This document shows, piece by piece, positions 1 through 59,075 of a DNA stretch of 59,075 nt. Every line of letters begins with the position of its first letter. Positions within the stretch are counted from its first letter, which is position 1. The stretch comes from Minisyncoccota bacterium (GTDB taxonomy: Bacteria; Patescibacteriota; Minisyncoccia; Phycocordibacterales; UBA9973). The translations under genes were made by a program, and so were the position numbers. The notes under the pieces were generated by a model. It made no database searches, was not told where the DNA came from, and saw nothing but the letters and a program-made list of their open reading frames with translations. The stretch lies in contig DATJJU010000012.1 of NCBI GenBank assembly GCA_035491955.1, positions 1 to 59,075 of the forward strand, written 5' to 3'.

Positions 1-44
1 GTTTTGCACCACTCAACTGGAAGACTAGCCCTCCAATAGTAAAA

Positions 45-69
45 GCCGTGTCGAGCGACACGGCTTTTT
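45..69 (+). terminator. Rho-independent terminator at window edge
   Basis: Perfect 8-bp stem GCCGTGTC/GACACGGC (45-52/57-64), GAGC loop, T5 at 65-69. Confidence 0.6.
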
Positions 70-170
70 ATATCTACAACAGCCTCCTTATAGATATTGT
101 AAAAATACAAACAAAAATTTAACAACATTTCTATGATTACTACCGATTCTTTGCCGGAGTAAGTCATTAT

Positions 171-776
171 ATGTCATATATCTCAAGCAAAGAACAACGG
201 CTTTTGACACTATATGTCTTTTCCTTTCTTTGTCAAAATGAGTACACTACAGTAATGGTAGCAAGAATAGCATTTATCCTTTCAGCAATTTTTCTTCAAG
301 AATGGGTGTTGCTAAACGCATTGCTTTTAGCGGCGCATGAAGGAGTGTATTCAGCCCCGCTTATTTTCACATTATTCGCTCTGGCCTCTGCTGTTGATAT
401 TATTATTGGTTTTTATGTGGGGAAATTTTTAAAAAGAAAAACCTCTCACACCAAGCTAGGGAAGTATGTTGAAAAAAAGTCCGCACGATTTTCTCAGTCA
501 GTGAACAGCCCTCGTCGCTGGCTAGTATTTCTCATTTTAGGAAACTTCAGCTTCTGCTATGTGAATGCCGCAGTCATGGGGTATCTTGAATTGCCGTTCT
601 GGGAAAGCTTCGCTTATAACTTCTTCGGTAATATCGTCGCTATTACCATTGCCTGGTATGCAGTCATCTCAATCAGCTCTCTATTCAAAAATGCGTACAT
701 TGCCGGAGGCGTTATTATTGCAATCAGTGTCCTCGTACTCTTCTTGCTCCGAAGAGTAAATGTAGAACGACTTTAA
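171..776 (+). CDS. Hypothetical polytopic membrane protein
   Basis: 201-aa ORF with several long hydrophobic segments, followed by a hairpin terminator. No family recognised. Confidence 0.5.
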   Translation: MSYISSKEQRLLTLYVFSFLCQNEYTTVMVARIAFILSAIFLQEWVLLNALLLAAHEGVYSAPLIFTLFALASAVDIIIGFYVGKFLKRKTSHTKLGKYVEKKSARFSQSVNSPRRWLVFLILGNFSFCYVNAAVMGYLELPFWESFAYNFFGNIVAITIAWYAVISISSLFKNAYIAGGVIIAISVLVLFLLRRVNVERL

Positions 777-786
777 AAAATGAAAG

Positions 787-809
787 CCCCGCGGAGAGCG
801 GGGACTTTT
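787..809 (+). terminator. Rho-independent terminator
   Basis: CCCCGC/GCGGGG stem (787-792/798-803), 5-nt loop, then ACTTTT. Confidence 0.5.
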
Positions 810-1004
810 GCATGGATGGTTATGTACCATGCCCGGTAAAATTCTCTTAATGATAACAGCACCAAATTTAAAAACAACTACCACCGGAAGAATGCCGATG
901 TTATATTAATTGACTAAATTGGTAAAAGAACAAACGATAACCGCTTTGTACTATATTTATACACTCACTAATGTCAAGATATTGTTTCGTGCTAAAATCA
1001 CACT

Positions 1005-1529
1005 ATGAAAACAGAAACCACTCTTTTTATTCTTTGCGGAGAGGCATTTGCAGGGAAGTCTACAATGTCCAAAAAGCTAGCCGAAAAATATAACCTTAAA
1101 ATAGTTGGCCGTGACGCGGTGTATTTCTCTCTGAAAGAAACACTGGCACTTGATGAAACTCCAGAAGAAGATGATGAAGAGTTGTGGAGCCATCTGTGGC
1201 CTGTTGCTGTTCAGGGTGCGAAGAACCAATTATTTCTCGGAAACTCTGTAGTGTTTGATGATAATTGTTTATATAAGAAGCAGAGAGAAGAGTTGTATGT
1301 TCTGGCAGAAAAATTGAATGCAAAAAAGATATTGATCTATCTTGATATTCCTACAGAGACACTACGACAGAGAAAAGAAGAGAATAAAAAGAATCCTACT
1401 CGTCACGATGTTCCATCTGCATGGCTTGATGAAGACCATGAAATCTTTGAAAGACCCACCCAAGATGAACAACCACTTGTCTTTGATGGCCAAACTGAAA
1501 TAGAGGAATGGATTAAGAGGTTTGAGTAA
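1005..1529 (+). CDS. Small P-loop kinase-like ATP-binding protein (AAA_33-like)
   Basis: Walker A GEAFAGKST at the N-terminus. The 174-aa size fits small nucleotide or sugar kinases. TAAAAT box lies 6 nt upstream of the ATG. Confidence 0.65.
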   Translation: MKTETTLFILCGEAFAGKSTMSKKLAEKYNLKIVGRDAVYFSLKETLALDETPEEDDEELWSHLWPVAVQGAKNQLFLGNSVVFDDNCLYKKQREELYVLAEKLNAKKILIYLDIPTETLRQRKEENKKNPTRHDVPSAWLDEDHEIFERPTQDEQPLVFDGQTEIEEWIKRFE

Positions 1530-1534
1530 ATAAT

Positions 1535-1566
1535 AAAAGCCGCACCCGTAGGGTGCGGCTTTTATT
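1535..1566. terminator. Bidirectional terminator shared by the kinase gene and ssrA
   Basis: AGCCGCACCC/GGGTGCGGCT 10-bp stem (1538-1547/1551-1560), GTA loop, flanked by an A-run and a T-run. Confidence 0.7.
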
Positions 1567-1571
1567 ATTTG

Positions 1572-1951
1572 TGGAGATGGGGATATTGAAATCCCGTGTA
1601 TATAGAGTGAGGAAGCAAATCTACATGCGTAGTAGTGCTTTGATGTTAAGGAATAATCTCGAAGCAATACGAAACAATTATTCCCGAACCTCTACTTATT
1701 TGGTGCAGTAGGGAGGTATCTACTGCTGCCTATCCTGATGCATGTTGCCGCGAACACTCTATCAGAAATCAAGTGTGCGACACCTAGTCGGCGTAAATTA
1801 CGCGAAGCTAGGAACCGCGCCTGCCATAAAAGGAGACGCGACCTTAGATGAACTGTTTGCAGTTATCTGTTGAACGGCTGTTGACGGTGATCACGTTCAT
1901 ACCCGGTATGCATGCAGCCTCGAAGCTCTATATATCGATGCGTGCATCCCC
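1572..1951 (-). ncRNA. ssrA: tmRNA (SsrA), one-piece
   Basis: On the minus strand the 5' GGGGATG pairs with the 3' CATCTCC, including a G3:U wobble (Ala identity). A T-arm GGGAT-TTCAAT-ATCCC and discriminator A follow. The conserved GCATGTAG motif is present. An internal tag ORF (1860 down to 1798) reads GCA AAC ... TTC GCG TAA, giving ANSSSKVASPFMAGAVPSFA. The gene lies directly downstream of smpB. Confidence 0.85.
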
Positions 1952-1996
1952 AAATTTCGCTCTGAACGAAATTTGTCCTGGGAGCTTTCTTTACCG

Positions 1997-2455
1997 TTAG
2001 GTGAAGGAATTTCCCAGGGCAGATTTTGCACGATCCATATCGCGCTTATCCGCTTTCTCTTTCAAAGTATTCCGCTTATCGGCCTTGTTCTTGCCTTTAA
2101 CGATGGCAATGCTGAGCTTGATAAGTGGGCCTTTAGTATGCAATGACAAAGGGATGATCGTCAAGCCTTTGGTTTTGATGACCTTGCTGAGCTCAAGGAG
2201 CTGTTTCTTGTGCACAAGCAATTTTCTAGTGCGATATTGGTCATACCCCGAAGAGGTGTTCTTCTCCTGCCAGGCTGGAATTTGTGCTCCCAAGAGAACA
2301 AGATCGCCATTCAATATGGTGACATGGCTGCCGCTCAAGCTGCCATGACCAGCCCGTACAGACTTCACTTCCGTACCGAGCAATTGGATGCCAGCCTCTA
2401 TAGTATCCTCTATTTTGTAGTCCAGATTGGCCTTTCTATTGTGGAGATATTCCAT
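1997..2455 (-). CDS. smpB: SsrA-binding protein SmpB
   Basis: 152 aa. Shows the typical SmpB N-terminus (NRKA..Y.I....AGI.L.GTEVKS.R) and basic C-tail, and sits next to tmRNA. Confidence 0.95.
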   Translation of the reverse strand: MEYLHNRKANLDYKIEDTIEAGIQLLGTEVKSVRAGHGSLSGSHVTILNGDLVLLGAQIPAWQEKNTSSGYDQYRTRKLLVHKKQLLELSKVIKTKGLTIIPLSLHTKGPLIKLSIAIVKGKNKADKRNTLKEKADKRDMDRAKSALGNSFT

Positions 2456-2502
2456 ACAGGCTTATTCTAACAATAATTTACATTTTGTGTATAATGCACA
2501 GT

Positions 2503-4389
2503 ATGCCGAAAAAAGAACCAGAAAAACCAGAGGCACCAAAGAAGCGATCTCTTTCTTCCTATATTTTCTCAACTTTGCTCCTCTTCGCTATTATTGTTGT
2601 CCTTTATTCACTGCTCTCAGGGGTAGGATCTGACAAAACACCGACTGTTACACTTTCAGAAGTGGCGCGCCTCACCCAAGCGGGGCAGGTGAAGTCTATC
2701 GTCGTTGATGATCAAGATCTTACTGTTACAAAAACAGATGGCAGTGTTGTTGATTCCAAAAAAGAATCGTCTACCTCGCTTGTCCAAACACTGTCTTCAT
2801 ACGGAGTAGACGCTACGCATCTTGATGCAGTAGATATCAGCGTCTCTACGCAGTCAGGCTTTCTCTACTTCCTTATCACGATTTCTCCATTTGTTCTGCC
2901 AATTCTTGTTGCAGCATTATTCTTGTGGTTGCTGAGTCGCCAGGCCAAAGGCGCAGGCATGCAGGCATTTACATTCGGCCAATCAAAAGCCCGCGTGACT
3001 GATCCTAATGATAAGAACAACCGTGTGACATTCAAAGATGTGGCAGGCGCTCGCGAAGCCAAAGAAGAGTTGAAAGAAATCGTAGACTTTTTGAAAAACC
3101 CAAAAAAGTTTTTGGATATTGGTGCGCGCATACCAAAAGGTGTGTTGTTGGCTGGTGCTCCGGGTACGGGTAAAACATTGCTGGCTCGCGCAGTAGCAGG
3201 GGAGGCCGGCGTGCCATTCTTCCATTTGTCCGGTTCTGAATTCGTAGAAATGTTTGTGGGTGTTGGTGCATCTCGCGTGCGCGACCTTTTCAAAATGGCT
3301 AAGCGTACAGCGCCGGCTATTATTTTCATCGATGAAATAGATGCAGTAGGACGCGTGCGTGGCGGTGGTTATGGCGGAGGTAACGATGAACGCGAGCAGA
3401 CATTGAACCAGATCTTGGTGGAAATGGACGGCTTCGAACCAAATGACAAAGTGATCGTCATGGCTGCTACGAACCGTAGCGATGTCTTAGATCCTGCCTT
3501 GCTTCGCCCGGGCCGCTTTGACCGTCGCGTCATGCTTGATCTGCCAGATCGTCGTGATCGTGAAGATATTTTGAACGTGCACGCCGACAAGAAACCGTTT
3601 GGAGAAGATGTGAATTTGAAAGTAATCGCAGAGCGCACCCCCGGCTTCTCAGGTGCAGACCTTTTCTCTCTTATGAACGAAGGAGCGATTCTTGCAGCAA
3701 GAGAAAATAGAAAAAAGATTTCTCAGTTTGATCTCGTACGCTCAATTGAAAAGGTCATGATTGGCCCAGAGCGCAAAAGCTATTTGCTTAATAAAAAAGA
3801 GAAGCGCATCACTGCCTATCATGAAGCAGCACATGCTCTTGTGGCATCAGTTCTTCCTAATGCTGATCCTGTGCACAAGATCACTATTATTTCTCGTGGT
3901 AATGCTCTTGGATATACCATGAAGATTTCTCTTGAAGAGCGCAAGCTTACTAGCAAGCAAGAATTTCTTGATGATCTTGCAATGTCGCTCGCAGGCTATG
4001 CAGTAGAGGATATGATGTTTGGCGGAGTAAGTACTGGACCTTCTGGTGACTTGCAGCAGGGTACTGCTATTGCTCGAGCAATGGTGACCCGTTGGGGTAT
4101 GAGCGATGCTATTGGTCCTCTCGCGCTTGAAGCAGAGGCAGGACGTCCGATACCCGGCCAGTCTGGCGACGGAAAGGAATATTCAGATGAAACAAGTGCA
4201 CTAGTAGACAAAGAAGTACAGCGCATCATGACTGAAGCGCTTGAGCGCGCTCGCGAAGTGCTCACTACTCATAAAAATGTCTTGGATGTTATCGCTAATA
4301 AATTGATCGAAGTAGAGACTCTTGAACAGCCTGAATACGAAGCTATCCTCTCTGCTCATGGTATTGCATTGAAGAAGCTTGAGGCGTAG
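2503..4389 (+). CDS. ftsH: ATP-dependent zinc metalloprotease FtsH
   Basis: N-terminal TM helices, Walker A GAPGTGKT, Walker [12 protein letters not shown] region, and HEAAH zinc motif. The ORF opens at TTG 2485. ATGs occur at 2494 and 2503, and I prefer 2503 because TATAAT at 2490-2495 lies 7 nt upstream. Confidence 0.95.
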
Positions 4390-4418
4390 ACTGAAGAAAA
4401 CAAAAAACCTTAAACGTC

Positions 4419-4793
4419 ATGAAAATCGTACGCTTTCTGTTGTGTATGGCGGTAACCGTTGTTATTGCTTGCACGTTCGCCTCTGCTCAGTCCAAAAAGG
4501 ATGACCAAACCATGGCTACGACAGTAGCTAAAAAGAAAAAAGAATTGCCAAAGATTTTGCGAACAGACTCGATCAAACCCTGTTTACCGGTCACTCAAAA
4601 AGCCCTTGGTGTTAATTTCAAAACAGAAAGTGCTCGAAGACAGATGGTGCCGTACACGTTTAAAAACGAGAGCATCATGACTATAGTCAAGCAAAGCATA
4701 CCTCGCTTCGATGAATTTTCCGGGGTTACATTCGGTCAATTCTGCGTGAATCCTCCTTTGAATGTAGGGTACGTGTTTAACAAATATCAATAA
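4419..4793 (+). CDS. Hypothetical secreted protein
   Basis: 124 aa with an N-terminal signal-like hydrophobic segment ending ASAQS. No family recognised. Confidence 0.5.
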   Translation: MKIVRFLLCMAVTVVIACTFASAQSKKDDQTMATTVAKKKKELPKILRTDSIKPCLPVTQKALGVNFKTESARRQMVPYTFKNESIMTIVKQSIPRFDEFSGVTFGQFCVNPPLNVGYVFNKYQ

Positions 4794-4815
4794 GGTTTAT
4801 AAAAAAATATAAAAA

Positions 4816-4841
4816 GCCCTCAGCATATTGAGGGCTTTTTT
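4816..4841. terminator. Bidirectional terminator
   Basis: GCCCTCA/TGAGGGC stem (4816-4822/4829-4835) flanked by A5 and T6, between convergent genes. Confidence 0.65.
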
Positions 4842-4842
4842 A

Positions 4843-5322
4843 TTATGCAGCAGAAGCTTTGTCTTGTCCGATTTTTTCGAGATGGCCTTCTGCCATTTCG
4901 AGCATCTCGTAGTGATAGTTAATGCCTTCTTCGGTCAGTGTTGCCAGAGCGTCGTTGTCGAGAGCTTGTGATGAACCCTGCATCAATGCATAGTGCACGA
5001 TTGCTGCACCTTCAAAGAATCCGCTCCACTCCATGAGCTCAGTAGCGTTGTCCCATTGGTCTGCCACATAGAGATCGCGCATCTTCTTTAGCTTCTCTTC
5101 TGTTGCAGCTGCCTTGGTATTAGTGATATCAATCACGCCGCCTTCGGTAGCGATTTGTACGATGCTATCGCCGTGCATGCGATCTCTTTCTTCAATATCC
5201 TTTACCTTTTCTTCTCCTAATATTTCTACCAGCGCTGCACGACCTTTTTCGTAGGTATCAATACCAACACGATTAAACGCCAATATCTCTCCTAATTTTT
5301 TACCAACAAATTCATTCATCAT
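4843..5322 (-). CDS. Hypothetical cytoplasmic helical protein
   Basis: 159-aa acidic, helix-rich ORF with a clean terminator. No motif recognised. Confidence 0.5.
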   Translation of the reverse strand: MMNEFVGKKLGEILAFNRVGIDTYEKGRAALVEILGEEKVKDIEERDRMHGDSIVQIATEGGVIDITNTKAAATEEKLKKMRDLYVADQWDNATELMEWSGFFEGAAIVHYALMQGSSQALDNDALATLTEEGINYHYEMLEMAEGHLEKIGQDKASAA

Positions 5323-5386
5323 ATAGCTATACGGTAACGGAAATTGTTTTTTTACACAAGTCGGGCTAGAATCAGGGGGTTACCAT

Positions 5387-5459
5387 GGGAGTATAGCTCA
5401 GTTGGTAGAGCGCCGAGCTTATACCTCGGTGGTCGATGGTTCGAGTCCATCTACTCCCA
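5387..5459 (+). tRNA. tRNA-Ile, anticodon TAT (UAU)
   Basis: Cloverleaf GGGAGTA/TACTCCC, D arm GCTC-AGTTGGTA-GAGC, anticodon arm CCGAG-CTTATAC-CTCGG, T arm GATGG-TTCGAGT-CCATC, discriminator A. CCA is not fully encoded. Confidence 0.85.
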
Positions 5460-5520
5460 CCTGTTTGTATTTCATATACAAATAAAGTATAAATCGTTAT
5501 AATTCAGCAATAAACTGAAT

Positions 5521-6087
5521 ATGAAGAACATAATTACTCAGTTAGGGATAGGAATTTTGGTTTCAATTGCAGGAACTTTTGCTTCTTTATCTATAGCATC
5601 ACTTTATAATAAACAAGATGTTACTTGGAATACAGACCGTTGTGTTTACAGCGATACTTTAGTTGCCGATTGCTATTATTATAAAGTCCCTGGTTATTCA
5701 ATTGGTCAGATTTATATTTTAAATTCAGGTTCAACTATAGCAAAAAATGTTAGGGTTATTCTAAACGATAATATCCCTCCAGAAAATGTTATGGTCATTG
5801 ATACCCCAGCTACTATTAAAATTGAAAATAGTAAGACAGTGATTACTGCAGAAAGTTTACAACCTGACGGAGGTGATTTAGATATCGCTTTTAAAACAGT
5901 TACAGATTCAGATACATATGGTATATATAATCTTTCTACAGACTCAGGTCCAATCTCACCTTTCGATGCGAGCGGTCCATGGTGGCAGTTTTCAACAGCT
6001 AGAAAAATCTTTGTTCTAACAGTCAGTATCTGTTCACTTCTAATAGGCTTCTTTATCGCTAGGCGAGGTTTAAACAGAGAAGTTTAA
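5521..6087 (+). CDS. Hypothetical membrane-anchored protein (N- and C-terminal TM helices)
   Basis: 188-aa ORF in an AT-rich stretch just 3' of tRNA-Ile. No family recognised. Confidence 0.45.
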   Translation: MKNIITQLGIGILVSIAGTFASLSIASLYNKQDVTWNTDRCVYSDTLVADCYYYKVPGYSIGQIYILNSGSTIAKNVRVILNDNIPPENVMVIDTPATIKIENSKTVITAESLQPDGGDLDIAFKTVTDSDTYGIYNLSTDSGPISPFDASGPWWQFSTARKIFVLTVSICSLLIGFFIARRGLNREV

Positions 6088-6100
6088 CTATTTATTTCGT

Positions 6101-6466
6101 ATGTCTCCGGAAGATTATTTCAAACAATCACAAGAGTCTGGTCAATCGTTTTTTGCAAGATGGTCCATTCTTTCTGGGGGCACATTGACCTTACTTATCG
6201 CGTTTCTTGAATCATTAAATGGTAATATAACTCATATTTTATTACTCCGCTTTATAGAAATATTTTTAATTATTTCCCTCATCACCTCCTCACTCCACTC
6301 GTGGCTTGTAAGTAGGATAGCTTTTTATAACTCTTCTCAATCTAATCGAACCAGACATGTAATATACTCAAAACTACAGACAGTTAATCACCGTGTTGCC
6401 ATTATTTTCTACATCATTGCGATAGTTCTTCTTTTTATTTTTATAAATGCAAATTTAATAAAATAG
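6101..6466 (+). CDS. Hypothetical membrane protein
   Basis: 121-aa ORF with 3 hydrophobic helices in an AT-rich stretch. No family recognised. Confidence 0.4.
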   Translation: MSPEDYFKQSQESGQSFFARWSILSGGTLTLLIAFLESLNGNITHILLLRFIEIFLIISLITSSLHSWLVSRIAFYNSSQSNRTRHVIYSKLQTVNHRVAIIFYIIAIVLLFIFINANLIK

Positions 6467-6553
6467 AAACGGGGGATAAAGAACTTCTCGGAATAGGTCA
6501 GGAAGTCTATAATTCTATATGGTTGTCGTGACCAAATAATACGCGATGATCAT

Positions 6554-6925
6554 ATGCATATGAATACACAAAAAGCAGCGAAATGGTTTGGTTGGGTCAT
6601 CCTCTTGGTTGGTATCCTTGGTTTTATTCCAGGGGTCGTGACTTCATCAGGACTCCTCCTTGGTATCTTCCAAGTTGATCCAATGCACAACCTTGTACAT
6701 ATTCTTACCGGTTTGATCGCATTGTTCTGCATGGGCAGCTTCGGTGCATCAAAGACATTTTTCAAAATATTCGGTATCGTCTACGCTCTCGTTACTATCC
6801 TTGGCTTCGTTGGCCATGGCATGGTGCTCGGCATGATGATGAATATGGCGGACAATCTTTTGCACGTTGTTATTACAATCTTCGCTCTCTACTACGGTTT
6901 CCGTGGCGAAGGCGCATCAATGTAA
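6554..6925 (+). CDS. DUF4383-family membrane protein
   Basis: 123 aa with four TM helices. The pattern GFIPG....LLG.F.V...HN.VH...G is typical of DUF4383. Confidence 0.6.
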   Translation: MHMNTQKAAKWFGWVILLVGILGFIPGVVTSSGLLLGIFQVDPMHNLVHILTGLIALFCMGSFGASKTFFKIFGIVYALVTILGFVGHGMVLGMMMNMADNLLHVVITIFALYYGFRGEGASM

Positions 6926-6949
6926 TAAACTATTGTCGCAAATATAAAA

Positions 6950-6974
6950 ACACCCACTTTGGTGGGTGTTTTTA
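6950..6974. terminator. Bidirectional terminator
   Basis: ACACCCAC/GTGGGTGT stem (6950-6957/6962-6969), TTTG loop, flanked by A5 and T5. Confidence 0.65.
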
Positions 6975-6991
6975 TATTATTGTTCCAAACA

Positions 6992-7600
6992 CTAAAGGAT
7001 ATTCGAACTTTTCTCATCAGCGGGTAATACATTAAACTCCTTGTATTTCTCACAAAGAATCTTCGCTTGTTCGGGAGAGATTGCTTTCACATACTGTACG
7101 TTATCTCCATAAGAAGAGGGAACATCCCACAGGTCATGTTTAATGAGTGGTCCCCATGCCCATTTGGAAATAACCTTTCCGTTATCAAGCGTTCCTATAT
7201 GTGTAATCATTTTTGGATAATTTTTCATATCTTTATACAGTACCCAATCACCATTCTGTGGCTCGTCAGTAAGATGAAGTTCTCCTAGGTCTATAAGTTT
7301 CTGAAAGAATGCATCATAAATAAATCCTTTGGTTTCTTTGAGAAGCTCTTTGTCATTATGTAGTCCCAAAGCATAGATAAAACAATTATAGTTTTCATCG
7401 TACGGAAGGGGATTTGCCAACACCTCTAATTCTTTGGGCAGTAACGGAAGTGTGTTCTTGATAAAAAGTTCTGGTTTCCACCAGTTATTACCTTCGTCGG
7501 TCAGGATAATTTTATCGAGCATTTCTCGGTCTATCATGAAAGAAGTATAGCAGGGTTTCACTACTTCGAACGTTAGAGGGTGTTCGAACTCAATTGACAA
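6992..7600 (-). CDS. Hypothetical protein, possible papain-fold (NlpC/P60-like) Cys-His hydrolase
   Basis: 202 aa with no signal peptide. NCFIYALG (candidate nucleophile Cys) is followed by GDWVLYKD....ITHIGTLDNGKVISKW, which resembles the NlpC/P60 His segment. The assignment is weak. Confidence 0.35.
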   Translation of the reverse strand: MSIEFEHPLTFEVVKPCYTSFMIDREMLDKIILTDEGNNWWKPELFIKNTLPLLPKELEVLANPLPYDENYNCFIYALGLHNDKELLKETKGFIYDAFFQKLIDLGELHLTDEPQNGDWVLYKDMKNYPKMITHIGTLDNGKVISKWAWGPLIKHDLWDVPSSYGDNVQYVKAISPEQAKILCEKYKEFNVLPADEKSSNIL

Positions 7601-7639
7601 AAGTGGTGAAAATCGTAGTATGAGAAAAAACTTAAAAAG

Positions 7640-8137
7640 ATGATCATAAAAACCGAAACCCCCGATGCTTTAGCTTTAATTATGGAGTTAGAGATTACTA
7701 GAGCAGACATGGATTATGACTTTGAATATCTGCGACAAAGAAATAATAGAGGTATTACAGAAAAAAATGTTGCCCGTCAAAAGGACTTCACACCTAGATG
7801 GAACTTATGTGAATCAACAGTAGACATACATGCTGAGTATATGCTTAAGTCTGATCTAGGAAACTTCTATTGCCGTTGCGATCTCCCTCATATTTCAGCT
7901 CTTCTTAAAAAATATGAAAGTGAATTCTTGAAGAGTGAACAAAGCGTGTATTTTTTAACTTCCTACTGGGGATGGTTTGGGGGAGGAGGTTTTCTTTATC
8001 CCGTACCAGAATGGACGGAACTACCGGGTTGGTATAAATTTAACAAGAATGGATTTTCCCCTGGTTGTGGATTTGACTCACGAGAAGAGATACATAAAGG
8101 CCGGCGATTTATCTTTCCAAGACCATACGGAACATAA
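7640..8137 (+). CDS. Hypothetical protein
   Basis: 165-aa ORF divergent from 6992-7600. No motif recognised. Confidence 0.4.
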   Translation: MIIKTETPDALALIMELEITRADMDYDFEYLRQRNNRGITEKNVARQKDFTPRWNLCESTVDIHAEYMLKSDLGNFYCRCDLPHISALLKKYESEFLKSEQSVYFLTSYWGWFGGGGFLYPVPEWTELPGWYKFNKNGFSPGCGFDSREEIHKGRRFIFPRPYGT

Positions 8138-8149
8138 AGATCTTATATA

Positions 8150-8180
8150 GGTCTGCACTTGAAAAAGTGCAGACCTTTTT
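8150..8180. terminator. Bidirectional terminator overlapping the recG stop
   Basis: GGTCTGCACTT/AAGTGCAGACC 11-bp stem (8150-8160/8165-8175), GAAA loop, T5. Confidence 0.7.
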
Positions 8181-10335
8181 ATTCAAAATGCATCTTCTCG
8201 TATTTTTTTATACGACTGTTCAACACCGTGTGTTTAACAAGAAGAGGATCTTCGGTGATGAGGGTGATGGCGGCTTGGCGAGCGGCTTCGACGAGTTTGA
8301 GGTTGCGGAGGGCTTCCATACCGATGTCGGATACGCCCCATTGATCGGTACCTGTCAGTTCGCCAGAGCCGCGAAGCTGTAGATCGTATTCTGCCAGTTC
8401 AAAACCATTTTTGGCACTCGTGAAGAGTTTCATGCGCTCTTGCGTGCGTTCTGATTTTGCATCTGCAAAGAGGTAACAGTATGGCTGATGTGATGAGCGT
8501 TGCACGCGTCCGCGCAGCTGATGAAGTTGTGAGAGGCCAAATCGTTCCGCTCCTTCAATAATGATAGCGGTCGCATTGGGCACATTCACACCAACTTCCA
8601 CTACCGAAGTCGCTACTAGAATATCTATTTCATGATTAACGAATTCTTCCATAGCTTCCTCTTTCTTTTCTTTTGTCATTTTGCTGTGCAGTATGCCAAC
8701 GCGAAATTCTGGAAAAACTTTTTCTTGCAGACGTTTTGCTTCTGTTACGACATTTTTCATTTGCAGTGCTCGTGCCGTATCTTTATCTGATTCATTAATG
8801 CGTGGACAGATAACATAGGCTTGTCGTCCCTGTTGAAGAATCGTGCGAATGTTTTCATAGACTTCCTCTCGCTTATCAGGCATGACTAATACTGTATCTA
8901 CTTGTTTGCGTCCTGCAGGGAGCTGATCAAGCAGAGAGATATCCAGGTCTCCATAAATAGTAAGAGCCAGTGTGCGGGGAATTGGTGTAGCAGTCATAGA
9001 AAGAAGGTGAGGGAAATGGCTATCTTTTTTAGCCAAGCCTTTGCGCTGGTTTAAGCCGAAGCGATGCTGTTCATCAATGATAGCGAGAGCGAGATGTTTA
9101 AATGTCAGACTCTTTTGAATAAGAGCATGTGTACCGATCACGATCGGTATCTCGCCATTGGCAATCCATTTTGAAAGCTGTGCACGAGAAATGTTTGTCC
9201 AGTTATCTTTGTTTGATGCAACTTTACTTGGAAATTTTTTACAGCCACTACCGGTAATGAGAGCGATAGAAATGCCAGTATGACGAAAGAGATCAATAAA
9301 GCTTTCGAAATGCTGTGTCGCTAAAATTTCCGTTGGTGCCATATAGGCTACTTGCAGGCTACCGAATGTTTGTTTCTTTTCCACGCCCGGTCTATTCATA
9401 ACGGTAGCGTATGCAGCTACTGCCGCTACAGCGGTCTTACCACTGCCAACATCTCCTTCAAGGAGACGTGACATCGGCACATCCTTTGTCATGTCTTGCA
9501 AAATATGATCAATACTTTTCTTCTGCGCATCAGTCAGAGGGAAGCCGAGGCGAGAAATGAAATCATTAGTATCAACATCTTGGATGGAGTAAGCAATCTG
9601 CTCTTTTATTTCCAATCGTTCTTTTTGTCTGGCAAGATTGATAGAAAATATTTCATCAAAAGCAAAACGCTTGCGAGCGACAATAGCGTCGTCTTTGGTC
9701 TTTGGTCCATGAACCCAAATCAATGCAGTCTTTAGTGACGGCAAAGAGTATTGCTCAAGAACACTAGCAGGCAAATGGTCTGGCATGTTTTCGATCAATG
9801 ATAATGCACGAGAAACAGCATGATGAATCCACAAACTTGAAACACCTTTTGTTTCTGGATAGACCGGTGTCAGTGTGGCATGTTCATCACTGCCGAAAAG
9901 AGAGTCGTGGCTATCAATAGGCAAGGCCTTCTCTTCGCGAGTGCTAGGATTAACCATAGCGAGCTTGTCTTTGTATACGCTGACTTTACCAGTGAGCTCT
10001 ATGGTATTACCGACGTGCAGCATATTGGCGAGATAGGGCTGGTTAAACCAAACGACGGGTAGGGTGCCGCTGACATCTTCAATGATGGCTTCACTCATAG
10101 CAGTCTTCGTCTTCCATGATTTCTTGGCGGAGATTTTTTTGATTGTGCCGCGAACGGTGACAGTTGCGCCTTCGGCAAGACCTTGTATGGAAACATACTG
10201 GCTTTCGTCGGCGTAGCGACTAGGGAAATGGTAAAGCAGATCTTCGACTGTGTGTATGCCTAATTTCTTAAGGCCTATCTTTATGTCTTCCTTGAGTCGG
10301 ATGAGCTGGTCAATCGGAGAGGAGAGGGTGAGCAT
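8179..10335 (-). CDS. recG: ATP-dependent DNA helicase RecG
   Basis: 718 aa with an N-terminal wedge/OB region, Walker A GDVGSGKT, DEQH box (IIDEQHRFG), and motif VI QLRGRVQR. Confidence 0.95.
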   Translation of the reverse strand: MLTLSSPIDQLIRLKEDIKIGLKKLGIHTVEDLLYHFPSRYADESQYVSIQGLAEGATVTVRGTIKKISAKKSWKTKTAMSEAIIEDVSGTLPVVWFNQPYLANMLHVGNTIELTGKVSVYKDKLAMVNPSTREEKALPIDSHDSLFGSDEHATLTPVYPETKGVSSLWIHHAVSRALSLIENMPDHLPASVLEQYSLPSLKTALIWVHGPKTKDDAIVARKRFAFDEIFSINLARQKERLEIKEQIAYSIQDVDTNDFISRLGFPLTDAQKKSIDHILQDMTKDVPMSRLLEGDVGSGKTAVAAVAAYATVMNRPGVEKKQTFGSLQVAYMAPTEILATQHFESFIDLFRHTGISIALITGSGCKKFPSKVASNKDNWTNISRAQLSKWIANGEIPIVIGTHALIQKSLTFKHLALAIIDEQHRFGLNQRKGLAKKDSHFPHLLSMTATPIPRTLALTIYGDLDISLLDQLPAGRKQVDTVLVMPDKREEVYENIRTILQQGRQAYVICPRINESDKDTARALQMKNVVTEAKRLQEKVFPEFRVGILHSKMTKEKKEEAMEEFVNHEIDILVATSVVEVGVNVPNATAIIIEGAERFGLSQLHQLRGRVQRSSHQPYCYLFADAKSERTQERMKLFTSAKNGFELAEYDLQLRGSGELTGTDQWGVSDIGMEALRNLKLVEAARQAAITLITEDPLLVKHTVLNSRIKKYEKMHFE

Positions 10336-10376
10336 GGAGGAATTATACTATACAAATTTAAAGGTATAATTCCTCC
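10336..10376. promoter_or_regulatory. Perfect 13-bp palindrome abutting the recG ATG and containing a TATAAT box
   Basis: GGAGGAATTATAC (10336-10348) pairs with GTATAATTCCTCC (10364-10376). On the recG strand, TATAAT lies 6 nt upstream of the ATG. Confidence 0.5.
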
Positions 10377-10495
10377 TCACTTCGAAGTAGTAATTATCGT
10401 CTTCCTGCGGAACTCGCTCAAACGCTCAAACAGTCCTCGGTGCGACAATAATTACTACTCCTCGTTTCGAGGAATTATTCATATTTCTTCTAAAA

Positions 10496-10526
10496 CAAAA
10501 ACCCTCTGGCATGCCAGAGGGTTTTT
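10496..10526 (-). terminator. Rho-independent terminator of the RRM-protein gene
   Basis: CCCTCTG/CAGAGGG stem around 10502-10521, flanked by A5/T5. Confidence 0.65.
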
Positions 10527-10529
10527 GTT

Positions 10530-10829
10530 TTAGAATCTTTTAGGTCCGCGATTGAATCCACCGCGATTACCTTCACCTTCCGCCTTTGGGCGAGCGATGT
10601 CACAGAAGATCTGACGACCGTCGAGCTCAGTATTATTGAGCTTATCAACAGCTGCCTGCGCTTCTGCGTCAGTAGCAAATTCCACAAAGCCAAAACCTTT
10701 GCTTCGGCCTGTTTCTTTGTTCATGATAACGTTTGCACTGGTCACTGTACCGCACTGTGCAAAGTATGCTGCTAATCCTTGGTTGTCGGTGTTGAAAGAC
10801 AAACTACCGACGAAAACTTTATTATTCAT
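10530..10829 (-). CDS. RNA-binding protein (RRM domain) with RGG-like tail
   Basis: RNP-2 KVFVGSL, RNP-1 KGFGFVEF, and C-terminal GEGNRGGFNRG. Confidence 0.9.
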   Translation of the reverse strand: MNNKVFVGSLSFNTDNQGLAAYFAQCGTVTSANVIMNKETGRSKGFGFVEFATDAEAQAAVDKLNNTELDGRQIFCDIARPKAEGEGNRGGFNRGPKRF

Positions 10830-10943
10830 TATATATGTTACTTACTATTATCTATGCAACGCGCGCTTTTCGATTAGAGCACATTACAACAGACCAACTA
10901 TAGCACACATTCCTCAAAAACCTATTAATATTCAATAAAGGTT

Positions 10944-11522
10944 TTATGAGTTTGAAACAGATGCTTTCGGTAGGAAGTAGAAGAGAGGGGGGATAAGAAG
11001 AAGGCTATACGTTAACGGAATAGAGATAATCGGAGTAAATATGGCCAAGAAGTAGAGAATTGGCCCTACCACGCTGCGGCCCATGGGAATATGGCGTTGC
11101 CCCTCCATTTTGTGGATGCAATAGCGCAAGATACTGAAGCTGATTGCTGCCCCAAAGAAGACAAAGGCATACATGCTAACGGACAGAAGAGAGCCAATGC
11201 TTGCGCTGAGTGTCTGAGTGACAAATGGCACGAGTGTGACAAAGAGAAGAAAGAGGATATTAAGCCAAAGAATGCGGCGTTTGGTAATACGGGAGATATT
11301 TTGACTGAGCTGCTGATGGTTGACCCAGAATATTGCAATAGCGATAAAACTAAGGACAAATGTCAGAATACTAGGAATAATAGGAATTAATTCTTGAAAT
11401 GATGTTCTATATGAGGCAATAGTAAGAACAGGAACACGTAATCCTAATGCCAGAAGGGTCATGCCGATAGCAAAGACACCGTCGCTGAAGGATTCGAAAC
11501 GGATTTTATTAGTAGCTTGCAT
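10944..11522 (-). CDS. TMEM175-family (DUF1211) potassium channel
   Basis: N-terminal RFESFSDGVFAIGMTLL signature, six TM helices, 192 aa. Confidence 0.75.
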   Translation of the reverse strand: MQATNKIRFESFSDGVFAIGMTLLALGLRVPVLTIASYRTSFQELIPIIPSILTFVLSFIAIAIFWVNHQQLSQNISRITKRRILWLNILFLLFVTLVPFVTQTLSASIGSLLSVSMYAFVFFGAAISFSILRYCIHKMEGQRHIPMGRSVVGPILYFLAIFTPIISIPLTYSLLLIPPLFYFLPKASVSNS

Positions 11523-11677
11523 AAAGAAAGTATAGCAAAAAATGCACCCTTTGGCTTTTTTGATACGTATGGTCTAACAGGGATGCCTGTAAGAATAGGC
11601 GCTCTGAATCGTACTATATAGTACAAGCTGCATGTCAGATCTGCTTGTACTGAATTATCAATATAATATTGAAATAT

Positions 11678-12742
11678 ATGAACAAGAAAGTATTTATTCC
11701 TACATTGGCGCTTGTCACCGCCTTGTCACTCGTAGGATTCTCAACGAAAGCATCAGCTGAATCAATTTGGCAACATCTTGGTATTGGCGTTAAAGCCGGT
11801 TCTGTAGAGGTTGAAGGTAACGAAGATATGCACGGAGATTTCCGTGGTGGTCCTGATATGGAGGGTCACGGTGTCGTCGGTACTGTTACTGCTATCAATG
11901 GCAGTACTATCACTATTCAAGCTAAGGCTCATGGTGAAGGGAATGGTAGCACCAATCCTAAGAGTAATAGCATGACAACGTTTACGGTGAATGCTGGCAG
12001 CGCTGCTGTTATGAAGAATGGCGCAACTGGTTCACTTTCATCTATTATTGTTGGCGATACCATCGTAGTACAAGGTACAGTAAGCGGTTCAACTGTTACT
12101 GCAACCAAGATCAATGATGGTGTTATTCCTCGCATGATGGGCGGAGTGTTCGGCACTGTTACTGCAGTAAATGGCAACATTGTTACGGTTCAGAGTAAAA
12201 CATACACAAAGGGTAGCACTACTTCTACCAGCACTACCTACACAGTAGATGCAACAAATGCAAAAGTAATGAAGAGTAACGCTGCAAGTACTGTCTCAGC
12301 AATCGCAGTAGGCGATACTGTTATGGTACAAGGTACTGTAAATGGTACAGCTGTGACCGCTACTCGCATTGATGACGGCGTCATGATGAAGGGCGGTACT
12401 CCTCGTGGCAACACTCAGTCACCACAAGGCAACGGCCAGCCAGTCATTGGCGGCAAGGTTACTGCAGTGAATGGCAACATTGTTACCATTACAAACAGCA
12501 GCAATGTTTCTTACACTATTGATGTAACACACGCTACTATCACTAAAGATAACAAGACTGCAAATGTTTCAAACATTGCAGTAGGCGACCAGGTGCTTGC
12601 ACAAGGCACTATCAATGGCAATGCTGTTACAGCAGTAACGCTAGTAGATGGAGTAAATGCAAACATCGGCGGTGACAAAGGAGAACACAAAGGTTTCTTC
12701 GGTTCGATCGGCCGCTTCTTCTCACACCTCTTTGGTTTCTAA
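11678..12742 (+). CDS. Secreted repeat protein with about four DUF5666-like modules
   Basis: Signal peptide, then repeated units GTVTA(I/V)NG..(I/V)T(I/V)Q ... VGD.(I/V).VQGT(V/I).G..VTAT.I.DG. The ORF opens at TTG 11669, and the first ATG is at 11678. Confidence 0.65.
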   Translation: MNKKVFIPTLALVTALSLVGFSTKASAESIWQHLGIGVKAGSVEVEGNEDMHGDFRGGPDMEGHGVVGTVTAINGSTITIQAKAHGEGNGSTNPKSNSMTTFTVNAGSAAVMKNGATGSLSSIIVGDTIVVQGTVSGSTVTATKINDGVIPRMMGGVFGTVTAVNGNIVTVQSKTYTKGSTTSTSTTYTVDATNAKVMKSNAASTVSAIAVGDTVMVQGTVNGTAVTATRIDDGVMMKGGTPRGNTQSPQGNGQPVIGGKVTAVNGNIVTITNSSNVSYTIDVTHATITKDNKTANVSNIAVGDQVLAQGTINGNAVTAVTLVDGVNANIGGDKGEHKGFFGSIGRFFSHLFGF

Positions 12743-12782
12743 GCCAATAGGGAACAGAACGTAAACAAATAGGCAAATGACA

Positions 12783-12819
12783 AACAAGCGCGGCACCCTA
12801 CGGGTGCCGCGCTTGTTTT
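12783..12819 (+). terminator. Rho-independent terminator
   Basis: 16-bp stem AACAAGCGCGGCACCC/GGGTGCCGCGCTTGTT (12783-12798/12802-12817), then TTT. Confidence 0.75.
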
Positions 12820-12875
12820 CGTTGACTTCTTAAATAATTTCAGTAAAGTGATAAAAATTCAAAAAATAATCAAAC

Positions 12876-13334
12876 ATGGAAAATACCACTAAAACGAGTC
12901 AGCTGATTCTCATTAAGAGTGTGTCAGAGTATTTTGATGCCGACCTACAGCCTACGGAATTTATCGAGTTAAAATACATAATGGTCAAAGATCCTCGGCG
13001 CTCCGATATTCAGATGTTATTGATGGAGGAACGCAATCCTTTTATCTATCATGCCGGGGCTGCATTAAGTTATATGCACGATAATCGGTTGAACGAAATA
13101 ATGATAAATGGAGGCGGAAAAGTCATGATCAATCCAAAGGAAAAGAGAATGGTGTTCTATGACAGATCCTATGCATTTGGGAGTGCTAGTTCAGATGAAG
13201 TAAAGGCCTTTGCTAAAGCCTTGTGGCCCAATTTCGAAATCATCGATAGATCTAGTTCAGACAGAAAAGAAATGGCGGTTGATGGAAAAGTATGGACCAG
13301 AGATAAGGTCACATACGAAGCAAACAACCCCTAA
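12876..13334 (+). CDS. Hypothetical protein
   Basis: 152-aa ORF bounded by terminators. No motif recognised. Confidence 0.45.
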   Translation: MENTTKTSQLILIKSVSEYFDADLQPTEFIELKYIMVKDPRRSDIQMLLMEERNPFIYHAGAALSYMHDNRLNEIMINGGGKVMINPKEKRMVFYDRSYAFGSASSDEVKAFAKALWPNFEIIDRSSSDRKEMAVDGKVWTRDKVTYEANNP

Positions 13335-13340
13335 AAAATA

Positions 13341-13375
13341 AAATGCCTTGCAGTATATTTGCAAGGCATTTTTTA
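13341..13375. terminator. Bidirectional terminator
   Basis: AATGCCTTGCA/TGCAAGGCATT stem (13342-13352/13360-13370), flanked by an A-run and T5. Confidence 0.7.
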
Positions 13376-13789
13376 TTACAACGTCTCTGCGTACTTCTTA
13401 AAGTTATCTAAGATTGCTTGCCAGCCGCCGCGTTGCATTTCTTCGCTGTTTTCATGCTCAGGATCAAATGTTTCCACGATCTTGTATTCATTATCACTAA
13501 TCTTTTCGAAGAGAACTTCTACTTTGCGGCCATCAGGAATAGTGTACGCAATCTTCTCATGGGGTACTACTTCGGTATAAGTACCACTGAATATAAAAGA
13601 AGTGCTACCGTCCTTTGCTGCCATAGTAGTAGTAAATTCTCCTCCCACCTTCAAGTCTTGCGTGGCTGCCGGAGCCTCCCAGTCATCACTAGCAAATGCC
13701 CAATGCACGATATGCTCCGGATTATTCCAAGCATCCCAGATCTTTTCAATACTATTGGTAATGGTTGTTTCAACTGTGATTGTAGTCAT
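13376..13789 (-). CDS. SRPBCC/AHSA1-domain protein
   Basis: 137 aa. I.....IEKIWDAW..PE.I..W plus the beta-rich core typical of the Activator-of-Hsp90-ATPase-homolog-like family. Confidence 0.7.
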   Translation of the reverse strand: MTTITVETTITNSIEKIWDAWNNPEHIVHWAFASDDWEAPAATQDLKVGGEFTTTMAAKDGSTSFIFSGTYTEVVPHEKIAYTIPDGRKVEVLFEKISDNEYKIVETFDPEHENSEEMQRGGWQAILDNFKKYAETL

Positions 13790-13973
13790 AAAAGTAGTCT
13801 ACCATTTTTTATTCATTACAACGTAAACATGTATGGGTTTGGACTTTAGGAACAGGTTTAGGCACATAGTTTTGTATAAAAAAATGGTATCCCGATACAA
13901 TTAAAAGAAGTATTAAAAGTATTAAAATTGTGTTTCTCATAGTTTCCGAACATCTCGTTCTTGGGCGAGTTTG

Positions 13974-14060
13974 CGGAGGATGTGGGATTCGAACCCACGG
14001 ACCCGATTAAAGGTCGACGGTTTAGTAAACCGTTGATTTCAACCACTCATCCAATCCTCC
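13974..14060 (-). tRNA. Class II (long variable arm) Ser-type tRNA whose anticodon reads ACT (ACU)
   Basis: Minus strand: acceptor GGAGGAT/ATCCTCC, discriminator G, 3-bp D stem GAT/ATC with an 11-nt loop, anticodon arm ACGGT-TTACTAA-ACCGT, long variable arm CGACCTTTAATCGGGTCC, and T arm GTGGG-TTCGAAT-CCCAC. The body is clearly Ser-like. The A34 anticodon is unusual and needs software confirmation. Confidence 0.7.
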
Positions 14061-14146
14061 AGAATGGTGAGACCATAATAGCTCAAAAGCTATCAAAAAA
14101 CAAAGTCTTCGCGCTCCCTGCGTACTGGATGGTATAGTATACATAT

Positions 14147-14947
14147 ATGAATACAACAACCAATCAAAACGACGATCATTTTGCCAAGATTATTACGCCT
14201 CTGATGAATAAGGTGCCGGAGATCACGATCTTTTTTTGGGTCATCAAGATTCTCTGTACTACTATTGGCGAAACAGCATCAGACTTTTTAAATGAGACGT
14301 TGGGACTTGGTTTAACTATTACCGGCATTGTTATGGCAGTAGTGCTGATCATTGCATTGGTGTATCAATTTCGTTCAAAGAAATATACACCGAGCAAGTA
14401 TTGGCTCAGCGTGGTCTTGATTAGTGTTGTTGGTACTCTTATTACGGACAATCTTTCTGACAACCTTGGTGTGTCATTGAAAATCAGTACCGCCGTGTTT
14501 GCTGTCATCTTGGCCATCGTCTTTGCCGTTTGGTACGCCCAAGAAAAAACACTTTCTATTCACAGTATTAATACTTTCAAACGAGAAGCTTTTTATTGGC
14601 TGGCTATCCTTTTCACTTTTGCCCTCGGTACAACAGCAGGGGATTTGATCGCGGAACAATTCAATATTGGATATTTTCCATCCCTAGCAATCTTTGCTGC
14701 TGCTATCGCCATCATTTACTGGCTCTATAAACAGTTCAACCTCAATGCAACATTGGCATTTTGGGCAGCATATATTCTCACTCGGCCACTCGGTGCCTCA
14801 TTGGGAGACTTTTTGACACAAGCTCGCAGCGATGGAGGGCTCGGCCTTGGTACTGTTGCTACGACTGCTATCTTCCTTGTCGCTATTATTGTGACAGTGG
14901 TCTATCTCATTAAGACAAAGAAAGACGTCATACAGACTGAACAGTAA
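14147..14947 (+). CDS. COG4705-like polytopic membrane protein
   Basis: 266 aa. The motif FW.IKIL.TT.GET..D recurs in later helices (LGTTAGDL, LGASLGDF). Confidence 0.55.
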   Translation: MNTTTNQNDDHFAKIITPLMNKVPEITIFFWVIKILCTTIGETASDFLNETLGLGLTITGIVMAVVLIIALVYQFRSKKYTPSKYWLSVVLISVVGTLITDNLSDNLGVSLKISTAVFAVILAIVFAVWYAQEKTLSIHSINTFKREAFYWLAILFTFALGTTAGDLIAEQFNIGYFPSLAIFAAAIAIIYWLYKQFNLNATLAFWAAYILTRPLGASLGDFLTQARSDGGLGLGTVATTAIFLVAIIVTVVYLIKTKKDVIQTEQ

Positions 14948-14956
14948 TACATAGGA

Positions 14957-14987
14957 AAACGGCTCCGCATAGCGGAGCCGTTTATTA
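14957..14987. terminator. Bidirectional terminator
   Basis: AAACGGCTCCGC/GCGGAGCCGTTT 12-bp stem (14957-14968/14972-14983). Confidence 0.7.
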
Positions 14988-15458
14988 TTCGTATTTTGCA
15001 AAAAAGAATAACTGATGGGAAGAAAATTTCATCTTGTATGGGTTAGGCAGTTTTGCAAACCGATTATCATGAACGCCATCCTTCTGTATCTTAAAGAGAC
15101 ATGGTTCGGTATCAGGCTTCATAGGTTCCACTGCAATATATATGACAGTGCCGACAGGGTAGTCTTGTAAAAACATCGGAGTAGATTTCACAACTTCTGG
15201 CGGGCACGGGACGCATTTGTATCGCGCAGCGGAATCACAAATCTGTTTATATGACAGGTCTCCTTTGATATTGAGACTATCTCCCGACAGCTCGACAATG
15301 GAGCCTTGTTTAGTTGTCTGTTTAGCTACTTCTGCAGCCGACATCCTCTTCGAAAGAGTGTCTGGTACAACTTGTTTTTTGTCAGAAATTTTTACAGGGC
15401 GGTCGGCGAAGTGTATACCCAATACACTCATTGCCAAAAGGAATAGGGTTACTTTCAT
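14985..15458 (-). CDS. Hypothetical secreted protein
   Basis: 157 aa with an N-terminal signal-like segment and several Cys. No family recognised. Confidence 0.45.
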   Translation of the reverse strand: MKVTLFLLAMSVLGIHFADRPVKISDKKQVVPDTLSKRMSAAEVAKQTTKQGSIVELSGDSLNIKGDLSYKQICDSAARYKCVPCPPEVVKSTPMFLQDYPVGTVIYIAVEPMKPDTEPCLFKIQKDGVHDNRFAKLPNPYKMKFSSHQLFFFAKYE

Positions 15459-15510
15459 GTGCTGCGTTATTTAGTTGTATGGTGCAATTAAATAAAGAAA
15501 AAGTCAATTA

Positions 15511-15822
15511 TTATTCAGGAAGGGTATCGAGGGCGTGCTCGCGGCGATGAAGGAAGACGTTTCGGAAATAAATAGCGAAGCTCAGGAAGGATGCCAGGAT
15601 AAATACTACGTCATGAATATGAAAAGAGTAGATCAGAATCATGGCGGTGCCGAGGATAGACAGCCACCAGAATGAAAGGGGAACAACTACTTTTTTCTGT
15701 TTCTCAGAATGAATAAGCTGTACGATGAAGCGAAAGAAAAAAACCGCTTGAGAGAGCAGGCCAAATATCACCCAGGGATCGGTCAGGACTTTGATAGTTT
15801 TTTGAATGAGAGTATGGATCAT
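15511..15822 (-). CDS. Lipid-A-disaccharide synthase N-terminal (LAB_N) domain membrane protein
   Basis: 103 aa with 3 TM helices. Pattern W...G...Q..F..RF..Q...SEK..K...P..FW..S..G. Lies downstream of a GT2 gene, the usual partner. Confidence 0.55.
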   Translation of the reverse strand: MIHTLIQKTIKVLTDPWVIFGLLSQAVFFFRFIVQLIHSEKQKKVVVPLSFWWLSILGTAMILIYSFHIHDVVFILASFLSFAIYFRNVFLHRREHALDTLPE

Positions 15823-15833
15823 GCCAAGTAATT

Positions 15834-16541
15834 CTATAGGGGGGAGATTTTTCGAACAATAAATAATGCTCTGCCGTTTGTCGCGATGACAACATCAACG
15901 AACCCTAGTATACCCCATATGAAGCGACTCCAGTTATATTTTGTTTCTCCGAATGCACGCTTGCGGTGATTAACATTTATCTCAGCGATCTTGTGGTGAC
16001 CATTGGCAGCAGCCAGTACTGGGATATATCGGTGCAATTGGTTTCTTAGTGTAAATTTTTTCAACACATCAGCGCGATACGATTTGAATCCGCAGTTATG
16101 ATCATGCAAGTGTACACCGCTCATGAAAGAGGTGAAGGCATTATAAATTTTGGAAGTGTTATTTTTGATGAAAGAGTCCAAGCGATGAAACTTCCTGCCT
16201 GATACAAGATCGTATCCTTCATTGATTTTGGCGATGAAGCGAGGAATTTCTCTAGGATCATCTTGCAGGTCAGCATCCATAGTGATGACAATGCTGCCGC
16301 GAGCGAGATTGAAGCCGGCTTGCAGGGCAGAAGCCTTACCTCTGTTCTGGGGGAAGGTGATGAGCGTGCACATGCCGCGCAATACCTCTGACGTATTGTC
16401 TGAGCTGCCATCATCAACAACAATGATCTCAGTATTATGAAGGTGATGCTCCTTGAGGGTGGATTGTATCTCCGGTACCAATACGCGAAGGTTCTCGGCT
16501 TCGTTGTAGGCAGGAATAATAATAGAGATGGGTTCAGACAT
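15834..16541 (-). CDS. Family 2 glycosyltransferase (polyprenyl-phosphate sugar transferase type)
   Basis: IIIPAYNEAENL, VVDDGSSDNT, and the DADLQD motif. Confidence 0.85.
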   Translation of the reverse strand: MSEPISIIIPAYNEAENLRVLVPEIQSTLKEHHLHNTEIIVVDDGSSDNTSEVLRGMCTLITFPQNRGKASALQAGFNLARGSIVITMDADLQDDPREIPRFIAKINEGYDLVSGRKFHRLDSFIKNNTSKIYNAFTSFMSGVHLHDHNCGFKSYRADVLKKFTLRNQLHRYIPVLAAANGHHKIAEINVNHRKRAFGETKYNWSRFIWGILGFVDVVIATNGRALFIVRKISPL

Positions 16542-16658
16542 AAATAATACGTTCTATCGTACCATAAGTAGTACGTTTCAAAAGGCTGTCATGGTGCAAC
16601 AAATGCTGATTTTTATGCGTATTTACAGTTATAAGGCTTTATTGTAAGATGCCGATAT

Positions 16659-17744
16659 ATGAAGAAATTTGGTTTTAAATCACTTTTGGCAACGGTGGGG
16701 GGCGTGCTTGTAGCGGTGCTATTTACCGTGCAGGCGTCTGCTATGATCCCGACATTGTCCTTATCAAATAACGGTTTTGGCACGATGCAGGTCAGTGTGT
16801 ATGGCGATGCTAATGCACCGATCATTTTGGACTACTACTCAGGCGGACAGCTTCTCGGGGCAGGTATCATTGGCTACACCAACTACAGTGGCTACTATTC
16901 AGGCACCCTTAACCAGAGTACTTACTACAGTATTCCAAATGGCGCACAGGTCTTGATCTACGTGAATGGTCAGCAGTCAAACACTGTTACCTGGCAGGGT
17001 AATGGCTCTTCTTACAACAATGGCTATCCGTATAACAACTACGGCACCATGACATTCAGTCAGAGCAATGTAAATCTTACTGTTGGTCAGTCTCAAACTA
17101 TTTACATCAATGGCACATACAACAATGGCTACAGCAATCAGTATTATGTGTCATCAAACCTTTCAAACGGTGTAGTGAGCGCGACATTGAGCGGTAATGC
17201 ATTGACCTTGTACGGACAGAATAATGGTTCAGCCAATATCACTGTCTGCTCAGGTACAGGCAACTACTACAATTCAAACAGTGGCTGCGGCACTGTGTAT
17301 GTAACAGTAAGTGGATACAACTACAACAATAACTATTACAATCAGTACCCATACAACTACTACAATAATTACAACTATAACTACGGATACAACACTCTTA
17401 GTGTAAGCAATAACAATGTGCAGGTTACCACTGGCAACAGTGCCACAGTAACTGTCTACGGTAATAGCAACAATTATTACAATGGCTACTATAACAATGG
17501 TAATTACTACATCTCAAATACTGGCTCAGGCATTGCCTATGCAACCATAAACGGCAGTACTGTCACGATCTACGGCCAGTCAGCTGGTACCAGCACTATC
17601 ACTGTCTGTCAGACAGGCGGCGGATGCGCAACCATTAATGTGACTGTTACATCTCCATACATCTACAATGGAGGATACAACTATCCGTACAACAATGGCA
17701 ATTGGTACTGGAGCCCAACCTATAATTGCTGGATGCAGCGATAG
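16659..17744 (+). CDS. Secreted Asn/Tyr/Gly-rich protein with two Ig-like (Big_2-like) modules
   Basis: Signal peptide, then two modules ending ...G(S/T)(A/S).ITVC..G(G/N)..CGT/CAT(V/I).VTV(S/T), separated by runs such as YNYNNNYYNQYPYNYYNNYNYNYGYN. Confidence 0.6.
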   Translation: MKKFGFKSLLATVGGVLVAVLFTVQASAMIPTLSLSNNGFGTMQVSVYGDANAPIILDYYSGGQLLGAGIIGYTNYSGYYSGTLNQSTYYSIPNGAQVLIYVNGQQSNTVTWQGNGSSYNNGYPYNNYGTMTFSQSNVNLTVGQSQTIYINGTYNNGYSNQYYVSSNLSNGVVSATLSGNALTLYGQNNGSANITVCSGTGNYYNSNSGCGTVYVTVSGYNYNNNYYNQYPYNYYNNYNYNYGYNTLSVSNNNVQVTTGNSATVTVYGNSNNYYNGYYNNGNYYISNTGSGIAYATINGSTVTIYGQSAGTSTITVCQTGGGCATINVTVTSPYIYNGGYNYPYNNGNWYWSPTYNCWMQR

Positions 17745-17815
17745 GGAATAACAGTGAAGTTATAAAAACTGAGCTGTAAGAACGAATCAGAAGCACTGAA
17801 TTCAGGATTAGATAG

Positions 17816-17862
17816 AAAAGCAAAAGGGCCGACACACGAAGTGTGTCGGTCCTTTTGCTTTT
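17816..17862. terminator. Long bidirectional terminator hairpin
   Basis: 22-bp stem 17816-17837/17841-17862 (one G:T pair), GAA loop, A/T-rich outer part. Confidence 0.7.
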
Positions 17863-17925
17863 CATATTTTGTAATGGTATCTTTATAGAAATACATAAGG
17901 TTGTTTTACCAAAATCCTTACCGTC

Positions 17926-18318
17926 ATGAAAAGAATATTTTCCAGGGAAGGGGAACTGTATGTTGCCTCCCTTGTTCCGCTCATCGTGTTATTTGTGTTT
18001 CTTCAAAAAGGTTGGTTCGAACTCATTCTTCATGAAGACCCGCTTACCTTTTTGAGAACAGTACTGTTTGTCTACTGTTGCTCAATGTTTTACAAATGCC
18101 TGATGAAATCCATCAAAACCGCTATCGGCAGAGATGGCTCTCGTTACATCGTTGTAACATTGCGCGATATTCTTATTCTTGGCGTAGTTCTCTCATTTTG
18201 CCTGTCGTGGTTTTTCCAAAACGACAGAGTGTTATCATGGCTCGTTGCAGCCACCCTTGGCCCTTATCTCGCATACTCTACCCTGAGATGCCGATACGTG
18301 CTCGGTTCTGCACAGTAA
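17926..18318 (+). CDS. Hypothetical membrane protein
   Basis: 130 aa with 4 hydrophobic helices. No family recognised. Confidence 0.4.
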   Translation: MKRIFSREGELYVASLVPLIVLFVFLQKGWFELILHEDPLTFLRTVLFVYCCSMFYKCLMKSIKTAIGRDGSRYIVVTLRDILILGVVLSFCLSWFFQNDRVLSWLVAATLGPYLAYSTLRCRYVLGSAQ

Positions 18319-18343
18319 TGAAAAAGAGGCCTAAGGGCCTTTT

Positions 18344-19153
18344 TTACTTTTCAAACTTTTTCTCAACTTGCTCTGCAACCCATTTCCCAAATGTATCTAA
18401 AAAACCAGCGAGCTTGTTCACATCATCGGTCGGATTAATAGCGAGCTCAAGCGCCATTTTCATATTTTCTTCCTGTTCAGGATAATACTTTGAAAAGACT
18501 TCATAAGAAGGGTACAGATCTCGTGTGAAGGCTTGCTCTTTATCCATTACCAAAACGAATCCGGCGCGGATTATTCTTTTCATAACCCAGCGACACCACA
18601 TCTTAATGTCTTCACTGTCTGGATTATTTACTGTTTTTTCCTTTGCTCTTTGAATAATGTTTTCAAGGTTGCGATGAAAATGACTGGCTGTTTCTAAATC
18701 AGCACGGAAAGGAGGAATCTTCTCAGCGAGATCTTCACCGTAAATGCAGGCACTCTGTGTCTTGATGGTAAAACGATCGCCAAAAAACTCATCTTCATCA
18801 AAAACTTCATCGTAAGAAATGAAACCCATTTCGATACCGGTTGAGAAAGCGTATTTTTGTTCAAGTTCTTTTTGAACGCTATCTACCCAAGAACGATCTA
18901 TCTCCTCATATTTTTTAGTAATAACAGCAAAAGTGTCTATATCGGAAATTCCCTCTATCGCTTCGCCACGAGAAACAGTACCACGAACATAAATGCTATG
19001 AATCACGTCGCCTAAATGATCAAGATACGCCTGTTTTATATCCGCAACCGCTTCTTTCCAGGGCGATTTGAGCTTATCTACACCGGACTCACTAACAATA
19101 AACCCATCTTTGTCAGTTTTGAGCAATCTGCCGATTTTGAGAATTTCAGTCAT
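18344..19153 (-). CDS. Nucleotidyltransferase-domain protein (ANT/AadA-like architecture)
   Basis: Pol-beta-type NTase motif GTVSRGEAIEGISDIDTF, with a helical C-terminal half. Confidence 0.6.
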   Translation of the reverse strand: MTEILKIGRLLKTDKDGFIVSESGVDKLKSPWKEAVADIKQAYLDHLGDVIHSIYVRGTVSRGEAIEGISDIDTFAVITKKYEEIDRSWVDSVQKELEQKYAFSTGIEMGFISYDEVFDEDEFFGDRFTIKTQSACIYGEDLAEKIPPFRADLETASHFHRNLENIIQRAKEKTVNNPDSEDIKMWCRWVMKRIIRAGFVLVMDKEQAFTRDLYPSYEVFSKYYPEQEENMKMALELAINPTDDVNKLAGFLDTFGKWVAEQVEKKFEK

Positions 19154-19226
19154 ACTGGTGGAATTATACCAGCACCTACAAAAAATCTCCCAGCTATGCT
19201 ACAGTAGCCCTACAATATATAATATT

Positions 19227-19313
19227 GGAGACGTGTCGGAGTGGTCTAACGTACCTCCTTGCTAAGGAGGCAGGCTGTAAAAGGTCTCAAGGGTTCGAAT
19301 CCCTTCGTCTCCG
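19227..19313 (+). tRNA. tRNA-Ser, anticodon GCT (GCU)
   Basis: Acceptor GGAGACG/CGTCTCC, discriminator G, anticodon arm CCTCC-TTGCTAA-GGAGG, long variable arm, T loop TTCGAAT. Confidence 0.85.
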
Positions 19314-19356
19314 CAGGAACTGACCATTAAATACAATTAACGTATACGAGGTAAGT

Positions 19357-20571
19357 ATGGCATGGGATACAAAAATAGAAGATGGAATAGAAAAGGTGTA
19401 CTTTATCGATGAGGAGACTAAAAAGGAGACTATTGTTTTTGATATTGATAGCAAGAATGAGTTGATAAAATTTTATCCGCGTGAAGAGAAATTTTTCCTA
19501 AAGGAAATTGTATTGAGTGGCTTCAAGGAAGTACCTGAGAATGTAATTGTATATGGAACTTTTAAGGGAGGGTTACTTTATTTTCTGAATGACCGCTTTA
19601 GTGATAAAAAAGTTTTTCACTTTGAAATTTTAAGAGATGGAAAATCTCTAATAACAAATACAAAAAATGGATTAAAAGTCTTACTAGCTTATGATGATGT
19701 GTTGAGTATGGTACAAAAACTTACGTCGATATCTTATGAAGCAAAAATAGAAAGAGGGGAGGAAGTTGATCTTAGTCTTTATAATACTTTCCCTAAATAT
19801 TTTAAAAAAAGTAATGCTGAGAAATCTTCCAGAAATAAAGCTCGTAGACTATTAAGAAATCTCGATATCTCTACTATCCCTCAATTAAAAAACCAAGAGG
19901 CGCAAAAAATCGTCGATTATTTTATTGAACTTATAGAAAAAAGATCTAATAAACAAAGCTTCTTTAATTTAGCAAAACTTAAACTAGATGAAGTTTCTAT
20001 TGAGAATGTTATTCTGAAATTGAAAGATTATATTGAGAATAATGCTAAGGAGTCAGAATGGACAACTTTTTTGATCGAAAATTTATTTGTTATTGATTCG
20101 AAATACATCTATGCGGTTCCTGAAATTAATTTAACTTTAGGGGGTAATCGTCGAGTAGATTTTGGACTTATAGATTCTGATGGTTACCTTGATATCTTCG
20201 AGATTAAAAGACCAAACACAAAGATTTTTGAAACACAACCTGATCACGGTAATTATTTTTGGCACGAACAAGCAGTGCAAGCCATAGTGCAGGCTGAAAA
20301 ATACCTTTATTCGGCGACCAGAAAAGGATCACAGCTCGTCGAAGATCTTCAACGCGAAAGGGGTGTCGAGCTACCATTTAAAGTTATTAGACCACGAGCG
20401 TTTCTGCTTATGGGCTCTTCTTCTCAATTTAAAAATGTAAATATGGTGGATGATTTTCAAGTTTTACGCCGATCCCAAAAGAATATTGAAATTATTTTAT
20501 ACGATGATCTTCTTAAGAGAATACAAAATCAAAAAGGAAAAGTGTTTTTAAGCTCTCAAGAAAGTAGTTAG
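19357..20571 (+). CDS. Shedu-like (DUF4263) PD-(D/E)xK nuclease with a novel N-terminal region
   Basis: The C-terminal half shows ESEWTTFLIENLF, RRVDFGLID (D codon 20158-20160), YLDIFEIKRP (D-x-x-E-x-K at 20191-20208), QAIVQAEKY, RAFLLMGSS and IEIILYDDLL. This order matches the DUF4263/SduA core as I remember it. Confidence 0.6.
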   Translation: MAWDTKIEDGIEKVYFIDEETKKETIVFDIDSKNELIKFYPREEKFFLKEIVLSGFKEVPENVIVYGTFKGGLLYFLNDRFSDKKVFHFEILRDGKSLITNTKNGLKVLLAYDDVLSMVQKLTSISYEAKIERGEEVDLSLYNTFPKYFKKSNAEKSSRNKARRLLRNLDISTIPQLKNQEAQKIVDYFIELIEKRSNKQSFFNLAKLKLDEVSIENVILKLKDYIENNAKESEWTTFLIENLFVIDSKYIYAVPEINLTLGGNRRVDFGLIDSDGYLDIFEIKRPNTKIFETQPDHGNYFWHEQAVQAIVQAEKYLYSATRKGSQLVEDLQRERGVELPFKVIRPRAFLLMGSSSQFKNVNMVDDFQVLRRSQKNIEIILYDDLLKRIQNQKGKVFLSSQESS

Positions 20572-20605
20572 TGAAGATGATTGAGAATTCATTTTAGATA
20601 AAACA

Positions 20606-21586
20606 ATGAATAAGCAAAAAAATAGGACCGAAGAAATTGTAATGAAGGTACGGGACCTCATCAACGATTCCACAATATCAAAAACAAAGATTTTTTCAAG
20701 AAAAAAGATAGGTGATTGGAGTCAGTTTTTTACAGCGTTAGATACTATTGAAGATACATGTCTTGCTATTACAGCTTTTTGTAAAGATTCGGAAATTTTA
20801 CTAGAAAAGAATCCGTACCTTGTTGTATACGGAATTCTTCAAACACTTTTTGTTCAGCAAGATGCAGTCGATTTTTTAAAAATATCACTTTTTGGAAAAG
20901 ATAAAGGAATTAATTGGAAAGATAAAAAACATCTACCGCTTTGGGAAATTAGACAGATACGTAATGAAACTATAGGTCATCCTGTTAAAACAAAGAAAAA
21001 AGGTTCAGACTCTAAATATGAAAACGATGAAGTCACTTCATGTACCATTGATCGATCCTCAATCTCGAGAGAGGGTTTTAGTTACATTCTCTGGATGAGT
21101 TCCAAAACGCATCATAGAAGTGTAAACTTTAACGAGGTTATAAAATTACAAGATTTTTACCTAAGTGAAGAGCTTAAGATTATAATGAAAGAAATTGAAA
21201 AAGAAGAAAGTGTACACAAGGTAAAATTTAAAGGAGAGAAACTTCTTGATATTTTAAATAAACCATCCCTATATAAAATTAATCTTATTTATGGACTACG
21301 CTGGGAGGACCATTTAGCATGGCCGAGTTTTGACCACTACTATGAAAGGTACAAAAGAATAAGGAATGGTATTGAAAATCGTTATGGGAAATTTGGTGAG
21401 ACATTAAGAATTCCTGGTACAGAAGAAATTGTAAAAAAACTAGACTACATATTTTCAAAAATAGATGGATTTAAAAAAATACAGTTTGATAATTATGAGT
21501 TTGAAGTATATGTAGATGCGCTGGATTCAGGTTTAAAGGAATTGGGAAACCACCTTGAGACAATTGATCAGGAGTTTGAAGTATAA
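20606..21586 (+). CDS. Hypothetical protein with a HEPN-like R-x5-H motif
   Basis: 326 aa, helical. WEIRQIRNETIGHP is encoded at 20951-20983 (R-N-E-T-I-G-H at 20960-20980), preceded by helices (YGILQTLFVQQDAVDFL) as in HEPN bundles. No family recognised with certainty. Confidence 0.45.
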   Translation: MNKQKNRTEEIVMKVRDLINDSTISKTKIFSRKKIGDWSQFFTALDTIEDTCLAITAFCKDSEILLEKNPYLVVYGILQTLFVQQDAVDFLKISLFGKDKGINWKDKKHLPLWEIRQIRNETIGHPVKTKKKGSDSKYENDEVTSCTIDRSSISREGFSYILWMSSKTHHRSVNFNEVIKLQDFYLSEELKIIMKEIEKEESVHKVKFKGEKLLDILNKPSLYKINLIYGLRWEDHLAWPSFDHYYERYKRIRNGIENRYGKFGETLRIPGTEEIVKKLDYIFSKIDGFKKIQFDNYEFEVYVDALDSGLKELGNHLETIDQEFEV

Positions 21587-21628
21587 AAAATAAGATATTA
21601 AGAATAACGTAATTTTTTATAAAACTTT

Positions 21629-23026
21629 ATGAAGATTTCAAAATTAACAATTAAGAACTTTAAAATATTTTCACCCGATGACGAGTTTGTTATTGATGAT
21701 CTAAATGTTCCCGATGGGGTAAATGAAGGTACAGGGCTAAATGTTTTTGTTGGTGAGAATGGAAGTGGTAAAACCTCTCTTCTTGAAGCCATCGCTTTAC
21801 CCCTACTTGAGTATAAAGCAGAGAATTTTTCAATTGAAAATTTTAATGATTTTGAAGAAAAAGTAGAAATAAATATTTTCTCGAAGGATAACTTCACTGT
21901 TGACGGCACAATGCCAAGAAGTTCTTTTGAAGCAAAGGGGTTTTCTTTTGAAGCAGGTGTTAGAGCAAGAGATAGCAAAAACTATTTATCTTCTATTATT
22001 GTGAGTGATCAAAAATTTATTAAATCTGATCCTTCAAAACCAAAAGATGGAAGTCCTGATTTAAGAAGTGCGGTCAATAACCCTTTTAAAGGGAAAAGGT
22101 TTAATGAAAACGATGTTCTATTTTTGGATAAGAATAGATTATTTCAGACACGTTCAGGAAACTTTAATACAACCCGTTTTGATAGGTTGATGGAAGATTT
22201 TAGTTATCAATATTTGAAAAATAACGAAATAACTGATTTAAATGAGGAACTAGGTAAAAAAATAAGAAAAGAAGTTGAAAACGACTTTCTTGATCAAGCA
22301 GTGTCGAAATTTAGAGAAATTTGTGATCACGAAGTCAGGTTAGATTTTTTAGATAATTTAAAGCCATTTAAAGAATCCTTCTTTTCTATTAAAAAGGATA
22401 ACGAACAGCAGATATTAATAAATAACCTCGGTTCTGGGTATGAAATGATATTTTGTTTACTCTACTCGTTCTATCTAGCAAAACAGACTGGGAAAGAGCT
22501 TATAATTTTGATAGATGAACCAGAGCTACATTTGCATCCAGCTTTACAAGAAAAATTCATTCAATTTTTAATTGAATTTTCAAAAGAGGCACAGATTTTT
22601 ATCACTTCCCACTCACCATTAGTAGTTAAACAAGTTTTATTAAATGAAAAAGTAAAAGTAAGAATGCTAAAAAACGGTTCGGAAGTATTGGATATCGGGA
22701 ATAGACTACTTTCGTATTTATCAGCAAATGAAATAAACTATCTTGCTTTTGACTTGCCGACAGAAGAATATCATAATGAGCTTTTTGAAGAGTTAAAAAT
22801 TAAAGATGATGGTGCTCGAGCCACACCTCTTAATTTGAAAGATTTTGATATTTACTTTTTTCAGACTAGTAAGGGAGAACCTGCAAATTATCCATACAAT
22901 GGGGCAAGTAATCAGGTCAGTATCCATACCCACTTGAGGACACAGATACACCACCGAGGAACAGCGGGGCAACCAAATATTACTGATATAAAAAAGTCGA
23001 TTGAAACAATGCGTACATTCTTTTAA
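21629..23026 (+). CDS. SMC/ABC-type (AAA_15/AAA_21-like) ATPase without a recognisable nuclease domain
   Basis: N-terminal KL.IKNFK.F, Walker A GENGSGKT (21752-21775), signature-like LGSGYEM, Walker B ILIDEPELHLHP (~22502-22540), H-loop ITSHSP. The ~130-aa C-terminal extension has no Toprim, HNH or other motif I can see. Confidence 0.7.
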   Translation: MKISKLTIKNFKIFSPDDEFVIDDLNVPDGVNEGTGLNVFVGENGSGKTSLLEAIALPLLEYKAENFSIENFNDFEEKVEINIFSKDNFTVDGTMPRSSFEAKGFSFEAGVRARDSKNYLSSIIVSDQKFIKSDPSKPKDGSPDLRSAVNNPFKGKRFNENDVLFLDKNRLFQTRSGNFNTTRFDRLMEDFSYQYLKNNEITDLNEELGKKIRKEVENDFLDQAVSKFREICDHEVRLDFLDNLKPFKESFFSIKKDNEQQILINNLGSGYEMIFCLLYSFYLAKQTGKELIILIDEPELHLHPALQEKFIQFLIEFSKEAQIFITSHSPLVVKQVLLNEKVKVRMLKNGSEVLDIGNRLLSYLSANEINYLAFDLPTEEYHNELFEELKIKDDGARATPLNLKDFDIYFFQTSKGEPANYPYNGASNQVSIHTHLRTQIHHRGTAGQPNITDIKKSIETMRTFF

Positions 23027-23039
23027 CTTTTTAGTTTAG

Positions 23040-23798
23040 ATGAATAATTTAAAAACCTCCGTCCTGCTCATCGCCCACAACGAAGAATCCCACATAAGCG
23101 ACAGTATTATGTCAGTACTTCGGCAGAATAGGAAAGCGGATGAGATAGTAGTGGTGTGCCATAACTGTACTGATAGGACAGTGGCAATAGCGAAAAGTTT
23201 TGAAGCTCAGGAAAATCTAAGGGTGGTTGAATACAGTGGACCAGAAGGTGTTGTCTATGCGCGCATCAGGGGATTTGAAGAAGTGAAGGGAGATATTGTG
23301 GCGTGTTTGGATGGGGATAGTGTGGCAGATAGGAAGTGGCTGGAGAATATTGTTAAGCCACTGGAGAGAGATAGTGGAGTAAGTATTGTGGCAGGATATG
23401 TGTATTTGAGGGGTTCATGGTTTGCGAGAGTGACGAGCTGGTGGCAGTTTGTCATTGTGAAGAAGATTTTGAAATGGGATTTGAATGCATTTGCATGGGG
23501 AGCGAGCTTTGCGTGTCGGAAAAGTGACTATGAAAAAGTCGGAGGATTGGCACCGCTTATTGAATTGAAGGATAAGTTAGGACTGCATTTTTGGGCAGAG
23601 GATTTTTATCTATCGAGGGCGTTGATGCAGATAGGGAAGCTTCACGTCGCGCTTAGTGCGAAAAGCTATACAGAAATACCAAGCTGGAAAGTGGATCTAA
23701 GTACAGCACCATTGAAGGAATGGATGGAAGACAACAATGCTATAATAAAGTTCTATGGAAAACGAACCAAAATCAACACCACAAGAGCTAAGAGATAA
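23040..23798 (+). CDS. Family 2 glycosyltransferase
   Basis: SVLLIAHNEE, VVVCHNCTDRT, and the LDGDS motif. Confidence 0.75.
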   Translation: MNNLKTSVLLIAHNEESHISDSIMSVLRQNRKADEIVVVCHNCTDRTVAIAKSFEAQENLRVVEYSGPEGVVYARIRGFEEVKGDIVACLDGDSVADRKWLENIVKPLERDSGVSIVAGYVYLRGSWFARVTSWWQFVIVKKILKWDLNAFAWGASFACRKSDYEKVGGLAPLIELKDKLGLHFWAEDFYLSRALMQIGKLHVALSAKSYTEIPSWKVDLSTAPLKEWMEDNNAIIKFYGKRTKINTTRAKR

Positions 23799-23940
23799 AT
23801 CAAATGAAGTTATTGCGCAGATGAAGGAAATACGCGAAGCTTCAGATGAGAAAATACAAGAGCTTCAAGAAACCAATAGCGCTATTCGTTCAGAAAATAA
23901 GATTAGTAAACTGGGTGGTAGTGATGAAGAGGGGGAGTAA
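23755..23940 (+). CDS. Possible small acidic coiled-coil protein
   Basis: 61-aa ORF overlapping the GT2 3' end by 44 nt. Its stop overlaps the next start (TAATG at 23938-23942). Reality uncertain. Confidence 0.3.
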   Translation: MENEPKSTPQELRDKSNEVIAQMKEIREASDEKIQELQETNSAIRSENKISKLGGSDEEGE

Positions 23941-24470
23941 TGGAAGGAATAGAAACAATGCCTCATATAGAGAAGTCGGAGACTATGGAGTTTCTGCATC
24001 AAAAAGCGCGCGAGCTCAGTGAAGGAAAAGATTCTAATAGAGAACTCTTTGTCGCGATGAAAGATTTTGTAATCAATGACATTGCTAGTCGACCGGAAGG
24101 CCAGCAGTGTAGCCCGAAAACTATCATTGAGTCACGATTCACGCCGGCTGATGAAGCATTTGAAAAAGGCATGTGGAGCTGCGGCACTGTTTCTACGATG
24201 GTGGCAGAGATGTTGCGATCTATCGGTAAGAAAGTTCGTTTTATTCACGGAGAGCACAGCAGGTCTGTAGACCATTCGTGGTTGTCAGTATTTAATGAGT
24301 CTTCTGGAGAATGGGAAGAGTTTGATACAGCTAGAAATAATTTAAACATTAGACCTGACTACGTTAAAAAAGCTGAAGTGGATTCATGGGAAGAAATAAA
24401 GGATCAGATTTATTCTGACGAAGAAACGCTCAGAGAACGCAGAAAAGCAAAAGGGTATTACGGACAATAG
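23940..24470 (+). CDS. Transglutaminase-like cysteine protease-fold protein
   Basis: Ordered Cys (MWSCGT), His (VDHSW) and Asp (EEFD), as in the transglutaminase-core superfamily. Confidence 0.55.
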   Translation: MEGIETMPHIEKSETMEFLHQKARELSEGKDSNRELFVAMKDFVINDIASRPEGQQCSPKTIIESRFTPADEAFEKGMWSCGTVSTMVAEMLRSIGKKVRFIHGEHSRSVDHSWLSVFNESSGEWEEFDTARNNLNIRPDYVKKAEVDSWEEIKDQIYSDEETLRERRKAKGYYGQ

Positions 24471-24471
24471 C

Positions 24472-24501
24472 AAAAGGCCTTCCGCTTGCGGAAGGCCTTT
24501 T
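24472..24501. terminator. Bidirectional terminator
   Basis: AAAGGCCTTCCGC/GCGGAAGGCCTTT 13-bp stem (24473-24485/24488-24500). Confidence 0.7.
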
Positions 24502-24514
24502 GTACTGGAGTTCT

Positions 24515-24856
24515 TTAGAGCTTAGTGTTTACAATCGTAGACCCTGAGCCTTGCGAAGGGGTAGCAGCTGGTGCAGCCTTTGTTGCAGGAGCTGGAGCGT
24601 TAGTTGTTGTAGGTGCAGCGTCGGTATCAGGATAGGTCTGCATATTCATCATCATGGTGCCGCCGTCATTTTGCCAGCGCATCATGTGCATGTTGCGATA
24701 GCCGTAGACTTCACCGCGCAATTCACCAATCTGGATACCAGCTAGGAAAATAAATACGCCGATAAGGATAGCAAGTACAAGGCGAAGCCACATGTAGCGA
24801 CCGTCTTTGTGTCGTCCACACCATTCGCACATTTGTCCATTGTTTTCGTGTTCCAT
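24515..24856 (-). CDS. Hypothetical single-pass membrane protein with Met-rich and Ala/Pro/Thr-rich tail
   Basis: 113 aa with a CEWC motif, one TM helix, and a low-complexity C-terminus. Confidence 0.45.
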   Translation of the reverse strand: MEHENNGQMCEWCGRHKDGRYMWLRLVLAILIGVFIFLAGIQIGELRGEVYGYRNMHMMRWQNDGGTMMMNMQTYPDTDAAPTTTNAPAPATKAAPAATPSQGSGSTIVNTKL

Positions 24857-24904
24857 AAAATAATTTCTTTTTCAATCGTTATTGAGTAATATTCCAAGTA
24901 TATC

Positions 24905-25342
24905 ATGCAACATGTAGCTATCATGAAGAAATCCTGGAAACTGATCCCGCAGATTGTGGCAGGGCACAAGACTATCGAGTCGCGGTGGTATCAGACCAAG
25001 CGAGCGCCGTGGGACCGTGTCGCCTACGGCGACACGGTGTACTTCAAGAATAGCGGTGAGCCGGTCACGGCTCAGGCTAGTGTTTCAAAAGTCTTGCAAT
25101 TTGAACTTTCTACGCGCGAAGAAGTAGAAGACATCATTCGCCGATACAACAAGCACATCATGATCCCTGACTCCGTCATCCAAAGCTGGGCCGGTCCGCA
25201 TGGCGATACTTCTAAACTTCCCAAATACTGCATTCTCATTTTCCTCGAACACGCAAAAGCTGTTAAACCCTTTACTATCGACAAAACCGGCTTCGGCACA
25301 CCCTGCGCCTGGCTTTGCCTTGAAAAGTTTTCCACAAAATAA
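24905..25342 (+). CDS. ASCH-domain-like protein
   Basis: 145 aa. The N-terminal I..G.KTIESRW... beta-barrel pattern resembles ASCH/PUA-like domains. Confidence 0.45.
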   Translation: MQHVAIMKKSWKLIPQIVAGHKTIESRWYQTKRAPWDRVAYGDTVYFKNSGEPVTAQASVSKVLQFELSTREEVEDIIRRYNKHIMIPDSVIQSWAGPHGDTSKLPKYCILIFLEHAKAVKPFTIDKTGFGTPCAWLCLEKFSTK

Positions 25343-25394
25343 AGAATATATAAAACAGCGACCAGGTCGCTGACTTTTGGTATATACTAATAGT

Positions 25395-25646
25395 ATGGAT
25401 ACAAATAACGCACAGTTTCATGGAAGTATAGGAGCACCGGCATGGATTCATGCTGTTGGCCCGCTTCTTATCTTATTAATAATCTGGACTATTTTTTGGA
25501 AAGGGTTGGCATTGTGGCATGCAGGCCGCAGAGGTCACGCATGGTGGTTCGTCTTCATGCTTATCCTCAATACTGCCGGCATTCTTGAAATCATCTACCT
25601 CTTCGGCGTCTTGAAACTAAAATTCTCAAAACTTTTCAGTAAGTAA
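25395..25646 (+). CDS. DUF5652-family small membrane protein
   Basis: WTIFWKGLALWHAGRRGHAWWFVFMLILNTAGILEIIYLF is the DUF5652 signature common in CPR genomes. The ORF opens at 25377 and the ATG is at 25395, with TATACT 6 nt upstream. Confidence 0.7.
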   Translation: MDTNNAQFHGSIGAPAWIHAVGPLLILLIIWTIFWKGLALWHAGRRGHAWWFVFMLILNTAGILEIIYLFGVLKLKFSKLFSK

Positions 25647-25647
25647 C

Positions 25648-26181
25648 ATGCTTGAACAGTTTCCATCTTCGGAATCAAAAGAAAATACTCCCATACAGAC
25701 GGAGGAGGTTCTTAACGCAATGGCCACTAAAGGAAAGGAAAATCCTGAGGCCAAAGAACTATTGATACGTTGGCAAGATCAGCACTACGAAAAAATAAAT
25801 GCTATTCCTGATCCTGATAAACAAGTTGCCGCTGCACTGTCTTTTGATCTGCTCCTGATGGAAATGTATTTTGAAGCAGGGTACTGGGAATATGCACTCA
25901 GCATGTTGGAGGGAGAGAACAGCCTATTGGAGGCAGCTCACCTTTCAAATAACGATCAGCTGTACGATCTTATAACCGATTTAATCGAAAAAATAAAAAG
26001 TCGTGCAGCCTCTCATGCAGAAGTAGTCCCGCCCGAAGGTATTCCACCAAACAATATAGAGGATTTTTCTACTGAAGAATTGCAGAAGAAGCTCCAGCAG
26101 GCTATTTCTCCCGACACTGAGGACTATGATCTTGCTGCTCGTATACAAGCTGAACTGAAAAAGCGTTCACTGGAAGATTAA
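25648..26181 (+). CDS. Hypothetical acidic helical protein
   Basis: 177-aa ORF whose start abuts the previous stop. No family recognised. Confidence 0.45.
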   Translation: MLEQFPSSESKENTPIQTEEVLNAMATKGKENPEAKELLIRWQDQHYEKINAIPDPDKQVAAALSFDLLLMEMYFEAGYWEYALSMLEGENSLLEAAHLSNNDQLYDLITDLIEKIKSRAASHAEVVPPEGIPPNNIEDFSTEELQKKLQQAISPDTEDYDLAARIQAELKKRSLED

Positions 26182-26265
26182 TTATCAATTTTTCCTAAAG
26201 AAAAAAGGCCAGTTATTAAGGTTTTGGGGTGAGAAGTGCGGGGGAATATCTGCTATACTACAGAC

Positions 26266-27015
26266 ATGGCTACGACGTATAAAATTATTGAGAGTAATTT
26301 TTTAGTGGATGATGTTCTGCCCAAGAATATCAGTAATAAGCAATATACGTTCAAATTCAAGGACATGCCTGACGAGGATAAGCCTCGTGAGAAATTGTCA
26401 CAATACGGTCCTTCCGCTCTCTCTGTACAAGAGCTTGTAGCAATAGTGCTGCAGACTGGCACCAAAAAAGAGGATGTCATGAGCATGGCCTCTCGCATTA
26501 TCAAGGATTATGGGACGCGCACATTGGCGAGCCAGACTGATGCTCAGAAATTAGCAAAGGATCTGGACGTTCCTATTGCCAAGGCTATGCAAATCGTGGC
26601 CTGTGCTGAGCTCGGTCGCCGTTTCTTCGACAAGCGCGCAGCTGGTCCGCAAACCATCCGCACTGCCAAAGATGTCTTTGAATATCTACAAGACATGCGC
26701 AATCTGCCAAAAGAGCATTTGCGTGGCATTTATCTCAATACCCATCACAAAGTCATTCACGATGAGGTCATTTCTATAGGCACTATCAATAGCAACCTCG
26801 TTCATCCTCGCGAAGTATTCAAGCCTGCTATTGAGCACGGGGCAGCAGGAGTTATTTTGGCTCACAATCATCCGTCTGGCATTGTAACGCCCAGCCAGGC
26901 AGATATTGAGATCACAAAGCATATTATCGAGGTCGGCAAGATCATTGGCATACCTGTCATCGATCATGTCGTGATCGGAGGTAATAAATTTATCAGCATA
27001 GACGTAGAATATTAA
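26266..27015 (+). CDS. radC: RadC-family JAB/MPN domain protein
   Basis: HhH-like N-terminus (ELVAIVLQTG) and JAMM motif ILAHNHPSG. I prefer the ATG at 26266 (TATACT 6 nt upstream) over the ORF opening at 26236. Confidence 0.9.
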   Translation: MATTYKIIESNFLVDDVLPKNISNKQYTFKFKDMPDEDKPREKLSQYGPSALSVQELVAIVLQTGTKKEDVMSMASRIIKDYGTRTLASQTDAQKLAKDLDVPIAKAMQIVACAELGRRFFDKRAAGPQTIRTAKDVFEYLQDMRNLPKEHLRGIYLNTHHKVIHDEVISIGTINSNLVHPREVFKPAIEHGAAGVILAHNHPSGIVTPSQADIEITKHIIEVGKIIGIPVIDHVVIGGNKFISIDVEY

Positions 27016-27016
27016 T

Positions 27017-27325
27017 ATGAAGACAAAAACATACCGACTTCCAACAATTTCAGCATATTTCACCAATATTTCCGCTATTGATAAGCTTGCAGTCCTTCAT
27101 GACGCTCCTATAGATGTCGAAGTGACCGAGCTGCAAATGTATTTCAACGATTTGTACCAAGTACTTCTTCATCGACTTTCTGAATACGCCATTACTGATA
27201 GCCCATCAACCAAAGATGAAGACAAGCTCGTGGCTATGTTTCTTGAATTCATTAAGACAAAACATGCACTGCATGGAGGCTCTGACACTGACCGTTCGCT
27301 AAGCTCAGGGCACGCCAAGAATTAA
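27017..27325 (+). CDS. Hypothetical protein
   Basis: 102-aa ORF starting 1 nt after the radC stop. Its stop overlaps the convergent comFC stop by 4 nt. Confidence 0.4.
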   Translation: MKTKTYRLPTISAYFTNISAIDKLAVLHDAPIDVEVTELQMYFNDLYQVLLHRLSEYAITDSPSTKDEDKLVAMFLEFIKTKHALHGGSDTDRSLSSGHAKN

Positions 27326-27978
27326 TTAAAGCGATTGGCGTGGCCGTGAGCGATGGCTACGGCACAAATATTTCTGGCACCAGCCGCGCATAAAGCGCGG
27401 CTGGCTTCGTTTATAGTACTGCTTGTCGTAATAACGTCGTCTACTAATATATAGAGTGTTTTTCTATCCAACTTCTGTGTAGCCCGCATTGAACCCTTTA
27501 GATTTTTCTGTCGCTCAGCTTTGCTCATAGCCTTGGCTTGCGGAATCGTAGATCTGTGTTTCTTTATCATAGGTCGGACCTCTGTAGAGGGGATATATCG
27601 TGAAAGCCATTTAGCAATAAGGGCACTTTGATTAAAGCCTCGCTGGAAGGTCTTGGTGTAATGCTGAGGAATAGGGACTAGGACAATTTTTGTCGGAGTA
27701 GTGCTCTGAAGTAGCGAAGAGAGAAATTCAATGACTTCCGGAGCGCCATGCTGGGCTAATATTTTTGCCGCTGCGCTTTTGTGGTGATATTTCAATTCCC
27801 AAATGGCTTTCTGCACGATTTTGTTGCCGTAATCAAAAAATGCCATAGAAGGAATGTCTTCTAATATAAGAGGGGATTGAGGAATTGTAGCGAGGCAGGC
27901 AGAACAAAGAGCCGTACCGCTTTTTTGACAGCCTCTACAGCGTTCCGGAAACAGGATAGACAGAATATGGTCAAACAT
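27322..27978 (-). CDS. comFC: ComF-family phosphoribosyltransferase-domain protein (ComFC)
   Basis: N-terminal zinc-finger-like C..C......C..C (CRGCQKSGTALCSAC) and PRT motif ILVDDVITTSST. I prefer the start at Met-30 of the ORF (27978) because the longer form would overlap pilM. Confidence 0.8.
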   Translation of the reverse strand: MFDHILSILFPERCRGCQKSGTALCSACLATIPQSPLILEDIPSMAFFDYGNKIVQKAIWELKYHHKSAAAKILAQHGAPEVIEFLSSLLQSTTPTKIVLVPIPQHYTKTFQRGFNQSALIAKWLSRYIPSTEVRPMIKKHRSTIPQAKAMSKAERQKNLKGSMRATQKLDRKTLYILVDDVITTSSTINEASRALCAAGARNICAVAIAHGHANRFN

Positions 27979-28012
27979 GGGAAATCGGAAATTGTGCGAT
28001 ATACTGTATTGC

Positions 28013-29143
28013 ATGGACAGTATACTCTCTAGTATTAAAAACGCTCTATCGGGCCTCTTCGGCAAAGCTGGTGATAACAGAGTGGTGGGTATTGATATCG
28101 GCAGCTCTTCTATTAAGGTAGTGGAATTAAAAAAAGAAAGCGGACGGATAGTGCTTGATACTTATGGAGCACTGGCGCTTGGTCAATACAATCAAGGCGG
28201 AGTAGTCGGCCAGGCTACCAACCTTAGTCAGGAAATTCTTGTTACCGCTCTCAAAGACGTATTAAAGGAGACGAATATCACTAGTACTAATGTTGTGCTC
28301 GGCATTCCTTCTATCTCAAGCATTATTTTCATACTACAGCTTCCATCTGAGATTGAAGAAAAAAATCTACCAACCGTTATTCCAGGGGAATCAAAGAAAT
28401 TCATTCCTGTACCACTTGAAGATGTTTCTCTCGATTGGTATGTCTTGCCTCGCCGAGAAGACTCTGGTGATGAAAGTCGTACTCTGACAGAAAGCGGCAA
28501 CATTGCAACCATGTCAGTATTGGTAGTGGCAACGCTGAACGAAACCCTAACGAAATACACGCAAGTCTTGCAAGGCGCAGCGCTTCCGGTGGATTCATTG
28601 GAGATCGAAGTCTTCAGCCATATTCGTTCTGTCATGACTCGCGAACTCTTTCCTGTGATGATTGTTGATATCGGCGCATCGAAGACAAAGCTTACTATTG
28701 TAGAGCACGGCATTGTTGAAACATTCCGTTTGGTGAACAAAGGCTCTCAGGATATCACGCTGGCGCTCAGTCATGCTCTTGAATTATCATTTGAACAAGC
28801 CGAAAATCTTAAAAAACAGAATGGTCTCATTGCTGCACCGGAATATCCACGCATGGTAGAGCCGATGAAAGTGCAGTTTGCTGATATTTTCCAAGAAACA
28901 AACTCTACTATTCTTGCGTATGAGAAGCGCTACAACAAAAATATCGGCAAGATTATCTTTACTGGCGGGGGAGCAATGACTCGCGGGCTCTTGGACTACG
29001 CAAAACAGAGTTTTTCTGCGGAATTAGTGATCGCAGATCCGTTTTCAAAAGTTGAAGCACCAGTCTTCCTTGGTGGCGTACTTAAAAATACCGGACCAGA
29101 ATTTTCTGCTGCCCTTGGTTTGGCGCTTAAGAAAATTCAGTAA
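28013..29143 (+). CDS. pilM: Type IV pilus assembly protein PilM (actin-like ATPase fold)
   Basis: VGIDIGSSSIKVVELK N-terminus and typical PilM length. ATG 28013 is preceded by TATACT at 28000-28005. Confidence 0.85.
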   Translation: MDSILSSIKNALSGLFGKAGDNRVVGIDIGSSSIKVVELKKESGRIVLDTYGALALGQYNQGGVVGQATNLSQEILVTALKDVLKETNITSTNVVLGIPSISSIIFILQLPSEIEEKNLPTVIPGESKKFIPVPLEDVSLDWYVLPRREDSGDESRTLTESGNIATMSVLVVATLNETLTKYTQVLQGAALPVDSLEIEVFSHIRSVMTRELFPVMIVDIGASKTKLTIVEHGIVETFRLVNKGSQDITLALSHALELSFEQAENLKKQNGLIAAPEYPRMVEPMKVQFADIFQETNSTILAYEKRYNKNIGKIIFTGGGAMTRGLLDYAKQSFSAELVIADPFSKVEAPVFLGGVLKNTGPEFSAALGLALKKIQ

Positions 29144-29204
29144 TCCACTTTCGGCTCTTTTTCTTGTACATATATAGTATGTGCATGGTATACTTTTTGT
29201 ATCA

Positions 29205-29882
29205 ATGGAACCAATTGTCTCAACATCGTTCATTCCGAAACGACCAGTCTCAACTGATCCAGTTGCTTCTTCATCAGCGCATCATCGCGGCTCAATGGGC
29301 TTGCTTTCAGTCATCACTATCGTCATCGTACTCGGTACTATCGTAGCGTTTGGCGGCGTGTATCTCTATCAGCAAACACTTGTTTCTCAAAAAGCTCACC
29401 TTCAGCAGCAGATCACTACTGCTCAAAATGGTCTTGGTACGACCTTTGTCTCTGACATGCAGCGTTTGAGTAACCGTATCGGCAGCGTGAAGACGTTGAT
29501 CGACAATCACGTTGTAGTTTCTCCGATCTTTGCAGCATTGCAGGCTACGACATTGCAAACAGTACAGTACCGTACTTTCACATATCAGTTCACTACTGAT
29601 CCGGGAACCAACGCCAAGCTCGTGCAGGTAGAGATTACTGGTATTGCTAAGGACTACAACACATTGGCATTGCAGTCAGATGCATTTGCGCAGAGTACTC
29701 TTATCAAAAATCCCGTCTTCTCCAATCTGACGGTAGAGGACAAGACTTCATTGGTTGATTTCAAATTGGTTTTCACAGTAAACCCAAGCAGCTTGTCGTA
29801 TGAGTCGTTTATAACAGGGAAACAGGCCGCTAACCCTTCGCAAAGCTCAGGGTCTACGACTCCTAATACTCCTACCCATTAA
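29205..29882 (+). CDS. pilN: PilN-like bitopic pilus alignment protein
   Basis: Short cytoplasmic N-terminus (SFIPKRP), a single TM helix, then a coiled coil. Position after pilM fits. The ORF opens at GTG 29181, so the start is uncertain. Confidence 0.5.
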   Translation: MEPIVSTSFIPKRPVSTDPVASSSAHHRGSMGLLSVITIVIVLGTIVAFGGVYLYQQTLVSQKAHLQQQITTAQNGLGTTFVSDMQRLSNRIGSVKTLIDNHVVVSPIFAALQATTLQTVQYRTFTYQFTTDPGTNAKLVQVEITGIAKDYNTLALQSDAFAQSTLIKNPVFSNLTVEDKTSLVDFKLVFTVNPSSLSYESFITGKQAANPSQSSGSTTPNTPTH

Positions 29883-29886
29883 TATT

Positions 29887-30489
29887 ATGAGATATTTTTT
29901 CCTACTACTTCTAATAACGGCCTCTATCGGAGTATTCATCGGCTTTATTGTTCCTCGCTATCATATTGTGCAGGGCTTGCAAGCGGATGTGGCTTCATAC
30001 AATGCCAACCTTGCTACGGCGACCAAGCTTGAGCAGTCTCGCGAATCGCTGATCGCACAGTACAATGATATTCAAAAAACCGACTTGGATAATATCAATA
30101 CGCTGCTTCCGGATAGTGTCGATAATATTCGCCTGATCATTCAGATCAACTCGCTCGCTACCAAGGACGGTCTTTCATCATTGCGCTCTGTAGACTACGA
30201 TACCAACCAAGCACCAGCTGCAACAGGTGGTACGGGCAGCAATTCCAATTCTGCTACTACTCAAAATCCTAGCGATGATAATCTTCCATACGGCAAGTTC
30301 ACTATTTCTTTCATTACAGCAGGACAATACTCAAATTTCCTAGCCTTCTTGTCTGACCTTGAGCAGAATCTTCGCTTAGTTGATGTATCTGAGGTTGATT
30401 TCAGCGCTGTTACTGCCGGCACTGGCACAACATCAGTTGCCAGCGGATTGAATTACAAGGTGACATTAACAACTTATTGGTTAAAATAA
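29887..30489 (+). CDS. pilO: PilO-like pilus alignment protein
   Basis: N-terminal TM helix, coiled coil, and C-terminal ferredoxin-like region. Gene order pilM-N-O fits. Confidence 0.55.
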   Translation: MRYFFLLLLITASIGVFIGFIVPRYHIVQGLQADVASYNANLATATKLEQSRESLIAQYNDIQKTDLDNINTLLPDSVDNIRLIIQINSLATKDGLSSLRSVDYDTNQAPAATGGTGSNSNSATTQNPSDDNLPYGKFTISFITAGQYSNFLAFLSDLEQNLRLVDVSEVDFSAVTAGTGTTSVASGLNYKVTLTTYWLK

Positions 30490-30493
30490 TACT

Positions 30494-31144
30494 ATGAGCA
30501 AAGGAGTAAAAATTTTCGCAATAGTAGTCGGCATCATAGCAGTGCTGATCTTTGTCTTCTCTCATCTTGGCGGAAGCTCTGCTGGCGATACTAGTCTTAC
30601 CACTACTGCTACTCCTGCTAATACTGCATTGCCGGGTGGCGGTGGAGCAATTGCTCAAGCAGATAGCGCTTCTGACTTTACAAGCCTTCTGTCTCGCATC
30701 AGTAGCATCAATCTTGATACGTCACTCTTTTCAAATGCAGGATACCTCGCGCTTCGCAACAATCCAGTAAATCTCGGTACCGCTATTATTGGCCGTCAAA
30801 ATCCTTTTGCACCGATTGGTACAGACACTGCTGTCTCACAACAGCAGGGAACACTGTCTGTACAAACGCTTGCACCAGGCAAAGTCGTTGCAACATCAGC
30901 AGAGTTCGGTGCTTTGATCACGGCCTCAAACCTTTCTCCGACCACAGTGGTTTTCCAGTATGGCACTAGCGATGCATTCGGCAGCACTTCCGCACCGGTA
31001 GCAGTCAGTAAAAATGGCACAGCGCTTGCCACAGTTGCTAACCTTACTCCAGGCACCACGTACTATGTCGCAGCAGTAGCGGTACAAGGTTCGAATACCA
31101 TTACTGGCAATATTATGTCATTCACTACTCCAGCAGGACACTAA
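30494..31144 (+). CDS. Membrane-anchored PilP-like protein with a C-terminal FN3-like domain
   Basis: TM helix, GRQNPFAP motif (PilP-type xNPF), and a C-terminal beta domain ending LTPGTTYYV..V...G......SFTT (fibronectin-III-like). Confidence 0.5.
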   Translation: MSKGVKIFAIVVGIIAVLIFVFSHLGGSSAGDTSLTTTATPANTALPGGGGAIAQADSASDFTSLLSRISSINLDTSLFSNAGYLALRNNPVNLGTAIIGRQNPFAPIGTDTAVSQQQGTLSVQTLAPGKVVATSAEFGALITASNLSPTTVVFQYGTSDAFGSTSAPVAVSKNGTALATVANLTPGTTYYVAAVAVQGSNTITGNIMSFTTPAGH

Positions 31145-31146
31145 CA

Positions 31147-32895
31147 ATGTTTCTCGACTTTCTTCTTTCTCAGAATATGATCGACGAGCTCCAATACAAT
31201 CGCGTATTGGCTGAGCTTGATCATGAATACAATGGCGACATGACTGCCGCGCTTGTTGCAGTTGGTTTGAAAGAGGATGCGATCACGCAATCTAAAGCCA
31301 GCTTCTATCATTTGCCCTATGTGAAAGTTGGAGAGCATGATGTCACACCTGAGAGCTTGCACTACATTCCTGAAGAAGCAGCACAGCAGTACAAATTTGT
31401 ACCGTTAAGCTTTTCTGATGGCGTGCTTTCTATTGGTGTGACAGAACCAGAAAACATTGAAGGCATGAATGCACTGCAGTTCATGTCAGTGAAGCTTGGT
31501 GTGCCGTTCAAAATGTTTCTGATCTCTCCGAGCGATCGTGAGCGCATTATGCAGTCATATAAAAGTCTCAGCGCTGTAGCGACACAAGATGTCAACGAAC
31601 TTGATAAAGAGCTGCAAGGAGACTTGGAGCTTTCTACCAAATCCGATCAACCGCTTGGCACGACCGCTATTAAAAAGAGCACTATCGATGATGCAAAGCA
31701 AAATGGCAAGATCGTAGAGGATGCACCGATTATCAAAATTGTGGCGGTTATTATTGAACATGCTGTAGAAGGTCTGGCATCCGATATTCACATTGAAAAT
31801 ACTGGTTCTGCAGTGAATGTGCGCTATCGTGTAGACGGTACATTGCACACCACGCTTGTCCTGCCGCTTGGAAGTTTTGACGCTATCATTGCTCGTATCA
31901 AAATTCTGTCCAAGCTTCGTCTTGATGAGAAGCGCAAGCCGCAAGACGGAAGCTTTGCCACGGTTATTGATGGGCGAAAAATTGAATTCCGTGTTTCTAC
32001 CTTCCCGGCATATTACGGTGAAAAGGTAGTACTTCGTATTTTGGACTCAGAGCATGGTGTCAAAAATCTTGATGACCTTGATATGACACCGGAAGATTTG
32101 CAGATGGTGAAGGAAGGTCTTGCTCGTCCATACGGATTGATCCTTATTTCTGGTCCGACAGGATCAGGTAAAAGTACTACGCTGTACTCAATGCTCTCTG
32201 CGGTGGACAAAGAGGGAAGTAATGTCGTGTCATTGGAAGATCCTGTGGAATATCAGATTCCAGGTGTGACGCAATCGCAAGTTATGCCAGAAATTGGGTA
32301 TACCTTTGCCTCTGGTCTGCGCTCTATCCTTCGTCAGGACCCGAACATTATCATGGTGGGTGAAATTCGTGATAAAGAAACGGCAGAGCTAGCCATTCAG
32401 GCTGCGCTAACAGGCCACTTAGTGCTTTCAACTATCCACACCAACAGTGCTATTGGTATTATTCCTCGTTTAGTGGACATGGGTATTGATCCATATTTGA
32501 TCGCACCGACATTGATCATGGCTATGGCTCAGCGTTTGGTTCGCAAAGTACACCCAAGCTCTCGTCATGAAGTACCAATGGATGAAGCGACAAAAGAATT
32601 CATCGATAAGCAATTTACTGATCTTGATCCGAAGTACAAAGAGAAGCTGGGTATTGGAGATAAAATGTTTGAAATTCGCCCTTCATCAGAAGCTCCATCC
32701 GGTACCCGTGGGCGTATCGCAGTATTTGAAATGTTCAACATTGACCGTGAAATGCAGCAGGTCATTTTGAAAAACCCTACTGAACCAGAAATTTACAAAC
32801 TCGCTCGGTCAAAAGGCATGATCAGTCTCAAGGAAGACGGTATCCTCAAAGCCCTCAAAGGCGAAGTAGATATGAAAGAAGTGTACGGCCTTTAA
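31147..32895 (+). CDS. pilB: Type IV pilus assembly ATPase PilB (GspE family)
   Basis: N-terminal GSPII-E domain, Walker A GPTGSGKST, Asp box, Walker B IIMVGEIRD, His box. Confidence 0.95.
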   Translation: MFLDFLLSQNMIDELQYNRVLAELDHEYNGDMTAALVAVGLKEDAITQSKASFYHLPYVKVGEHDVTPESLHYIPEEAAQQYKFVPLSFSDGVLSIGVTEPENIEGMNALQFMSVKLGVPFKMFLISPSDRERIMQSYKSLSAVATQDVNELDKELQGDLELSTKSDQPLGTTAIKKSTIDDAKQNGKIVEDAPIIKIVAVIIEHAVEGLASDIHIENTGSAVNVRYRVDGTLHTTLVLPLGSFDAIIARIKILSKLRLDEKRKPQDGSFATVIDGRKIEFRVSTFPAYYGEKVVLRILDSEHGVKNLDDLDMTPEDLQMVKEGLARPYGLILISGPTGSGKSTTLYSMLSAVDKEGSNVVSLEDPVEYQIPGVTQSQVMPEIGYTFASGLRSILRQDPNIIMVGEIRDKETAELAIQAALTGHLVLSTIHTNSAIGIIPRLVDMGIDPYLIAPTLIMAMAQRLVRKVHPSSRHEVPMDEATKEFIDKQFTDLDPKYKEKLGIGDKMFEIRPSSEAPSGTRGRIAVFEMFNIDREMQQVILKNPTEPEIYKLARSKGMISLKEDGILKALKGEVDMKEVYGL

Positions 32896-32919
32896 TTTTC
32901 ACGATATACTATAAACAAC

Positions 32920-33978
32920 ATGGATTATAAAAAATCTTTTGAAGAACTGATCGATATTTTGATACAGCAGGATGGATCAGACTTGCATATTTCGACTGGG
33001 CGAATGCCATCAGTGCGCGTGAATGGAGAATTGGTATTTTTACTTAACCGTCCTGAGACTACACAGGATGATGTCAGCGGCATGCTCAAAGCTATTTTGA
33101 ATGAAGGACACTACAAGCACTTTGTTGAACATGAAGAGTTGGACTTCTCGTATGAATATCAGGACAAGCATCGCCTTCGCGGCAACGCATTCGTACAGCA
33201 GGGCAAGCTTGGCGTAGTGCTTCGTCTTATTCCAGAAGTGAAGTCATTGGAAGAATTGAATCTTCCGCCGATCTTGGCAGAGTTCGCTCGCAAGCGACAA
33301 GGCTTCTTCCTCGTGGTGGGTCCAGTGGGCCAAGGTAAGTCAGCAACGATGGCTTCTATGGTGCGTATCATCAATGAAGAAAAGGCTGCGCACGTCCTTA
33401 CTATCGAAGACCCAGTAGAGTACACCTACCCCGCAGGCAAATCTATTATTGATCAGCGTGAAGTCGGCATTGATACGGCAGACTTCGAAGTAGCATTGAA
33501 CTCAGCCTTTCGTCAGGACGTGAATGCTATCTTGATCGGTGAAATGCGTAATGCAGAAACCATTGGTACCGCTGTGACCGCGGCAGAAACAGGTCACTTA
33601 GTGCTTTCAACCCTTCACACCAACAATGCTTCACAGACCATTGACCGTATCATCGACTCATTCCCAGCAGGGCAGCAAGAACAGATCCGTATTCAGCTCG
33701 CGAGTTCACTGCTCGGCATCTTCTCTCAGCGTCTTATTCCTCGCATTGCCGGAGGTCGTATTCCAGCCTATGAGCTTTTGATCAACAACAACGCTGTAGC
33801 AAACCTTATTCGTGAAAAGCGCACGCACGAGATTGATACAGTTATTGAGACAGGTTCAGAGCTTGGTATGATTGATATGAACCGTTCGCTCGTTGATCTT
33901 ATTCGTCGAGGAGAAATCACTGTCGAAAATGCCTTTGCCTACGCTATCAACCCTAAGAGTCTGGAGCGATTGTTATAG
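32920..33978 (+). CDS. pilT: Twitching-motility retraction ATPase PilT
   Basis: 352 aa with DLHI motif, Walker A GPVGQGKS, ILIGEMR, GHLVLSTLHTN, and AxNLIRE. Confidence 0.9.
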   Translation: MDYKKSFEELIDILIQQDGSDLHISTGRMPSVRVNGELVFLLNRPETTQDDVSGMLKAILNEGHYKHFVEHEELDFSYEYQDKHRLRGNAFVQQGKLGVVLRLIPEVKSLEELNLPPILAEFARKRQGFFLVVGPVGQGKSATMASMVRIINEEKAAHVLTIEDPVEYTYPAGKSIIDQREVGIDTADFEVALNSAFRQDVNAILIGEMRNAETIGTAVTAAETGHLVLSTLHTNNASQTIDRIIDSFPAGQQEQIRIQLASSLLGIFSQRLIPRIAGGRIPAYELLINNNAVANLIREKRTHEIDTVIETGSELGMIDMNRSLVDLIRRGEITVENAFAYAINPKSLERLL

Positions 33979-33981
33979 TAT

Positions 33982-35187
33982 ATGATTTACGTTTATTCAG
34001 CTGTCACCGATAAAGGAGAAAAGCGCGAGGGTACGATTGAAGCCGTCAATCAGGAGCTTGCTGTGGCTGGTCTTCAGCGCCGCGGACTAATCGTTGTTTC
34101 TATTAAAAACGAAGAACAGGCCAAGAAATGGTTTGAACTCACTCTCTGGGAGCACATACCAATGAAAGACATCGTGATCTTGTCACGACAGGTGTCGACA
34201 CTCTTTGAAGCACAGGTTTCTGCTCTTAAAGCCTTCAGCTTGCTGGCTGATAATACTGAGAATAAAATCTTGGGCCGAAAGCTCAACAGTATTGTTTCCG
34301 ATTTGCAGGCCGGTTCATCTATTGCCGGCGCAATGGCCAAGCAGAGTGATGTCTTCTCTGATTTCTATATCAACATGGTCAAAGCCGGCGAAGAGTCCGG
34401 TAATCTTACGCAGGTGTTCTCATACTTGGCAGACTATTTGGATCGTCAGTATGCACTTACCACCAAAACAAAGAATGCATTGGTCTACCCAGCCTTCGTT
34501 ATCGGAGTGTTCTTCGTTGTGATGATCCTGATGTTTACTGTTATCATTCCGAAACTGTCCGCTATTATTTTGGACTCAGGTCAGACTGTGCCGATTTATA
34601 CGCAAATTGTCTTTGGTATTAGTAACTTCTTTGTGAATTATGGTATCTTTTTACTCATCTTTTTTGCTGTATTCATTGCGTATGCTATTTTTCTTGCGCG
34701 CACTCCAAAAGGCAAAGAACTTATTGATGATATAAAGTTCGGCACACCGCTTATCGGCAATCTCTACACCAAGCTCTACCTCGCTCGTATCGCTGACAAC
34801 ATGGACACTATGCTTTCATCCGGTATTCCTATTGTGCGCGCTATTGAAATTACAGCGCAAGTAGTGGGGAATAGGCGCTATCAGGATGTCTTACTAGCTG
34901 CCATGGAAGAGGTCAAAGCTGGTAAAGCCTTCTCTCAAGCACTGTCGGGTCACAAAGAAGTGCCGAAGCTTATGTCGCAGATCATTCGTGTTGGTGAAGA
35001 AACCGGTTCTGTCGGTTCTATCTTGAAAATGCTGGCGAAGTTCTATAACCGTGAAGTCGATCAAACCATCGATACTCTGGTCGGTCTTATCGAGCCATTT
35101 ATGATCGTCTTCCTAGGTATTGGCGTTGGTATTCTGCTCGTGTCAGTCCTTGTCCCTATTTACAACATTGCTGGCGGTATCTCATAG
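33982..35187 (+). CDS. pilC: Type IV pilus platform protein PilC (GspF family)
   Basis: 401 aa with two GspF repeats and three TM segments. Confidence 0.9.
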   Translation: MIYVYSAVTDKGEKREGTIEAVNQELAVAGLQRRGLIVVSIKNEEQAKKWFELTLWEHIPMKDIVILSRQVSTLFEAQVSALKAFSLLADNTENKILGRKLNSIVSDLQAGSSIAGAMAKQSDVFSDFYINMVKAGEESGNLTQVFSYLADYLDRQYALTTKTKNALVYPAFVIGVFFVVMILMFTVIIPKLSAIILDSGQTVPIYTQIVFGISNFFVNYGIFLLIFFAVFIAYAIFLARTPKGKELIDDIKFGTPLIGNLYTKLYLARIADNMDTMLSSGIPIVRAIEITAQVVGNRRYQDVLLAAMEEVKAGKAFSQALSGHKEVPKLMSQIIRVGEETGSVGSILKMLAKFYNREVDQTIDTLVGLIEPFMIVFLGIGVGILLVSVLVPIYNIAGGIS

Positions 35188-35266
35188 GTGGTATACTTTT
35201 ATTGTTACAAGTCATTTGTAATAATCGATTATTATTTGTTTAATGTTCTCTCTAAGAAATCTTTTT

Positions 35267-35776
35267 ATGAAGAAATCACTTAACAGAGGTTTCACCTTGA
35301 TCGAACTTTTGGTGGTTATTGCCATCATCGGTATCTTGGCTTCCGTTATCCTTGCATCGTTGAACTCAGCGCGTGCAAAGGGTGCAGATGCTGCGACCAA
35401 GTCTGATCTCTCTAATGCTCGTGCTCAAGCAGAGCTGTACTACGATAGTAACCAGCAAAGCTATTCAGGCGTTTGTAACGCTCTTAGTAGTGCTAATCCA
35501 GGTGGTATCAAGGATATGATCATCGATGCTCAAACAAAGCTTGGTGGTGGATATACTTATAACCTCACCTTGGCTAACGCCGGTGGACCAGCTGTTGTGA
35601 CTTGTCACGATACTGCTAATAGTGGTACAACAGCATCAGGCTGGGCAGCACAAGTACCATTGAAGACTACTCCTGGAAGCTTCTTCTGTGTAGACAGTAC
35701 TGGCGCAACCAAAGGCGGTGCCGGACAAGCAGCAGAAACAACTGCACTCCAAGGAGGTTCAGTTCAGTGTCCATAA
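35267..35776 (+). CDS. pilA: Major type IV pilin (prepilin)
   Basis: Leader MKKSLNRG followed by FTLIELLVVIAIIGILA (class III signal, Glu+5). Followed by a strong terminator. Confidence 0.85.
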   Translation: MKKSLNRGFTLIELLVVIAIIGILASVILASLNSARAKGADAATKSDLSNARAQAELYYDSNQQSYSGVCNALSSANPGGIKDMIIDAQTKLGGGYTYNLTLANAGGPAVVTCHDTANSGTTASGWAAQVPLKTTPGSFFCVDSTGATKGGAGQAAETTALQGGSVQCP

Positions 35777-35789
35777 TCTCTTTTATGCA

Positions 35790-35819
35790 AAATATCCCCG
35801 CATGCGGGGATATTTTGTT
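35790..35819 (+). terminator. Rho-independent terminator after the pilin gene
   Basis: AATATCCCCGC/GCGGGGATATT 11-bp stem (35791-35801/35804-35814), then TTTGTTTT. Confidence 0.75.
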
Positions 35820-35852
35820 TTATATTGAGAGAATAATTGATACAATAGAACT

Positions 35853-36644
35853 ATGTTTCTCATACCAATCGGTATATTCATCTTTGGTCTTATTATTGGA
35901 AGCTTCTTGAATGTTGTGATCTTGCGCATGAATACTGGCCGCAGTATTGCCAGTGGGCGTTCTGCCTGTATGCGCTGTAATGCTACCTTGTCATGGTATG
36001 AGCTTATACCGGTTTTTTCTTATCTTGGCCTGCGAGGGAAGTGCGCGAAATGTAAAAACCACATTTCATTTCAATATCCAATCGTAGAACTTATTACGGC
36101 TATTATTTTTACCATACTATATACGACGGTTATTGCCGCTCATGGCTTTACCCTGATTTCTCTCCTTGTGTTGATCTTTGAAATGAAAGTAGCATCGATT
36201 TTGATTGTTATTTTTGTTTACGATATCAAGCATACAATCATTCCCGATATGATGGTCTATCTTTTTATCGTTCTTTCTTTGGTAGGAATACTCTGGCAAG
36301 TCTTCACTTTTCCAGGTTTTCAAGCTGGTTTGGCACTCTTTGATGGTGTATTGGTGGCACTGCCATTCTTCTTGCTCTGGGCATTTTCAAAAGGCCGAGC
36401 TATGGGCTTCGGCGATGTGAAGCTCGCACTCGGCATTGGCTGGCTGCTTGGCTTGGTCGGAGGCTTTAGTGCTGTCATCTTTTCATTTTGGATCGGTGCT
36501 ATCGTCGGACTCTTTCTTTTGGGTGTTACTCGTAAATATCACATGCGCTCTCAAGTGCCGTTCGCGCCATTTTTGATCATCGCGACATTTATCGTCGGCG
36601 TATGGGGCGTTACTATTTTCTCTTTATTTGGCATATGGATGTAA
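35853..36644 (+). CDS. pilD: Prepilin peptidase PilD (A24 family)
   Basis: N-terminal Cys motifs CMRC...CAKC, polytopic, GFGDVKL catalytic Asp motif. Confidence 0.9.
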   Translation: MFLIPIGIFIFGLIIGSFLNVVILRMNTGRSIASGRSACMRCNATLSWYELIPVFSYLGLRGKCAKCKNHISFQYPIVELITAIIFTILYTTVIAAHGFTLISLLVLIFEMKVASILIVIFVYDIKHTIIPDMMVYLFIVLSLVGILWQVFTFPGFQAGLALFDGVLVALPFFLLWAFSKGRAMGFGDVKLALGIGWLLGLVGGFSAVIFSFWIGAIVGLFLLGVTRKYHMRSQVPFAPFLIIATFIVGVWGVTIFSLFGIWM

Positions 36645-37294
36645 TAAAACAGAAAGCAAAAGAGAGAGGCTTTACATTGATTGAAATGCTTATTGTGGTA
36701 GCAATCTTCGCTGTCGTGGCTACAGTCTTGCTTTTCCATTATTCTGATTTCAATACTGCTATTGCAGTGAGAGACTTAGCTCAGGAGATGGGACTCAGTG
36801 TTCGTAAAGCGCAAACATATGCGACTAGTGTGCGCAGTATCGATGGCGGCGGCGGTATTTTGAGTGATACATTTCCGGCATACGGCGTCAGCTTCTCAAC
36901 GAACACTACTGCTGCCACGCTGTATGATCCAACCAATGCCAGCTTCACGCTCTTTGTTGATGCATCGGCGAGCAGTAATACCACCACTAATAATGAATTC
37001 GATAATAACGGCACCTGCGGTTCTCCGGCTATCAACCAAGAATGTATTGAAAGCTTCGGTATCACAGCAAGTGACAAGATTAAATCATTGGTGGTATTAA
37101 AAAATGGCGTGCAGACTAACGCGCAAACAGTGGATGTAGTATTTCATCGTCCTAACCCTGATGCAATAATCTGTGTGCCAAATGGCAATCCGCAATGTCC
37201 AGTCTATGATGGTCTTATTATCACTGTTGTTTCTCCAAAGTTTGTAACTCGCACTATTACTGTGTGGAATACCGGTCAAATAAATGTCAATTAA
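36635..37294 (+). CDS. Minor pilin / pseudopilin
   Basis: KERG-FTLIEMLIVVAIFAVVA prepilin signal. ATG 36635 overlaps the pilD end by 10 nt. Confidence 0.75.
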   Translation: MDVIKQKAKERGFTLIEMLIVVAIFAVVATVLLFHYSDFNTAIAVRDLAQEMGLSVRKAQTYATSVRSIDGGGGILSDTFPAYGVSFSTNTTAATLYDPTNASFTLFVDASASSNTTTNNEFDNNGTCGSPAINQECIESFGITASDKIKSLVVLKNGVQTNAQTVDVVFHRPNPDAIICVPNGNPQCPVYDGLIITVVSPKFVTRTITVWNTGQINVN

Positions 37295-37295
37295 T

Positions 37296-37901
37296 ATGAA
37301 CAAAAAATCACTACAAGCAGGATTTACATTGGTTGAATTGCTGGTCTCACTAGCACTCTTCACAGTTATTGTTGTAGCAGCAGTCGGTTCACTCTATACC
37401 ATCAACCAAGCTTCTCAACGTGTCAGTGCTATGCGCACTGTGCTGGATAATTTGAACTTTGCCACAGAATCTATGAGTCGTACTATTCGTACAGGGTCTA
37501 CACTCGTCTGCGGAGGAGTCAGTAATGGCACAGGCAAACCAAATTGTCCTTTTGGTAACAGTAATGGTGCTGCTCAAGAAATTTCACTTACTAGTACGCT
37601 TCCTGGAAGTCTTGGAGGTCTTGATTATCGTCGCGTCACAATACCAGGCAGCACCAATGGCGCCCATGAAATACAAAAATGTGTATTGAATACAGACGGA
37701 TCCCTCAATACTAATAACTGTGTGGCTATTACTTCTCCCCAGATCAATGTTACGCAGCTGTATTTCTATGTTGATGGAGTCGGTGTCAGCGGAGGGCAGC
37801 CAAGTGTTACAATGATTATGCAAGGCGTAGCGAATGCGGGAGGAAGTAATATTGCTCCGTTTGCTGTACAATCATTTATTTCTCAACGAGCAGCGCAATA
37901 G
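37296..37901 (+). CDS. Minor pilin / pseudopilin
   Basis: MNKKSLQAG-FTLVELLVSLALFTVIV. The start lies 1 nt after the previous stop (alternative ATG 37284). Confidence 0.75.
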   Translation: MNKKSLQAGFTLVELLVSLALFTVIVVAAVGSLYTINQASQRVSAMRTVLDNLNFATESMSRTIRTGSTLVCGGVSNGTGKPNCPFGNSNGAAQEISLTSTLPGSLGGLDYRRVTIPGSTNGAHEIQKCVLNTDGSLNTNNCVAITSPQINVTQLYFYVDGVGVSGGQPSVTMIMQGVANAGGSNIAPFAVQSFISQRAAQ

Positions 37902-37902
37902 T

Positions 37903-38508
37903 ATGAAAAAAATTTTTAAACAAGCACAAAAGGGCCTGCCCTCCCATTGCGAAGCCTCGGGAGGGTTTACACTCATAGAAACATTGATCGCTATCTTTAT
38001 TTTGACGTTGACGGTCGGCGGCTTGCTGACACTTGCAGCCGGAGGATATTTCTCAGTGCGTTATGCTCGCAATCAAATCGTAGCAGACAATCTTATTCAG
38101 GAATCTCTAGAGTATATTCGCAATACTCGCGATGGTGCAGCCCAAGCAGGCAGCGGCTTTTGGCAGACATGGCAAAATCAATATACAAGTTGCCAAACAA
38201 GCTCCGGTTGTATTATTGATCCGTACACCACTACCGCTAATGCCCATGTCCAAGCCTGCCCAAGCTCTGGCTGTCCTGCTATTACATTTTGGCCAAGCGT
38301 AGGATTCTATGGATATAAAACACACAGCTATGCCAACATTGGCCAGGGTGGCTCTAGTCCTTATGATACGAGCTATATTAGAACTGTGACTATGAAAGCC
38401 GGAAGTAATCCTGATGAGGTGGTCGTGACAGCGTCTATGACATGGTTTAATGGCAGCAGTCAGAAGAGTGCATCGCAGTCGATCTTGCTCGCTAACTGGA
38501 ATTTTTAG
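37903..38508 (+). CDS. Minor pilin / pseudopilin
   Basis: ...ASGG-FTLIETLIAIFILTL prepilin signal with a longer leader. ATG lies 1 nt after the previous stop. Confidence 0.7.
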   Translation: MKKIFKQAQKGLPSHCEASGGFTLIETLIAIFILTLTVGGLLTLAAGGYFSVRYARNQIVADNLIQESLEYIRNTRDGAAQAGSGFWQTWQNQYTSCQTSSGCIIDPYTTTANAHVQACPSSGCPAITFWPSVGFYGYKTHSYANIGQGGSSPYDTSYIRTVTMKAGSNPDEVVVTASMTWFNGSSQKSASQSILLANWNF

Positions 38509-38509
38509 T

Positions 38510-39019
38510 ATGAAGAAATTTTTTAAACAAATGAAAAAGAACTTGTCTTCTCGAGGATTCGCGATGCTTTTCACTGTTTTGATAGTCTCGCTGATGCTTG
38601 CTATTGGCCTTGGTATTTCTGATCTGACATTCAAACAAACCATTCTTTCAAGCTTGGCCCGCGACTCACAGCTGGCTTTCTACCAAGCAGACTCCGGAGT
38701 AGAATGCGGCATGTACTATAGTGAAAATCTTGGACAATTTCCTCGAGGTACATTGGTTCAAGAAGATCAAAATAATCCCAATGGTGGTGCAGCCCCTCGC
38801 TCTATCAATTGCGGTAATAATAGTGCTTCATTGGTACCCGAGCAAAGCTATACTGATTATTTCGTGTATCAAGAGAAGGTGGCAACAGGAAACTTGCCCT
38901 GCTTCTCAATCATTTTTGATAAGACAGATGCTGTAAAAAATATCATCAGCTCCCGCGGCTTCAGTACGTGCTCCAGTACGGCCCAGCAGGTGGAACGCGG
39001 ACTAAGTGTGACATACTAG
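38510..39019 (+). CDS. PilX-like minor pilin (no Glu+5)
   Basis: MKKFFKQMKKNLSSRG-FAMLFTVLIVSLML. ATG lies 1 nt after the previous stop. Confidence 0.6.
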   Translation: MKKFFKQMKKNLSSRGFAMLFTVLIVSLMLAIGLGISDLTFKQTILSSLARDSQLAFYQADSGVECGMYYSENLGQFPRGTLVQEDQNNPNGGAAPRSINCGNNSASLVPEQSYTDYFVYQEKVATGNLPCFSIIFDKTDAVKNIISSRGFSTCSSTAQQVERGLSVTY

Positions 39020-39023
39020 TACT

Positions 39024-41033
39024 ATGACCCCAAAAGAAGGAAAAGAGAGATTGGAAAAGCTGCAGCATCAGATCACTGATTTGCGTTTTCGCTATCACGT
39101 AGAAAATGACCCTACCGTCACTGACGATGTCTACGAATCATTGATACGCGAGGCCAAGGCTCTTGAAAAAGATTTCCCGCAGTATGCTATTTCACAAGAG
39201 TTTGATCGTGTAGCAGGAGCACCGCTCAGTGTTTTCACAAAGGTTACTCATGCATCACGCATGCTTTCACTCAATGATGTCTTTAGCGTCGACGAGCTCA
39301 AGGAATGGAGTGCCCGCATGGAGCGTCTTTTGAATAATGCACCGCACCACTATTTTGCAGAAGTGAAATTGGACGGCTTGGCTGTAACCTTGAAGTACGA
39401 GAATGGAAAACTTACGCAAGCTGCAACGCGAGGCGACGGCTTTGTAGGGGAGGATATTACGGAGAATGCGAAAATGGTGCGGACCATACCATTGCAGCTG
39501 ACCGCACCATTTCCTCCTTCTATCGAAGTGCGCGGTGAAATCATCATGCGCAAGTCAGTCTTGGCCAAGCTCAATGCTATACAACAAAAAGCTGGCAAGA
39601 CACTTTTTGCCAATACTCGCAATGCCGCAGCAGGATCTGTTCGCCAGCTTGATCCGCAATTGGTAAAAGATCGCCAGTTGGATTTTTTTGCATATGATTT
39701 ACTTGGCGACCTGGTCGCCAAGAGGCACTCTGAAAAGCATGCACTGTTAAGAAAACTTGGTTTGCCAGTAGTGGCTGACGAAAAAGAGGCAGGTACTGTT
39801 GAAGCACTACTTCCATTCATAGATAGTATTGCCAAGAAGCGCGATAGTTTGGGATTCAATATAGACGGCATTGTTATCAGTGTAGACGAAACCGCGCTGC
39901 AAGATACGCTCGGCATTGTCGGCAAAGCTCCACGATATATGACTGCTTTTAAATATCCGGCTGAACGTGTCACAACAGTAGTAAAAGATATTACAGTGAA
40001 TGTTGGTCGTACAGGAGTACTGACTCCGCTTGCTCATTTTGAACCAGTACTCGTAGCAGGTTCTACTGTTTCAAAATCTACGCTCCATAATATTGATCAA
40101 ATCAATCGTCTTGATATCCGCATTGGCGATACTGTTGTTATTCAAAAGGCAGGGGATGTGATACCAGAAGTGGTGCAGGTCTTGAAAGATTTGCGCACGG
40201 GCAAAGAAAAGAAATTTGTTATGCCGAAGAAATGTCCGGTCTGCGGCTTTCCTGTAGAGCAACGTGAAGCGCAAAGTAAAAAAGAAGAGACTGTCGCATT
40301 TTACTGTACGAACGATGACTGTCCGGCCAAGCATACACGTGGCATGATCCACTTCGTCCATATGATGGACATTTATGAAGTCGGTCCAAAAATTATTGAT
40401 CGCTTGCAGGAAGAAGGTTTGATCAATGATGCAGCAGATCTGTTTGCATTAACAGAAGCGGATCTGAGTGGCTTAGAGCGTTTCGGTGAAAAGAGTGCAC
40501 AGAATATTATTGCTGCTATCACTGATAAAAAACAGCCCCCACTTGATCGCTTTATTGCCTCACTCGGTATTAGTAATGTTGGTACGGAAACTGCGCGAGA
40601 TATTGCATTACACTTCGGCAGCTTTGAAAAATTCTGGGAAGCGAAAGGCGAAGAGTTTGATAGCATTCCTAATATCGGTCCTGCTGTCGTGGAAAGCATC
40701 ACTGAATACCGTAACCGAGAATCATCAAAAAATCTTATTAAAAAATTATTTGATAACGGCGTGAAGCCGAAGGCCCTGAGCATAGCGAAAGGGAAGGGAA
40801 TATTCTCCGGCATGACTGTCGTGCTCACCGGTACTCTGGCAACAATGAGCCGTGAAAAAGCCAAAGAAATTATCCAATCTCAAGGGGGTAAAGTGACTGG
40901 CAGCGTCTCAGCCTCTACTTCTCTTGTCGTCGCTGGCGAAAAACCTGGCAGCAAATATACCGATGCGCAAAAATTGGGTGTAAAAACTGTAGATGAAGAG
41001 GGATTTTTGAAGATGGTAAAAGGTCTGGTATAG
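39024..41033 (+). CDS. ligA: NAD-dependent DNA ligase LigA
   Basis: Adenylation motif KLDG, OB fold, Zn finger CPVCG...C.N..CPA, HhH repeats, C-terminal BRCT. Confidence 0.95.
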   Translation: MTPKEGKERLEKLQHQITDLRFRYHVENDPTVTDDVYESLIREAKALEKDFPQYAISQEFDRVAGAPLSVFTKVTHASRMLSLNDVFSVDELKEWSARMERLLNNAPHHYFAEVKLDGLAVTLKYENGKLTQAATRGDGFVGEDITENAKMVRTIPLQLTAPFPPSIEVRGEIIMRKSVLAKLNAIQQKAGKTLFANTRNAAAGSVRQLDPQLVKDRQLDFFAYDLLGDLVAKRHSEKHALLRKLGLPVVADEKEAGTVEALLPFIDSIAKKRDSLGFNIDGIVISVDETALQDTLGIVGKAPRYMTAFKYPAERVTTVVKDITVNVGRTGVLTPLAHFEPVLVAGSTVSKSTLHNIDQINRLDIRIGDTVVIQKAGDVIPEVVQVLKDLRTGKEKKFVMPKKCPVCGFPVEQREAQSKKEETVAFYCTNDDCPAKHTRGMIHFVHMMDIYEVGPKIIDRLQEEGLINDAADLFALTEADLSGLERFGEKSAQNIIAAITDKKQPPLDRFIASLGISNVGTETARDIALHFGSFEKFWEAKGEEFDSIPNIGPAVVESITEYRNRESSKNLIKKLFDNGVKPKALSIAKGKGIFSGMTVVLTGTLATMSREKAKEIIQSQGGKVTGSVSASTSLVVAGEKPGSKYTDAQKLGVKTVDEEGFLKMVKGLV

Positions 41034-41042
41034 TGAATAGAC

Positions 41043-41327
41043 ATGAGTAATCTCACTAAAGACGACATTAAAAGACTGGCGAATTTGGCACGTTTGAGTG
41101 TGCCGGAGGAGGAAATGGACAGTGTAGCCCAGGATATCGATACTATCCTTGGCTTTGTCGATACGATTCAATCAGTGCAGCTTGGCGACCAGGTCGCTGA
41201 TATTCAAGACGAAGTAAATGTTTTTCGAGAAGACACGGTCAATCCACTTACTCCTGAGTATGATCTTATAGAAGCAGCACCATTGCATCAGGATCATTTT
41301 GTAAAAGTGCCAAAGGTTATTGAATAG
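41043..41327 (+). CDS. gatC: Glu/Asp-tRNA amidotransferase subunit C
   Basis: 94 aa. I..LA.LARL.....E...........IL.FV..I pattern, directly upstream of gatA. Confidence 0.85.
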   Translation: MSNLTKDDIKRLANLARLSVPEEEMDSVAQDIDTILGFVDTIQSVQLGDQVADIQDEVNVFREDTVNPLTPEYDLIEAAPLHQDHFVKVPKVIE

Positions 41328-41330
41328 ACT

Positions 41331-42722
41331 ATGGAATATAAGGGAATGGAAGAATTGCATAAGAAAATTGTCTCAGGAGAAATTCTTGTTCGTGATGTTG
41401 TGAAAGAATATGTTGCTCGTGCAAAGGCCAGTGACTTGAATGCGTTTCGAGAAATTTTTTCTGATGAAGATATTGCAGCACAGGTGGCAGTAGCAGAAAA
41501 GATGTTTGCTGACGGCACTGCGACTATGCTCACTGGCATGCCGATTGCACTGAAAGACAATATTTTGTTTGCTGGGCATGTGGTGAGCAGTAGTTCAAAA
41601 ATGTTGGAGCACTATGTCGCTTCATATGATGCCACTGTTATCGAAAAAATTAAAAAAGTTGGTGGTGTGATTATCGGTCGAACAAATATGGATGAATTTG
41701 CCATGGGTTCTTCTACTGAGAACTCAGCATTTGGCGTGACAAAAAATCCTCACGATACGACCAAAGTACCAGGCGGTTCATCTGGCGGTTCTGCTGCAGC
41801 AGTAGCGGCTGATTTATGTGTTGTTGCATTTGGTTCTGATACTGGAGGATCTATCCGACAGCCTGCAGCGTTTTGCGGCATTGTCGGACTACTTCCTACA
41901 TACGGCAGCGTGTCCCGTCACGGTCTTTCGGCTATGGGCTCATCGCTCGATGTTATTGGTCCAATGGCGCACAGCGTAGCGGATGCAGAAATTTTTTATA
42001 ATACATTCAAGGGCCGTGATCAGTATGACAGTACTTCTCGAGAAGGGAATGGCAATAAGCCTTTGAAAAAGAAACTAGCTATGCCGAAATTTGATCGCAG
42101 CGGCGTTGATGTGGAATTGCTTAAAAATTTTGAAGCAATGATAGAGAAGTTAAAAAGTGAAGGATTTACTATTGATGAAGTTGACCTTCCGCACTTCGCT
42201 GACGCATTGGCTGTCTACTATATATTGATGCCAGCAGAAGTGTCTTCAAACTTGGCACGACTAGACGGTATTCGCTATGGCGATCGTGCAGAGAGCGCAT
42301 CAATTCATGATGTCTATGGCGATACGCGCGGAGCACTCTTCGGCAAAGAAACTCGTCGTCGTATTCTTCTTGGCACCTACGTGCTGTCTCACGGCTACTA
42401 CGATGCCTATTACAACAAAGCTGTAGCATTGCGTGGCATCATTCGCAAAGAGCTTGAAGAAGTACTGCAAAATTATGACGCTATCATTACTCCGACCACG
42501 CCGACACCAGCTTTTGGTATTGGAGAAAAAGTCGACGATCCGGTCAGTATGTATCTCTCTGATTTGTTTACAGTGCCGGCTAATATCGCACAACATCCAG
42601 CTCTGTCTATTCCTTCAGGGAAAAATAGTGCAGGCTTGCCGTTCGGTATTCAATTTATCGGTCCTCGTTTTGCGGAAGATACACTCTTTGCGCTTGGCAA
42701 GATCATAGAGAATATACGATAA
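41331..42722 (+). CDS. gatA: Glu/Asp-tRNA amidotransferase subunit A
   Basis: Amidase signature GGSSGGSAAAVAA and catalytic GSDTGGSIRQPA. Confidence 0.95.
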   Translation: MEYKGMEELHKKIVSGEILVRDVVKEYVARAKASDLNAFREIFSDEDIAAQVAVAEKMFADGTATMLTGMPIALKDNILFAGHVVSSSSKMLEHYVASYDATVIEKIKKVGGVIIGRTNMDEFAMGSSTENSAFGVTKNPHDTTKVPGGSSGGSAAAVAADLCVVAFGSDTGGSIRQPAAFCGIVGLLPTYGSVSRHGLSAMGSSLDVIGPMAHSVADAEIFYNTFKGRDQYDSTSREGNGNKPLKKKLAMPKFDRSGVDVELLKNFEAMIEKLKSEGFTIDEVDLPHFADALAVYYILMPAEVSSNLARLDGIRYGDRAESASIHDVYGDTRGALFGKETRRRILLGTYVLSHGYYDAYYNKAVALRGIIRKELEEVLQNYDAIITPTTPTPAFGIGEKVDDPVSMYLSDLFTVPANIAQHPALSIPSGKNSAGLPFGIQFIGPRFAEDTLFALGKIIENIR

Positions 42723-42729
42723 TACAGGG

Positions 42730-43308
42730 GTGCAACCAACCTTCTATCAAATACAGCCGAAGTGGATAAACCTCGATAGTTTTTTTGCGCTCATCGGCAA
42801 CATCATTAAGTGGATCTTGTCGATACATTTTTTTGCCTTCATGTATATTCTCACCACTCTCGTTATCATTGCGCTTATTACGCTGATACTGTTTATGCTC
42901 GTGCGTTTGAGTGAAATCAAAAAGGATAAAGAAAAGAAAAAGGCTATGGTGGCGGCTACCATACAACCTGTTGCTCAAGCGGGTGTTTCAACTGGTAATG
43001 ATACCTGGCACAGTATTCGTGAACGATTGCTCTCCAATAACGATAGTGACTGGAAGCTCGCCATTATCGAAGCCGACATCTATCTTGATAAAATTTTGGA
43101 TAACAAAGGCTTTCACGGCGATACAACCAGCGACAAATTGAAACAAATTACCCCGGCTATTTTGCCGTCTATTGTTATGGCATGGGAAGCCCATAAAGTT
43201 CGCAATCGCATTGCTCACCAAGGTTCATCATTTGTGCTGACAATGCCGGAAGCGCGCAAAGTCTTATCATATTTCGAAATGGTTTTTACTGATTTAGGAG
43301 TAATTTAA
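42730..43308 (+). CDS. Membrane-anchored protein with a HEPN-like C-terminal domain
   Basis: GTG start, two N-terminal TM helices, and a C-terminal helical domain with AHKVRNRIAHQG (R-N-x-x-x-H at 43201-43218). Confidence 0.45.
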   Translation: MQPTFYQIQPKWINLDSFFALIGNIIKWILSIHFFAFMYILTTLVIIALITLILFMLVRLSEIKKDKEKKKAMVAATIQPVAQAGVSTGNDTWHSIRERLLSNNDSDWKLAIIEADIYLDKILDNKGFHGDTTSDKLKQITPAILPSIVMAWEAHKVRNRIAHQGSSFVLTMPEARKVLSYFEMVFTDLGVI

Positions 43309-43363
43309 GAAATCCTTAACTTGCATTTATTTAAATGCAGTTGTACAATCCAAACCTACACAT

Positions 43364-43434
43364 CGCGGGGTGGAGAAGTGGCATCTCGTAAGGCTCATAA
43401 CCTTAAGGCCCAGGTTCGATTCCTGGCCCCGCAA
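43364..43434 (+). tRNA. Initiator tRNA-fMet (CAT)
   Basis: C1 x A72 mismatch (CGCGGGG / CCCCGCA), anticodon arm TAAGG-CTCATAA-CCTTA, T loop TTCGATT, discriminator A. Confidence 0.8.
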
Positions 43435-43522
43435 CAATAAAACCCCCCATAGGTCCGACCTGTGGGAGGACAAGTATCGTGACAATATTCCAATTTATGA
43501 TATATTCTTGAGGCTATCAGCA

Positions 43523-43549
43523 CTTGTCGGCGTAGCTGTCTTGGTTAGA
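43523..43549 (+). pseudogene. 5' fragment duplicate of the downstream tRNA-Met gene
   Basis: 43523-43537 is identical to 43596-43610 (cttgtcggcgtagct). The next 12 nt match 9/12 (D arm), after which similarity ends. Confidence 0.5.
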
Positions 43550-43598
43550 TTCCGCGAAGCCGAACATGTATAGTAAAGTAGGAGAAAGATATACTCTT

Positions 43599-43675
43599 GT
43601 CGGCGTAGCTCAGTTGGTTAGAGCGTAGCACTCATAAAGCTAAGGTCGGAGGATCGTTCCCTCCCGCCGACACCA
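43599..43675 (+). tRNA. tRNA with CAT anticodon (elongator Met, or Ile2 if lysidinylated), CCA encoded, atypical T loop
   Basis: Acceptor GTCGGCG/CGCCGAC, anticodon arm TAGCA-CTCATAA-AGCTA (31-39 A:A mismatch), T arm GGAGG-ATCGTTC-CCTCC (A54/T58 instead of T54/A58), ACCA end. Confidence 0.7.
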
Positions 43676-43717
43676 TATCAGCCCGGCTGATATAATAGAA
43701 TAATCGCAATTAATATT

Positions 43718-43791
43718 GCGGACGTAGCTCAACTGGTTAGAGCACCCGCCTGTCACGCGGGAGGTTACGGGTTCAAGTCCCGCCGTTCGCG
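43718..43791 (+). tRNA. tRNA-Asp (GTC)
   Basis: Acceptor GCGGACG/CGTTCGC, anticodon arm CCCGC-CTGTCAC-GCGGG, T loop TTCAAGT, discriminator G. Confidence 0.85.
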
Positions 43792-43875
43792 CAAAATTTT
43801 AAACCTTAGCCCCCACAGTGAGTAAAGATTTTATTGAGGCTTAACAAAATAAATGATTTATTGTATAAATGCGAT

Positions 43876-44322
43876 ATGAAAAATAAAACTTTCCCTATGC
43901 TTCTTATTCTTATAATTATTGCATTGGCTACCTATATTGTTGTTGGGCAAAAACATCTTTTTAATTTACTGCCGCAATCTTTCACTGTTAAATTAGGTGC
44001 TACAGATTCAAGTGCTTCTGGTTCTAGTAGTTACACCTGGGTACTGAGTTTCAACGGCAACACTTTAACAAATGCAGTCGAACACTACTCTGTTGGCAGA
44101 GTTGGTTTTACTGGTTCAGGAGATTGTAATTTTCAGAACGGAACTTGGGTAGAACAAGGAACAGAAGATGCCTGTAAAGATGACGGAACCTCTTTATTTG
44201 GTATTCCATTAAATCGCACTAATCTCGAACAGAAGATTAGGAATGGTGTATTTGTAAAAGGAAATCCTGACAATTGTGGAGCAGATGTTGCCGGGGCTTC
44301 TCCTTGCTATCAAATAAATTAA
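43876..44322 (+). CDS. Hypothetical secreted or membrane-anchored protein
   Basis: Signal/anchor MKNKTFPMLLILIIIALATYIVV with several Cys. The ORF opens at 43834. I prefer ATG 43876 (TATAAA 6 nt upstream). Confidence 0.45.
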   Translation: MKNKTFPMLLILIIIALATYIVVGQKHLFNLLPQSFTVKLGATDSSASGSSSYTWVLSFNGNTLTNAVEHYSVGRVGFTGSGDCNFQNGTWVEQGTEDACKDDGTSLFGIPLNRTNLEQKIRNGVFVKGNPDNCGADVAGASPCYQIN

Positions 44323-44409
44323 ATCGTGCTTATTTAGTTCTCATGCCATCTGCTGTGTCGCGCAGAAAGTGATATACTAGTATTGTTACCAGGTAACAAA
44401 TTTGATTTT

Positions 44410-44679
44410 ATGTATTATGGATTTTTTGACCCATTGAGTGTTGTATTTCACGTCATTGGATGGATTCTTATTGTTTGGTTGATCGTGTGGATCATTCGCG
44501 GTGCGCGGATGCGACGCTATCACTACATGCATGGCATGCACAGCATGTGGTGCGATGGTACCAATTGTAACCATCCTTCACATGGCAGTAATGCAATGAA
44601 TGTCCTTAAAGAGCGCTTTGCAAAAGGCGAAATCAGCAAGGAAGAGTACGAAGAGCGCAAAAAGACCCTTCAGGGGTAA
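44410..44679 (+). CDS. SHOCT-domain small membrane protein
   Basis: One TM helix, a His/Met-rich linker, and a C-terminal LKERFAKGEISKEEYEERKKTL (SHOCT). An alternative TTG start lies at 44383. Confidence 0.65.
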   Translation: MYYGFFDPLSVVFHVIGWILIVWLIVWIIRGARMRRYHYMHGMHSMWCDGTNCNHPSHGSNAMNVLKERFAKGEISKEEYEERKKTLQG

Positions 44680-44681
44680 GG

Positions 44682-44705
44682 AAAAGCCCCAGAAATGGGG
44701 CTTTT
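44682..44705 (+). terminator. Rho-independent terminator
   Basis: AAAAGCCCC/GGGGCTTTT stem (44682-44690/44697-44705). Confidence 0.65.
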
Positions 44706-44712
44706 CATATGT

Positions 44713-44741
44713 TTGACAAATAAAAGCAAAGGTGTTATCAT
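44713..44741 (+). promoter_or_regulatory. Sigma-70-like promoter of the DEAD-box helicase gene
   Basis: TTGACA (44713-44718), exactly 17-nt spacer, TATCAT (44736-44741). Predicts a ~70-nt leader. Confidence 0.6.
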
Positions 44742-44815
44742 GTCGGCATTACTATAAGTATTGTGTTATTGACTATTGAGTCGTTATGACACAGTAGTAG
44801 AAATAAATAACACAT

Positions 44816-46201
44816 ATGAATACCACTCAATCTCGAGGCCCACGTCCGGCTCGTTCTCGTCGTGACGCCTCACCATCATTATCACATTTTTCATTGCGCC
44901 CACCAGAGCGTAGCGGCTTCGGCGCACCATCTCGCTTTCGTTCTAACGAAGCAGGCGCGCCTCGTTCTCGTTCTGGTGAAGCACCAGCTTCACGTTCTCG
45001 CTTTGCTGGAGGTAGTAAGGGCGGCTTTAGTAGCAGCTCTCGCTCTCGTTTCGGTGAAGGGAACCGCGGCCGTTTTTCTGGCAAGAAGAATAATCGCAAA
45101 TCAGACTATATTGATGAATCAAAGTTCATCAATCGCGCTGTAGAAGTAGAAGAAGTACAGCATGTTGCGAAGCATACATTTGCTGACTTCAATGTTCATC
45201 CTCAGCTTGCAACCAATTTGGAACGCAAAGGCTTCGTTCAGCCGTCTCCTATTCAAGACCAATCTATTCCTGTCGCACTTGAAGGCAAAGATGTTATTGG
45301 TATTGCCAATACTGGTACAGGCAAGACAGCAGCCTTTCTTATTCCTATCATCAATAAGCTTGTCAGTGATCCTGATCACAAAGCTATGGTCCTTACTCCT
45401 ACTCGTGAATTGGCGCAGCAAATCGAACAAGAGTTTCGCGCTATGACATTCGGTATGCGCATGTGGAGCGTTGCTGCTGTTGGTGGTCTGCCAATCATGC
45501 GACAAATTCGCCAGCTTGAGCTCGGTGTACATATTGTCATCGGTACTCCTGGTCGCGTAAAAGATTTGATCGCGCGCGGAAAAATTAATTTGAATAACTA
45601 TAGAACGATCGTGCTTGATGAAGCAGACCGCATGTTGGACATGGGCTTTATCGATGATATGCGTGAAATTCTTGGCGGCATGCCAAAAGATCGACAAGGT
45701 CTTTTCTTCTCTGCGACATTTTCTTCTGAAATCAAAGCATTGTGCAGCGACTTCTTGAAAGATCCTGTAACAGTTGCTATCAAGACTCGCGATACTGCAG
45801 CCAGTGTGGATCAGGATATCGTGCGTGCACATCCTTCAGAAAAGTTGGACAAGCTTCATGATTTGCTTAACAAGCCTGAATTCAAAAAAGTCTTGATCTT
45901 CCGAGAAACAAAGCATCATACTGATGAGCTTGCTCGTGAATTGAAGCATCGTGGTTTCTCAGTATCAGCGCTTCATGGAGACATGCGCAGCCGTGAGCGT
46001 TCACGCGCCGTGGATGCATTGACCAAGGGCCAGATCCAAGCAGTGATCGCCACTGATGTTGCAGCTCGCGGTATCGATATTCCTGATATTACTCATGTTA
46101 TCAACTACGATGTGCCATCAACCTACGACACGTACGTTCACCGTATCGGCCGTACTGGTCGCGGCAACAAGAAAGGCACGGCCCTGACTTTCGTCCGATA
46201 A
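44816..46201 (+). CDS. DEAD-box ATP-dependent RNA helicase with an Arg/Ser/Gly-rich N-terminal extension
   Basis: Q motif, Walker A ANTGTGKT, DEAD (VLDEADRM), SAT, HRIGRTGR. The first ~95 aa are low-complexity RS/RG repeats. Confidence 0.9.
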   Translation: MNTTQSRGPRPARSRRDASPSLSHFSLRPPERSGFGAPSRFRSNEAGAPRSRSGEAPASRSRFAGGSKGGFSSSSRSRFGEGNRGRFSGKKNNRKSDYIDESKFINRAVEVEEVQHVAKHTFADFNVHPQLATNLERKGFVQPSPIQDQSIPVALEGKDVIGIANTGTGKTAAFLIPIINKLVSDPDHKAMVLTPTRELAQQIEQEFRAMTFGMRMWSVAAVGGLPIMRQIRQLELGVHIVIGTPGRVKDLIARGKINLNNYRTIVLDEADRMLDMGFIDDMREILGGMPKDRQGLFFSATFSSEIKALCSDFLKDPVTVAIKTRDTAASVDQDIVRAHPSEKLDKLHDLLNKPEFKKVLIFRETKHHTDELARELKHRGFSVSALHGDMRSRERSRAVDALTKGQIQAVIATDVAARGIDIPDITHVINYDVPSTYDTYVHRIGRTGRGNKKGTALTFVR

Positions 46202-46209
46202 TTAAAAAA

Positions 46210-46254
46210 CAAAGGTCCAACCTATGTGAATACATAGGTTGGACCTTTGTTTTT
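46210..46254 (+). terminator. Rho-independent terminator
   Basis: 18-bp perfect stem 46210-46227/46232-46249, GAAT loop, T5. Confidence 0.8.
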
Positions 46255-46420
46255 GTTGAAATAATCTATCTTTATGCTATCTTTTAAGTACTTTCCAGAG
46301 AAAACAAGGGTGTTGGCTTGGAAGCAGCCATTCGCTTAAAGAGTGCGTAACTGTTCACTTGTCGAGGGAAGTACCGATATTTGCTACCGTGTCTATCACG
46401 AACGAATATCGGTTATTTGT

Positions 46421-46496
46421 GCCAATGTAGCTCAGTTGGTAGAGCACTCCCATGGTAAGGGAGAGGTCATCGGTTCAATCCCGATCATTGGCTCCA
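46421..46496 (+). tRNA. tRNA-Thr (GGT), CCA encoded
   Basis: Acceptor GCCAATG/CATTGGC, anticodon arm CTCCC-ATGGTAA-GGGAG, T loop TTCAATC, TCCA end. Confidence 0.85.
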
Positions 46497-46551
46497 GATA
46501 GAGGATCAAGGACTTTATTTTTTTGAAAATTCATGTATAATCAGTGCTCTT

Positions 46552-48354
46552 ATGGAAATTCGTAACATCGCTATCATCGCACACGTGGACCACGGCAAGA
46601 CAACATTAACAGACAAAATGTTGGCTTTTTGCGGTGAAATGCAGGAAGGAGCATCAATGGACTCAAACCAGCTTGAACGCGAGCGCGGTATTACTATCTA
46701 TGCCAAGAACACAGCAGTTACGTATAAAGGTACAAAAATCAATATTGTTGATACCCCAGGTCACGCCGACTTCGGTTCAGAGGTAGAGCGCGTGCTCCGC
46801 AGTATCGACTCGGTGCTTTTGATCGTTGATGCACAAGAAGGCCCAATGCCTCAGACTCGCTTTGTATTGAAGAAATCTTTGGAGCTTGGTCTCAAGCCTA
46901 TTGTTGTGATTAACAAGATCGATAAGCCAGGTGCAAATATTGCCCACACTCACGATGCTGTATTTGAACTCTTCTTGGAGCTTGGTGCAACTGATGAACA
47001 GCTCGACTTCACTACTGTCTACGCAATCGGTCGCGATGGTGTAGCAATGCGCGAACCAAATGATGAAAAGAAAGACCTTGCTCCACTTTTTGAAACTATT
47101 TTGGAAAAAGTACCAGTAGCTGCCAACGATACATCAAAGCCGTTCCGTATGCAGGCATTTAACCTTGCTTACGATAACTTCCTCGGACGTCTGGCTGTTG
47201 GCCGTGTCTATGAAGGTATTGCGAAAATGGGCGACACTGTATTCATTAAGACTGAAAATGGTGCAAAGCGCCAAGCTAAGATCACAAAACTTTTCAGTTT
47301 CCACGGCTTCACTCGTGAAGAAGTACAGGATGCACAAGCAGGGGACATTGTCATGCTTGCTGGTATTCCTGACATCTTCATTGGCGAAACTATCACTGCC
47401 AATGCTGATGCAGAACTTCTACCAGCTATTCGTATCGACGAACCAACTATTGTTTTGGACTTCTTGGTTAATAACTCTCCATTTGCTGGTAAGGAAGGAA
47501 AGTTTGTGACCTCTCGCCAGATCCGCGAGCGTCTTGAGCGTGAATTGGAAATCAACGTTGGCTTGAAGGTAGACTTCAGTCCTGATCCTAATCGTATTGC
47601 CGAAGGCTTCAAAGTATTCGGTCGCGGCGAAATGCACATTGCTGTGTTGCTTGAAACAATGCGACGTGAAGGATATGAAATGCAGGTTTCTCAGCCACAG
47701 GTAATCATCAAAGAAATTGATGGCGTGAAGAGCGAGCCGTTTGAAGAGGTGACAATTGATATTCCTTCAGAATTTCAGGGTGCTGTTATTGAGAAGCTCG
47801 GCATGCGCGGCTTCATCATGAAAGATATGAAAATGCATAGTGCAAGTACTCGCATGATCTTCGAAGGCCCAACTCGCGGACTCTTTGGCTATCGCGGGCA
47901 ATTCCTTGTTGATACAAAAGGCGAGGGCATTATGGCTTCTCAAGTGCTAGGCTTCCGTCCATATGCTGGTGAAATCACTCGTCGTCATGTTGGCTCTATG
48001 ATCTCAATGGAAACAGGCAAGGCATTGGGCTATTCTCTCTGGGGCTTGCAGGAGCGCGGCGTGCTCTATATTAGTCCTGCTACAGAAGTTTACGAAGGCA
48101 TGATCATTGGTAATACTTCAAAAGGTGAAGAAATGACAGTGAACCCAACCAAGAACAAGCAGCTGACAAATGTTCGCGCATCAGGAACTGACGAAGCGAT
48201 CAATCTCGTACCACCATGGACACTGACTATCGAACGCGGTTTGGAAATTATCCAAGATGATGAATTTCTAGAAGTGACCCCTCTCTCTGTTCGTTTGCGC
48301 AAGCAATACCTCAGTGATACCGATCGCTCAAAAGCTCGAAGAAAGGTACAATAA
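46552..48354 (+). CDS. typA: Translational GTPase TypA/BipA
   Basis: G1 AHVDHGKTT, G3 DTPGHADF, G4 NKID. The 600-aa length and C-terminal domain match BipA. Confidence 0.95.
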   Translation: MEIRNIAIIAHVDHGKTTLTDKMLAFCGEMQEGASMDSNQLERERGITIYAKNTAVTYKGTKINIVDTPGHADFGSEVERVLRSIDSVLLIVDAQEGPMPQTRFVLKKSLELGLKPIVVINKIDKPGANIAHTHDAVFELFLELGATDEQLDFTTVYAIGRDGVAMREPNDEKKDLAPLFETILEKVPVAANDTSKPFRMQAFNLAYDNFLGRLAVGRVYEGIAKMGDTVFIKTENGAKRQAKITKLFSFHGFTREEVQDAQAGDIVMLAGIPDIFIGETITANADAELLPAIRIDEPTIVLDFLVNNSPFAGKEGKFVTSRQIRERLERELEINVGLKVDFSPDPNRIAEGFKVFGRGEMHIAVLLETMRREGYEMQVSQPQVIIKEIDGVKSEPFEEVTIDIPSEFQGAVIEKLGMRGFIMKDMKMHSASTRMIFEGPTRGLFGYRGQFLVDTKGEGIMASQVLGFRPYAGEITRRHVGSMISMETGKALGYSLWGLQERGVLYISPATEVYEGMIIGNTSKGEEMTVNPTKNKQLTNVRASGTDEAINLVPPWTLTIERGLEIIQDDEFLEVTPLSVRLRKQYLSDTDRSKARRKVQ

Positions 48355-48358
48355 TACT

Positions 48359-49066
48359 ATGAACGAGAAGCGTTTAAAGGAATTCTGGAATAAGGAGTAT
48401 AAGGATCCGGAATTTTTTTCATTGTCGGATGAGGCAAGCGGAGACTTACAAAAATTCACGCGCTGGCTGCAAAAAGAATATGGCAAGGATGTATTACGGT
48501 CTGATATTACCGTGCTTGATGCTGGGTGCGGTAATGGCCGTAACTTACTCTGGTTGAATGATCAGTTTCGCGTGCGAGGCTTCGGCTATGATATTTCTGA
48601 AGTAGCAATTAGACAGGCAACGGAAAATGCTGCATTGCAAAAATGGGGAAATAAACTAACGTTCGCAGTACATTCTATCGGCCAAGATATCCCATTGCCT
48701 GATGAAAGCGTGGATATTGTTCTCGACATGATGGCAAGTCACTTTCTGAAAGAAAAAGAACGCGCACAATTTATCAAAGAAGTGGCGCGCGTTCTGAAGC
48801 CGCAAGGAGTACTTTTCTTTAAGTCCTTCTATATGGAAGGCGATCAGCATGCGAAAGATTTAGTGAAGAATGAAAGTGCCGGCGAAGAGAATGCGTATAT
48901 CCATCCGCGATTGAAAGTGTATGAATACGTTTGGACCGACCAAGCTATAGAAAAAAGCTTTGGTGCAAATTTCACGCTGCAGCACAAAGAAGCATCGCAT
49001 AAACACAACATTCGCGGCAAGCCGAACAAGCGTCGCAGTGTTGTATGTTATTTTGAGAAGAAGTAG
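48359..49066 (+). CDS. Class I SAM-dependent methyltransferase
   Basis: Motif I VLDAGCGNGRN and motif II-like VDIVLD. ATG 48359 lies 4 nt after the typA stop (ORF opens at 48314). Confidence 0.8.
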   Translation: MNEKRLKEFWNKEYKDPEFFSLSDEASGDLQKFTRWLQKEYGKDVLRSDITVLDAGCGNGRNLLWLNDQFRVRGFGYDISEVAIRQATENAALQKWGNKLTFAVHSIGQDIPLPDESVDIVLDMMASHFLKEKERAQFIKEVARVLKPQGVLFFKSFYMEGDQHAKDLVKNESAGEENAYIHPRLKVYEYVWTDQAIEKSFGANFTLQHKEASHKHNIRGKPNKRRSVVCYFEKK

Positions 49067-49100
49067 AGTACAGCACAAAGGGCCATATATACCACAGGCA

Positions 49101-49343
49101 CCCATGCTGCGTGTATGTTTCCAAAAGTCCTTGGTAAACCGCGGATTTTGAAAACATACAGCTCCGCCCAGCTTTGAGTGGTAATGTAAACCTTTTGTGG
49201 TATTGGGGTTGGACGTTTCTTTCGCACAGAACACACAACCCCAATACCACCCACAGATACGCTTCCACCTATAGCTGGGCGGAACCAAACAAAATAAAAT
49301 CAGAGGTTCACCGATGACTTTTATTTTGTTTGTGGAGCATGGG
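49101..49343 (+). ncRNA. Unassigned, highly structured RNA-like element (strand provisional)
   Basis: Closing helix 49101-49108/49336-49343. Hairpin 49113-49126/49146-49159 (13 of 14 bp). Long-range helix 49164-49173/49273-49282 enclosing a perfect 15-bp hairpin 49197-49211/49236-49250. A/U-rich 14-bp hairpin 49286-49299/49319-49332. No plausible CDS. Confidence 0.5.
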
Positions 49344-49380
49344 GGCTATAGGTACAATAAGTGTTCTAATGAGACTCTTC

Positions 49381-49456
49381 GCCAGTGTAGCTTAGCAGGT
49401 AGAGCAATGGTATCGTAAACCATAGGTCGCCGGTTCGATTCCGGCCACTGGCTCCA
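49381..49456 (+). tRNA. tRNA-Thr (CGT), CCA encoded
   Basis: Acceptor GCCAGTG/CACTGGC, anticodon arm ATGGT-ATCGTAA-ACCAT, T loop TTCGATT, TCCA end at 49453-49456. Confidence 0.85.
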
Positions 49457-49457
49457 T

Positions 49458-50339
49458 ATGAATAAAGAAACAATGCAACACCGCATCACGGAAATTGAAG
49501 CTGCTATGAATAGCGGGGATTTTTGGAATGACAAAAACAAAGCACAGGCCATGATCAAAGAATTGCAGGAATTGAAAGATGCCGTTCAAGGATTGGGGAA
49601 ATACGACAAAGGCAATGCAATCATTACCATATTTGCTGGGGCTGGCGGAGATGATGCAGAAGATTTTGTCGGTATGATTTTAAATATGTATATGCGCTAT
49701 GCAGAAAAGCGTGGCTGGCTGATTGGGTTTTTGGAGCAGCATGCCAACGATCACGGAGGATATAGAAATGTAGCATTCAGTGTCGAAGGCAAGGGTGCGT
49801 ATGCGACTTTGAAAAATGAATCAGGTGTTCATCGTCTGGTGCGCATCTCTCCGTTTAATGCTAATGGCAAGCGCCAGACCTCTTTTGTCATGGTAGAAGT
49901 CATACCGGAATTTTCAAAAGGCGATAGTGATATTGTCATACCGGAAAGTGATATTGATATTTCATTTGCCAAAGCCGGCGGTCCAGGCGGGCAGAATGTG
50001 AATAAGAGAGAGACTGCTGTGCGTATTGTGCATAAGCCAACCGGCATGAGCGTGCATGTCGCAAGTGAGCGCAGTCAGGAACAGAATCGCGAAAAGGCAC
50101 TTGATCTATTAAAAGGAAAATTGTTCAAGCGCCAGGAAGAAGAACGCAAAGCACTGGAGAGTGGTGTGCAAATCTCGAAGACCACAGAGAACGAATGGGG
50201 TAGTCAGATCAGATCGTATGTCTTGCATCCGTATAAGCAAGTGAAGGATCATCGCACAGGAGTAGAGGTAAGTAATGCTGCAGGAGTGCTTGAAGCCGGG
50301 AATATTGAAGATTTTCTCGAAGCTGAAAAAACCTTATAA
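49458..50339 (+). CDS. prfB: Peptide chain release factor 2, short form (reduced domain 1, no programmed frameshift)
   Basis: SPF tripeptide (49848-49856), GGQ (49986-49994), RF2-like DFWND..KAQ. Only 293 aa. A single uninterrupted ORF starts 1 nt after the tRNA CCA. Confidence 0.85.
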
Positions 50340-50375
50340 CGAAAGGTAAAGCTGAATATGCTATACTAAAAACTC

Positions 50376-51056
50376 ATGATAAAGTTTGTAAATGTATCAA
50401 AAGTATATCCAAACGGTGCAGTTGCGTTGGAAAACGTAAATCTCGATATTGAAAAAGGAGAATTTGTGACGATCGTCGGCCCATCAGGCGCAGGCAAGAC
50501 CACTCTTAATAAGCTGATATTGGCTGAAGAAGAACCAACAGAGGGAACAGTTCTTTTTGAGAATGAAGATATAGACGCTTTTAATAATGCAGAGACTACT
50601 CGCTTGCGCCGACGTATTGGTACGATCTTCCAAGAGTTCCGTCTTTTACCAAATAAGACTGCCTATGAAAATATTGCATTTGCTATGGAAGCAGCAGGCA
50701 AGAGCGATGAGGAAATAGTATCTGATGTGCCGCATGTTCTTCAGCTCGTAGATTTGCAAGATCGCATGTTCCACTTCCCAGGACAGCTGTCTGGCGGAGA
50801 AAAGCAGCGCTTGGCTATTGCTCGCGCCATTATCAATCAGCCGGAGGTGTTGTTGGCCGATGAGCCAACGGGCAACCTTGACTCTCGCAACACTGATGAG
50901 GTGATAGAAATTTTAAAAAAGATCAATGATCTCGGTACTACAGTCGTACTGACTACGCATGACCCTCAACTGATCAAAGCAGTAGGGCAGCGCATTATCA
51001 GCATGGAGCGCGGACGCATTGTCGGTGATGAAGAGAAGGCGCGTACCAGAATTTAA
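50376..51056 (+). CDS. ftsE: Cell-division ABC ATPase FtsE
   Basis: Walker A GPSGAGKTT, signature LSGGEKQR, Walker B LLADEPTGNLD. Directly upstream of ftsX. Confidence 0.9.
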   Translation: MIKFVNVSKVYPNGAVALENVNLDIEKGEFVTIVGPSGAGKTTLNKLILAEEEPTEGTVLFENEDIDAFNNAETTRLRRRIGTIFQEFRLLPNKTAYENIAFAMEAAGKSDEEIVSDVPHVLQLVDLQDRMFHFPGQLSGGEKQRLAIARAIINQPEVLLADEPTGNLDSRNTDEVIEILKKINDLGTTVVLTTHDPQLIKAVGQRIISMERGRIVGDEEKARTRI

Positions 51057-51073
51057 TACTGTATACTAATCAT

Positions 51074-51997
51074 ATGTTTTGGATCAGACTAAAAAGAGTA
51101 ATCAAATCAGGCTGGATAAACTTCCGCAGAAATAGTGTTGTATCATACGCGGCTATTTTAGTAACCACTATTACGCTCACTGTTGTGACAGGTATCTTCC
51201 TTTTCCAGGCTATCTTAAATGCCACTATTGCTAATGTGCAGAGCAAGGTGGATATTGCAGTCTACTTCACCGCTGATGCTCCGGAGGATCAAATCCTCAG
51301 TCTTTCTTCCGATCTAGAAAAACTACCGGAAGTGGCAAATGTGCAGTACATTTCTGCTGATCAGCAGGTATTGGCATTCCGCGATCGCCACTCAAATGAC
51401 TATCTGACGCTGCAAGCGCTTGATGAATTGGGTGACAATCCATTCGGGGGTCTTTTGCAGGTTACCGCAAAGGATTCAAGTCAGTATGATGCTATTGCTC
51501 AGGTCTTGCAGGGCGATACCGATATTGCTCGTTCCAATTCTCAAATCATTGAGCGTATCAACTACTCTCAAAACAAAACTATCATCGACAAACTCAATAG
51601 CCTCATCTTCAGTGCTCGTCGCGTAGGATTGATCTCAACACTTATCCTGGCAATTGTTTCTATTATCATTATGCACACCACTATTCGTTTGAGCATTTAT
51701 ATGGCTCGTGAAGAAATTGGCATTATGCGCTTGGTTGGTGCGAGTGGTTCATATGTTCGTGCGCCATTCCTCGTGCAAGGCATGCTCTACGGTGCCTTTG
51801 CCTGGCTCTTAACGAATCTCTTATTCTTCCCGCTGACATACTTTGCCGGACAAAGGCTGACTGATCTTCTTGGTATTAATCTGTACTCTTACTACATCAG
51901 TCATCTTTTCTCAGTTTCTGGTCTAGTCCTTATCATTGGCCTCTTGCTCGGCATGATCTCAAGCCTTCTCGCTGTTCGACGATATCTGAATGTGTAG
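51074..51997 (+). CDS. ftsX: Cell-division permease-like protein FtsX
   Basis: N-terminal TM helix, periplasmic domain, and three C-terminal TM helices with the MRLVGAS motif. Confidence 0.85.
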   Translation: MFWIRLKRVIKSGWINFRRNSVVSYAAILVTTITLTVVTGIFLFQAILNATIANVQSKVDIAVYFTADAPEDQILSLSSDLEKLPEVANVQYISADQQVLAFRDRHSNDYLTLQALDELGDNPFGGLLQVTAKDSSQYDAIAQVLQGDTDIARSNSQIIERINYSQNKTIIDKLNSLIFSARRVGLISTLILAIVSIIIMHTTIRLSIYMAREEIGIMRLVGASGSYVRAPFLVQGMLYGAFAWLLTNLLFFPLTYFAGQRLTDLLGINLYSYYISHLFSVSGLVLIIGLLLGMISSLLAVRRYLNV

Positions 51998-52030
51998 CAT
52001 AATTCCAGAGGTCCAGCCTCGGGGAACAGA

Positions 52031-52080
52031 GGCATAACAAAAAGCGCGAACCGTTTACGGTTCGCGCTTTTTGTTATGCC
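52031..52080. terminator. Long bidirectional terminator
   Basis: 23-bp stem 52031-52053/52058-52080, TTTA loop. The 3' arm overlaps the stop of the convergent DUF2795 gene. Confidence 0.75.
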
Positions 52081-52286
52081 TCACTCTCATTTCCTTCTTC
52101 GCTGCTGCCTGATAGAGCACTCTGTACTTCTGCTGGAGTGGTATAGGTATTGTCCGGCAAACCATCTAGCGCATCGGTCACATCACTTGGTGCACTATTT
52201 TCATTTGCCTTACTAATCAGGTCTTGCTTGGTTGCGGGATAACTCATTCCGCTTAAATATGCTTGAACATCAATTGGGTTTGCCAT
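52074..52286 (-). CDS. DUF2795-family small protein
   Basis: NPIDVQAYLSGMSYPATKQDLI..A..N.AP..V...L..LPD..Y..PAEV is the DUF2795 pattern. Confidence 0.75.
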   Translation of the reverse strand: MANPIDVQAYLSGMSYPATKQDLISKANENSAPSDVTDALDGLPDNTYTTPAEVQSALSGSSEEGNESEA

Positions 52287-52416
52287 ATTTTTTCTATCTC
52301 ATTAATTACTAAAAACTCGACCCATATATTTAATAACGCTGGCGGCACCACTTTTATTTCATGTTGATTTTTTGACGAAAAAACGCTATTCTACATCGGC
52401 GTATTACTACGCTTTT

Positions 52417-52487
52417 TGCGGAATCGTCTAATGGTAGGACAACGGTTTCTGGTACCGTTTATCTTGGTTCGAGTCCAGGTTCCGCAG
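52417..52487 (+). tRNA. tRNA-Gln (CTG)
   Basis: U1-A72 acceptor TGCGGAA/TTCCGCA, anticodon arm ACGGT-TTCTGGT-ACCGT, T arm CTTGG-TTCGAGT-CCAGG, discriminator G. Confidence 0.8.
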
Positions 52488-52551
52488 CAACTAGTTTTCT
52501 CTATAAAAACTCATCGTATCGATAGAGTCATTTCGTGTTAAAGTTAAAACA

Positions 52552-52986
52552 ATGAAAATAATCAAACAGGAGCAATCGCAAGAACAGTTAGCAGAATGGG
52601 TAGATATATTTTTACGTGGAGAGGGTAAAAATATTCGGTTGGCGGATAGTCTCAAGGAACAAAAGCGTTGGTGGGCTCGAGTAGCTAATTTCCCAATAAA
52701 TAAGCTTGTTAGATGCTGTGGTCCTGAAGATGGGATGGAATATAAGGAGCCTCTAGAGAGATGGAATGCAAGAGTAGATTCTTTAATGGAGCATATAAGG
52801 TCTGAGGGATACATTGCTCCTTTGATTGCATATTATGGGGCGCATTACGGAAATGAAATGTTTTCAGTAAGAGATGGCAATCATCGCCTGGCTGCATGTG
52901 AAAAACTTGGTAACAAAACCCTGGATACTTTGATATGGTGCGACTCGGAAGAGGATTTTGAAAAAGTTAAGGGATTAATTTCTTAG
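52552..52986 (+). CDS. ParB/sulfiredoxin-like nuclease-domain protein
   Basis: 144 aa with the VRDGNHRLAA motif (ParB N-terminal domain DGxHR). Lies in an AT-rich stretch 3' of tRNA-Gln. Confidence 0.55.
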   Translation: MKIIKQEQSQEQLAEWVDIFLRGEGKNIRLADSLKEQKRWWARVANFPINKLVRCCGPEDGMEYKEPLERWNARVDSLMEHIRSEGYIAPLIAYYGAHYGNEMFSVRDGNHRLAACEKLGNKTLDTLIWCDSEEDFEKVKGLIS

Positions 52987-53140
52987 TAAATAAGGTTCCA
53001 ACTTCGTCCCATGCGGTCAGCCCTTCGTCGTACCTCCTCAGGGTCTGCGATCTCCCTTAAACTGTAGAACAATAAAGAGAAATTGTGGAATTAAAAAATC
53101 CCTGTAAATGTAATATTGTCACATCTGCAGGGACCACGCT

Positions 53141-53440
53141 TCATTTTTGAGGTAATAAGCGTTCTAAGATTTTTTTACCGTCTTCTGAAGAGGCTATCTC
53201 ATTTTGTTTAACAAAAACAGGGAAGGAGTTGGGCCAACGACCCCCAAGAGCGACCCCATGAATATCATAGGCGATAACTCCTTTTCGTTTTGTGTTCCAA
53301 CCTATAGCGTCATAACCCGATCGGCCTGTTTCGCTAAAAATGTAATCTACTTCATCACTTGTATTTGTTATAAATACTTCATCGTCCTCTCTCTCAGGAT
53401 GATTGTCTCTATTAAAATCAAGTTTTTTCATGTTAAGCAA
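53141..53440 (-). CDS. Hypothetical protein
   Basis: 99-aa ORF followed on its strand by a hairpin plus T-run (~53096-53135). One of only two CDS here ending in TGA. Confidence 0.4.
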   Translation of the reverse strand: MLNMKKLDFNRDNHPEREDDEVFITNTSDEVDYIFSETGRSGYDAIGWNTKRKGVIAYDIHGVALGGRWPNSFPVFVKQNEIASSEDGKKILERLLPQK

Positions 53441-53531
53441 TTTTATTTATAATAACATATAACAATATTTTGTCAATTATTTATTTTTCAATATAAAAGA
53501 CCTCTGCAAGAGAGGCCTTTTATATGAGTTT

Positions 53532-54365
53532 TTATCCGAGCTTTTTGTTTAGCCATTCAATGCCGCGTTCTGCGATGTGTCCGAGCATATCGAAGAAACT
53601 GTGAGCGATAGGCACGTGGTTGTAACCATACCAGGAGATAGCAACGAATAGTACGAACCAAACTAAACCGAGAAGGCTATATAAAAACTCCATGAAGCCA
53701 GAGCGGCCATAGCCGTTATAGTGGTGGCGATATTGCTGGCGCTGCCACCGCTTCTGTTCTTTCTTCGCGTATCTCTTCTGCCATTTATCCCAGCCTTCAT
53801 ATCCTGAGCGAGTTTTGTCGATAATAGTCTGAGCGGTCATGCGCATAGTGTTCCACGCTTCTGCTTTTTCTTCTGGTGTATTGGCTTTAGGAATAACCCA
53901 ATACATGACAAAGTATACGAATATCCACGCGCCTCGTGTCAGCACTGCTAGTACTACGAAGGCAATGCGAACCAATGTCACATCAATATCAAAGTACACT
54001 GCGATGGCATTACAGACACCAAGAATATACGCATTGTCAGGAAGAATATAAATCTTCTTTTGATTGCCATGTTCGCCATCTTTCTTTTCAGTTTTTTCTC
54101 CTTCTGATTCAGAACTTTCTACTGGACCCATTTCCGCAATAATTTTTTCTACTTCGCTGGCAGTAATGACATCCTTTGATGCGCTAAGATATGTCTCGCA
54201 CTTTTCAGCAATAGCTAGATTGAAGTCTTTCAAGATTTCTTCCTTATCAGGGTTGTTGGCAAGATTGTTCTCGGCTTTTTCAAGATAAGCTTTTAAGATG
54301 TTGTAGCCTGGCTCCTCGATTTTGTATGAGCGTCCGGCTAGATTGATTGTAATTACTTTGTTCAT
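53532..54365 (-). CDS. PspC-domain membrane protein
   Basis: LGVCNAIAVYFDIDVTLVRIAFVVLAVLT (PspC domain) plus additional TM helices. Its ATG overlaps the padR TGA (ATGA). Confidence 0.8.
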   Translation of the reverse strand: MNKVITINLAGRSYKIEEPGYNILKAYLEKAENNLANNPDKEEILKDFNLAIAEKCETYLSASKDVITASEVEKIIAEMGPVESSESEGEKTEKKDGEHGNQKKIYILPDNAYILGVCNAIAVYFDIDVTLVRIAFVVLAVLTRGAWIFVYFVMYWVIPKANTPEEKAEAWNTMRMTAQTIIDKTRSGYEGWDKWQKRYAKKEQKRWQRQQYRHHYNGYGRSGFMEFLYSLLGLVWFVLFVAISWYGYNHVPIAHSFFDMLGHIAERGIEWLNKKLG

Positions 54366-54682
54366 ATATTTTTTATTAGGGTGTTAATTTTTTTCCAATA
54401 TTCTTCTATTTCCTTTAATTGTTCGCGACCTTTTTTGGTAAGACTGTAATATTTTCGTGGCGGTCCGGAGTCTGACTCTTGCCATTCATAGTCTAGGTAG
54501 CCATCGCGGCGCATCCTGCTCAGCAGGGGATAGAGCGTGCCTTCCTGCGTAGCAAACTCGGTTTGGTTAAGCTCTTGCAGCATATCGGCGACATACATCT
54601 GCTTGGCATTAATCATCTTCAGCAAGACAAACTCCAAGAGCCCTTTGCGAATCGAACTAAATTTTTCATTAATGGTGTCCAT
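54362..54682 (-). CDS. PadR-family transcriptional regulator
   Basis: Winged-helix pattern YV.DM...L.......EGTLYPLLSRM..DGYL......ES..GPPRKYYSLT..G. Confidence 0.9.
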   Translation of the reverse strand: MDTINEKFSSIRKGLLEFVLLKMINAKQMYVADMLQELNQTEFATQEGTLYPLLSRMRRDGYLDYEWQESDSGPPRKYYSLTKKGREQLKEIEEYWKKINTLIKNI

Positions 54683-54764
54683 ATATTTTTAGTACCTTGT
54701 TATATAAAGGTAGCATATCATAAAATACCGTCAAGGGTCAAATCCACTATGGTATTATCTAAGT

Positions 54765-55400
54765 ATGAAAAAAATCTATTTTGTAAGACACGGTCAGAGC
54801 GAAGGAAATAGCGGCCCGATACGTCAAACCGCTGAAACTCCTTTGACGGAAAAGGGAAGAGAACAAGCTCAGATCGTAGCCAAGCGATGTAAAAATATTC
54901 CTACTGAATTGATGGTATGCAGTACGATGGTTCGCACTCGTCAAACTGCTGATGCTATATTGGCCGAAGTGCCGCAGCCTGTTGAATACTCAGATCTCTT
55001 TGTAGAACGTCGTCGCACATCTGATGAATTAGGAAAACCAAAAGATGATCCAAAAGCATTGGAGGTTGAAAAGGTCATAGTAGAGCATTTTGCTGAACCT
55101 GGATTTCGATATTCAGATGAGGAAAATTTTGATGACTTAAAAGAGCGCGCAAAGAAAGCGCTTGAATATCTCGCGAACCGTCCAGAAGAAACAATCTTGG
55201 TAGTGAGTCACGGATTCTTCATGAGAGTGCTCATGTCGTATGTAGTATTTGGAGACGAACTGACAGGGAAGGAGTGTCAGCAGTTCATACGAAAATTTGA
55301 AACGGAAAATACGAGCATCAGTGTCATTGAAGGCATGCCTGTGCCGCTTGGCATGCGCTGGTCCATGTGGATTTGGAATGACCACGCGCATTTGGGGTAA
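54765..55400 (+). CDS. Histidine phosphatase family protein (phosphoglycerate-mutase-like)
   Basis: RHGQSEGN catalytic motif at the N-terminus and a later SHG motif. Confidence 0.85.
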   Translation: MKKIYFVRHGQSEGNSGPIRQTAETPLTEKGREQAQIVAKRCKNIPTELMVCSTMVRTRQTADAILAEVPQPVEYSDLFVERRRTSDELGKPKDDPKALEVEKVIVEHFAEPGFRYSDEENFDDLKERAKKALEYLANRPEETILVVSHGFFMRVLMSYVVFGDELTGKECQQFIRKFETENTSISVIEGMPVPLGMRWSMWIWNDHAHLG

Positions 55401-55405
55401 ATAAG

Positions 55406-55432
55406 AAAGCCGCCCGGTACGGGCGGCTTTTT
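55406..55432. terminator. Bidirectional terminator
   Basis: AAAGCCGCCC/GGGCGGCTTT stem (55406-55415/55421-55430). Confidence 0.7.
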
Positions 55433-55958
55433 ACTGGGCTACAAAGAACACAGTTCTCTTGTAGTGCTTCTCAAGCAATCGGTTGATAGTTTTGAAATCT
55501 TCTTCTGGTTTAAAATCATCAATGATGCATTGGATTTTCCTTATGCGTTCCCTGCAGGCTTTTGATAGACCTTTAGTTACATTCGCTATGTCATTTCTAT
55601 GAACTTCTTCATACCTTTTTTCTAATCTTGAAAAGTAGTTAAGGTATTCATAATAGGGCAGTAGCTTCGGTATAAGATCCTGATAGAGTTTTAAAGTAGG
55701 GGTAAGTGTTATAAATGTGTGTTTCTTATATCTTGTCCCACTTATTAATCCTTTCTCAAAGACCTTTCCCAGTTGTCCGCTATACCCACGCTTGCTAATG
55801 ACTATAGATGTTTCAAGTAATATTACTATCGCCATAACCCTGCCGTGCATAGTTGCAGTTGGGGATTTCAAAATATTAACCGCTCGAGAGGCCACAGAAA
55901 AATAATCTTCTGGTTTTTTCATTGTTAATAAGGATTTGGTCCGTATATACAATAGCAT
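55431..55958 (-). CDS. Hypothetical protein
   Basis: 175-aa basic, AT-rich ORF (alternative ATG at 55922). No family recognised. Confidence 0.4.
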   Translation of the reverse strand: MLLYIRTKSLLTMKKPEDYFSVASRAVNILKSPTATMHGRVMAIVILLETSIVISKRGYSGQLGKVFEKGLISGTRYKKHTFITLTPTLKLYQDLIPKLLPYYEYLNYFSRLEKRYEEVHRNDIANVTKGLSKACRERIRKIQCIIDDFKPEEDFKTINRLLEKHYKRTVFFVAQ

Positions 55959-56127
55959 GAAATAGTATTTTTGTAAAGGTATGGAATGCCCTCCCTAGCT
56001 CACACGACATTTAAGATTTTATTCAAAACTTAAATGTCATGCGCGCTTCTCGGGCATACTATAAAACTGAGGAGGGTATTCCACATTGTTCTGATATAAT
56101 TAATTCATATAAGTATAAGTATTTTTT

Positions 56128-56529
56128 ATGAACCAAGATTTAGGAATTTCGAAAGGGTGGCTTTGGGTATGGCGTATCATTATGATACTCGTCGTACTTT
56201 TCTTTTTATTCGATGCAGTAGTGCATATTCTTGTACTGCCTAATGTAGTACAGTCGTTCATACCGCTTCAGTTGCCAATCAGTTTGTCAGTACCGATGGG
56301 TATTACATTACTTGTTTCACTCGTGTTGTACTGTATGCCACGCACTACTATACTCGGCGCTATTTTGATCACTGGATATCTCGGCGGAGCAATCCTTGCA
56401 AATGCTCGCGTCGGCGCATCATTTTTCAGCGCAGTAACGTTTCCTGTAGTCATGGGCATTCTTGTCTGGGGCTCTTCATATATTCTTGAGCCGCGACTTC
56501 GAGCTCTGATACCGTTTCGGAAAAAGTAA
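56128..56529 (+). CDS. DoxX-like four-helix membrane protein
   Basis: 133 aa with four TM helices. The size and topology fit the DoxX-like family, but the assignment is weak. Confidence 0.4.
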   Translation: MNQDLGISKGWLWVWRIIMILVVLFFLFDAVVHILVLPNVVQSFIPLQLPISLSVPMGITLLVSLVLYCMPRTTILGAILITGYLGGAILANARVGASFFSAVTFPVVMGILVWGSSYILEPRLRALIPFRKK

Positions 56530-56537
56530 AAATAATA

Positions 56538-56563
56538 AAAGCCCTGGCATATGCCAGGGCTTT
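56538..56563. terminator. Bidirectional terminator
   Basis: AAAGCCCTGGCAT/ATGCCAGGGCTTT palindromic stem. Confidence 0.7.
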
Positions 56564-56586
56564 GTTACTAAGTACAGTAGTATCAT

Positions 56587-57741
56587 TTAATATGTAAACG
56601 TACCGTGAGGGCTCTCAATAGTTAACTCCTTTTTGTTGGCTGGGTCTACATACCCAACTATCTTTGCTTCTACGTCGTGACCTTCGCTAATCTCAATGAT
56701 TTTCTCGGCCACTTTCTTATCACAATAGATCTCAAACCGGTGTCCCATGTTGAACGTTTTGTACATGTACTGCCAGGGCTGGTCACTTTCTCTCTGAATG
56801 TCATAAAAGATGGGTGGTATCTCAAAGAGATCATTCTTAATGATATGGACACTATCCGCAAAATTGAGGCATTTCGTTTGTCCGCCACCACTGCAGTGAA
56901 TCATGGCACTGATGGAATTGCGAGAGACGCTTCCCAGGATTTCTTTAACTACTGGCGCATATGTTCTGGTTGGAGAAAGAACTAATTGGCCCATGTCGAA
57001 ACCTACTAAGAAGCTATCAGTTGTTGGCTTGTATTTACCGGTGTACGCTTTGTCTCCCAATGTTGGTTCAAACATTTCCGGGTGCGTGGTGCTGAATAAG
57101 CAGTGCCGCGCCAGGGTAATGCCATTACTCCCAATGCCGCTATTGTACTCTTCTTCATAGAATGCTTCACCAGCCGAGGCTAACCCGACAATAACATGTC
57201 CTGGCTTGATATTTGTTTTAATAACATCAGTCAGAGCGATCCTTCCTACCATGCTGGCATCCAATGTAAGAGTACGAACGGCGTCATTAAGGTCGGCGGT
57301 TTCTCCGCTATTGTACGTTATCTTAATATCGTACATTTTTTCCAATACTTCAAAAAACTTAGCTGTGCCGGCAATAATAGCCTCAATCACTTCATAGGGG
57401 ATGTGCACACTATTACGATTGATGTTTTGTGTGTAGGTAAATGGACCGAGTGCTCCGACACATATCATGTCGTCCAGGTTCATTACTACTGCATCAATAG
57501 CCAAGTTGTGAAAAACATTCAGATCTCCAGTTTCTTTCCAGTAATGATATGCCATGACTGACTTAGTACCCGTGCCGTCAGCATGAGCAACTAGGCCATG
57601 GTCCGGACTGCCTGTTAAAGTGTCTGCAAAGATTTTACAAAATGAGCCGGGAAATAATCCCGGACTTAACGATCGAATAGCATTGTGTACTTCCTTTTTG
57701 TCAGAAGATACACCGAGCTCTTTGTACTTGTCTTGTTTCAT
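56587..57741 (-). CDS. AIR-synthase (PurM)-related protein
   Basis: 384 aa. N-terminal Y...GV...K, HADGTGTK, DD.ICVGA and a C-terminal PurM-like domain. No other pur genes in the window. Confidence 0.6.
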   Translation of the reverse strand: MKQDKYKELGVSSDKKEVHNAIRSLSPGLFPGSFCKIFADTLTGSPDHGLVAHADGTGTKSVMAYHYWKETGDLNVFHNLAIDAVVMNLDDMICVGALGPFTYTQNINRNSVHIPYEVIEAIIAGTAKFFEVLEKMYDIKITYNSGETADLNDAVRTLTLDASMVGRIALTDVIKTNIKPGHVIVGLASAGEAFYEEEYNSGIGSNGITLARHCLFSTTHPEMFEPTLGDKAYTGKYKPTTDSFLVGFDMGQLVLSPTRTYAPVVKEILGSVSRNSISAMIHCSGGGQTKCLNFADSVHIIKNDLFEIPPIFYDIQRESDQPWQYMYKTFNMGHRFEIYCDKKVAEKIIEISEGHDVEAKIVGYVDPANKKELTIESPHGTFTY

Positions 57742-57907
57742 CTCGGTATAGTTTGAGTTTTTTAAATGAATTTGTTTCGTTGAACATTACAACACTTTTT
57801 ATTGAATGTAAAGGCGGTGGGAGAAGGTGAAATATTAGGCAAAAAGCCTTCGTAGTAATTCTATAGAAGGCTTTTGCTCTTTTATTACAAATTAACTTAT
57901 TACTATT

Positions 57908-58438
57908 ATGAAATTATTTTTAAGCATCGCACTTTCTCTATTCTTGTTTATCGGTGGCGGCTTTGCTTTGCAGGCGCATGCTCAAGTAGCAGGCTGTGCA
58001 ACGACAGGAGGATACAATACCAGCAACGGCACGGCATGTAATGGCGCGACTGTCATACCTCTAGGCTGTACCAGTACTGCAGGCTTCAGCGGCGCAACAG
58101 GTATGCCTTGTAATGGCAACACTGCTGCAGCGAACGGCTACAATGGCGTTACCATAGGCGGAAACGGATTTATCAATGGCTGTACTTCTAATACCGGGTA
58201 TAGTGCTACTACAGGCCAGGCATGTAACATGGCGGTCAATGGAATTATTTATACCGGTAATGGCACTACAGTGAATACTGGTATCACTACTACACCTCCT
58301 ATTACTACCGTTTCTCCAGCCCTGCCAACTACTGGCGCAGGCAATCAGGCTATCCCAACTATGTTGGTCTTGATCGCTTCGGGCGCACTTGCATTCCTTG
58401 GCGTTCGCTATAGTGTTCGCCAGTTAGCACGACAATAG
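57908..58438 (+). CDS. LPXTG-anchored surface protein with three clear Cys-pair repeats
   Basis: Signal peptide, then three clear repeats GC(A/T)(T/S)..G(Y/F)(N/S)..(N/T)G..CN. LPTTG (58322-58336) is followed by a hydrophobic helix and a basic tail. Confidence 0.75.
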   Translation: MKLFLSIALSLFLFIGGGFALQAHAQVAGCATTGGYNTSNGTACNGATVIPLGCTSTAGFSGATGMPCNGNTAAANGYNGVTIGGNGFINGCTSNTGYSATTGQACNMAVNGIIYTGNGTTVNTGITTTPPITTVSPALPTTGAGNQAIPTMLVLIASGALAFLGVRYSVRQLARQ

Positions 58439-58447
58439 GGTAATTAT

Positions 58448-59026
58448 ATGTTCAAGAAGATTGGCATTGCCATCCTTACACTCTTTGCCATAGTGATATT
58501 TTTCGGCACACTCAGCCAGGCACTGTTCCATTCTTCTGCTTCTGATCTGACAGTGCCACAAGCGCACGCCGATGCTACTGTAACGACTGACCATCCCGTA
58601 ACGCTGTATATTCCAGCGCTGAATATTGATGCCAAAGTTCAACAAGTCGGTCTTACTATCAGCGGCAAGATGGCAGTGCCGACAAATTATACCGATGTAG
58701 GATGGTACAAATACGGCACACTGCCAGGACAAACAGGTAGCGCTGTTATCGCAGGACATGTTGATGACGGCTTGGCATTACCGGGAGTGTTTATCAATCT
58801 CGACCAATTGAAGCCCGGTGATGATATCTATGTTGCAATGTCTGATAAACATACGTTGCACTATGTTGTGACAAACAGTATTGCATACAGCAAAGATGCC
58901 GATACGAGCACTATCTTCAATGACAAGAGCGGCAAACTTTTGAAATTGATCACGTGTACGGGCACATGGTTGCCAACACAAAGCACGCACGATCAGCGAC
59001 TAGTCGTCACAGCTGTTGAGAAATAA
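58448..59026 (+). CDS. Sortase-family transpeptidase
   Basis: N-terminal anchor, active-site His (AVIAGHVD), LKLITCTG Cys motif (Cys codon 58955-58957), and a C-terminal Arg. Adjacent to the LPXTG substrate. Confidence 0.85.
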   Translation: MFKKIGIAILTLFAIVIFFGTLSQALFHSSASDLTVPQAHADATVTTDHPVTLYIPALNIDAKVQQVGLTISGKMAVPTNYTDVGWYKYGTLPGQTGSAVIAGHVDDGLALPGVFINLDQLKPGDDIYVAMSDKHTLHYVVTNSIAYSKDADTSTIFNDKSGKLLKLITCTGTWLPTQSTHDQRLVVTAVEK

Positions 59027-59075
59027 AACGAATAAATACTAAGACAGAAAAGAAAAGGCGCGAAACCGTAGGGTT

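Follow-up and report, generated by a model that had tools for sequence, protein, structure and literature searches.

The window, the 59,075-nt stretch of DNA analysed here, was found to carry an islet of about 3.7 kb with three co-oriented genes, located between tRNA-Ser(GCU) and a native GT2 gene (Table 1). The distance from the tRNA to gene 1 is 42 nt, and the intergenic gaps are 34 nt (gene 1/gene 2) and 42 nt (gene 2/gene 3). Terminator-like sites on the + strand were not found within the islet, and the three genes are probably co-transcribed. The host replicon is a Paceibacteria/Nomurabacteria-like CPR chromosome, with TypA 87–89% identical to named CPR proteins; FtsH, RecG, LigA and GatA are also encoded in the window.

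Table 1. Features of the islet and its borders (window coordinates).
Feature	Position	Strand	Basis or remark
tRNA-Ser(GCU)	19227..19314	+	Left border of islet; ARAGORN call tRNA-Ser(gct)
Gene 1, SduA, 404 aa	19357..20571	+	Pfam SduA_C, PADLOC SduA, PDB 8PS4/8TI8
SduA catalytic core D268, D279, E282, K284, Q312-x3-Y316	20158..20304	+	HMMER alignment to 8PS4
Gene 2, 326 aa	20606..21586	+	Mostly alpha-helical member of a large unannotated family
Gene 2 candidate active-site motif R119-N-E-T-I-G-H125-P126 (Rx5H)	20960..20983	+	Invariant in alignment A1
Gene 3, 465 aa	21629..23026	+	ABC ATPase + C-terminal domain
Gene 3 ABC ATPase core, OLD/PtuA/AriA/GajA type	21629..22645	+	Pfam, PADLOC, alignment A3
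Gene 3 C-terminal conserved domain, residues ~340–465	22646..23026	+	Invariant columns in A3 and A4
Right junction	23027..23039	.	13-nt spacer between gene 3 stop and native GT2 gene

The GC content of the islet (19315–23030) was 31.6%, compared with 43.3% in the remaining window (z = −7.4), and it was lower than in 959 of 959 same-size windows elsewhere in the window, the minimum of which was 38.4%. GC3 was 0.25 in each islet gene, compared with about 0.35–0.55 in nearly all other genes; the adjoining GT2 gene (23040–23798) had a GC content of 43.6% and a GC3 of 0.45. GC fell just 3' of the tRNA, and the change points, at ~19430 and ~22863, lay no more than about 170 nt from the islet borders. 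Neither an integrase nor a transposase was found, and the 3' end of tRNA-Ser(GCU) had no direct repeat or other copy elsewhere in the window. In all these respects (gene order and spacing, AT-richness, and the lack of integrase, transposase and tRNA-end repeat) the preliminary description was reproduced.

An independent contig (L017) stops at window position 23034, within the right spacer. This contig and a JGI contig (3300045391) carry the gene 2–gene 3 pair at 100% identity with the same right junction; they hold the identical element and are thus not independent evidence.

Gene 1 consists of a variable N-terminal region (residues ~1–200) and a C-terminal PD-(D/E)xK nuclease domain (~206–391). 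Pfam SduA_C matched with 97.6 bits (cut-off 27; E = 1.1e-27; model positions 2–159 of 159 covered), as did 19 PADLOC SduA models (best 2.7e-31), and the PDB matches were 8PS4 ('Shedu effector protein', 4.6e-18) and 8TI8 (SduA). The HMMER alignment to 8PS4 paired 'nrrvDfglidsdgyLDifEiKrp ... ivQAEKY' with 'nrfiDialvdangnLDiiEvKkp ... imQAEKY'. By sequence, gene 1 encodes a genuine Shedu nuclease with the D...D-x2-E-x-K...QxxxY core intact. Its N-terminal half had no match to anything, and the sensor domains in this half of Shedu proteins usually have none.

For gene 2, no match was obtained in Pfam, NCBIfam or PADLOC. The search for its family yielded 82 close homologues and, after clustering at 50% identity, 2,283 representatives, of which 695 matched with E <= 1e-30. 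In the AF2 model (pLDDT 87), the candidate active-site motif occupies the end of helix 107–122 and the loop after it. The motif, R-N-x3-G-H-P, is near-invariant in the family: among 139 representatives at 22–37% identity, H125 was conserved in all 139 and R119, G124 and P126 in 137 each, while position 120 was N in 113 and otherwise mainly H, S or D; Q182, H204 and R259 are further invariant residues. HEPN RNases carry an Rx4-6H motif, and the motif of gene 2 lies in the equivalent place. Support for a HEPN fold was not obtained from Pfam, from a PDB profile search (empty) or from Foldseek, and hhalign against a neighbouring AbiU2 gave a probability of 0.1. Gene 2 is a candidate HEPN protein on the basis of the motif and its position in the predicted structure.

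The neighbourhoods of gene 2 homologues were asymmetric. Among 57 non-redundant loci with room upstream, a co-oriented upstream gene was present within 20 nt in 27 and within 120 nt in 39; the corresponding downstream values were 8 and 20 of 52 loci. Median gaps in the subfamily of the window were 10.5 nt upstream and 266 nt downstream. The coupled upstream partners included N6_Mtase/Eco57I, HsdM, HsdS, MvaI/BcnI REase, EcoRI MTase, type ISP and type II MTases, SduA (2 of 41), RhuM, PDC-S05 and PDC-S13, and the downstream genes included HsdR, HsdS and the HEPN protein AbiU2. Housekeeping genes (RecR, GMP synthase, aminotransferase, GT2) made up about one tenth of the coupled upstream partners, so insertion at operon tails is not strictly defence-specific. 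The usual place of gene 2 is at the end of an R-M or other defence operon, as a translationally coupled last gene; it also occurs between R-M subunits (L078, HsdS–gene 2–HsdR; also L059) and alone (L009, L011).

Homologues of gene 2 exceeded their distal flanks in AT content in 20 of 20 loci, and gene 2 cassettes lay directly against the 3' end of a tRNA gene at 5 of 34 loci, compared with 8 of 286 control genes (p = 0.007). Relatives on viral contigs were not found. The order SduA then gene 2 homologue, as in the window, recurs in L003/L004; between the window and L003, the SduA proteins are 23% identical over 121 aa and the gene 2 proteins 65% identical.

Gene 3 was matched by Pfam AAA_15 (2e-29), AAA_21 (5e-26) and SMC_N (1e-10) and by the PADLOC models AriA (3e-30), NsnB (4e-29), GajA (8e-24) and PtuA (1e-23); the nearest PDB sequences were OLD (6P74), PtuA, AriA and GajA. 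The ATPase motifs (Walker A G42–T49, Q173, signature G268/G270/E272, Walker B D296–E297, H328) are all invariant in alignment A3. The ATPase is a member of the defence clade of ABC ATPases. More than 960 homologues align at 60–76% identity over the full length, C-terminal domain included.

The C-terminal domain contains the invariants SANExN, EEYHNELxEELK and H433-T-x-x-R437-x-Q-I-H441-H442 (the last at nt 22925–22954), and was modelled by AF2 with a pLDDT of 88.8. It had no match in Pfam (HEPN included), in PDB profiles or in Foldseek, which returned nothing at E < 0.6 for either of the two confident models, gene 2 and this domain. The domain has a beta-hairpin followed by a helix, and may instead be of a His-Me/HNH-like type.

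Contexts of the gene 3 family included a type III Mod-Res pair followed by the ATPase after 4 nt, two MTases and an AlwI REase followed by it after 15 nt, islands with PLD-SNF2 and an MmeI-type MTase, and one locus with the ATPase alone against the 3' end of tRNA-Gly. AT content was above that of the flanks in 6 of 6 loci.

Genes 2 and 3 were never found together outside the islet element, and the three genes are separable modules, not one system. [quoted passage not shown] In its favour, gene 3 directly follows gene 2 in the same orientation, across 42 nt that contain no terminator, and the pair is kept at 100% identity in two other samples; a partner nuclease is usual for defence ABC ATPases of this clade, and the best PADLOC matches of gene 3 are AriA, NsnB, PtuA and GajA. 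However, by profile HMMs, the ATPase family was present in 0 of 76 non-redundant gene 2 loci once the identical element (L017) was excepted, and a gene 2 homologue in 0 of 5 other distinct ATPase contexts. Moreover, the ATPase has a strongly conserved C-terminal domain of its own, the coupling of gene 2 is typically with the upstream and not the downstream neighbour, and the two other samples represent the same element.

We also regard as improbable that genes 2 and 3, instead of being immune effectors, hitch-hike on the 3' ends of mobile R-M/defence operons as selfish modules for addiction or stabilisation, or as regulatory accessories. Both families are compositionally foreign in every case and are appended at operon tails beside very diverse genes, a few of them housekeeping; neither structure nor profile searches matched them to any nuclease, and gene 2 is often solitary. 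On the other hand, a near-invariant polar site (R119, H125, D86, Q84/Q85, R116) at a median family identity of 26% argues for a catalytic and not a structural role, the ATPase motifs of gene 3 are all intact, and a cognate antitoxin-like small gene is not consistently adjacent.

There is little to recommend a single system of all three genes, that is, a Shedu variant with dedicated HEPN-like and ATPase subunits that regulate or back up the nuclease, even though the genes are tightly spaced, equal in GC3 and probably on a common transcript, and the SduA–gene 2 order recurs. Shedu is an established single-gene system, and the solved structures 8PS4 and 8TI8 are homo-oligomers; SduA accounts for few of the coupled upstream partners of gene 2, the two SduA proteins are barely alignable, and the ATPase is never alongside SduA or gene 2 elsewhere. 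Least probable of all is a native islet, an old, AT-rich and fast-evolving part of the chromosome: insertion is undocumented by integrase, att repeat or empty site, and the genes fit closely against both borders (42 and 13 nt), without a scar and, on the right, with a junction identical in two other samples, but the 12-point GC deficit and the low GC3 are restricted exactly to the three genes, the gene 2 and gene 3 families are foreign wherever seen, the non-Shedu families are enriched at tRNA 3' ends and in two cases share their island with a serine recombinase (L005, L106), and the nearest homologues are only 66–76% identical and in other contexts, compared with TypA relatives at 89–90%.

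The islet is most plausibly, with moderate confidence, a small horizontally acquired CPR defence island, a mosaic of three separable single-gene modules. This reading draws on the composition, the families of SduA and the ATPase core, the motif invariance, the contexts, the lack of co-occurrence and the enrichment at tRNA 3' ends; we infer the insertion from the composition of the islet and the behaviour of the families at other loci. The earlier proposal of a candidate defence island is borne out, as the Shedu core is intact and the other two genes occur elsewhere almost only in R-M/defence contexts. Its Shedu-like nuclease and SMC/ABC-type ATPase were recovered, with PADLOC, one of the checks it suggested, matching genes 1 and 3 and leaving gene 2 without a match; of its HEPN-motif protein, the motif RNETIGH is present, and membership in a HEPN family or fold was not confirmed by profile or structure searches. 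Its remark that CPR defence is poorly catalogued is now only partly true, since CPR defensomes have been surveyed at scale (3,004 CPR MAGs, Paceibacteria densest; PMC12259885).

In the proposed mosaic, SduA would, from its family membership, be expected to cut invading DNA as a PD-(D/E)xK nuclease. Gene 2, helical and of ~320 aa, may act as a metal-independent RNase of HEPN-like type or as a comparable toxic effector, and gene 3 may be a self-contained sensor and effector following the logic of PrrC/RloC, with the ATPase restraining the C-terminal effector until infection. With a DNA-targeting first line in front, here Shedu in place of an R-M system, genes 2 and 3 would then serve as back-up of the abortive-infection type; the islet has no R-M partner, although one is usual for both families. 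None of the HEC or PDC models (PADLOC-DB 2.0.0) matches either family. As an island the locus is unremarkable; the uncharacterised families of genes 2 and 3 deserve attention as candidates for defence.

When compared with known systems, gene 1 resembles Shedu (SduA; PF14082 SduA_C/DUF4263) in its full model match, nuclease core, length and layout. It differs in its CPR host and in the coupled gene that follows it; canonical Shedu loci consist of one gene and need no such companion. PARIS (AriA/AriB), Septu (PtuA/PtuB), Gabija (GajA/GajB) and Menshen (NsnABC) have the ABC ATPase core closest to that of gene 3. However, the matches are confined to this core, the NCBIfam PtuA model, with a cut-off of 500, gives a score of 59.7, and gene 3 has no TOPRIM/DUF4435, HNH, UvrD-helicase or NsnA/NsnC partner or domain.

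PrrC and RloC are members of Pfam AAA_13, whereas the ATPase of gene 3 is of the AAA_15/AAA_21 (OLD/PtuA/AriA) type, with AAA_13 absent from its 12 Pfam matches. Gene 3 shares with PrrC/RloC and other ABC-HEPN proteins (PMC3710099) an N-terminal ABC ATPase with a small conserved C-terminal domain, an R-x4-H motif closing a helix, with a polar residue after R and an acidic helix upstream, and relatives located within R-M operons or at their ends. Unlike them, its C-terminal domain fits no HEPN profile or structure; PrrC/RloC are embedded in type Ic systems, whereas the relatives of gene 3 accompany R-M of type II, type III and the MmeI type, and the islet itself has no R-M system.

With the R-M-linked standalone HEPN families (Abi2/AbiD/AbiF, ApeA, AbiU2, DUF4145; PMC3710099), gene 2 has in common its helical nature, a conserved Rx5H motif closing the third long helix, a polar residue after R, an acidic residue in the preceding helix and a habitual place in R-M operons. 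Sequence or fold similarity to these families was not detectable, and gene 2 adds a three-stranded sheet and a C-terminal helical region of ~150 aa, while the HEPN definition includes nothing that corresponds to its invariant Q182, H204 and R259.

[quoted passage not shown] Like these embedded genes, members of the gene 2 and gene 3 families travel with R-M operons in the same orientation; unlike them, they mostly follow the last gene of the operon instead of being nested within it.

The islet was found to differ sharply in composition from the rest of the window, with a GC content of 31.6% for positions 19315-23030 compared to 43.3% in the remainder. This value was below those of all 959 equal-size windows elsewhere (minimum 38.4%, z = -7.4). 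GC3 was 0.25 in each of the three genes, the flanking genes reaching 0.36 and 0.45, and composition change points were located at about 19430 and 22863. In the preliminary description, the islet was presented as an AT-rich stretch of three co-oriented genes directly 3' of tRNA-Ser(GCU), separated by gaps of 34 and 42 nt. Both the composition and the coordinates were borne out, the latter by ARAGORN and by the called ORFs.

Coordinates of features in the window and of the plasmid-borne homologue of gene 2
Feature	Position	Strand	Product	Remarks
tRNA-Ile(TAT)	5387-5461
First ORF 3' of tRNA-Ile	5521-6087			GC3 0.21
Second ORF 3' of tRNA-Ile	6101-6466			GC3 0.30
tRNA-Ser(ACT)	13973-14060	-		ARAGORN
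Left flank gene	18344-19153	-	269 aa	just upstream of tRNA-Ser(gct)
tRNA-Ser(gct)	19227-19314	+		ARAGORN
Gene 1 (SduA)	19357-20571		404 aa	starts 42 nt past the tRNA; co-oriented with genes 2 and 3
Gene 2	20606-21586		326 aa
Gene 3	21629-23026		465 aa
GT2 glycosyltransferase gene	23040-23798			starts 13 nt beyond the gene 3 stop
tRNA-Asp	43718-43792
ORF past tRNA-Asp	43834-44322		162 aa	42 nt past the tRNA; GC3 0.25, GC 36%
WP_011783375.1 (locus L111)	12912-13862 of the pMAQU01 record			cultured organism

No recombinase or integrase gene was present among the ORFs between 16.6 and 27 kb of the window, and no direct repeat of the tRNA-Ser 3' end was found with up to three mismatches allowed, in agreement with the earlier observation that both are missing. 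The one repeat derived from the tRNA, D12 (19260-19282 vs 20043-20065, 78%), lay within the tRNA body and SduA and was treated as chance.

The window itself is chromosomal, carrying FtsH, RecG, LigA, GatA, TypA, release factor and type IV pilus genes. Its TypA was 87-89% identical to proteins named Candidatus Nomurabacteria and Paceibacterota, which bears out the CPR attribution, and TypA relatives with 89-90% identity exist. A search for an empty site, with tRNA-Ser followed immediately by GT2, found none: only one GTDB relative of the left flank protein was obtained (63% identical, not syntenic, in a genome of about 32% GC), and an exact look-up of the GT2 protein returned one further contig, in which the islet was present with the same junction. 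The left flank protein carries a nucleotidyltransferase-like G-S...D-x-D signature and had no Pfam match; the locus of its 63% relative (L008) likewise lies beside a tRNA cluster.

Other AT-rich genes adjacent to tRNAs were observed in the window. The two ORFs directly 3' of tRNA-Ile(TAT), whose GC3 compares with about 0.42, had no Pfam match and may be a further small cassette acquired next to a tRNA. The ORF past tRNA-Asp, also with no Pfam match, is the third such case after the islet and 5521-6466. As a separate observation, tRNA-Ser(ACT), with A at position 34, adopts a clean cloverleaf fold in which the variable arm is long, and the same codon box is also served by the conventional tRNA-Ser(GCT) at 19227. 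A tRNA-Ser with A at position 34 would be unusual in bacteria.

By its sequence, gene 1 is Shedu. The product matched Pfam PF14082 SduA_C (DUF4263) with 97.6 bits against a cut-off of 27, over model positions 2-159 of 159, as well as 19 PADLOC SduA models, the best at 2.7e-31. Among solved structures, the Shedu effector 8PS4 (4.6e-18) and SduA 8TI8/8TI9 were retrieved, and the PD-(D/E)xK residues D268, D279, E282 and K284, together with the Q312-x3-Y316 helix, were identical in the 8PS4 alignment. The complete SduA_C match, the PADLOC result and the aligned catalytic residues confirm the Shedu-like nuclease proposed previously. The N-terminal 200 residues gave no matches; the N-terminal region is the variable part of Shedu proteins.

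Gene 2 had no match in Pfam, NCBIfam or PADLOC (PADLOC-DB 2.0.0). A word-indexed search yielded 82 homologues, mainly from Patescibacteria and none of them named, and an exhaustive profile search raised the family to at least 2,283 representatives clustered at 50% identity; for 695 of these the E-value was 1e-30 or lower, with lengths nearly all between 300 and 330 aa. In a metagenome scan, at least 401 relatives were confirmed among the 599 pattern matches listed. The family spans CPR and large-genome bacteria; no relatives were found on IMG/VR viral contigs. One plasmid homologue was obtained, the hypothetical protein WP_011783375.1 (30% identical) of Marinobacter nauticus VT8 plasmid pMAQU01, where its neighbours are a SIR2-family gene, IS elements and a PAPS-reductase-family gene. 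Three longer members of the family, P0093 (574 aa), P0111 (542 aa) and P0202 (487 aa), carry 170-260 extra C-terminal residues in which no Pfam domain was found; such extensions may give clues to the partners of the family or to its regulation.

The alignment of the gene 2 family contained the invariant residues D46, T51, G76, Q79, Q84, Q85, R116, R119, G124, H125 and P126. Conservation was further counted over 139 representatives, 22-37% identical to the window protein: H125 and Q182 were each present in 139/139, R259 in 138/139, R119, G124 and P126 in 137/139 each, and D86 in 126/139. Position 120 was N in 113/139 and otherwise mainly H, S or D. These counts correspond to the conservation pattern of an active site.

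The label of HEPN-motif protein previously given to gene 2 stood in part. By definition, HEPN proteins carry a conserved Rx4-6H motif in which R is followed by a polar residue, and their fold is marked by a conserved acidic residue in helix 2, with frequent inserts between helices (PMC3710099). The gene 2 sequence R119-N-E-T-I-G-H125 conforms to this motif, including the polar residue. The AF2 model (pLDDT 87, pTM 0.78) contains long helices at 37-68, 70-96 and 107-122, a low-confidence loop, a three-stranded sheet at 143-174 and then helices to the C-terminus, with a long one at 175-207. In this model, R119 is located at the end of helix 107-122 and H125 in the following loop, so that R119-x5-H125 is predicted to occupy the positions of a HEPN motif at the level of secondary structure. 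Residue D86, within helix 70-96, fits the acidic residue of HEPN helix 2.

Similarity in profile or fold was the part that did not stand. Pfam searches with 40 family members returned sub-threshold noise only, such as DUF7380 on a C-terminal helix and, in two of the 40, HEPN_AbiU2 below threshold (E 0.007). An hhalign comparison of the family with an AbiU2 HEPN protein from a neighbouring gene gave a probability of 0.1, the PDB profile search returned nothing relevant, and Foldseek of the model against PDB and BFVD retrieved generic helical bundles only (E ≥ 0.6). Gene 2 can therefore reasonably be called a putative HEPN-like protein.

The genomic context of gene 2 was evaluated in 88 analysable loci, 76 of them non-redundant. 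A co-oriented upstream neighbour was found within 20 nt in 27 and within 120 nt in 39 of the 57 loci with room for one; the corresponding downstream counts were 8 and 20 of 52. In the subfamily of the window protein, the median gap was 10.5 nt upstream and 266 nt downstream. Such tight upstream and loose downstream spacing indicates that gene 2 is typically the translationally coupled last gene of another operon.

The 41 coupled upstream partners fell into at least 26 unrelated groups, among which restriction-modification (R-M) components were dominant: N6_Mtase/Eco57I (5), HsdM_N (3), HsdS (3) and MvaI/BcnI REase (3), followed by EcoRI methylase, N6_N4 MTase, type ISP and type II MTases. Other partners of defence type were SduA (2, the window included), RhuM, GIY-YIG, PDC-S05 and PDC-S13, and a few were housekeeping genes (RecR, GMP synthase, an aminotransferase and GT2). 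Downstream of gene 2 homologues, HsdR (L078, where the homologue lies between HsdS and HsdR), HsdS (L059) and an AbiU2 HEPN protein (L083) were observed. At three loci (L024, L029 and L041), proteins assigned from cluster size to His_Phos_1 appear to precede the gene 2 homologue with a 4-nt overlap, and one His_Phos_1 protein is also present in a Woesebacteria island with a gene 3-type ATPase (L105-L109, 7656-8276). Histidine-phosphatase proteins may be another defence-associated family.

In all 20 of 20 loci compared, gene 2 homologues were AT-richer than the distal flanks, with a median difference of -7.4 points and extremes of 35% vs 64% and 48% vs 71% GC. A tRNA 3' end was found within 600 nt of the gene 2 cassette in 5/34 loci, compared to 8/286 control genes from the same loci (Fisher p = 0.007); this count leaves out L009, a would-be sixth case in which the called ORF start was overextended across the tRNA. 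Owing to this enrichment, the tRNA-adjacent position in the window can be regarded as a recurrent feature of the cassette. At one locus (L005, 7801-10344), a tRNA-Asp is followed 126 nt on by a gene 2 homologue, behind which come a large serine recombinase and then a type I R-M operon with two extra genes, one of them trypsin-like. This locus could show how gene 2 cassettes reach tRNA flanks.

For gene 3, the SMC/ABC-type ATPase assignment was upheld by both profiles and motifs. The N-terminal 340 residues form an ABC ATPase (Pfam AAA_15 2e-29, AAA_21 5e-26, SMC_N 1e-10), and across 24 homologues Walker A G42-T49, the Q-loop Q173, signature residues G268/G270/E272, Walker B D296-E297 and the H-loop H328 were invariant. 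The closest PADLOC models were AriA, NsnB, GajA and PtuA; no NCBIfam model came near its cut-off (PtuA 59.7 bits vs 500). The nearest solved sequences, the class 2 OLD nuclease 6P74, PtuA, AriA and GajA, matched in the ATPase core only. Among the candidates scored, at least 962 family members reached E ≤ 1e-20. Conservation was unusually high, the best 120 of these being 60-76% identical over the full length and spanning several CPR lineages (Giovannonibacteria, Levybacteria, Woesebacteria). A single homologue was found on a viral contig (52% identical), and none on plasmids at E ≤ 1e-20.

The C-terminal 100 residues were as conserved as the ATPase part, with invariant SANExN and EEYHNELxEELK segments and the invariant motif H433-T-x-x-R437-x-Q-I-H441-H442. 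In the AF2 model of residues 340-465 (pLDDT 88.8, pTM 0.83; domain numbering), helices 27-35, 40-55 and 64-75 are followed by a hairpin at 82-91, a helix at 93-102 ending in R98-x4-H103, and a last helix at 112-123. The modelled layout fits the positional definition of HEPN: the second helix is acidic, there is an insert, and the third core helix ends in the motif. The same hairpin-plus-helix layout also allows a His-Me-like alternative. Pfam, the PDB profile search and Foldseek gave no match to this domain, and hhalign detected no relationship between it and the gene 2 family.

Besides the window, five distinct contexts of gene 3 relatives were observed. The ATPase lay 4 nt after type III Mod and Res genes (L093), and 15 nt after a set of two D12 MTases and an AlwI REase (L099). 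In two islands, L095 and L105/L106, it occurred alongside a PLD-SNF2 helicase and an MmeI-type MTase, and the second of these islands additionally carries a protease, an SNase and a serine recombinase. In the remaining case it stood alone, abutting the 3' end of tRNA-Gly (L097). Gene 3 homologues were AT-richer than their flanks in 6/6 loci, the sixth being the viral-contig homologue.

The three genes of the islet are probably co-transcribed, since no terminator-like site was found on the + strand inside it and promoter-like sites were no commoner than in shuffled sequence. Whether they belong together was addressed with profile HMMs of the gene 2 and gene 3 families, run against six-frame translations of all loci. 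No gene 2 homologue was found in loci of the gene 3-family ATPase, and the only gene 2 locus with such an ATPase was L017, a contig from another sample. As L017 is 100% identical to window positions 20932-23034 (2,103 bases), it represents the same element. A contig from a third sample (JGI 3300045391) shows the same gene 2-ATPase-GT2 junction. This co-occurrence pattern speaks against a two-gene system formed by genes 2 and 3.

SduA preceded a gene 2 homologue once more, at L003/L004, where AbiEii and type III R-M genes come before the pair. The SduA proteins of the window and of L003 were 23% identical over 121 residues and their gene 2 proteins 65%. Because the SduA proteins are far more divergent than the gene 2 proteins, the pairing must have arisen independently. 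The reading of all three genes as a single system, like the two-gene one, is rejected on the co-occurrence data together with this divergence. The islet is, in our conclusion, a mosaic whose three modules are separable.

The L017 and JGI 3300045391 contigs start about 50 nt apart within gene 2 (20883-20932), just 5' of the RNETIGHP codons, and L017 ends inside the 13-nt spacer at the right junction of the islet (23034). Breaks at such similar places in two independent assemblies may reflect differences between strains in the islet's left half.

The data support the earlier proposal of a candidate defence island, provided that the modules are taken as separable and the HEPN label as unproven. 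A survey of defensomes in 3,004 CPR MAGs found defence density to be highest in Paceibacteria and notes that some unknown systems in CPR probably still escape detection (PMC12259885). In view of such recent surveys, Shedu in Paceibacteria is unsurprising, and the islet, as a Shedu-bearing defence island of a Paceibacteria genome, is ordinary. Its value lies in the two passenger families rather than in the island. The context evidence for both is strong: they occupy the tails of R-M operons and are always compositionally foreign. Neither of the two passenger families has a model in Pfam or PADLOC-DB 2.0.0, and the C-terminal domain of gene 3 is unassigned. By a guilt-by-embedding criterion, the gene 2 and gene 3 families are good candidates for new single-gene defences.

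Judging from family membership, Shedu would cut invading DNA. Genes 2 and 3 would most likely encode abortive-infection-type effectors backing up a DNA-targeting defence, gene 2 as a standalone enzyme and gene 3 as an ATP-gated sensor fused to its own effector. We consider it possible, somewhat short of probable, that both are true new anti-phage families. If so, gene 2 would be a widespread single-gene family whose helical fold is a new variant and whose catalytic site is R-N-x3-G-H-P, spreading as an AT-rich cassette to the 3' ends of R-M/defence operons and of tRNAs, and both families would provide an abortive second line behind defences that target DNA. Validation would extend the defence catalogue by two more single-gene systems. 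It would also supply further cases of RNA-directed or suicidal back-ups tied to restriction, in CPR lineages whose phage resistance is not fully accounted for by the systems known so far. For the gene 2 family, WP_011783375.1 from the cultured M. nauticus VT8 offers a practical starting point.

When compared with known systems, the islet and the five other ATPase contexts contained no AriB TOPRIM/DUF4435 of PARIS, PtuB HNH of Septu, GajA TOPRIM with GajB helicase of Gabija, or NsnA/NsnC of Menshen. PrrC/RloC and other ABC-HEPN proteins combine an ABC ATPase with a small motif-bearing C-terminal domain and are R-M-linked (PMC3710099). In such proteins, the ATPase or the R-M enzyme silences a suicidal RNase until the first-line defence is disabled (PMC3710099; 10.1101/2024.01.29.577857). 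Gene 3 differs from PrrC/RloC in that no R-M gene lies next to it in the window islet, where Shedu would stand in for the absent usual R-M partner. It also differs in its profile matches, as AAA_13, which we take to be the Pfam family of PrrC/RloC, was absent from its 12 Pfam families at E ≤ 1. Gene 3 resembles them in its intact N-terminal ABC NTPase joined to a small motif-bearing C-terminal domain, and in the position of its relatives after R-M genes. The invariant R437-x4-H442 of this domain, with an acidic helix upstream, may correspond to the HEPN anticodon nuclease of PrrC/RloC or to a His-Me-like site. Should both families prove to be new, gene 3 would stand for a further class of PrrC-like proteins, its OLD/AriA-type ABC ATPase controlling a novel C-terminal R-x-Q-I-H-H effector domain.

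Follow-up and report, generated by a model that had tools for sequence, protein, structure and literature searches.

Layout of the islet

The window examined here, a stretch of 59,075 nt from a Minisyncoccota bacterium, exhibits a drop in GC content from ~0.41-0.45 to 0.31-0.35 at 19-23 kb, where sduA, gene 1 and an ATPase gene (gene 2) make up an islet of low GC, 3.7 kb long and next to tRNA-Ser(GCT) (Table 1). The sduA product is a canonical Shedu nuclease, matching SduA_C in Pfam (1.1e-27, 97.6 bits against a cut-off of 27) and SduA in PADLOC (2.7e-31). The three genes lie on one strand, separated by intergenic gaps of 34 and 42 nt with no same-strand terminator predicted between them, and they are probably co-transcribed in the window. 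No att-like direct repeat bounding the islet was found in a search for such repeats, a scan with Rfam detected no RNA inside it, and no restriction-modification system adjoins the genes in this window.

A previous sequence-only reading had delimited gene 1 and gene 2 and described them as a two-gene module, composed of a HEPN-motif protein and an effector-less ATPase. The limits of both reading frames agree exactly with the ORF list, and translation places the motifs RQIRNETIGHP and GENGSGKT at the positions where they had been reported. The Shedu gene directly 5' of gene 1 was overlooked in that reading, as was the conserved Rx4H motif in the ATPase tail.

Table 1. Coordinates of the islet genes, the adjacent tRNA gene and the motifs discussed in the text
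Feature	Position	Strand	Basis or remark
tRNA-Ser(GCT)	19227..19314	+	ARAGORN; Rfam tRNA 53 bits; left edge of low-GC islet
sduA, Shedu nuclease gene, 404 aa, DUF4263	19357..20571	+	Pfam SduA_C, PADLOC SduA; first islet gene
Gene 1, 326 aa, stand-alone HEPN-like protein of a large unannotated family	20606..21586	+	ORF list
Gene 1 motif R116-x2-R119-N120-x3-G124-H125-P126 (Rx5H)	20951..20983	+	Translation RQIRNETIGHP
Gene 2, 465 aa, OLD/AAA_15-type ABC ATPase with conserved C-terminal domain	21629..23026	+	ORF list, Pfam
Gene 2 Walker A GENGSGKT	21752..21775	+	Translation
Gene 2 Walker B and D-loop LIILIDEPELHLHP	22502..22540	+	Translation, alignment
Gene 2 C-terminal domain, residues ~365-465, HEPN-like candidate effector	22721..23023	+	AlphaFold, alignment
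Gene 2 tail motif H433-T-x2-R437-[N/T]-Q-I-H441-H442 (Rx4H)	22925..22954	+	Translation HTHLRTQIHH

The gene-1 family

Gene 1 represents an unannotated family of 2270 clusters at 50% identity (E<=1e-3), the relatives being stand-alone proteins of ~315 residues. Its Arg/His motif is strongly conserved among 135 diverse members, with R116 retained in 130, R119 in 133, N120 in 111, G124 in 133, H125 in all 135 and P126 in 133; the x5 spacing between R119 and H125 is found in 135 of 135, and the substitutes at position 120 are His (8 members), Ser (5) and Asp (3). As 65% of shuffles of either protein contain an Rx4-6H match by chance, a bare match is uninformative and it is the conservation that counts. 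The defining mark of HEPN proteins is an Rx4-6H motif whose Arg is followed by a polar residue (N, D or H) (PMC3710099), and gene 1 has a conserved motif of precisely this form. In the AlphaFold model, helix 107-122 has R116 and R119 at its C-terminal end, with G124-H125-P126 in the next loop, while the preceding helix (70-96) carries D86, present in 123 of the 135 members and not of the Ex3[KR] form. The family core comprises DxxxD, YGxLQxxxxQQDA and GHP, together with a beta-sheet and a long helical C-terminal half, and further polar residues (D46, D50, Q79, Q84, Q85, Q182, H204, Y223, K227, R259 and D321) are conserved as well. The previous description of the protein as all-helical does not hold for the model (pLDDT 87.8), which contains a three-stranded sheet at residues 143-174.

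Profile and structure searches link the family to HEPN proteins only loosely. Gene 1 itself has no match in Pfam, nor in PADLOC at E<=1, and a PADLOC scan of the 135 relatives yielded four scattered weak matches only. HEPN_AbiU2 is the Pfam family that matches the most members (5 of 135 at E<=1, best 0.0072) and HEPN-like_int matches a single one (7.4e-4), both at the level of individual members; all Pfam HEPN matches are far under the gathering scores, and the family consensus has no match in Pfam, so that the AbiU2 matches of single members were not recovered. Foldseek with the gene-1 model found nothing at E<0.3 in the PDB or among the viral models of BFVD, which is a weak test for a multi-domain query and such divergent folds as those of HEPN proteins. 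The matches were helical bundles of a generic kind, for example the sensor domain of McpN (prob 0.87, E 1.0), and none of them was a HEPN entry. Across the Foldseek searches of the PDB with the gene-1 model and with that of the ATPase tail, the HEPN protein Las1 ranked no higher than ninth (E 3.6). Used as profiles against the PDB, the gene-1 and ATPase families gave coiled-coil noise only. Thus, of the earlier assignment of gene 1 to HEPN, the conserved R/H motif at a helix end stands, whereas Foldseek did not recover a HEPN structure and the profile matches are weak. Several relatives are located directly 3' of restriction-modification genes, defence genes occur in the neighbourhoods, and one member carries an additional fused domain that bears an R-N-x3-H motif.

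The ATPase and its C-terminal domain

The gene-2 product is an ATPase of the AAA_15/21 type, as had been recognized from its motifs (Pfam AAA_15 2e-29, AAA_21 5e-26), and its head has intact Walker A, Walker B, signature and H-loop. The closest relatives form at least 120 clusters and, among the matches listed, all are at least 60% identical over 99-100% of the length. In the translation, LGSGYEM, ILIDEPELHLHP and TSHSP are found as reported previously and are invariant in 31 homologues; the same holds for G42, E43, N44, G47, K48 and T49 of Walker A and for D296, E297, P298, E299, L300, H301, L302, H303 and P304 of Walker B and the D-loop.

Strong conservation extends to the tail in these 31 homologues, in which E379, E380, Y381, H382, N383, E384, F406 and D407 are invariant, as are H433, T434, R437, Q439, I440, H441 and H442 of the tail motif. 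The residue after R437 is Asn in most homologues and Thr in the window copy (HTHLRTQIHH). Relatives from Klebsiella and Weissella plasmids and from E. coli, at 23-27% identity over the whole protein, keep R437, H441 and H442. Residues 350-465 are modelled by AlphaFold (pLDDT 88.3) as three helices, a beta-hairpin, the motif-bearing helix and a final helix, so that the motif falls at the end of the last helix but one, behind the beta-hairpin insert. The tail has no profile match in Pfam, PADLOC or the PDB and no significant Foldseek match in the PDB; the motif region of the Weissella relative weakly matches Ribonuc_2-5A of the KEN/HEPN family (E 0.088). In hhalign comparisons of the gene-1 family with the ATPase tail, and of each with the C-terminal region of the RloC-like E. 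coli APEC O1 protein, probabilities were below 1%. Four of the invariant tail residues are histidines (H382, H433, H441 and H442), which could instead be metal-binding. A scan of viral contigs for the ATPase retrieved one full-length relative only.

The previous reading was right that the tail lacks Toprim, HNH and DUF4435 domains, none being found by Pfam or PADLOC. With Pfam, NCBIfam and PADLOC, no named system could be assigned to either protein. The earlier description of the ATPase as effector-less is doubtful, as no other part of the protein is conserved as highly as the tail, which has an invariant Rx4H motif of its own.

Genomic contexts

Among ten contexts of ATPase relatives with at least 52% identity, six have the ATPase as the final gene, behind restriction-modification genes, which is the arrangement of PrrC. 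It was found, in one context each, 3' of a HaeIII endonuclease and C5 methylase, an NmeDI-like enzyme and methylase, Type III mod and res, AlwI and two methylases, an MmeI-type enzyme, and an Eco57I-type enzyme. The ATPase is therefore linked to several types of restriction-modification operon, and it may act as a guard of these systems. Other copies occur alone: a Klebsiella plasmid carries one flanked by IS elements, a Weissella plasmid carries another, and in E. coli one adjoins an integrase. A conserved small partner 5' of the ATPase was considered and rejected, the small proteins in contexts free of restriction-modification genes being unrelated to each other.

Gene 1 and the ATPase do not accompany each other elsewhere. 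By tblastn, the ATPase was detected in none of 78 gene-1 loci at E<1e-5, and sduA likewise in none of the 78; one additional gene-1 locus (L091) also lacks the ATPase, for a total of 0/79. Conversely, gene 1 is absent from 13 independent ATPase contexts, a small sample (n=13) skewed to long contigs. Even the closest relatives, at 74-76% identity for the ATPase and 61-65% for gene 1, are uncoupled. The sole ATPase locus with gene 1 (L082) is itself 100% identical to the window, and a metagenome scan with the gene 1 protein matched only this sequence. The gene-1 neighbours fall into 118 singleton clusters with no Pfam family in more than two of 123 neighbours, and no conserved partner of either gene 1 or the ATPase was found. 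A pairing of gene 1 with Shedu was also rejected, as there is no sduA near any gene-1 relative.

As their relatives never occur together, gene 1 and the ATPase are best seen as two independent modules, and the two-gene module suggested by the previous reading fails on this lack of co-occurrence, a test that the reading itself had set. The window lends no support to a functional tie among sduA, gene 1 and the ATPase; given the common strand, the short gaps and the lack of a terminator, local functional coupling is still conceivable.

Comparison with known defence systems

Fusions of an ABC-ATPase to a C-terminal HEPN domain that are linked to restriction-modification systems provide a precedent for the ATPase (PMC3710099). 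PrrC and RloC, including the RloC-like prophage ATPase of E. coli APEC O1, likewise combine an N-terminal ABC ATPase with a small C-terminal Arg/His domain, ride with restriction-modification operons (PMC3710099), and hold a latent RNase that is freed on infection, as is proposed below for the ATPase. However, their head is Rad50/SbcC-like, whereas that of the ATPase is of the OLD/AAA_15-21 type, and the APEC O1 protein has 738 aa compared with 465 aa and no zinc hook in the window ATPase. The tail motifs also differ (HTFIRNQIHH in the ATPase family, YRYINRGSHSD in APEC O1), no similarity was detected between the ATPase tail and the C-terminal region of the APEC O1 protein (hhalign probability 0.2%), and the ATPase family accompanies restriction systems of type II, IIG and III as opposed to type Ic. 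PrrC and RloC are absent from the best 25 of more than 100 PADLOC matches for the window ATPase and its plasmid relatives.

The head is homologous to that of P2 Old and the OLD family, to which GajA of Gabija and AriA of PARIS also belong, and the plasmid relatives have their best PADLOC match in the Old model, at 1e-50 over residues 2-364, i.e., the ATPase part only; the position of the OLD Toprim domain is taken here by a ~100-residue domain with R-N-x2-H-H. Within PADLOC, the window ATPase matches ATPase-domain models only (AriA, NsnB, GajA and PtuA). Neither the two proteins nor the genes flanking them contain the components that characterize PARIS (AriB with DUF4435), Gabija (GajA Toprim and GajB) and Septu (PtuB with HNH). 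The NsnA and NsnC partners of Menshen are likewise missing, and the match to this system is restricted to the ATPase-domain model NsnB.

For gene 1, the nearest parallel is provided by the stand-alone HEPN Abi proteins (AbiU2, AbiD/F, AbiJ and ApeA), which are also single-gene, carry R-N-x(3-5)-H and frequently belong to or adjoin restriction-modification operons (PMC3710099). Of the Pfam families, AbiU2 draws the most weak matches from gene-1 relatives, although no match reaches the gathering score, and descriptions of the Abi HEPN families do not include the gene-1 core motifs or the beta-sheet with the long helical C-terminal half. Shedu, too, is a single-gene system, and in other loci sduA is accompanied by relatives of neither gene 1 nor the ATPase.

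Alternative explanations

The arrangement in the window, with the genes adjoining on one strand across a 42-nt gap and a conserved R/H motif in gene 1, would suit a two-gene system with gene 1 as HEPN effector and gene 2 as its effector-less ABC-ATPase sensor, that is, PrrC divided in two, and ABC ATPases with separate effector genes are common in defence (bioRxiv 10.1101/2024.01.29.577857). Such a system is nevertheless highly improbable in view of the lack of co-occurrence across 79 gene-1 loci and 13 ATPase contexts, closest relatives included, of the ATPase copies found alone on plasmids and between IS elements, and of the highly conserved, motif-bearing tail that the ATPase has of its own. 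From this tail with its invariant Rx4H motif it follows that the PrrC logic, which the previous reading had split over two genes, is probably kept within gene 2 instead. The function of the tail allows for a different reading, namely a His-rich metal-binding or docking domain that would make the ATPase an accessory sensor or regulator of the upstream nuclease (restriction enzymes elsewhere, Shedu or gene 1 here). The usual position of the ATPase 3' of nuclease-encoding operons, the invariance of H382, H433, H441 and H442, and the lack of a structural or profile match to HEPN all agree with it. A single docking domain is, however, hard to reconcile with upstream partners that are unrelated in fold and in restriction type; some lone ATPase copies have no nuclease neighbour to serve, and R-N-x2-H-H at a helix end, with Asn after the Arg, fits the HEPN signature, so that a metal-binding or docking role of the tail appears unlikely.

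Whether gene 1 is a HEPN protein can be questioned on similar grounds. A helical protein outside HEPN, for example a regulator or a sensor of ligands or nucleic acids, with the conserved Arg and His binding a ligand, would be in line with the generic helical bundles retrieved by Foldseek (McpN being the example given above), the many conserved polar residues beyond the motif, and the marginal nature of the Pfam HEPN matches. We regard this as unlikely, since the composition, spacing and helix-end position of the motif agree with the HEPN definition, two different Pfam HEPN families are represented among the few weak matches, restriction-modification and defence genes occur in the neighbourhoods, and the second domain fused to one member bears R-N-x3-H. 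An Abi-type RNase, with the N-terminal helical domain bearing R-N-x4-G-H-P and the C-terminal half as a putative sensor or regulator, is the preferred reading of gene 1.

Proposed model

On balance, the islet is rather more plausibly explained than not by independent single-gene modules alongside Shedu, in which the ATPase carries a PrrC-like RNase tail and gene 1 is an Abi-type RNase. In the ATPase, the C-terminal domain that stands where OLD has its Toprim nuclease would be a HEPN-like, metal-independent RNase that is held inactive by the head and freed once the head senses infection. The trigger could be the loss of the companion restriction system or a phage anti-restriction factor, and cleavage of host RNA, e.g., tRNA, would then abort the infection. 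The PrrC/RloC logic would thus operate within one polypeptide, the product of gene 2.

A broader proposal can be put forward tentatively, namely that the ATPase is an undescribed functional analogue of PrrC, in which an OLD-type ABC ATPase has exchanged the Toprim domain for a divergent HEPN RNase, and that it serves as a suicide guard of type II, IIG and III systems and is particularly common in Patescibacteria with scattered occurrences on enterobacterial plasmids and satellites, and that gene 1 is a further, unannotated HEPN clade of more than 2000 clusters. The tail may also be equal to that of an unnamed ABC-HEPN group, e.g., ERFG_01251.

Implications

The islet illustrates that, for neighbouring genes in a defence islet, adjacency is no evidence of a multi-gene system. 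As relatives of the ATPase exist in E. coli and Klebsiella, the idea is directly testable in standard hosts. If it is true, two sizeable families, now labelled 'hypothetical' and 'AAA family ATPase' or 'ATP-dependent nuclease', would gain an annotation. Should the tail prove to be an RNase, the principle of PrrC, in which a latent RNase rides with a restriction system and fires once that system is disabled, would extend beyond type I systems and Rad50-like ATPases to an OLD-type scaffold that follows systems of type II, IIG and III, also in the small genomes of the candidate phyla radiation.

Locus layout

The open reading frames of gene 1 and of the ATPase (gene 2) have the coordinates and lengths given by the sequence-only reading; the gene 1 motif and the Walker A motif were confirmed by translation, and the translated ATPase also contains the strings quoted for its signature, Walker B and H-loop. 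Outside the coordinates covered by that reading, a canonical Shedu gene, sduA, is located directly 5' of gene 1, on the same strand and in the same low-GC islet. The GC content is 0.31-0.35 over 19-23 kb versus 0.41-0.45 on both flanks, the intergenic gaps among sduA, gene 1 and the ATPase are 34 and 42 nt, and no terminator was predicted on the coding strand between these genes. Given this Shedu gene, the adjacent tRNA, the GC drop and the short terminator-free gaps, what has to be explained is the whole three-gene islet, 3.7 kb of low-GC DNA adjoining a tRNA. The position of tRNA-Ser(GCT) at the GC edge suggests that the islet was inserted at the tRNA; a search for an att-like direct repeat bounding the islet found none. 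The nucleotidyltransferase-fold protein encoded beside the islet could be the product of another defence-related gene.

Features of the islet and of the rest of the window
Feature	Coordinates	Strand	Basis and remarks
tmRNA	1569-1951	-	Rfam, 77.7 bits, full-length model; not called by ARAGORN
tRNA-Ser, unusual anticodon ACT	13973-14060	-	ARAGORN; Rfam supports tRNA, 57 bits
Predicted secreted protein, 361 aa	16659-17744	+	Mostly Asn-, Tyr- and Gly-rich repeats
Nucleotidyltransferase-fold protein, 269 aa	18344-19153	-	Weak matches to CBASS oligonucleotide cyclases and ANT(4') (E 1e-4 to 4e-2)
tRNA-Ser(GCT)	19227-19314	+	42 nt upstream of sduA, at edge of GC drop
sduA, canonical Shedu gene (DUF4263)	19357-20571	+	Pfam SduA_C, 97.6 bits vs cut-off 27; PADLOC SduA, 2.7e-31
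Gene 1	20606-21586	+	ORF, 326 aa
Gene 1 motif RQIRNETIGHP	20951-20983	+	Translation
Gene 2 (ATPase)	21629-23026	+	ORF, 465 aa
ATPase Walker A GENGSGKT	21752-21775	+	Translation

Distribution of gene 1 and the ATPase

Gene 1 and the ATPase had been proposed to form a two-gene module, a PrrC split in two, and a lack of co-occurrence elsewhere had been named as a refutation. The first search yielded 82 gene 1 relatives, and loci were taken from a one-genome-per-species scan (74 loci, flanks of up to 6 kb) and by contig look-up (5 loci). A tblastn search of the first 78 loci (E<1e-5) detected neither the ATPase nor sduA near gene 1 relatives, and a further locus, L091, is likewise without the ATPase; the ATPase-free loci include those of the closest relatives, at 61-65% identity (L002, L005, L007, L008, L009, L010 and L091). 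Gene 1 is absent from all 13 independent contexts of ATPase relatives, the nearest ones included (proteins P0084, 76%, and P0085, 74%), and the sole other copy of the pair, L082, matches the window at 100% identity. Since the partners never co-occur outside the window's own sequence, in either the 79 gene 1 loci or the 13 ATPase contexts, the two-gene module is refuted and a novel system composed of the pair is rejected. Each family is found without the other, and the two genes are very probably independent. The immediate neighbours of gene 1 relatives form 118 singleton clusters, and no neighbour was recurrent, each Pfam family being present in at most 2 of 123 neighbours.

The ATPase family

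The ATPase matches Pfam AAA_15 (2e-29) and AAA_21 (5e-26). All of 31 homologues share its signature, Walker B and H-loop strings without variation, and its ABC catalytic set is intact; neither NCBIfam nor PADLOC provided a specific family for it or for gene 1. Its best-conserved part is a C-terminal tail of roughly 100 residues, in which E379, E380, Y381, H382, N383, E384, F406 and D407, together with the motif residues H433, T434, R437, Q439, I440, H441 and H442, are invariant in the same homologues. In most of these homologues the motif is HTFIRNQIHH (R-N-x2-H-H, i.e. Rx4H with Asn following Arg). R437, H441, H442 and H382 are kept even in distant relatives (23-27% identity over the whole protein) from a Klebsiella plasmid with two flanking IS elements, a Weissella plasmid and an E. 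coli chromosome, where the gene lies beside an integrase. For the plasmid relatives, the top PADLOC model is P2 Old, which covers the head only; on this basis, the family has the appearance of an OLD protein whose Toprim domain has been replaced. The E. coli relative (strain SCU-316, L104:3998-5446, 482 aa, named 'ATP-dependent nuclease' by PGAP) retains FIRNHIHH; an integrase and a capsid gene flank it, and the surrounding element resembles a satellite or a prophage. Of 5426 complete E. coli genomes, 10 carry similar DNA.

In the AlphaFold model of residues 350-465 (pLDDT 88.3), three helices are followed by a beta-hairpin, a helix ending in the motif and a last helix, which agrees with all three points of the HEPN description, the acidic residue being D407. 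No significant match to the tail came from Foldseek, Pfam, PADLOC or profile searches of the PDB; hints were limited to the HEPN protein Las1 (rank 9, E 3.6) and, in the Weissella relative, a KEN-domain match spanning the motif at E 0.088. The assignment thus draws on motif, conservation and topology, on which we lean towards the tail being a HEPN domain.

Genomic context links the ATPase family to restriction-modification operons. Ten contexts involve relatives of 52% identity or more; in 6 of them the ATPase is the final gene of such an operon, separated from the restriction-modification genes by -26 to +32 nt, and the remaining contexts are mobile-element settings. The upstream genes encode a HaeIII endonuclease with a C5 methylase, an NmeDI-like enzyme with a methylase, type III mod and res, AlwI with two methylases, an MmeI-type enzyme or an Eco57I-type enzyme.

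The gene 1 family

Gene 1 contains no Pfam domain, and none was found in its family among the 120 matches listed by the annotated search; an exhaustive profile search recovered 2270 clusters at 50% identity with E<=1e-3, and 710 with E<=1e-30. On its own, an Rx4-6H match carries no weight, as one is found in 65% of shuffles of gene 1 and of the ATPase alike. Across 135 diverse members, however, the x5 spacing is constant and the motif is strongly conserved (H125 in 135, R119, G124 and P126 in 133 each, R116 in 130 and N120 in 111), with D46, D50, Y75, G76, Q79, Q84, Q85 and D86 also near-invariant. In gene 1 and in the ATPase alike, the Arg and His motif is strongly conserved. In the gene 1 AlphaFold model (pLDDT 87.8), helix 107-122 has R116 and R119 at its C-terminal end, H125 lies at the start of the loop that comes next and D86 is within the preceding long helix, a placement that fits the HEPN description. 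The Pfam family matched by most members is HEPN_AbiU2 (5 of 135, best E 0.0072), and one member matches HEPN-like_int (7.4e-4), all below the curated thresholds; that so small a set of weak matches includes two HEPN families is suggestive. The proposed HEPN nature of gene 1 is upheld in its conserved R/H motif and predicted helix position, but not by Foldseek, which found no similar HEPN structure, or by profile matches above threshold, and a HEPN N-terminal domain is somewhat favoured.

The neighbourhoods of gene 1 relatives are variable, and several close relatives lie immediately 3' of restriction-modification genes: an MvaI/BcnI enzyme with its methylase, a C5 methylase, an EcoRI methylase or a methylase-Mrr fusion. 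In two Fibrobacter succinogenes MAGs (L056:1603-2544 and L060:5908-6849), the relative is housed, like prrC, within a type I restriction-modification operon, with a 318-aa unknown gene on one side (3-nt gap) and the specificity subunit following (4-nt overlap). A Marinobacter plasmid copy is near a SIR2 gene. Two relatives, P0269 (542 aa) and P0259 (574 aa), have C-terminal extensions that gave no sequence match in PDB; that of P0269 carries a second R-N-x3-H motif (YRYRNYLIHN) and is possibly a second HEPN-like domain.

Relation to known systems and proposed mechanism

PARIS, Gabija, Septu and Menshen are excluded, as their partners are missing. [quoted passage not shown] By sequence, however, the ATPase family does not belong to PrrC/RloC, and gene 1 does not match the stand-alone HEPN Abi proteins above threshold. 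In E. coli APEC O1, a P2-like prophage encodes a 738-aa RloC-like AAA ATPase (L105:45933-48149, minus strand), flanked by the genes for the replication endonuclease and the portal; among the ABC-HEPN fusions that the survey cites, it is probably of the APECO1_4465 type. This ATPase differs in its head type, its zinc-hook CPFC and its tail motif YRYINRGSHSD, and its tail has no profile similarity to the ATPase tail.

By analogy, the ATPase may work like PrrC/RloC, and gene 1 like the stand-alone HEPN Abi proteins. The tail and the gene 1 N-terminal domain would be HEPN-type, metal-independent RNases. The tail would be kept silent by the ATPase head until infection or loss of the restriction system is sensed, after which RNA cleavage would abort the infection, as in PrrC and RloC; gene 1 would be a single-gene RNase of the Abi type, regulated by its own beta-sheet and C-terminal helices. 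Fusions of an ABC ATPase to HEPN in the vicinity of restriction systems are well established, as is the attachment of back-up suicide effectors to restriction-like systems (PMC3710099; bioRxiv 10.1101/2024.01.29.577857; PMC12839542); the locus is accordingly a variant within this paradigm and not a new kind of system.

Follow-up and report, generated by a model that had tools for sequence, protein, structure and literature searches.

A probable MITE-like palindromic repeat of compound architecture at gene boundaries of a soil Candidatus Paceibacterota bacterium

A structured spacer between a methyltransferase gene and tRNA-Thr(CGU)

The stretch of DNA analysed here (the window; 59,075 nt) carries, around the locus of interest, a series of housekeeping genes: LigA, GatCA, a DEAD-box helicase, BipA, a methyltransferase, RF2, and FtsEX. 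The gene for the class I SAM-dependent methyltransferase (48314-49066, + strand; Pfam Methyltransf_25/11/31) ends with its stop codon at 49064-49066, which is the same point of a conserved C-terminus (CYFEKK, then stop) as in two relatives, L081 and L084. It is followed, after a gap of 314 nt, by tRNA-Thr(CGU) (49381-49456, + strand; ARAGORN; Rfam tRNA, 69.4 bits), and prfB (49458-50339, + strand; Pfam PCRF/RF-1) starts 2 nt past the tRNA. These three genes flank the element described below and lie outside it. In GTDB, the relatives of this prfB come from Candidatus Paceibacterota/Nomurabacteria MAGs and reach no more than 79% identity. A tRNA-Thr(CGU) upstream of prfB is widespread among GTDB relatives, where it often closes a Met-Met-Asp-Thr-Thr tRNA cluster.

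Several features of the neighbourhood are recorded in their own right. The tRNA cluster, Met-Met-Asp-Thr(GGU)-Thr(CGU), is contiguous in many relatives and is split in the window (43364-49456) by two blocks, one (43834-46201) with an unknown ORF, a SHOCT-domain ORF, and the DEAD-box helicase, the other (46552-49066) with BipA and the methyltransferase. At two further loci (L039, 1864-2040; L035, 1988-2160), tRNA-Thr(GGU) is followed by a conserved insert (~130 nt) that has no Rfam family match. Two copies of the tRNA 3' end, first an inverted and then a direct one, flank this insert, which may be a scar of integration or a small RNA linked to the tRNA. The window RF2 (49458-50339) is only 293 aa long, its PCRF domain match starts at profile position 95, and its gene lacks the programmed frameshift site; the same short form is found in all close relatives. 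Two tRNAs of the window have anticodons that are unusual for bacteria, namely a tRNA-Ser with anticodon ACT (13973-14060, - strand; ARAGORN), present alongside a normal tRNA-Ser(GCT) at 19227, and a tRNA-Ile with anticodon TAT (5387-5461, + strand; ARAGORN). A replication origin or terminus near 49 kb was rejected, as GC skew shows no switch there.

Within the gap, we delimited a repeat of ~296 nt at 49072-49367 (+ strand), the only segment common to three other copies (L116, L141, and L151; see below). Its ends are uncertain by ~10 nt, with possible limits at 49067 on the left and ~49376 on the right, and nhmmer with the family profile spans 49066-49369 in the window. Across copies the element is non-coding and ~296-304 nt in size, with indels of 10-50 nt that fall in the central loop. 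It is bounded by a left terminal inverted repeat (AGCACAAAGGGCCATATATACC..CACCCATGCT; 49072-49108, + strand) and a right one (AGCATGGGGGCT..GGTACAATAAGTGTTCT; 49336-49367, + strand). The former is conserved in the window, L151, L108, L116, L141, and L089 (alignment A1), the latter in the window, L151, L116, L141, and L097. The left repeat pairs with 49336-49367, and the inner 8-11 bp of this pairing are invariant; its inner part forms the closing helix (49101-49108/49336-49343). Every copy carries CACCCATGCT / AGCATGGGKG and GGTAYAWT-type outer parts.

Three further units lie between the terminal repeats. Hairpin module A (49112-49160, + strand; arms 49112-49126/49146-49160, 93% paired) has a copy-specific outer stem of 10-11 bp around an AAAA/TTTT inner stem and a conserved 19-nt apical part. 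A long-range junction helix then pairs TCCGCCCAGCT (49163-49173, + strand), which is almost invariant in all copies, with AGCTGGGCGGA (49273-49283, + strand) and encloses a central rod (49174-49272, + strand). The rod includes a perfect 15-bp hairpin (49197-49211/49236-49250, 15 of 15 pairs), and the apical loop between its arms measures 24 nt in the window, 22 nt in L141, 34 nt in L116, and 65 nt in L151. Finally, hairpin module C (49286-49332, + strand; arms 49286-49299/49319-49332, 14 of 14 pairs) is the inverted homologue of module A. A preliminary description of this DNA had listed five nested helices, and all five were recomputed at the positions it gave. Absent from that description were the inverted homology of A and C and the outward extension of the element to about 49072-49367. 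The apical loops of the two hairpins are 81% complementary over 27 nt, with unrelated outer stems; the whole region is therefore a large imperfect palindrome with its own hairpin on each arm.

The 314-nt gap folds at -125.2 kcal/mol as + strand RNA (z -8.3), at -133.4 kcal/mol as - strand RNA (z -10.2), and at -66.2 kcal/mol as single-stranded DNA (z -9.3), and in each case no shuffle was as stable. In a sliding scan of the whole 59-kb window, the element is the top GC-corrected folding outlier (-6 SD); the remaining outliers are simple perfect hairpins of 20-25 bp with A and T runs, plus the tmRNA. As a separate observation, perfect hairpins of 15-25 bp with an A run and a T run sit at gene ends throughout the window (10488-10535, 17816-17863, 24470-24503, 46204-46254, 52029-52082, and 55405-55432), and these long hairpins look like bidirectional intrinsic terminators and are the source of the window's other folding outliers. 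A consensus scan for promoters and terminators over 48900-49500 found none, and the same interval holds no intrinsic terminator of the type G+C-rich stem plus T run.

The element matches no known RNA family; the preliminary description had found no match to RNase P, SRP, 6S, a T-box, or tmRNA. Neither the window copy nor five other copies matched Rfam 15 at gathering thresholds, and at E ≤ 10 the window copy returned nothing besides tRNA, tmRNA, and chance miRNA-like matches. The gap likewise holds no credible coding sequence, in agreement with the preliminary description: the reverse-strand ORFs that cross the element gave 0 matches to Pfam. The openness of all reverse frames had also been taken as a sign of sequence constraint. 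The stretch itself is real, with the + strand free of TTA, CTA, and TCA over 222 nt (49049-49270), the second longest such stretch in the window, and one of at least 208 nt arises in 2% of shuffles; but it is not kept in other copies, L151 having both TCA and CTA. The longest stretch of this kind in the window (3033-3291, 259 nt) lies within a 634-aa ORF (2485-4389), and there, too, all reverse frames are open.

Dispersed copies and empty sites

We scanned metagenome contigs with a degenerate pattern, AGCTGGGCGGA N10-18 AAAATCNNNGGYT, built from the parts common to both arms. Most of the 86 matches were unrelated human-gut coding sequence, and ten other groups of matches were chance matches within genes. 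True homologues were found at six loci: L151 (both arms), L141, L116, L089, L097, and L108. L089 has an intact left half and a substituted right half, whereas L097 and L108 are contigs that begin or end within the element. Only one run (X1) contains a near-identical window element, and a second contig of this run carries a variant with the same loop and a different stem. Identity to the window copy is 84% for L116, 78% for L141, and 69% for L151. By BLAST, the element alone is common to these contigs and the window, or among the contigs, and similarity to the window stops at 49077-49087 on the left and at 49361-49367 on the right.

The copies have different neighbours. L151 lies between ribonucleotide reductase and Fmt and L108 beside HisRS-Def, the site of both being the def-fmt spacer. 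L141 lies between SecF and LemA-HtpX, L116 in a YraN / tRNA / CCA-adding enzyme setting, L097 upstream of SecA, and L089 between an RNase T-like exonuclease and MnmA. Four of the six copies lie 13 to ~400 nt ahead of a housekeeping gene and point the same way as it does, with no orientation bias overall; the L141 and L116 copies are antisense to both of their neighbours. These two antisense copies and the variable distance to the next gene contradict a role as a general 5' leader. The known copies amount to 5-6 loci, far fewer than in classic REP or MITE families.

No second copy was found within the 59-kb window, and a profile search of the window and 176 loci gave no copy beyond those described. 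A solitary hairpin module was absent from the ~1.3 Mb of sequence searched; viral contigs (searched with the pattern) and phages and plasmids (searched by blastn) gave 0 matches, and neither blastn nor nhmmer found the element at 80 prfB loci of GTDB Paceibacteria. Copy number, which the preliminary description had singled out for checking, is therefore one within the window, but homologues are dispersed over metagenome contigs, with at least four in one MAG.

Three oddities of these contigs are noted in passing. At L089 (560-690), another perfect 16-bp palindrome (CAAGACAGCCATAATG...CATTATGGCTGTCTTG) stands in place of the right half, perhaps through nested insertion or recombination. L151 carries a 16S rRNA gene of 1804 nt (4540-6343), against a 1533-nt model, with ~270 nt of insertions; such 16S rRNA insertions are often reported for CPR bacteria. 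The same contig holds, in the 440-nt spacer after the ribonucleotide reductase gene, a 38-nt piece (10496-10533) whose flanks differ in three rhizosphere runs and which may be another short repeat.

Several of these copies share a genome. An exact look-up of the flanking proteins returned HTH93148 (Def), HTH93180 (YraN), HTH93200/93201 (LemA, HtpX), HTH93334 (SecA), and HTH93375 (Fmt), all named 'MAG TPA: Candidatus Paceibacterota bacterium'. These accessions are neighbouring, which places at least four copies in one genome bin. The window is probably a fifth locus of the same bin. Its own proteins show the same pattern of sources (NCBI plus JGI). JGI sample 3300045391 contains a contig with the window's exact RF2 and another that reads HisRS-Def, 366 nt, Fmt; in run X1, the window copy and an L151-like copy both have a depth of 3.2-3.9 and a piece of the L116 flank a depth of 4.5; and the tetranucleotide profiles of the window and the other loci are compatible.

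Relatives provide the corresponding sites without the element. The closest of those found via a protein database (L081-L085; prfB 81-86% identical) read methyltransferase, 21-23 nt, tRNA-Thr, then a minus-strand ORF of ~190-200 aa, then prfB. Given this short spacer, the ~300 nt at the same place in the window are an insertion in the window's lineage. A relative in SRR32489446 is devoid of the element at both comparable loci, the methyltransferase-tRNA site (L081) and the def-fmt spacer, there 73 nt long (L173). A third empty site lies between SecF and LemA: L177 can be aligned to both flanks of the L141 copy, with ~304 nt missing precisely where the element lies, and the LemA of L177 falls in the same 90% identity cluster as that of L141. 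Relatives thus have empty sites at three loci (methyltransferase-tRNA, def-fmt, and SecF-LemA). A freshwater relative in run X2, whose flanks are ~80% identical in nucleotides, carries 298 non-alignable nt at the methyltransferase-tRNA site. Regarding the minus-strand ORFs between tRNA-Thr(CGU) and prfB (L081, 1837-2412; L084, 1805-2413; L085, 27-608), we note that they encode 191-202 aa, have no Pfam match, and look unrelated in DNA between L081 and L084; the slot just 3' of tRNA-Thr(CGU) is variable in relatives and empty in the window.

In L141, the last two codons and the stop of SecF (AAC AAG TAA) come from the element end. The L141/L177 junctions are compatible with a 3-4 bp GAAA duplication, a weak indication from one pair in an A-rich context, and no consistent target-site duplication was clear at the other junctions. 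A comparison of L141 (6455-6464) with L177 (200-226) also brought out an AAGTAAG / AAGTAG-like motif that is gene-proximal in the def and methyltransferase copies as well; it could be a gene-end target preference or part of the terminal repeat.

Copying appears to be recent. The left halves of L108 and L151 are 100% identical over 110 nt in spite of different left flanks, and the right halves of L097 and L151 are 94% identical with a different right flank. In several runs, unitigs lie wholly inside the element and contigs break inside it; assemblers break this way at recently copied repeats, and the presence of the repeat accounts for the breaks at these gene boundaries. A local by-product with no family behind it, whether a decayed terminator stack, an inverted duplication, or an assembly artefact, is scarcely credible. 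It is true that this genome uses long A-tract/stem/T-tract terminators and that modules A and C share their layout, but the terminator scan was negative, the composite architecture turns up again in assemblies and samples that are independent of each other, and homologous copies already contradict any reading without a family.

Compensatory changes in the hairpin modules

Alignment A1 comprises seven sequences. When the window fold is laid over it, 89% of cells are paired, compared with 33-46% for slid controls, and 17 pairs are changed on both sides, a number reached in 0 of 500 shuffles. RNAalifold, applied to the four full copies independently of the window fold, gave the same architecture, with 89 pairs, 14 of them compensatory. 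Nearly all two-sided changes are in the side hairpins: module A has them at 6 of its 22 pairs, and module C, in which 100% of cells are paired, at 9 of 20. The closing helix, the TCCGCCCAGCT/AGCTGGGCGGA junction helix, and the central 15-bp stem are near-invariant or show G-U changes only, variation in the stems of the central rod being confined to one-sided changes of this type; since these three helices barely vary, they are uninformative for or against pairing. The segments proposed for a loop-loop interaction also hardly vary among the copies of A1 and so offer no compensatory changes with which to test it. The preliminary description had called for covariation as support for a structured element. 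Such support exists for the two side hairpins, but the rest is too invariant, and an RNA gene is not thereby shown.

How the modules vary is instructive. Among eight distinct modules set in a common orientation, the outer 5' arms are 38% identical, and yet each module pairs at 9.9 of 11 positions with its own partner arm vs 4.9 with the arm of another module. The apical 27-28 nt are conserved and come in two types, TCC/GGA and TCA/TGA, which are linked by compensatory change, and a given stem or loop type may occupy position A in one copy and position C in another. The compensatory changes show that the shape of the two hairpin modules matters; they do not by themselves name the beneficiary, and the perfect compensation in the two hairpins could equally reflect host selection on an RNA.

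A host-functional multicopy RNA, that is, a small RNA or a cis-acting leader or 3' UTR module for genes of translation and secretion (tRNA-prfB, fmt, secA, and mnmA), would fit the strong fold and the compensatory changes in two hairpins, as well as the four of six copies that are upstream of, and co-directional with, a housekeeping gene. It would also fit an excess of G-U over A-C (10 vs 2) in the central rod of the non-window copies read in + orientation, but this count is biased by the structure having been taken from the + strand, and its events are not independent; wobble in the side modules favours the AAAATC orientation, which is present on both strands of each element. Four observations on the copies themselves run against such an RNA: the copies at L141 and L116 run antisense to the genes on either side, the element is missing from the same loci in close relatives, the spacing to the next gene varies from 13 to ~400 nt, and neither an Rfam family match nor a promoter- or terminator-like site is present. 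Moreover, two RNA runs match mainly the tRNA, with no contig on the element, and the other matching runs are DNA metagenomes. We consider a host-functional RNA quite improbable.

A mobile repeat and its relation to known systems

We put at about three in four the probability that the element is one member of a MITE-like family of palindromic repeats, small, non-coding, and non-autonomous, which has dispersed among the intergenic spacers of a soil Candidatus Paceibacterota bacterium. The case for a mobile element rests on dispersed copies in unrelated flanks, insertion polymorphism, terminal repeats, the lack of coding capacity, and the assembly breaks; the element shares with MITEs a length below ~500 bp without coding capacity, conserved terminal repeats, dispersed copies, and filled and empty sites. 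The family, which belongs to a CPR bacterium, is previously undescribed, and its compound architecture is unusual. A palindromic mobile element was the last alternative listed in the preliminary description and is the one that the dispersed copies (at least four in one MAG) and the empty sites bear out. Its other proposals fared differently. A new structured ncRNA was to be given up if many dispersed copies (a MITE) turned up, and copies were found at 5-6 loci. A cis-regulator of the tRNA-prfB-ftsEX transcript is at odds with closest relatives that lack the element, with copies at unrelated genes, and with two copies that are antisense, and a ribozyme found no backing in any Rfam family match.

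In the window's lineage, the element went in between the methyltransferase stop and tRNA-Thr(CGU). A putative transposase supplied in trans would recognise the conserved termini and the hairpin modules; no transposase was found among 19 predicted proteins of the window (38450-54682) or among ten flanking proteins at other loci, ~100 kb of the genome being covered in all. The modules may be read as folded single-stranded DNA, a possibility raised by the conservation of module shape and loops while the outer stems drift with compensation. Only copies that retain what the transposition machinery needs would leave descendants.

At the window locus, the insertion may have had consequences for transcription. 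In L084, the tRNA is preceded by TTGAGA, 17 nt, and TATCAT, the first being a -35-like hexamer. The insertion would have moved the methyltransferase 3' end, including this hexamer, ~300 nt away from the tRNA, and tRNA-prfB-ftsEX may now be transcribed by read-through across the element. Alternatively, a weak fortuitous promoter could lie at the right end of the element (TTGTGG, 17 nt, TACAAT; 49330-49358), below the threshold of our scan. Read-through from neighbouring genes would produce a multi-hairpin RNA of very high stability that could, as a side effect, block 3' exonucleases or transcription. Once RNase P had cut at the 5' end of the tRNA, the methyltransferase mRNA would carry the folded element close to its 3' end. 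Such transcript and promoter effects would be by-products and not the reason for the existence of the sequence.

A bolder reading treats the element as a mobile structured module whose hairpins act as folded nucleic acid, either as a new ssDNA-mobilised class in CPR bacteria or as a domesticated multicopy RNA, and gives the drifting outer stems a role of their own; this role would be, for example, to prevent recombination between copies or to set specificity. We regard it as speculative and rather improbable.

For the MITE-like repeat that we favour, the wider interest is threefold. The small, streamlined genomes of CPR/Patescibacteria are usually said to contain little mobile DNA, and a full-text literature search returned no paper with a title or abstract on interspersed repeats or MITEs in this group. 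A structured repeat at gene boundaries (tRNA-prfB, def-fmt, secF, and secA) points to ongoing small-scale genome turnover in a CPR bacterium. It also calls for caution in ncRNA screens, where strong folding scores and even compensatory changes can stem from a mobile palindromic repeat. And if a mobilising enzyme were found, the two-hairpin architecture could reveal how it recognises its substrate.

REP units are 20-40 nt long, have a conserved 5' GTAG, occur in tens to hundreds of copies, and are often single; REP/BIME and REPIN doublets are mobilised by RAYT (Y1 HUH) transposases. Our element resembles them in its inverted hairpin pairs, conserved hairpin shape, extragenic location, and lack of an obvious target duplication, and differs from them in that its modules measure ~49 nt, lack GTAG, are contained in a 300-nt unit with outer inverted repeats, and were not seen alone. 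These comparisons bear on the route of mobilisation. Movement as single-stranded DNA by an HUH/Y1 transposase (RAYT or IS200-like), for which the two inverted modules would be the active parts, bound in folded form, and without target-site duplication, is the main mechanistic rival to the classical MITE route, which we hold to be the most likely. It would suit two modules inverted as in REP doublets, stems that covary around conserved loops, as expected from shape recognition, the absence of a clear duplication at most junctions, and the very stable ssDNA fold (z -9.3). However, no conserved GTAG-like tetranucleotide is present at the feet of the modules (GCG-TGTA, CCA-TAGA, CCG-TACA, and TCG-TGAA), modules never occurred alone in the ~1.3 Mb searched, the element is ~10 times as long as a REP, DDE-type elements typically have conserved outer terminal inverted repeats such as those found here, and a Y1 transposase was not among the proteins scanned in ~100 kb of the genome. 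On balance, a REPIN-like element is unlikely.

The Rickettsia palindromic elements (RPE) are typically found in frame inside coding sequences. Like them, our element is a palindromic repeat of a reduced genome that lies at or inside gene ends (the SecF stop in L141), but it is longer, and all of its copies are intergenic or at the last codon.

The closest parallels are bacterial MITEs with a long-hairpin fold that are transcribed together with neighbouring genes, such as the Correia elements of Neisseria, RUP and BOX of Streptococcus pneumoniae, and ERIC of enterobacteria. Small and non-coding like these, the element described here has terminal inverted repeats, an intergenic position near gene ends, several copies per genome, and insertion polymorphism among relatives, and its strong RNA structure follows from the palindromic layout. 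Unlike them, it belongs to a CPR host, has no established TA or other duplication and no known parent IS, and is ~300 nt in length vs their 100-160 nt, with few copies known. Its build also differs: where those elements form a single long hairpin, this one consists of two inverted modules and a central rod, closed by the terminal repeats.
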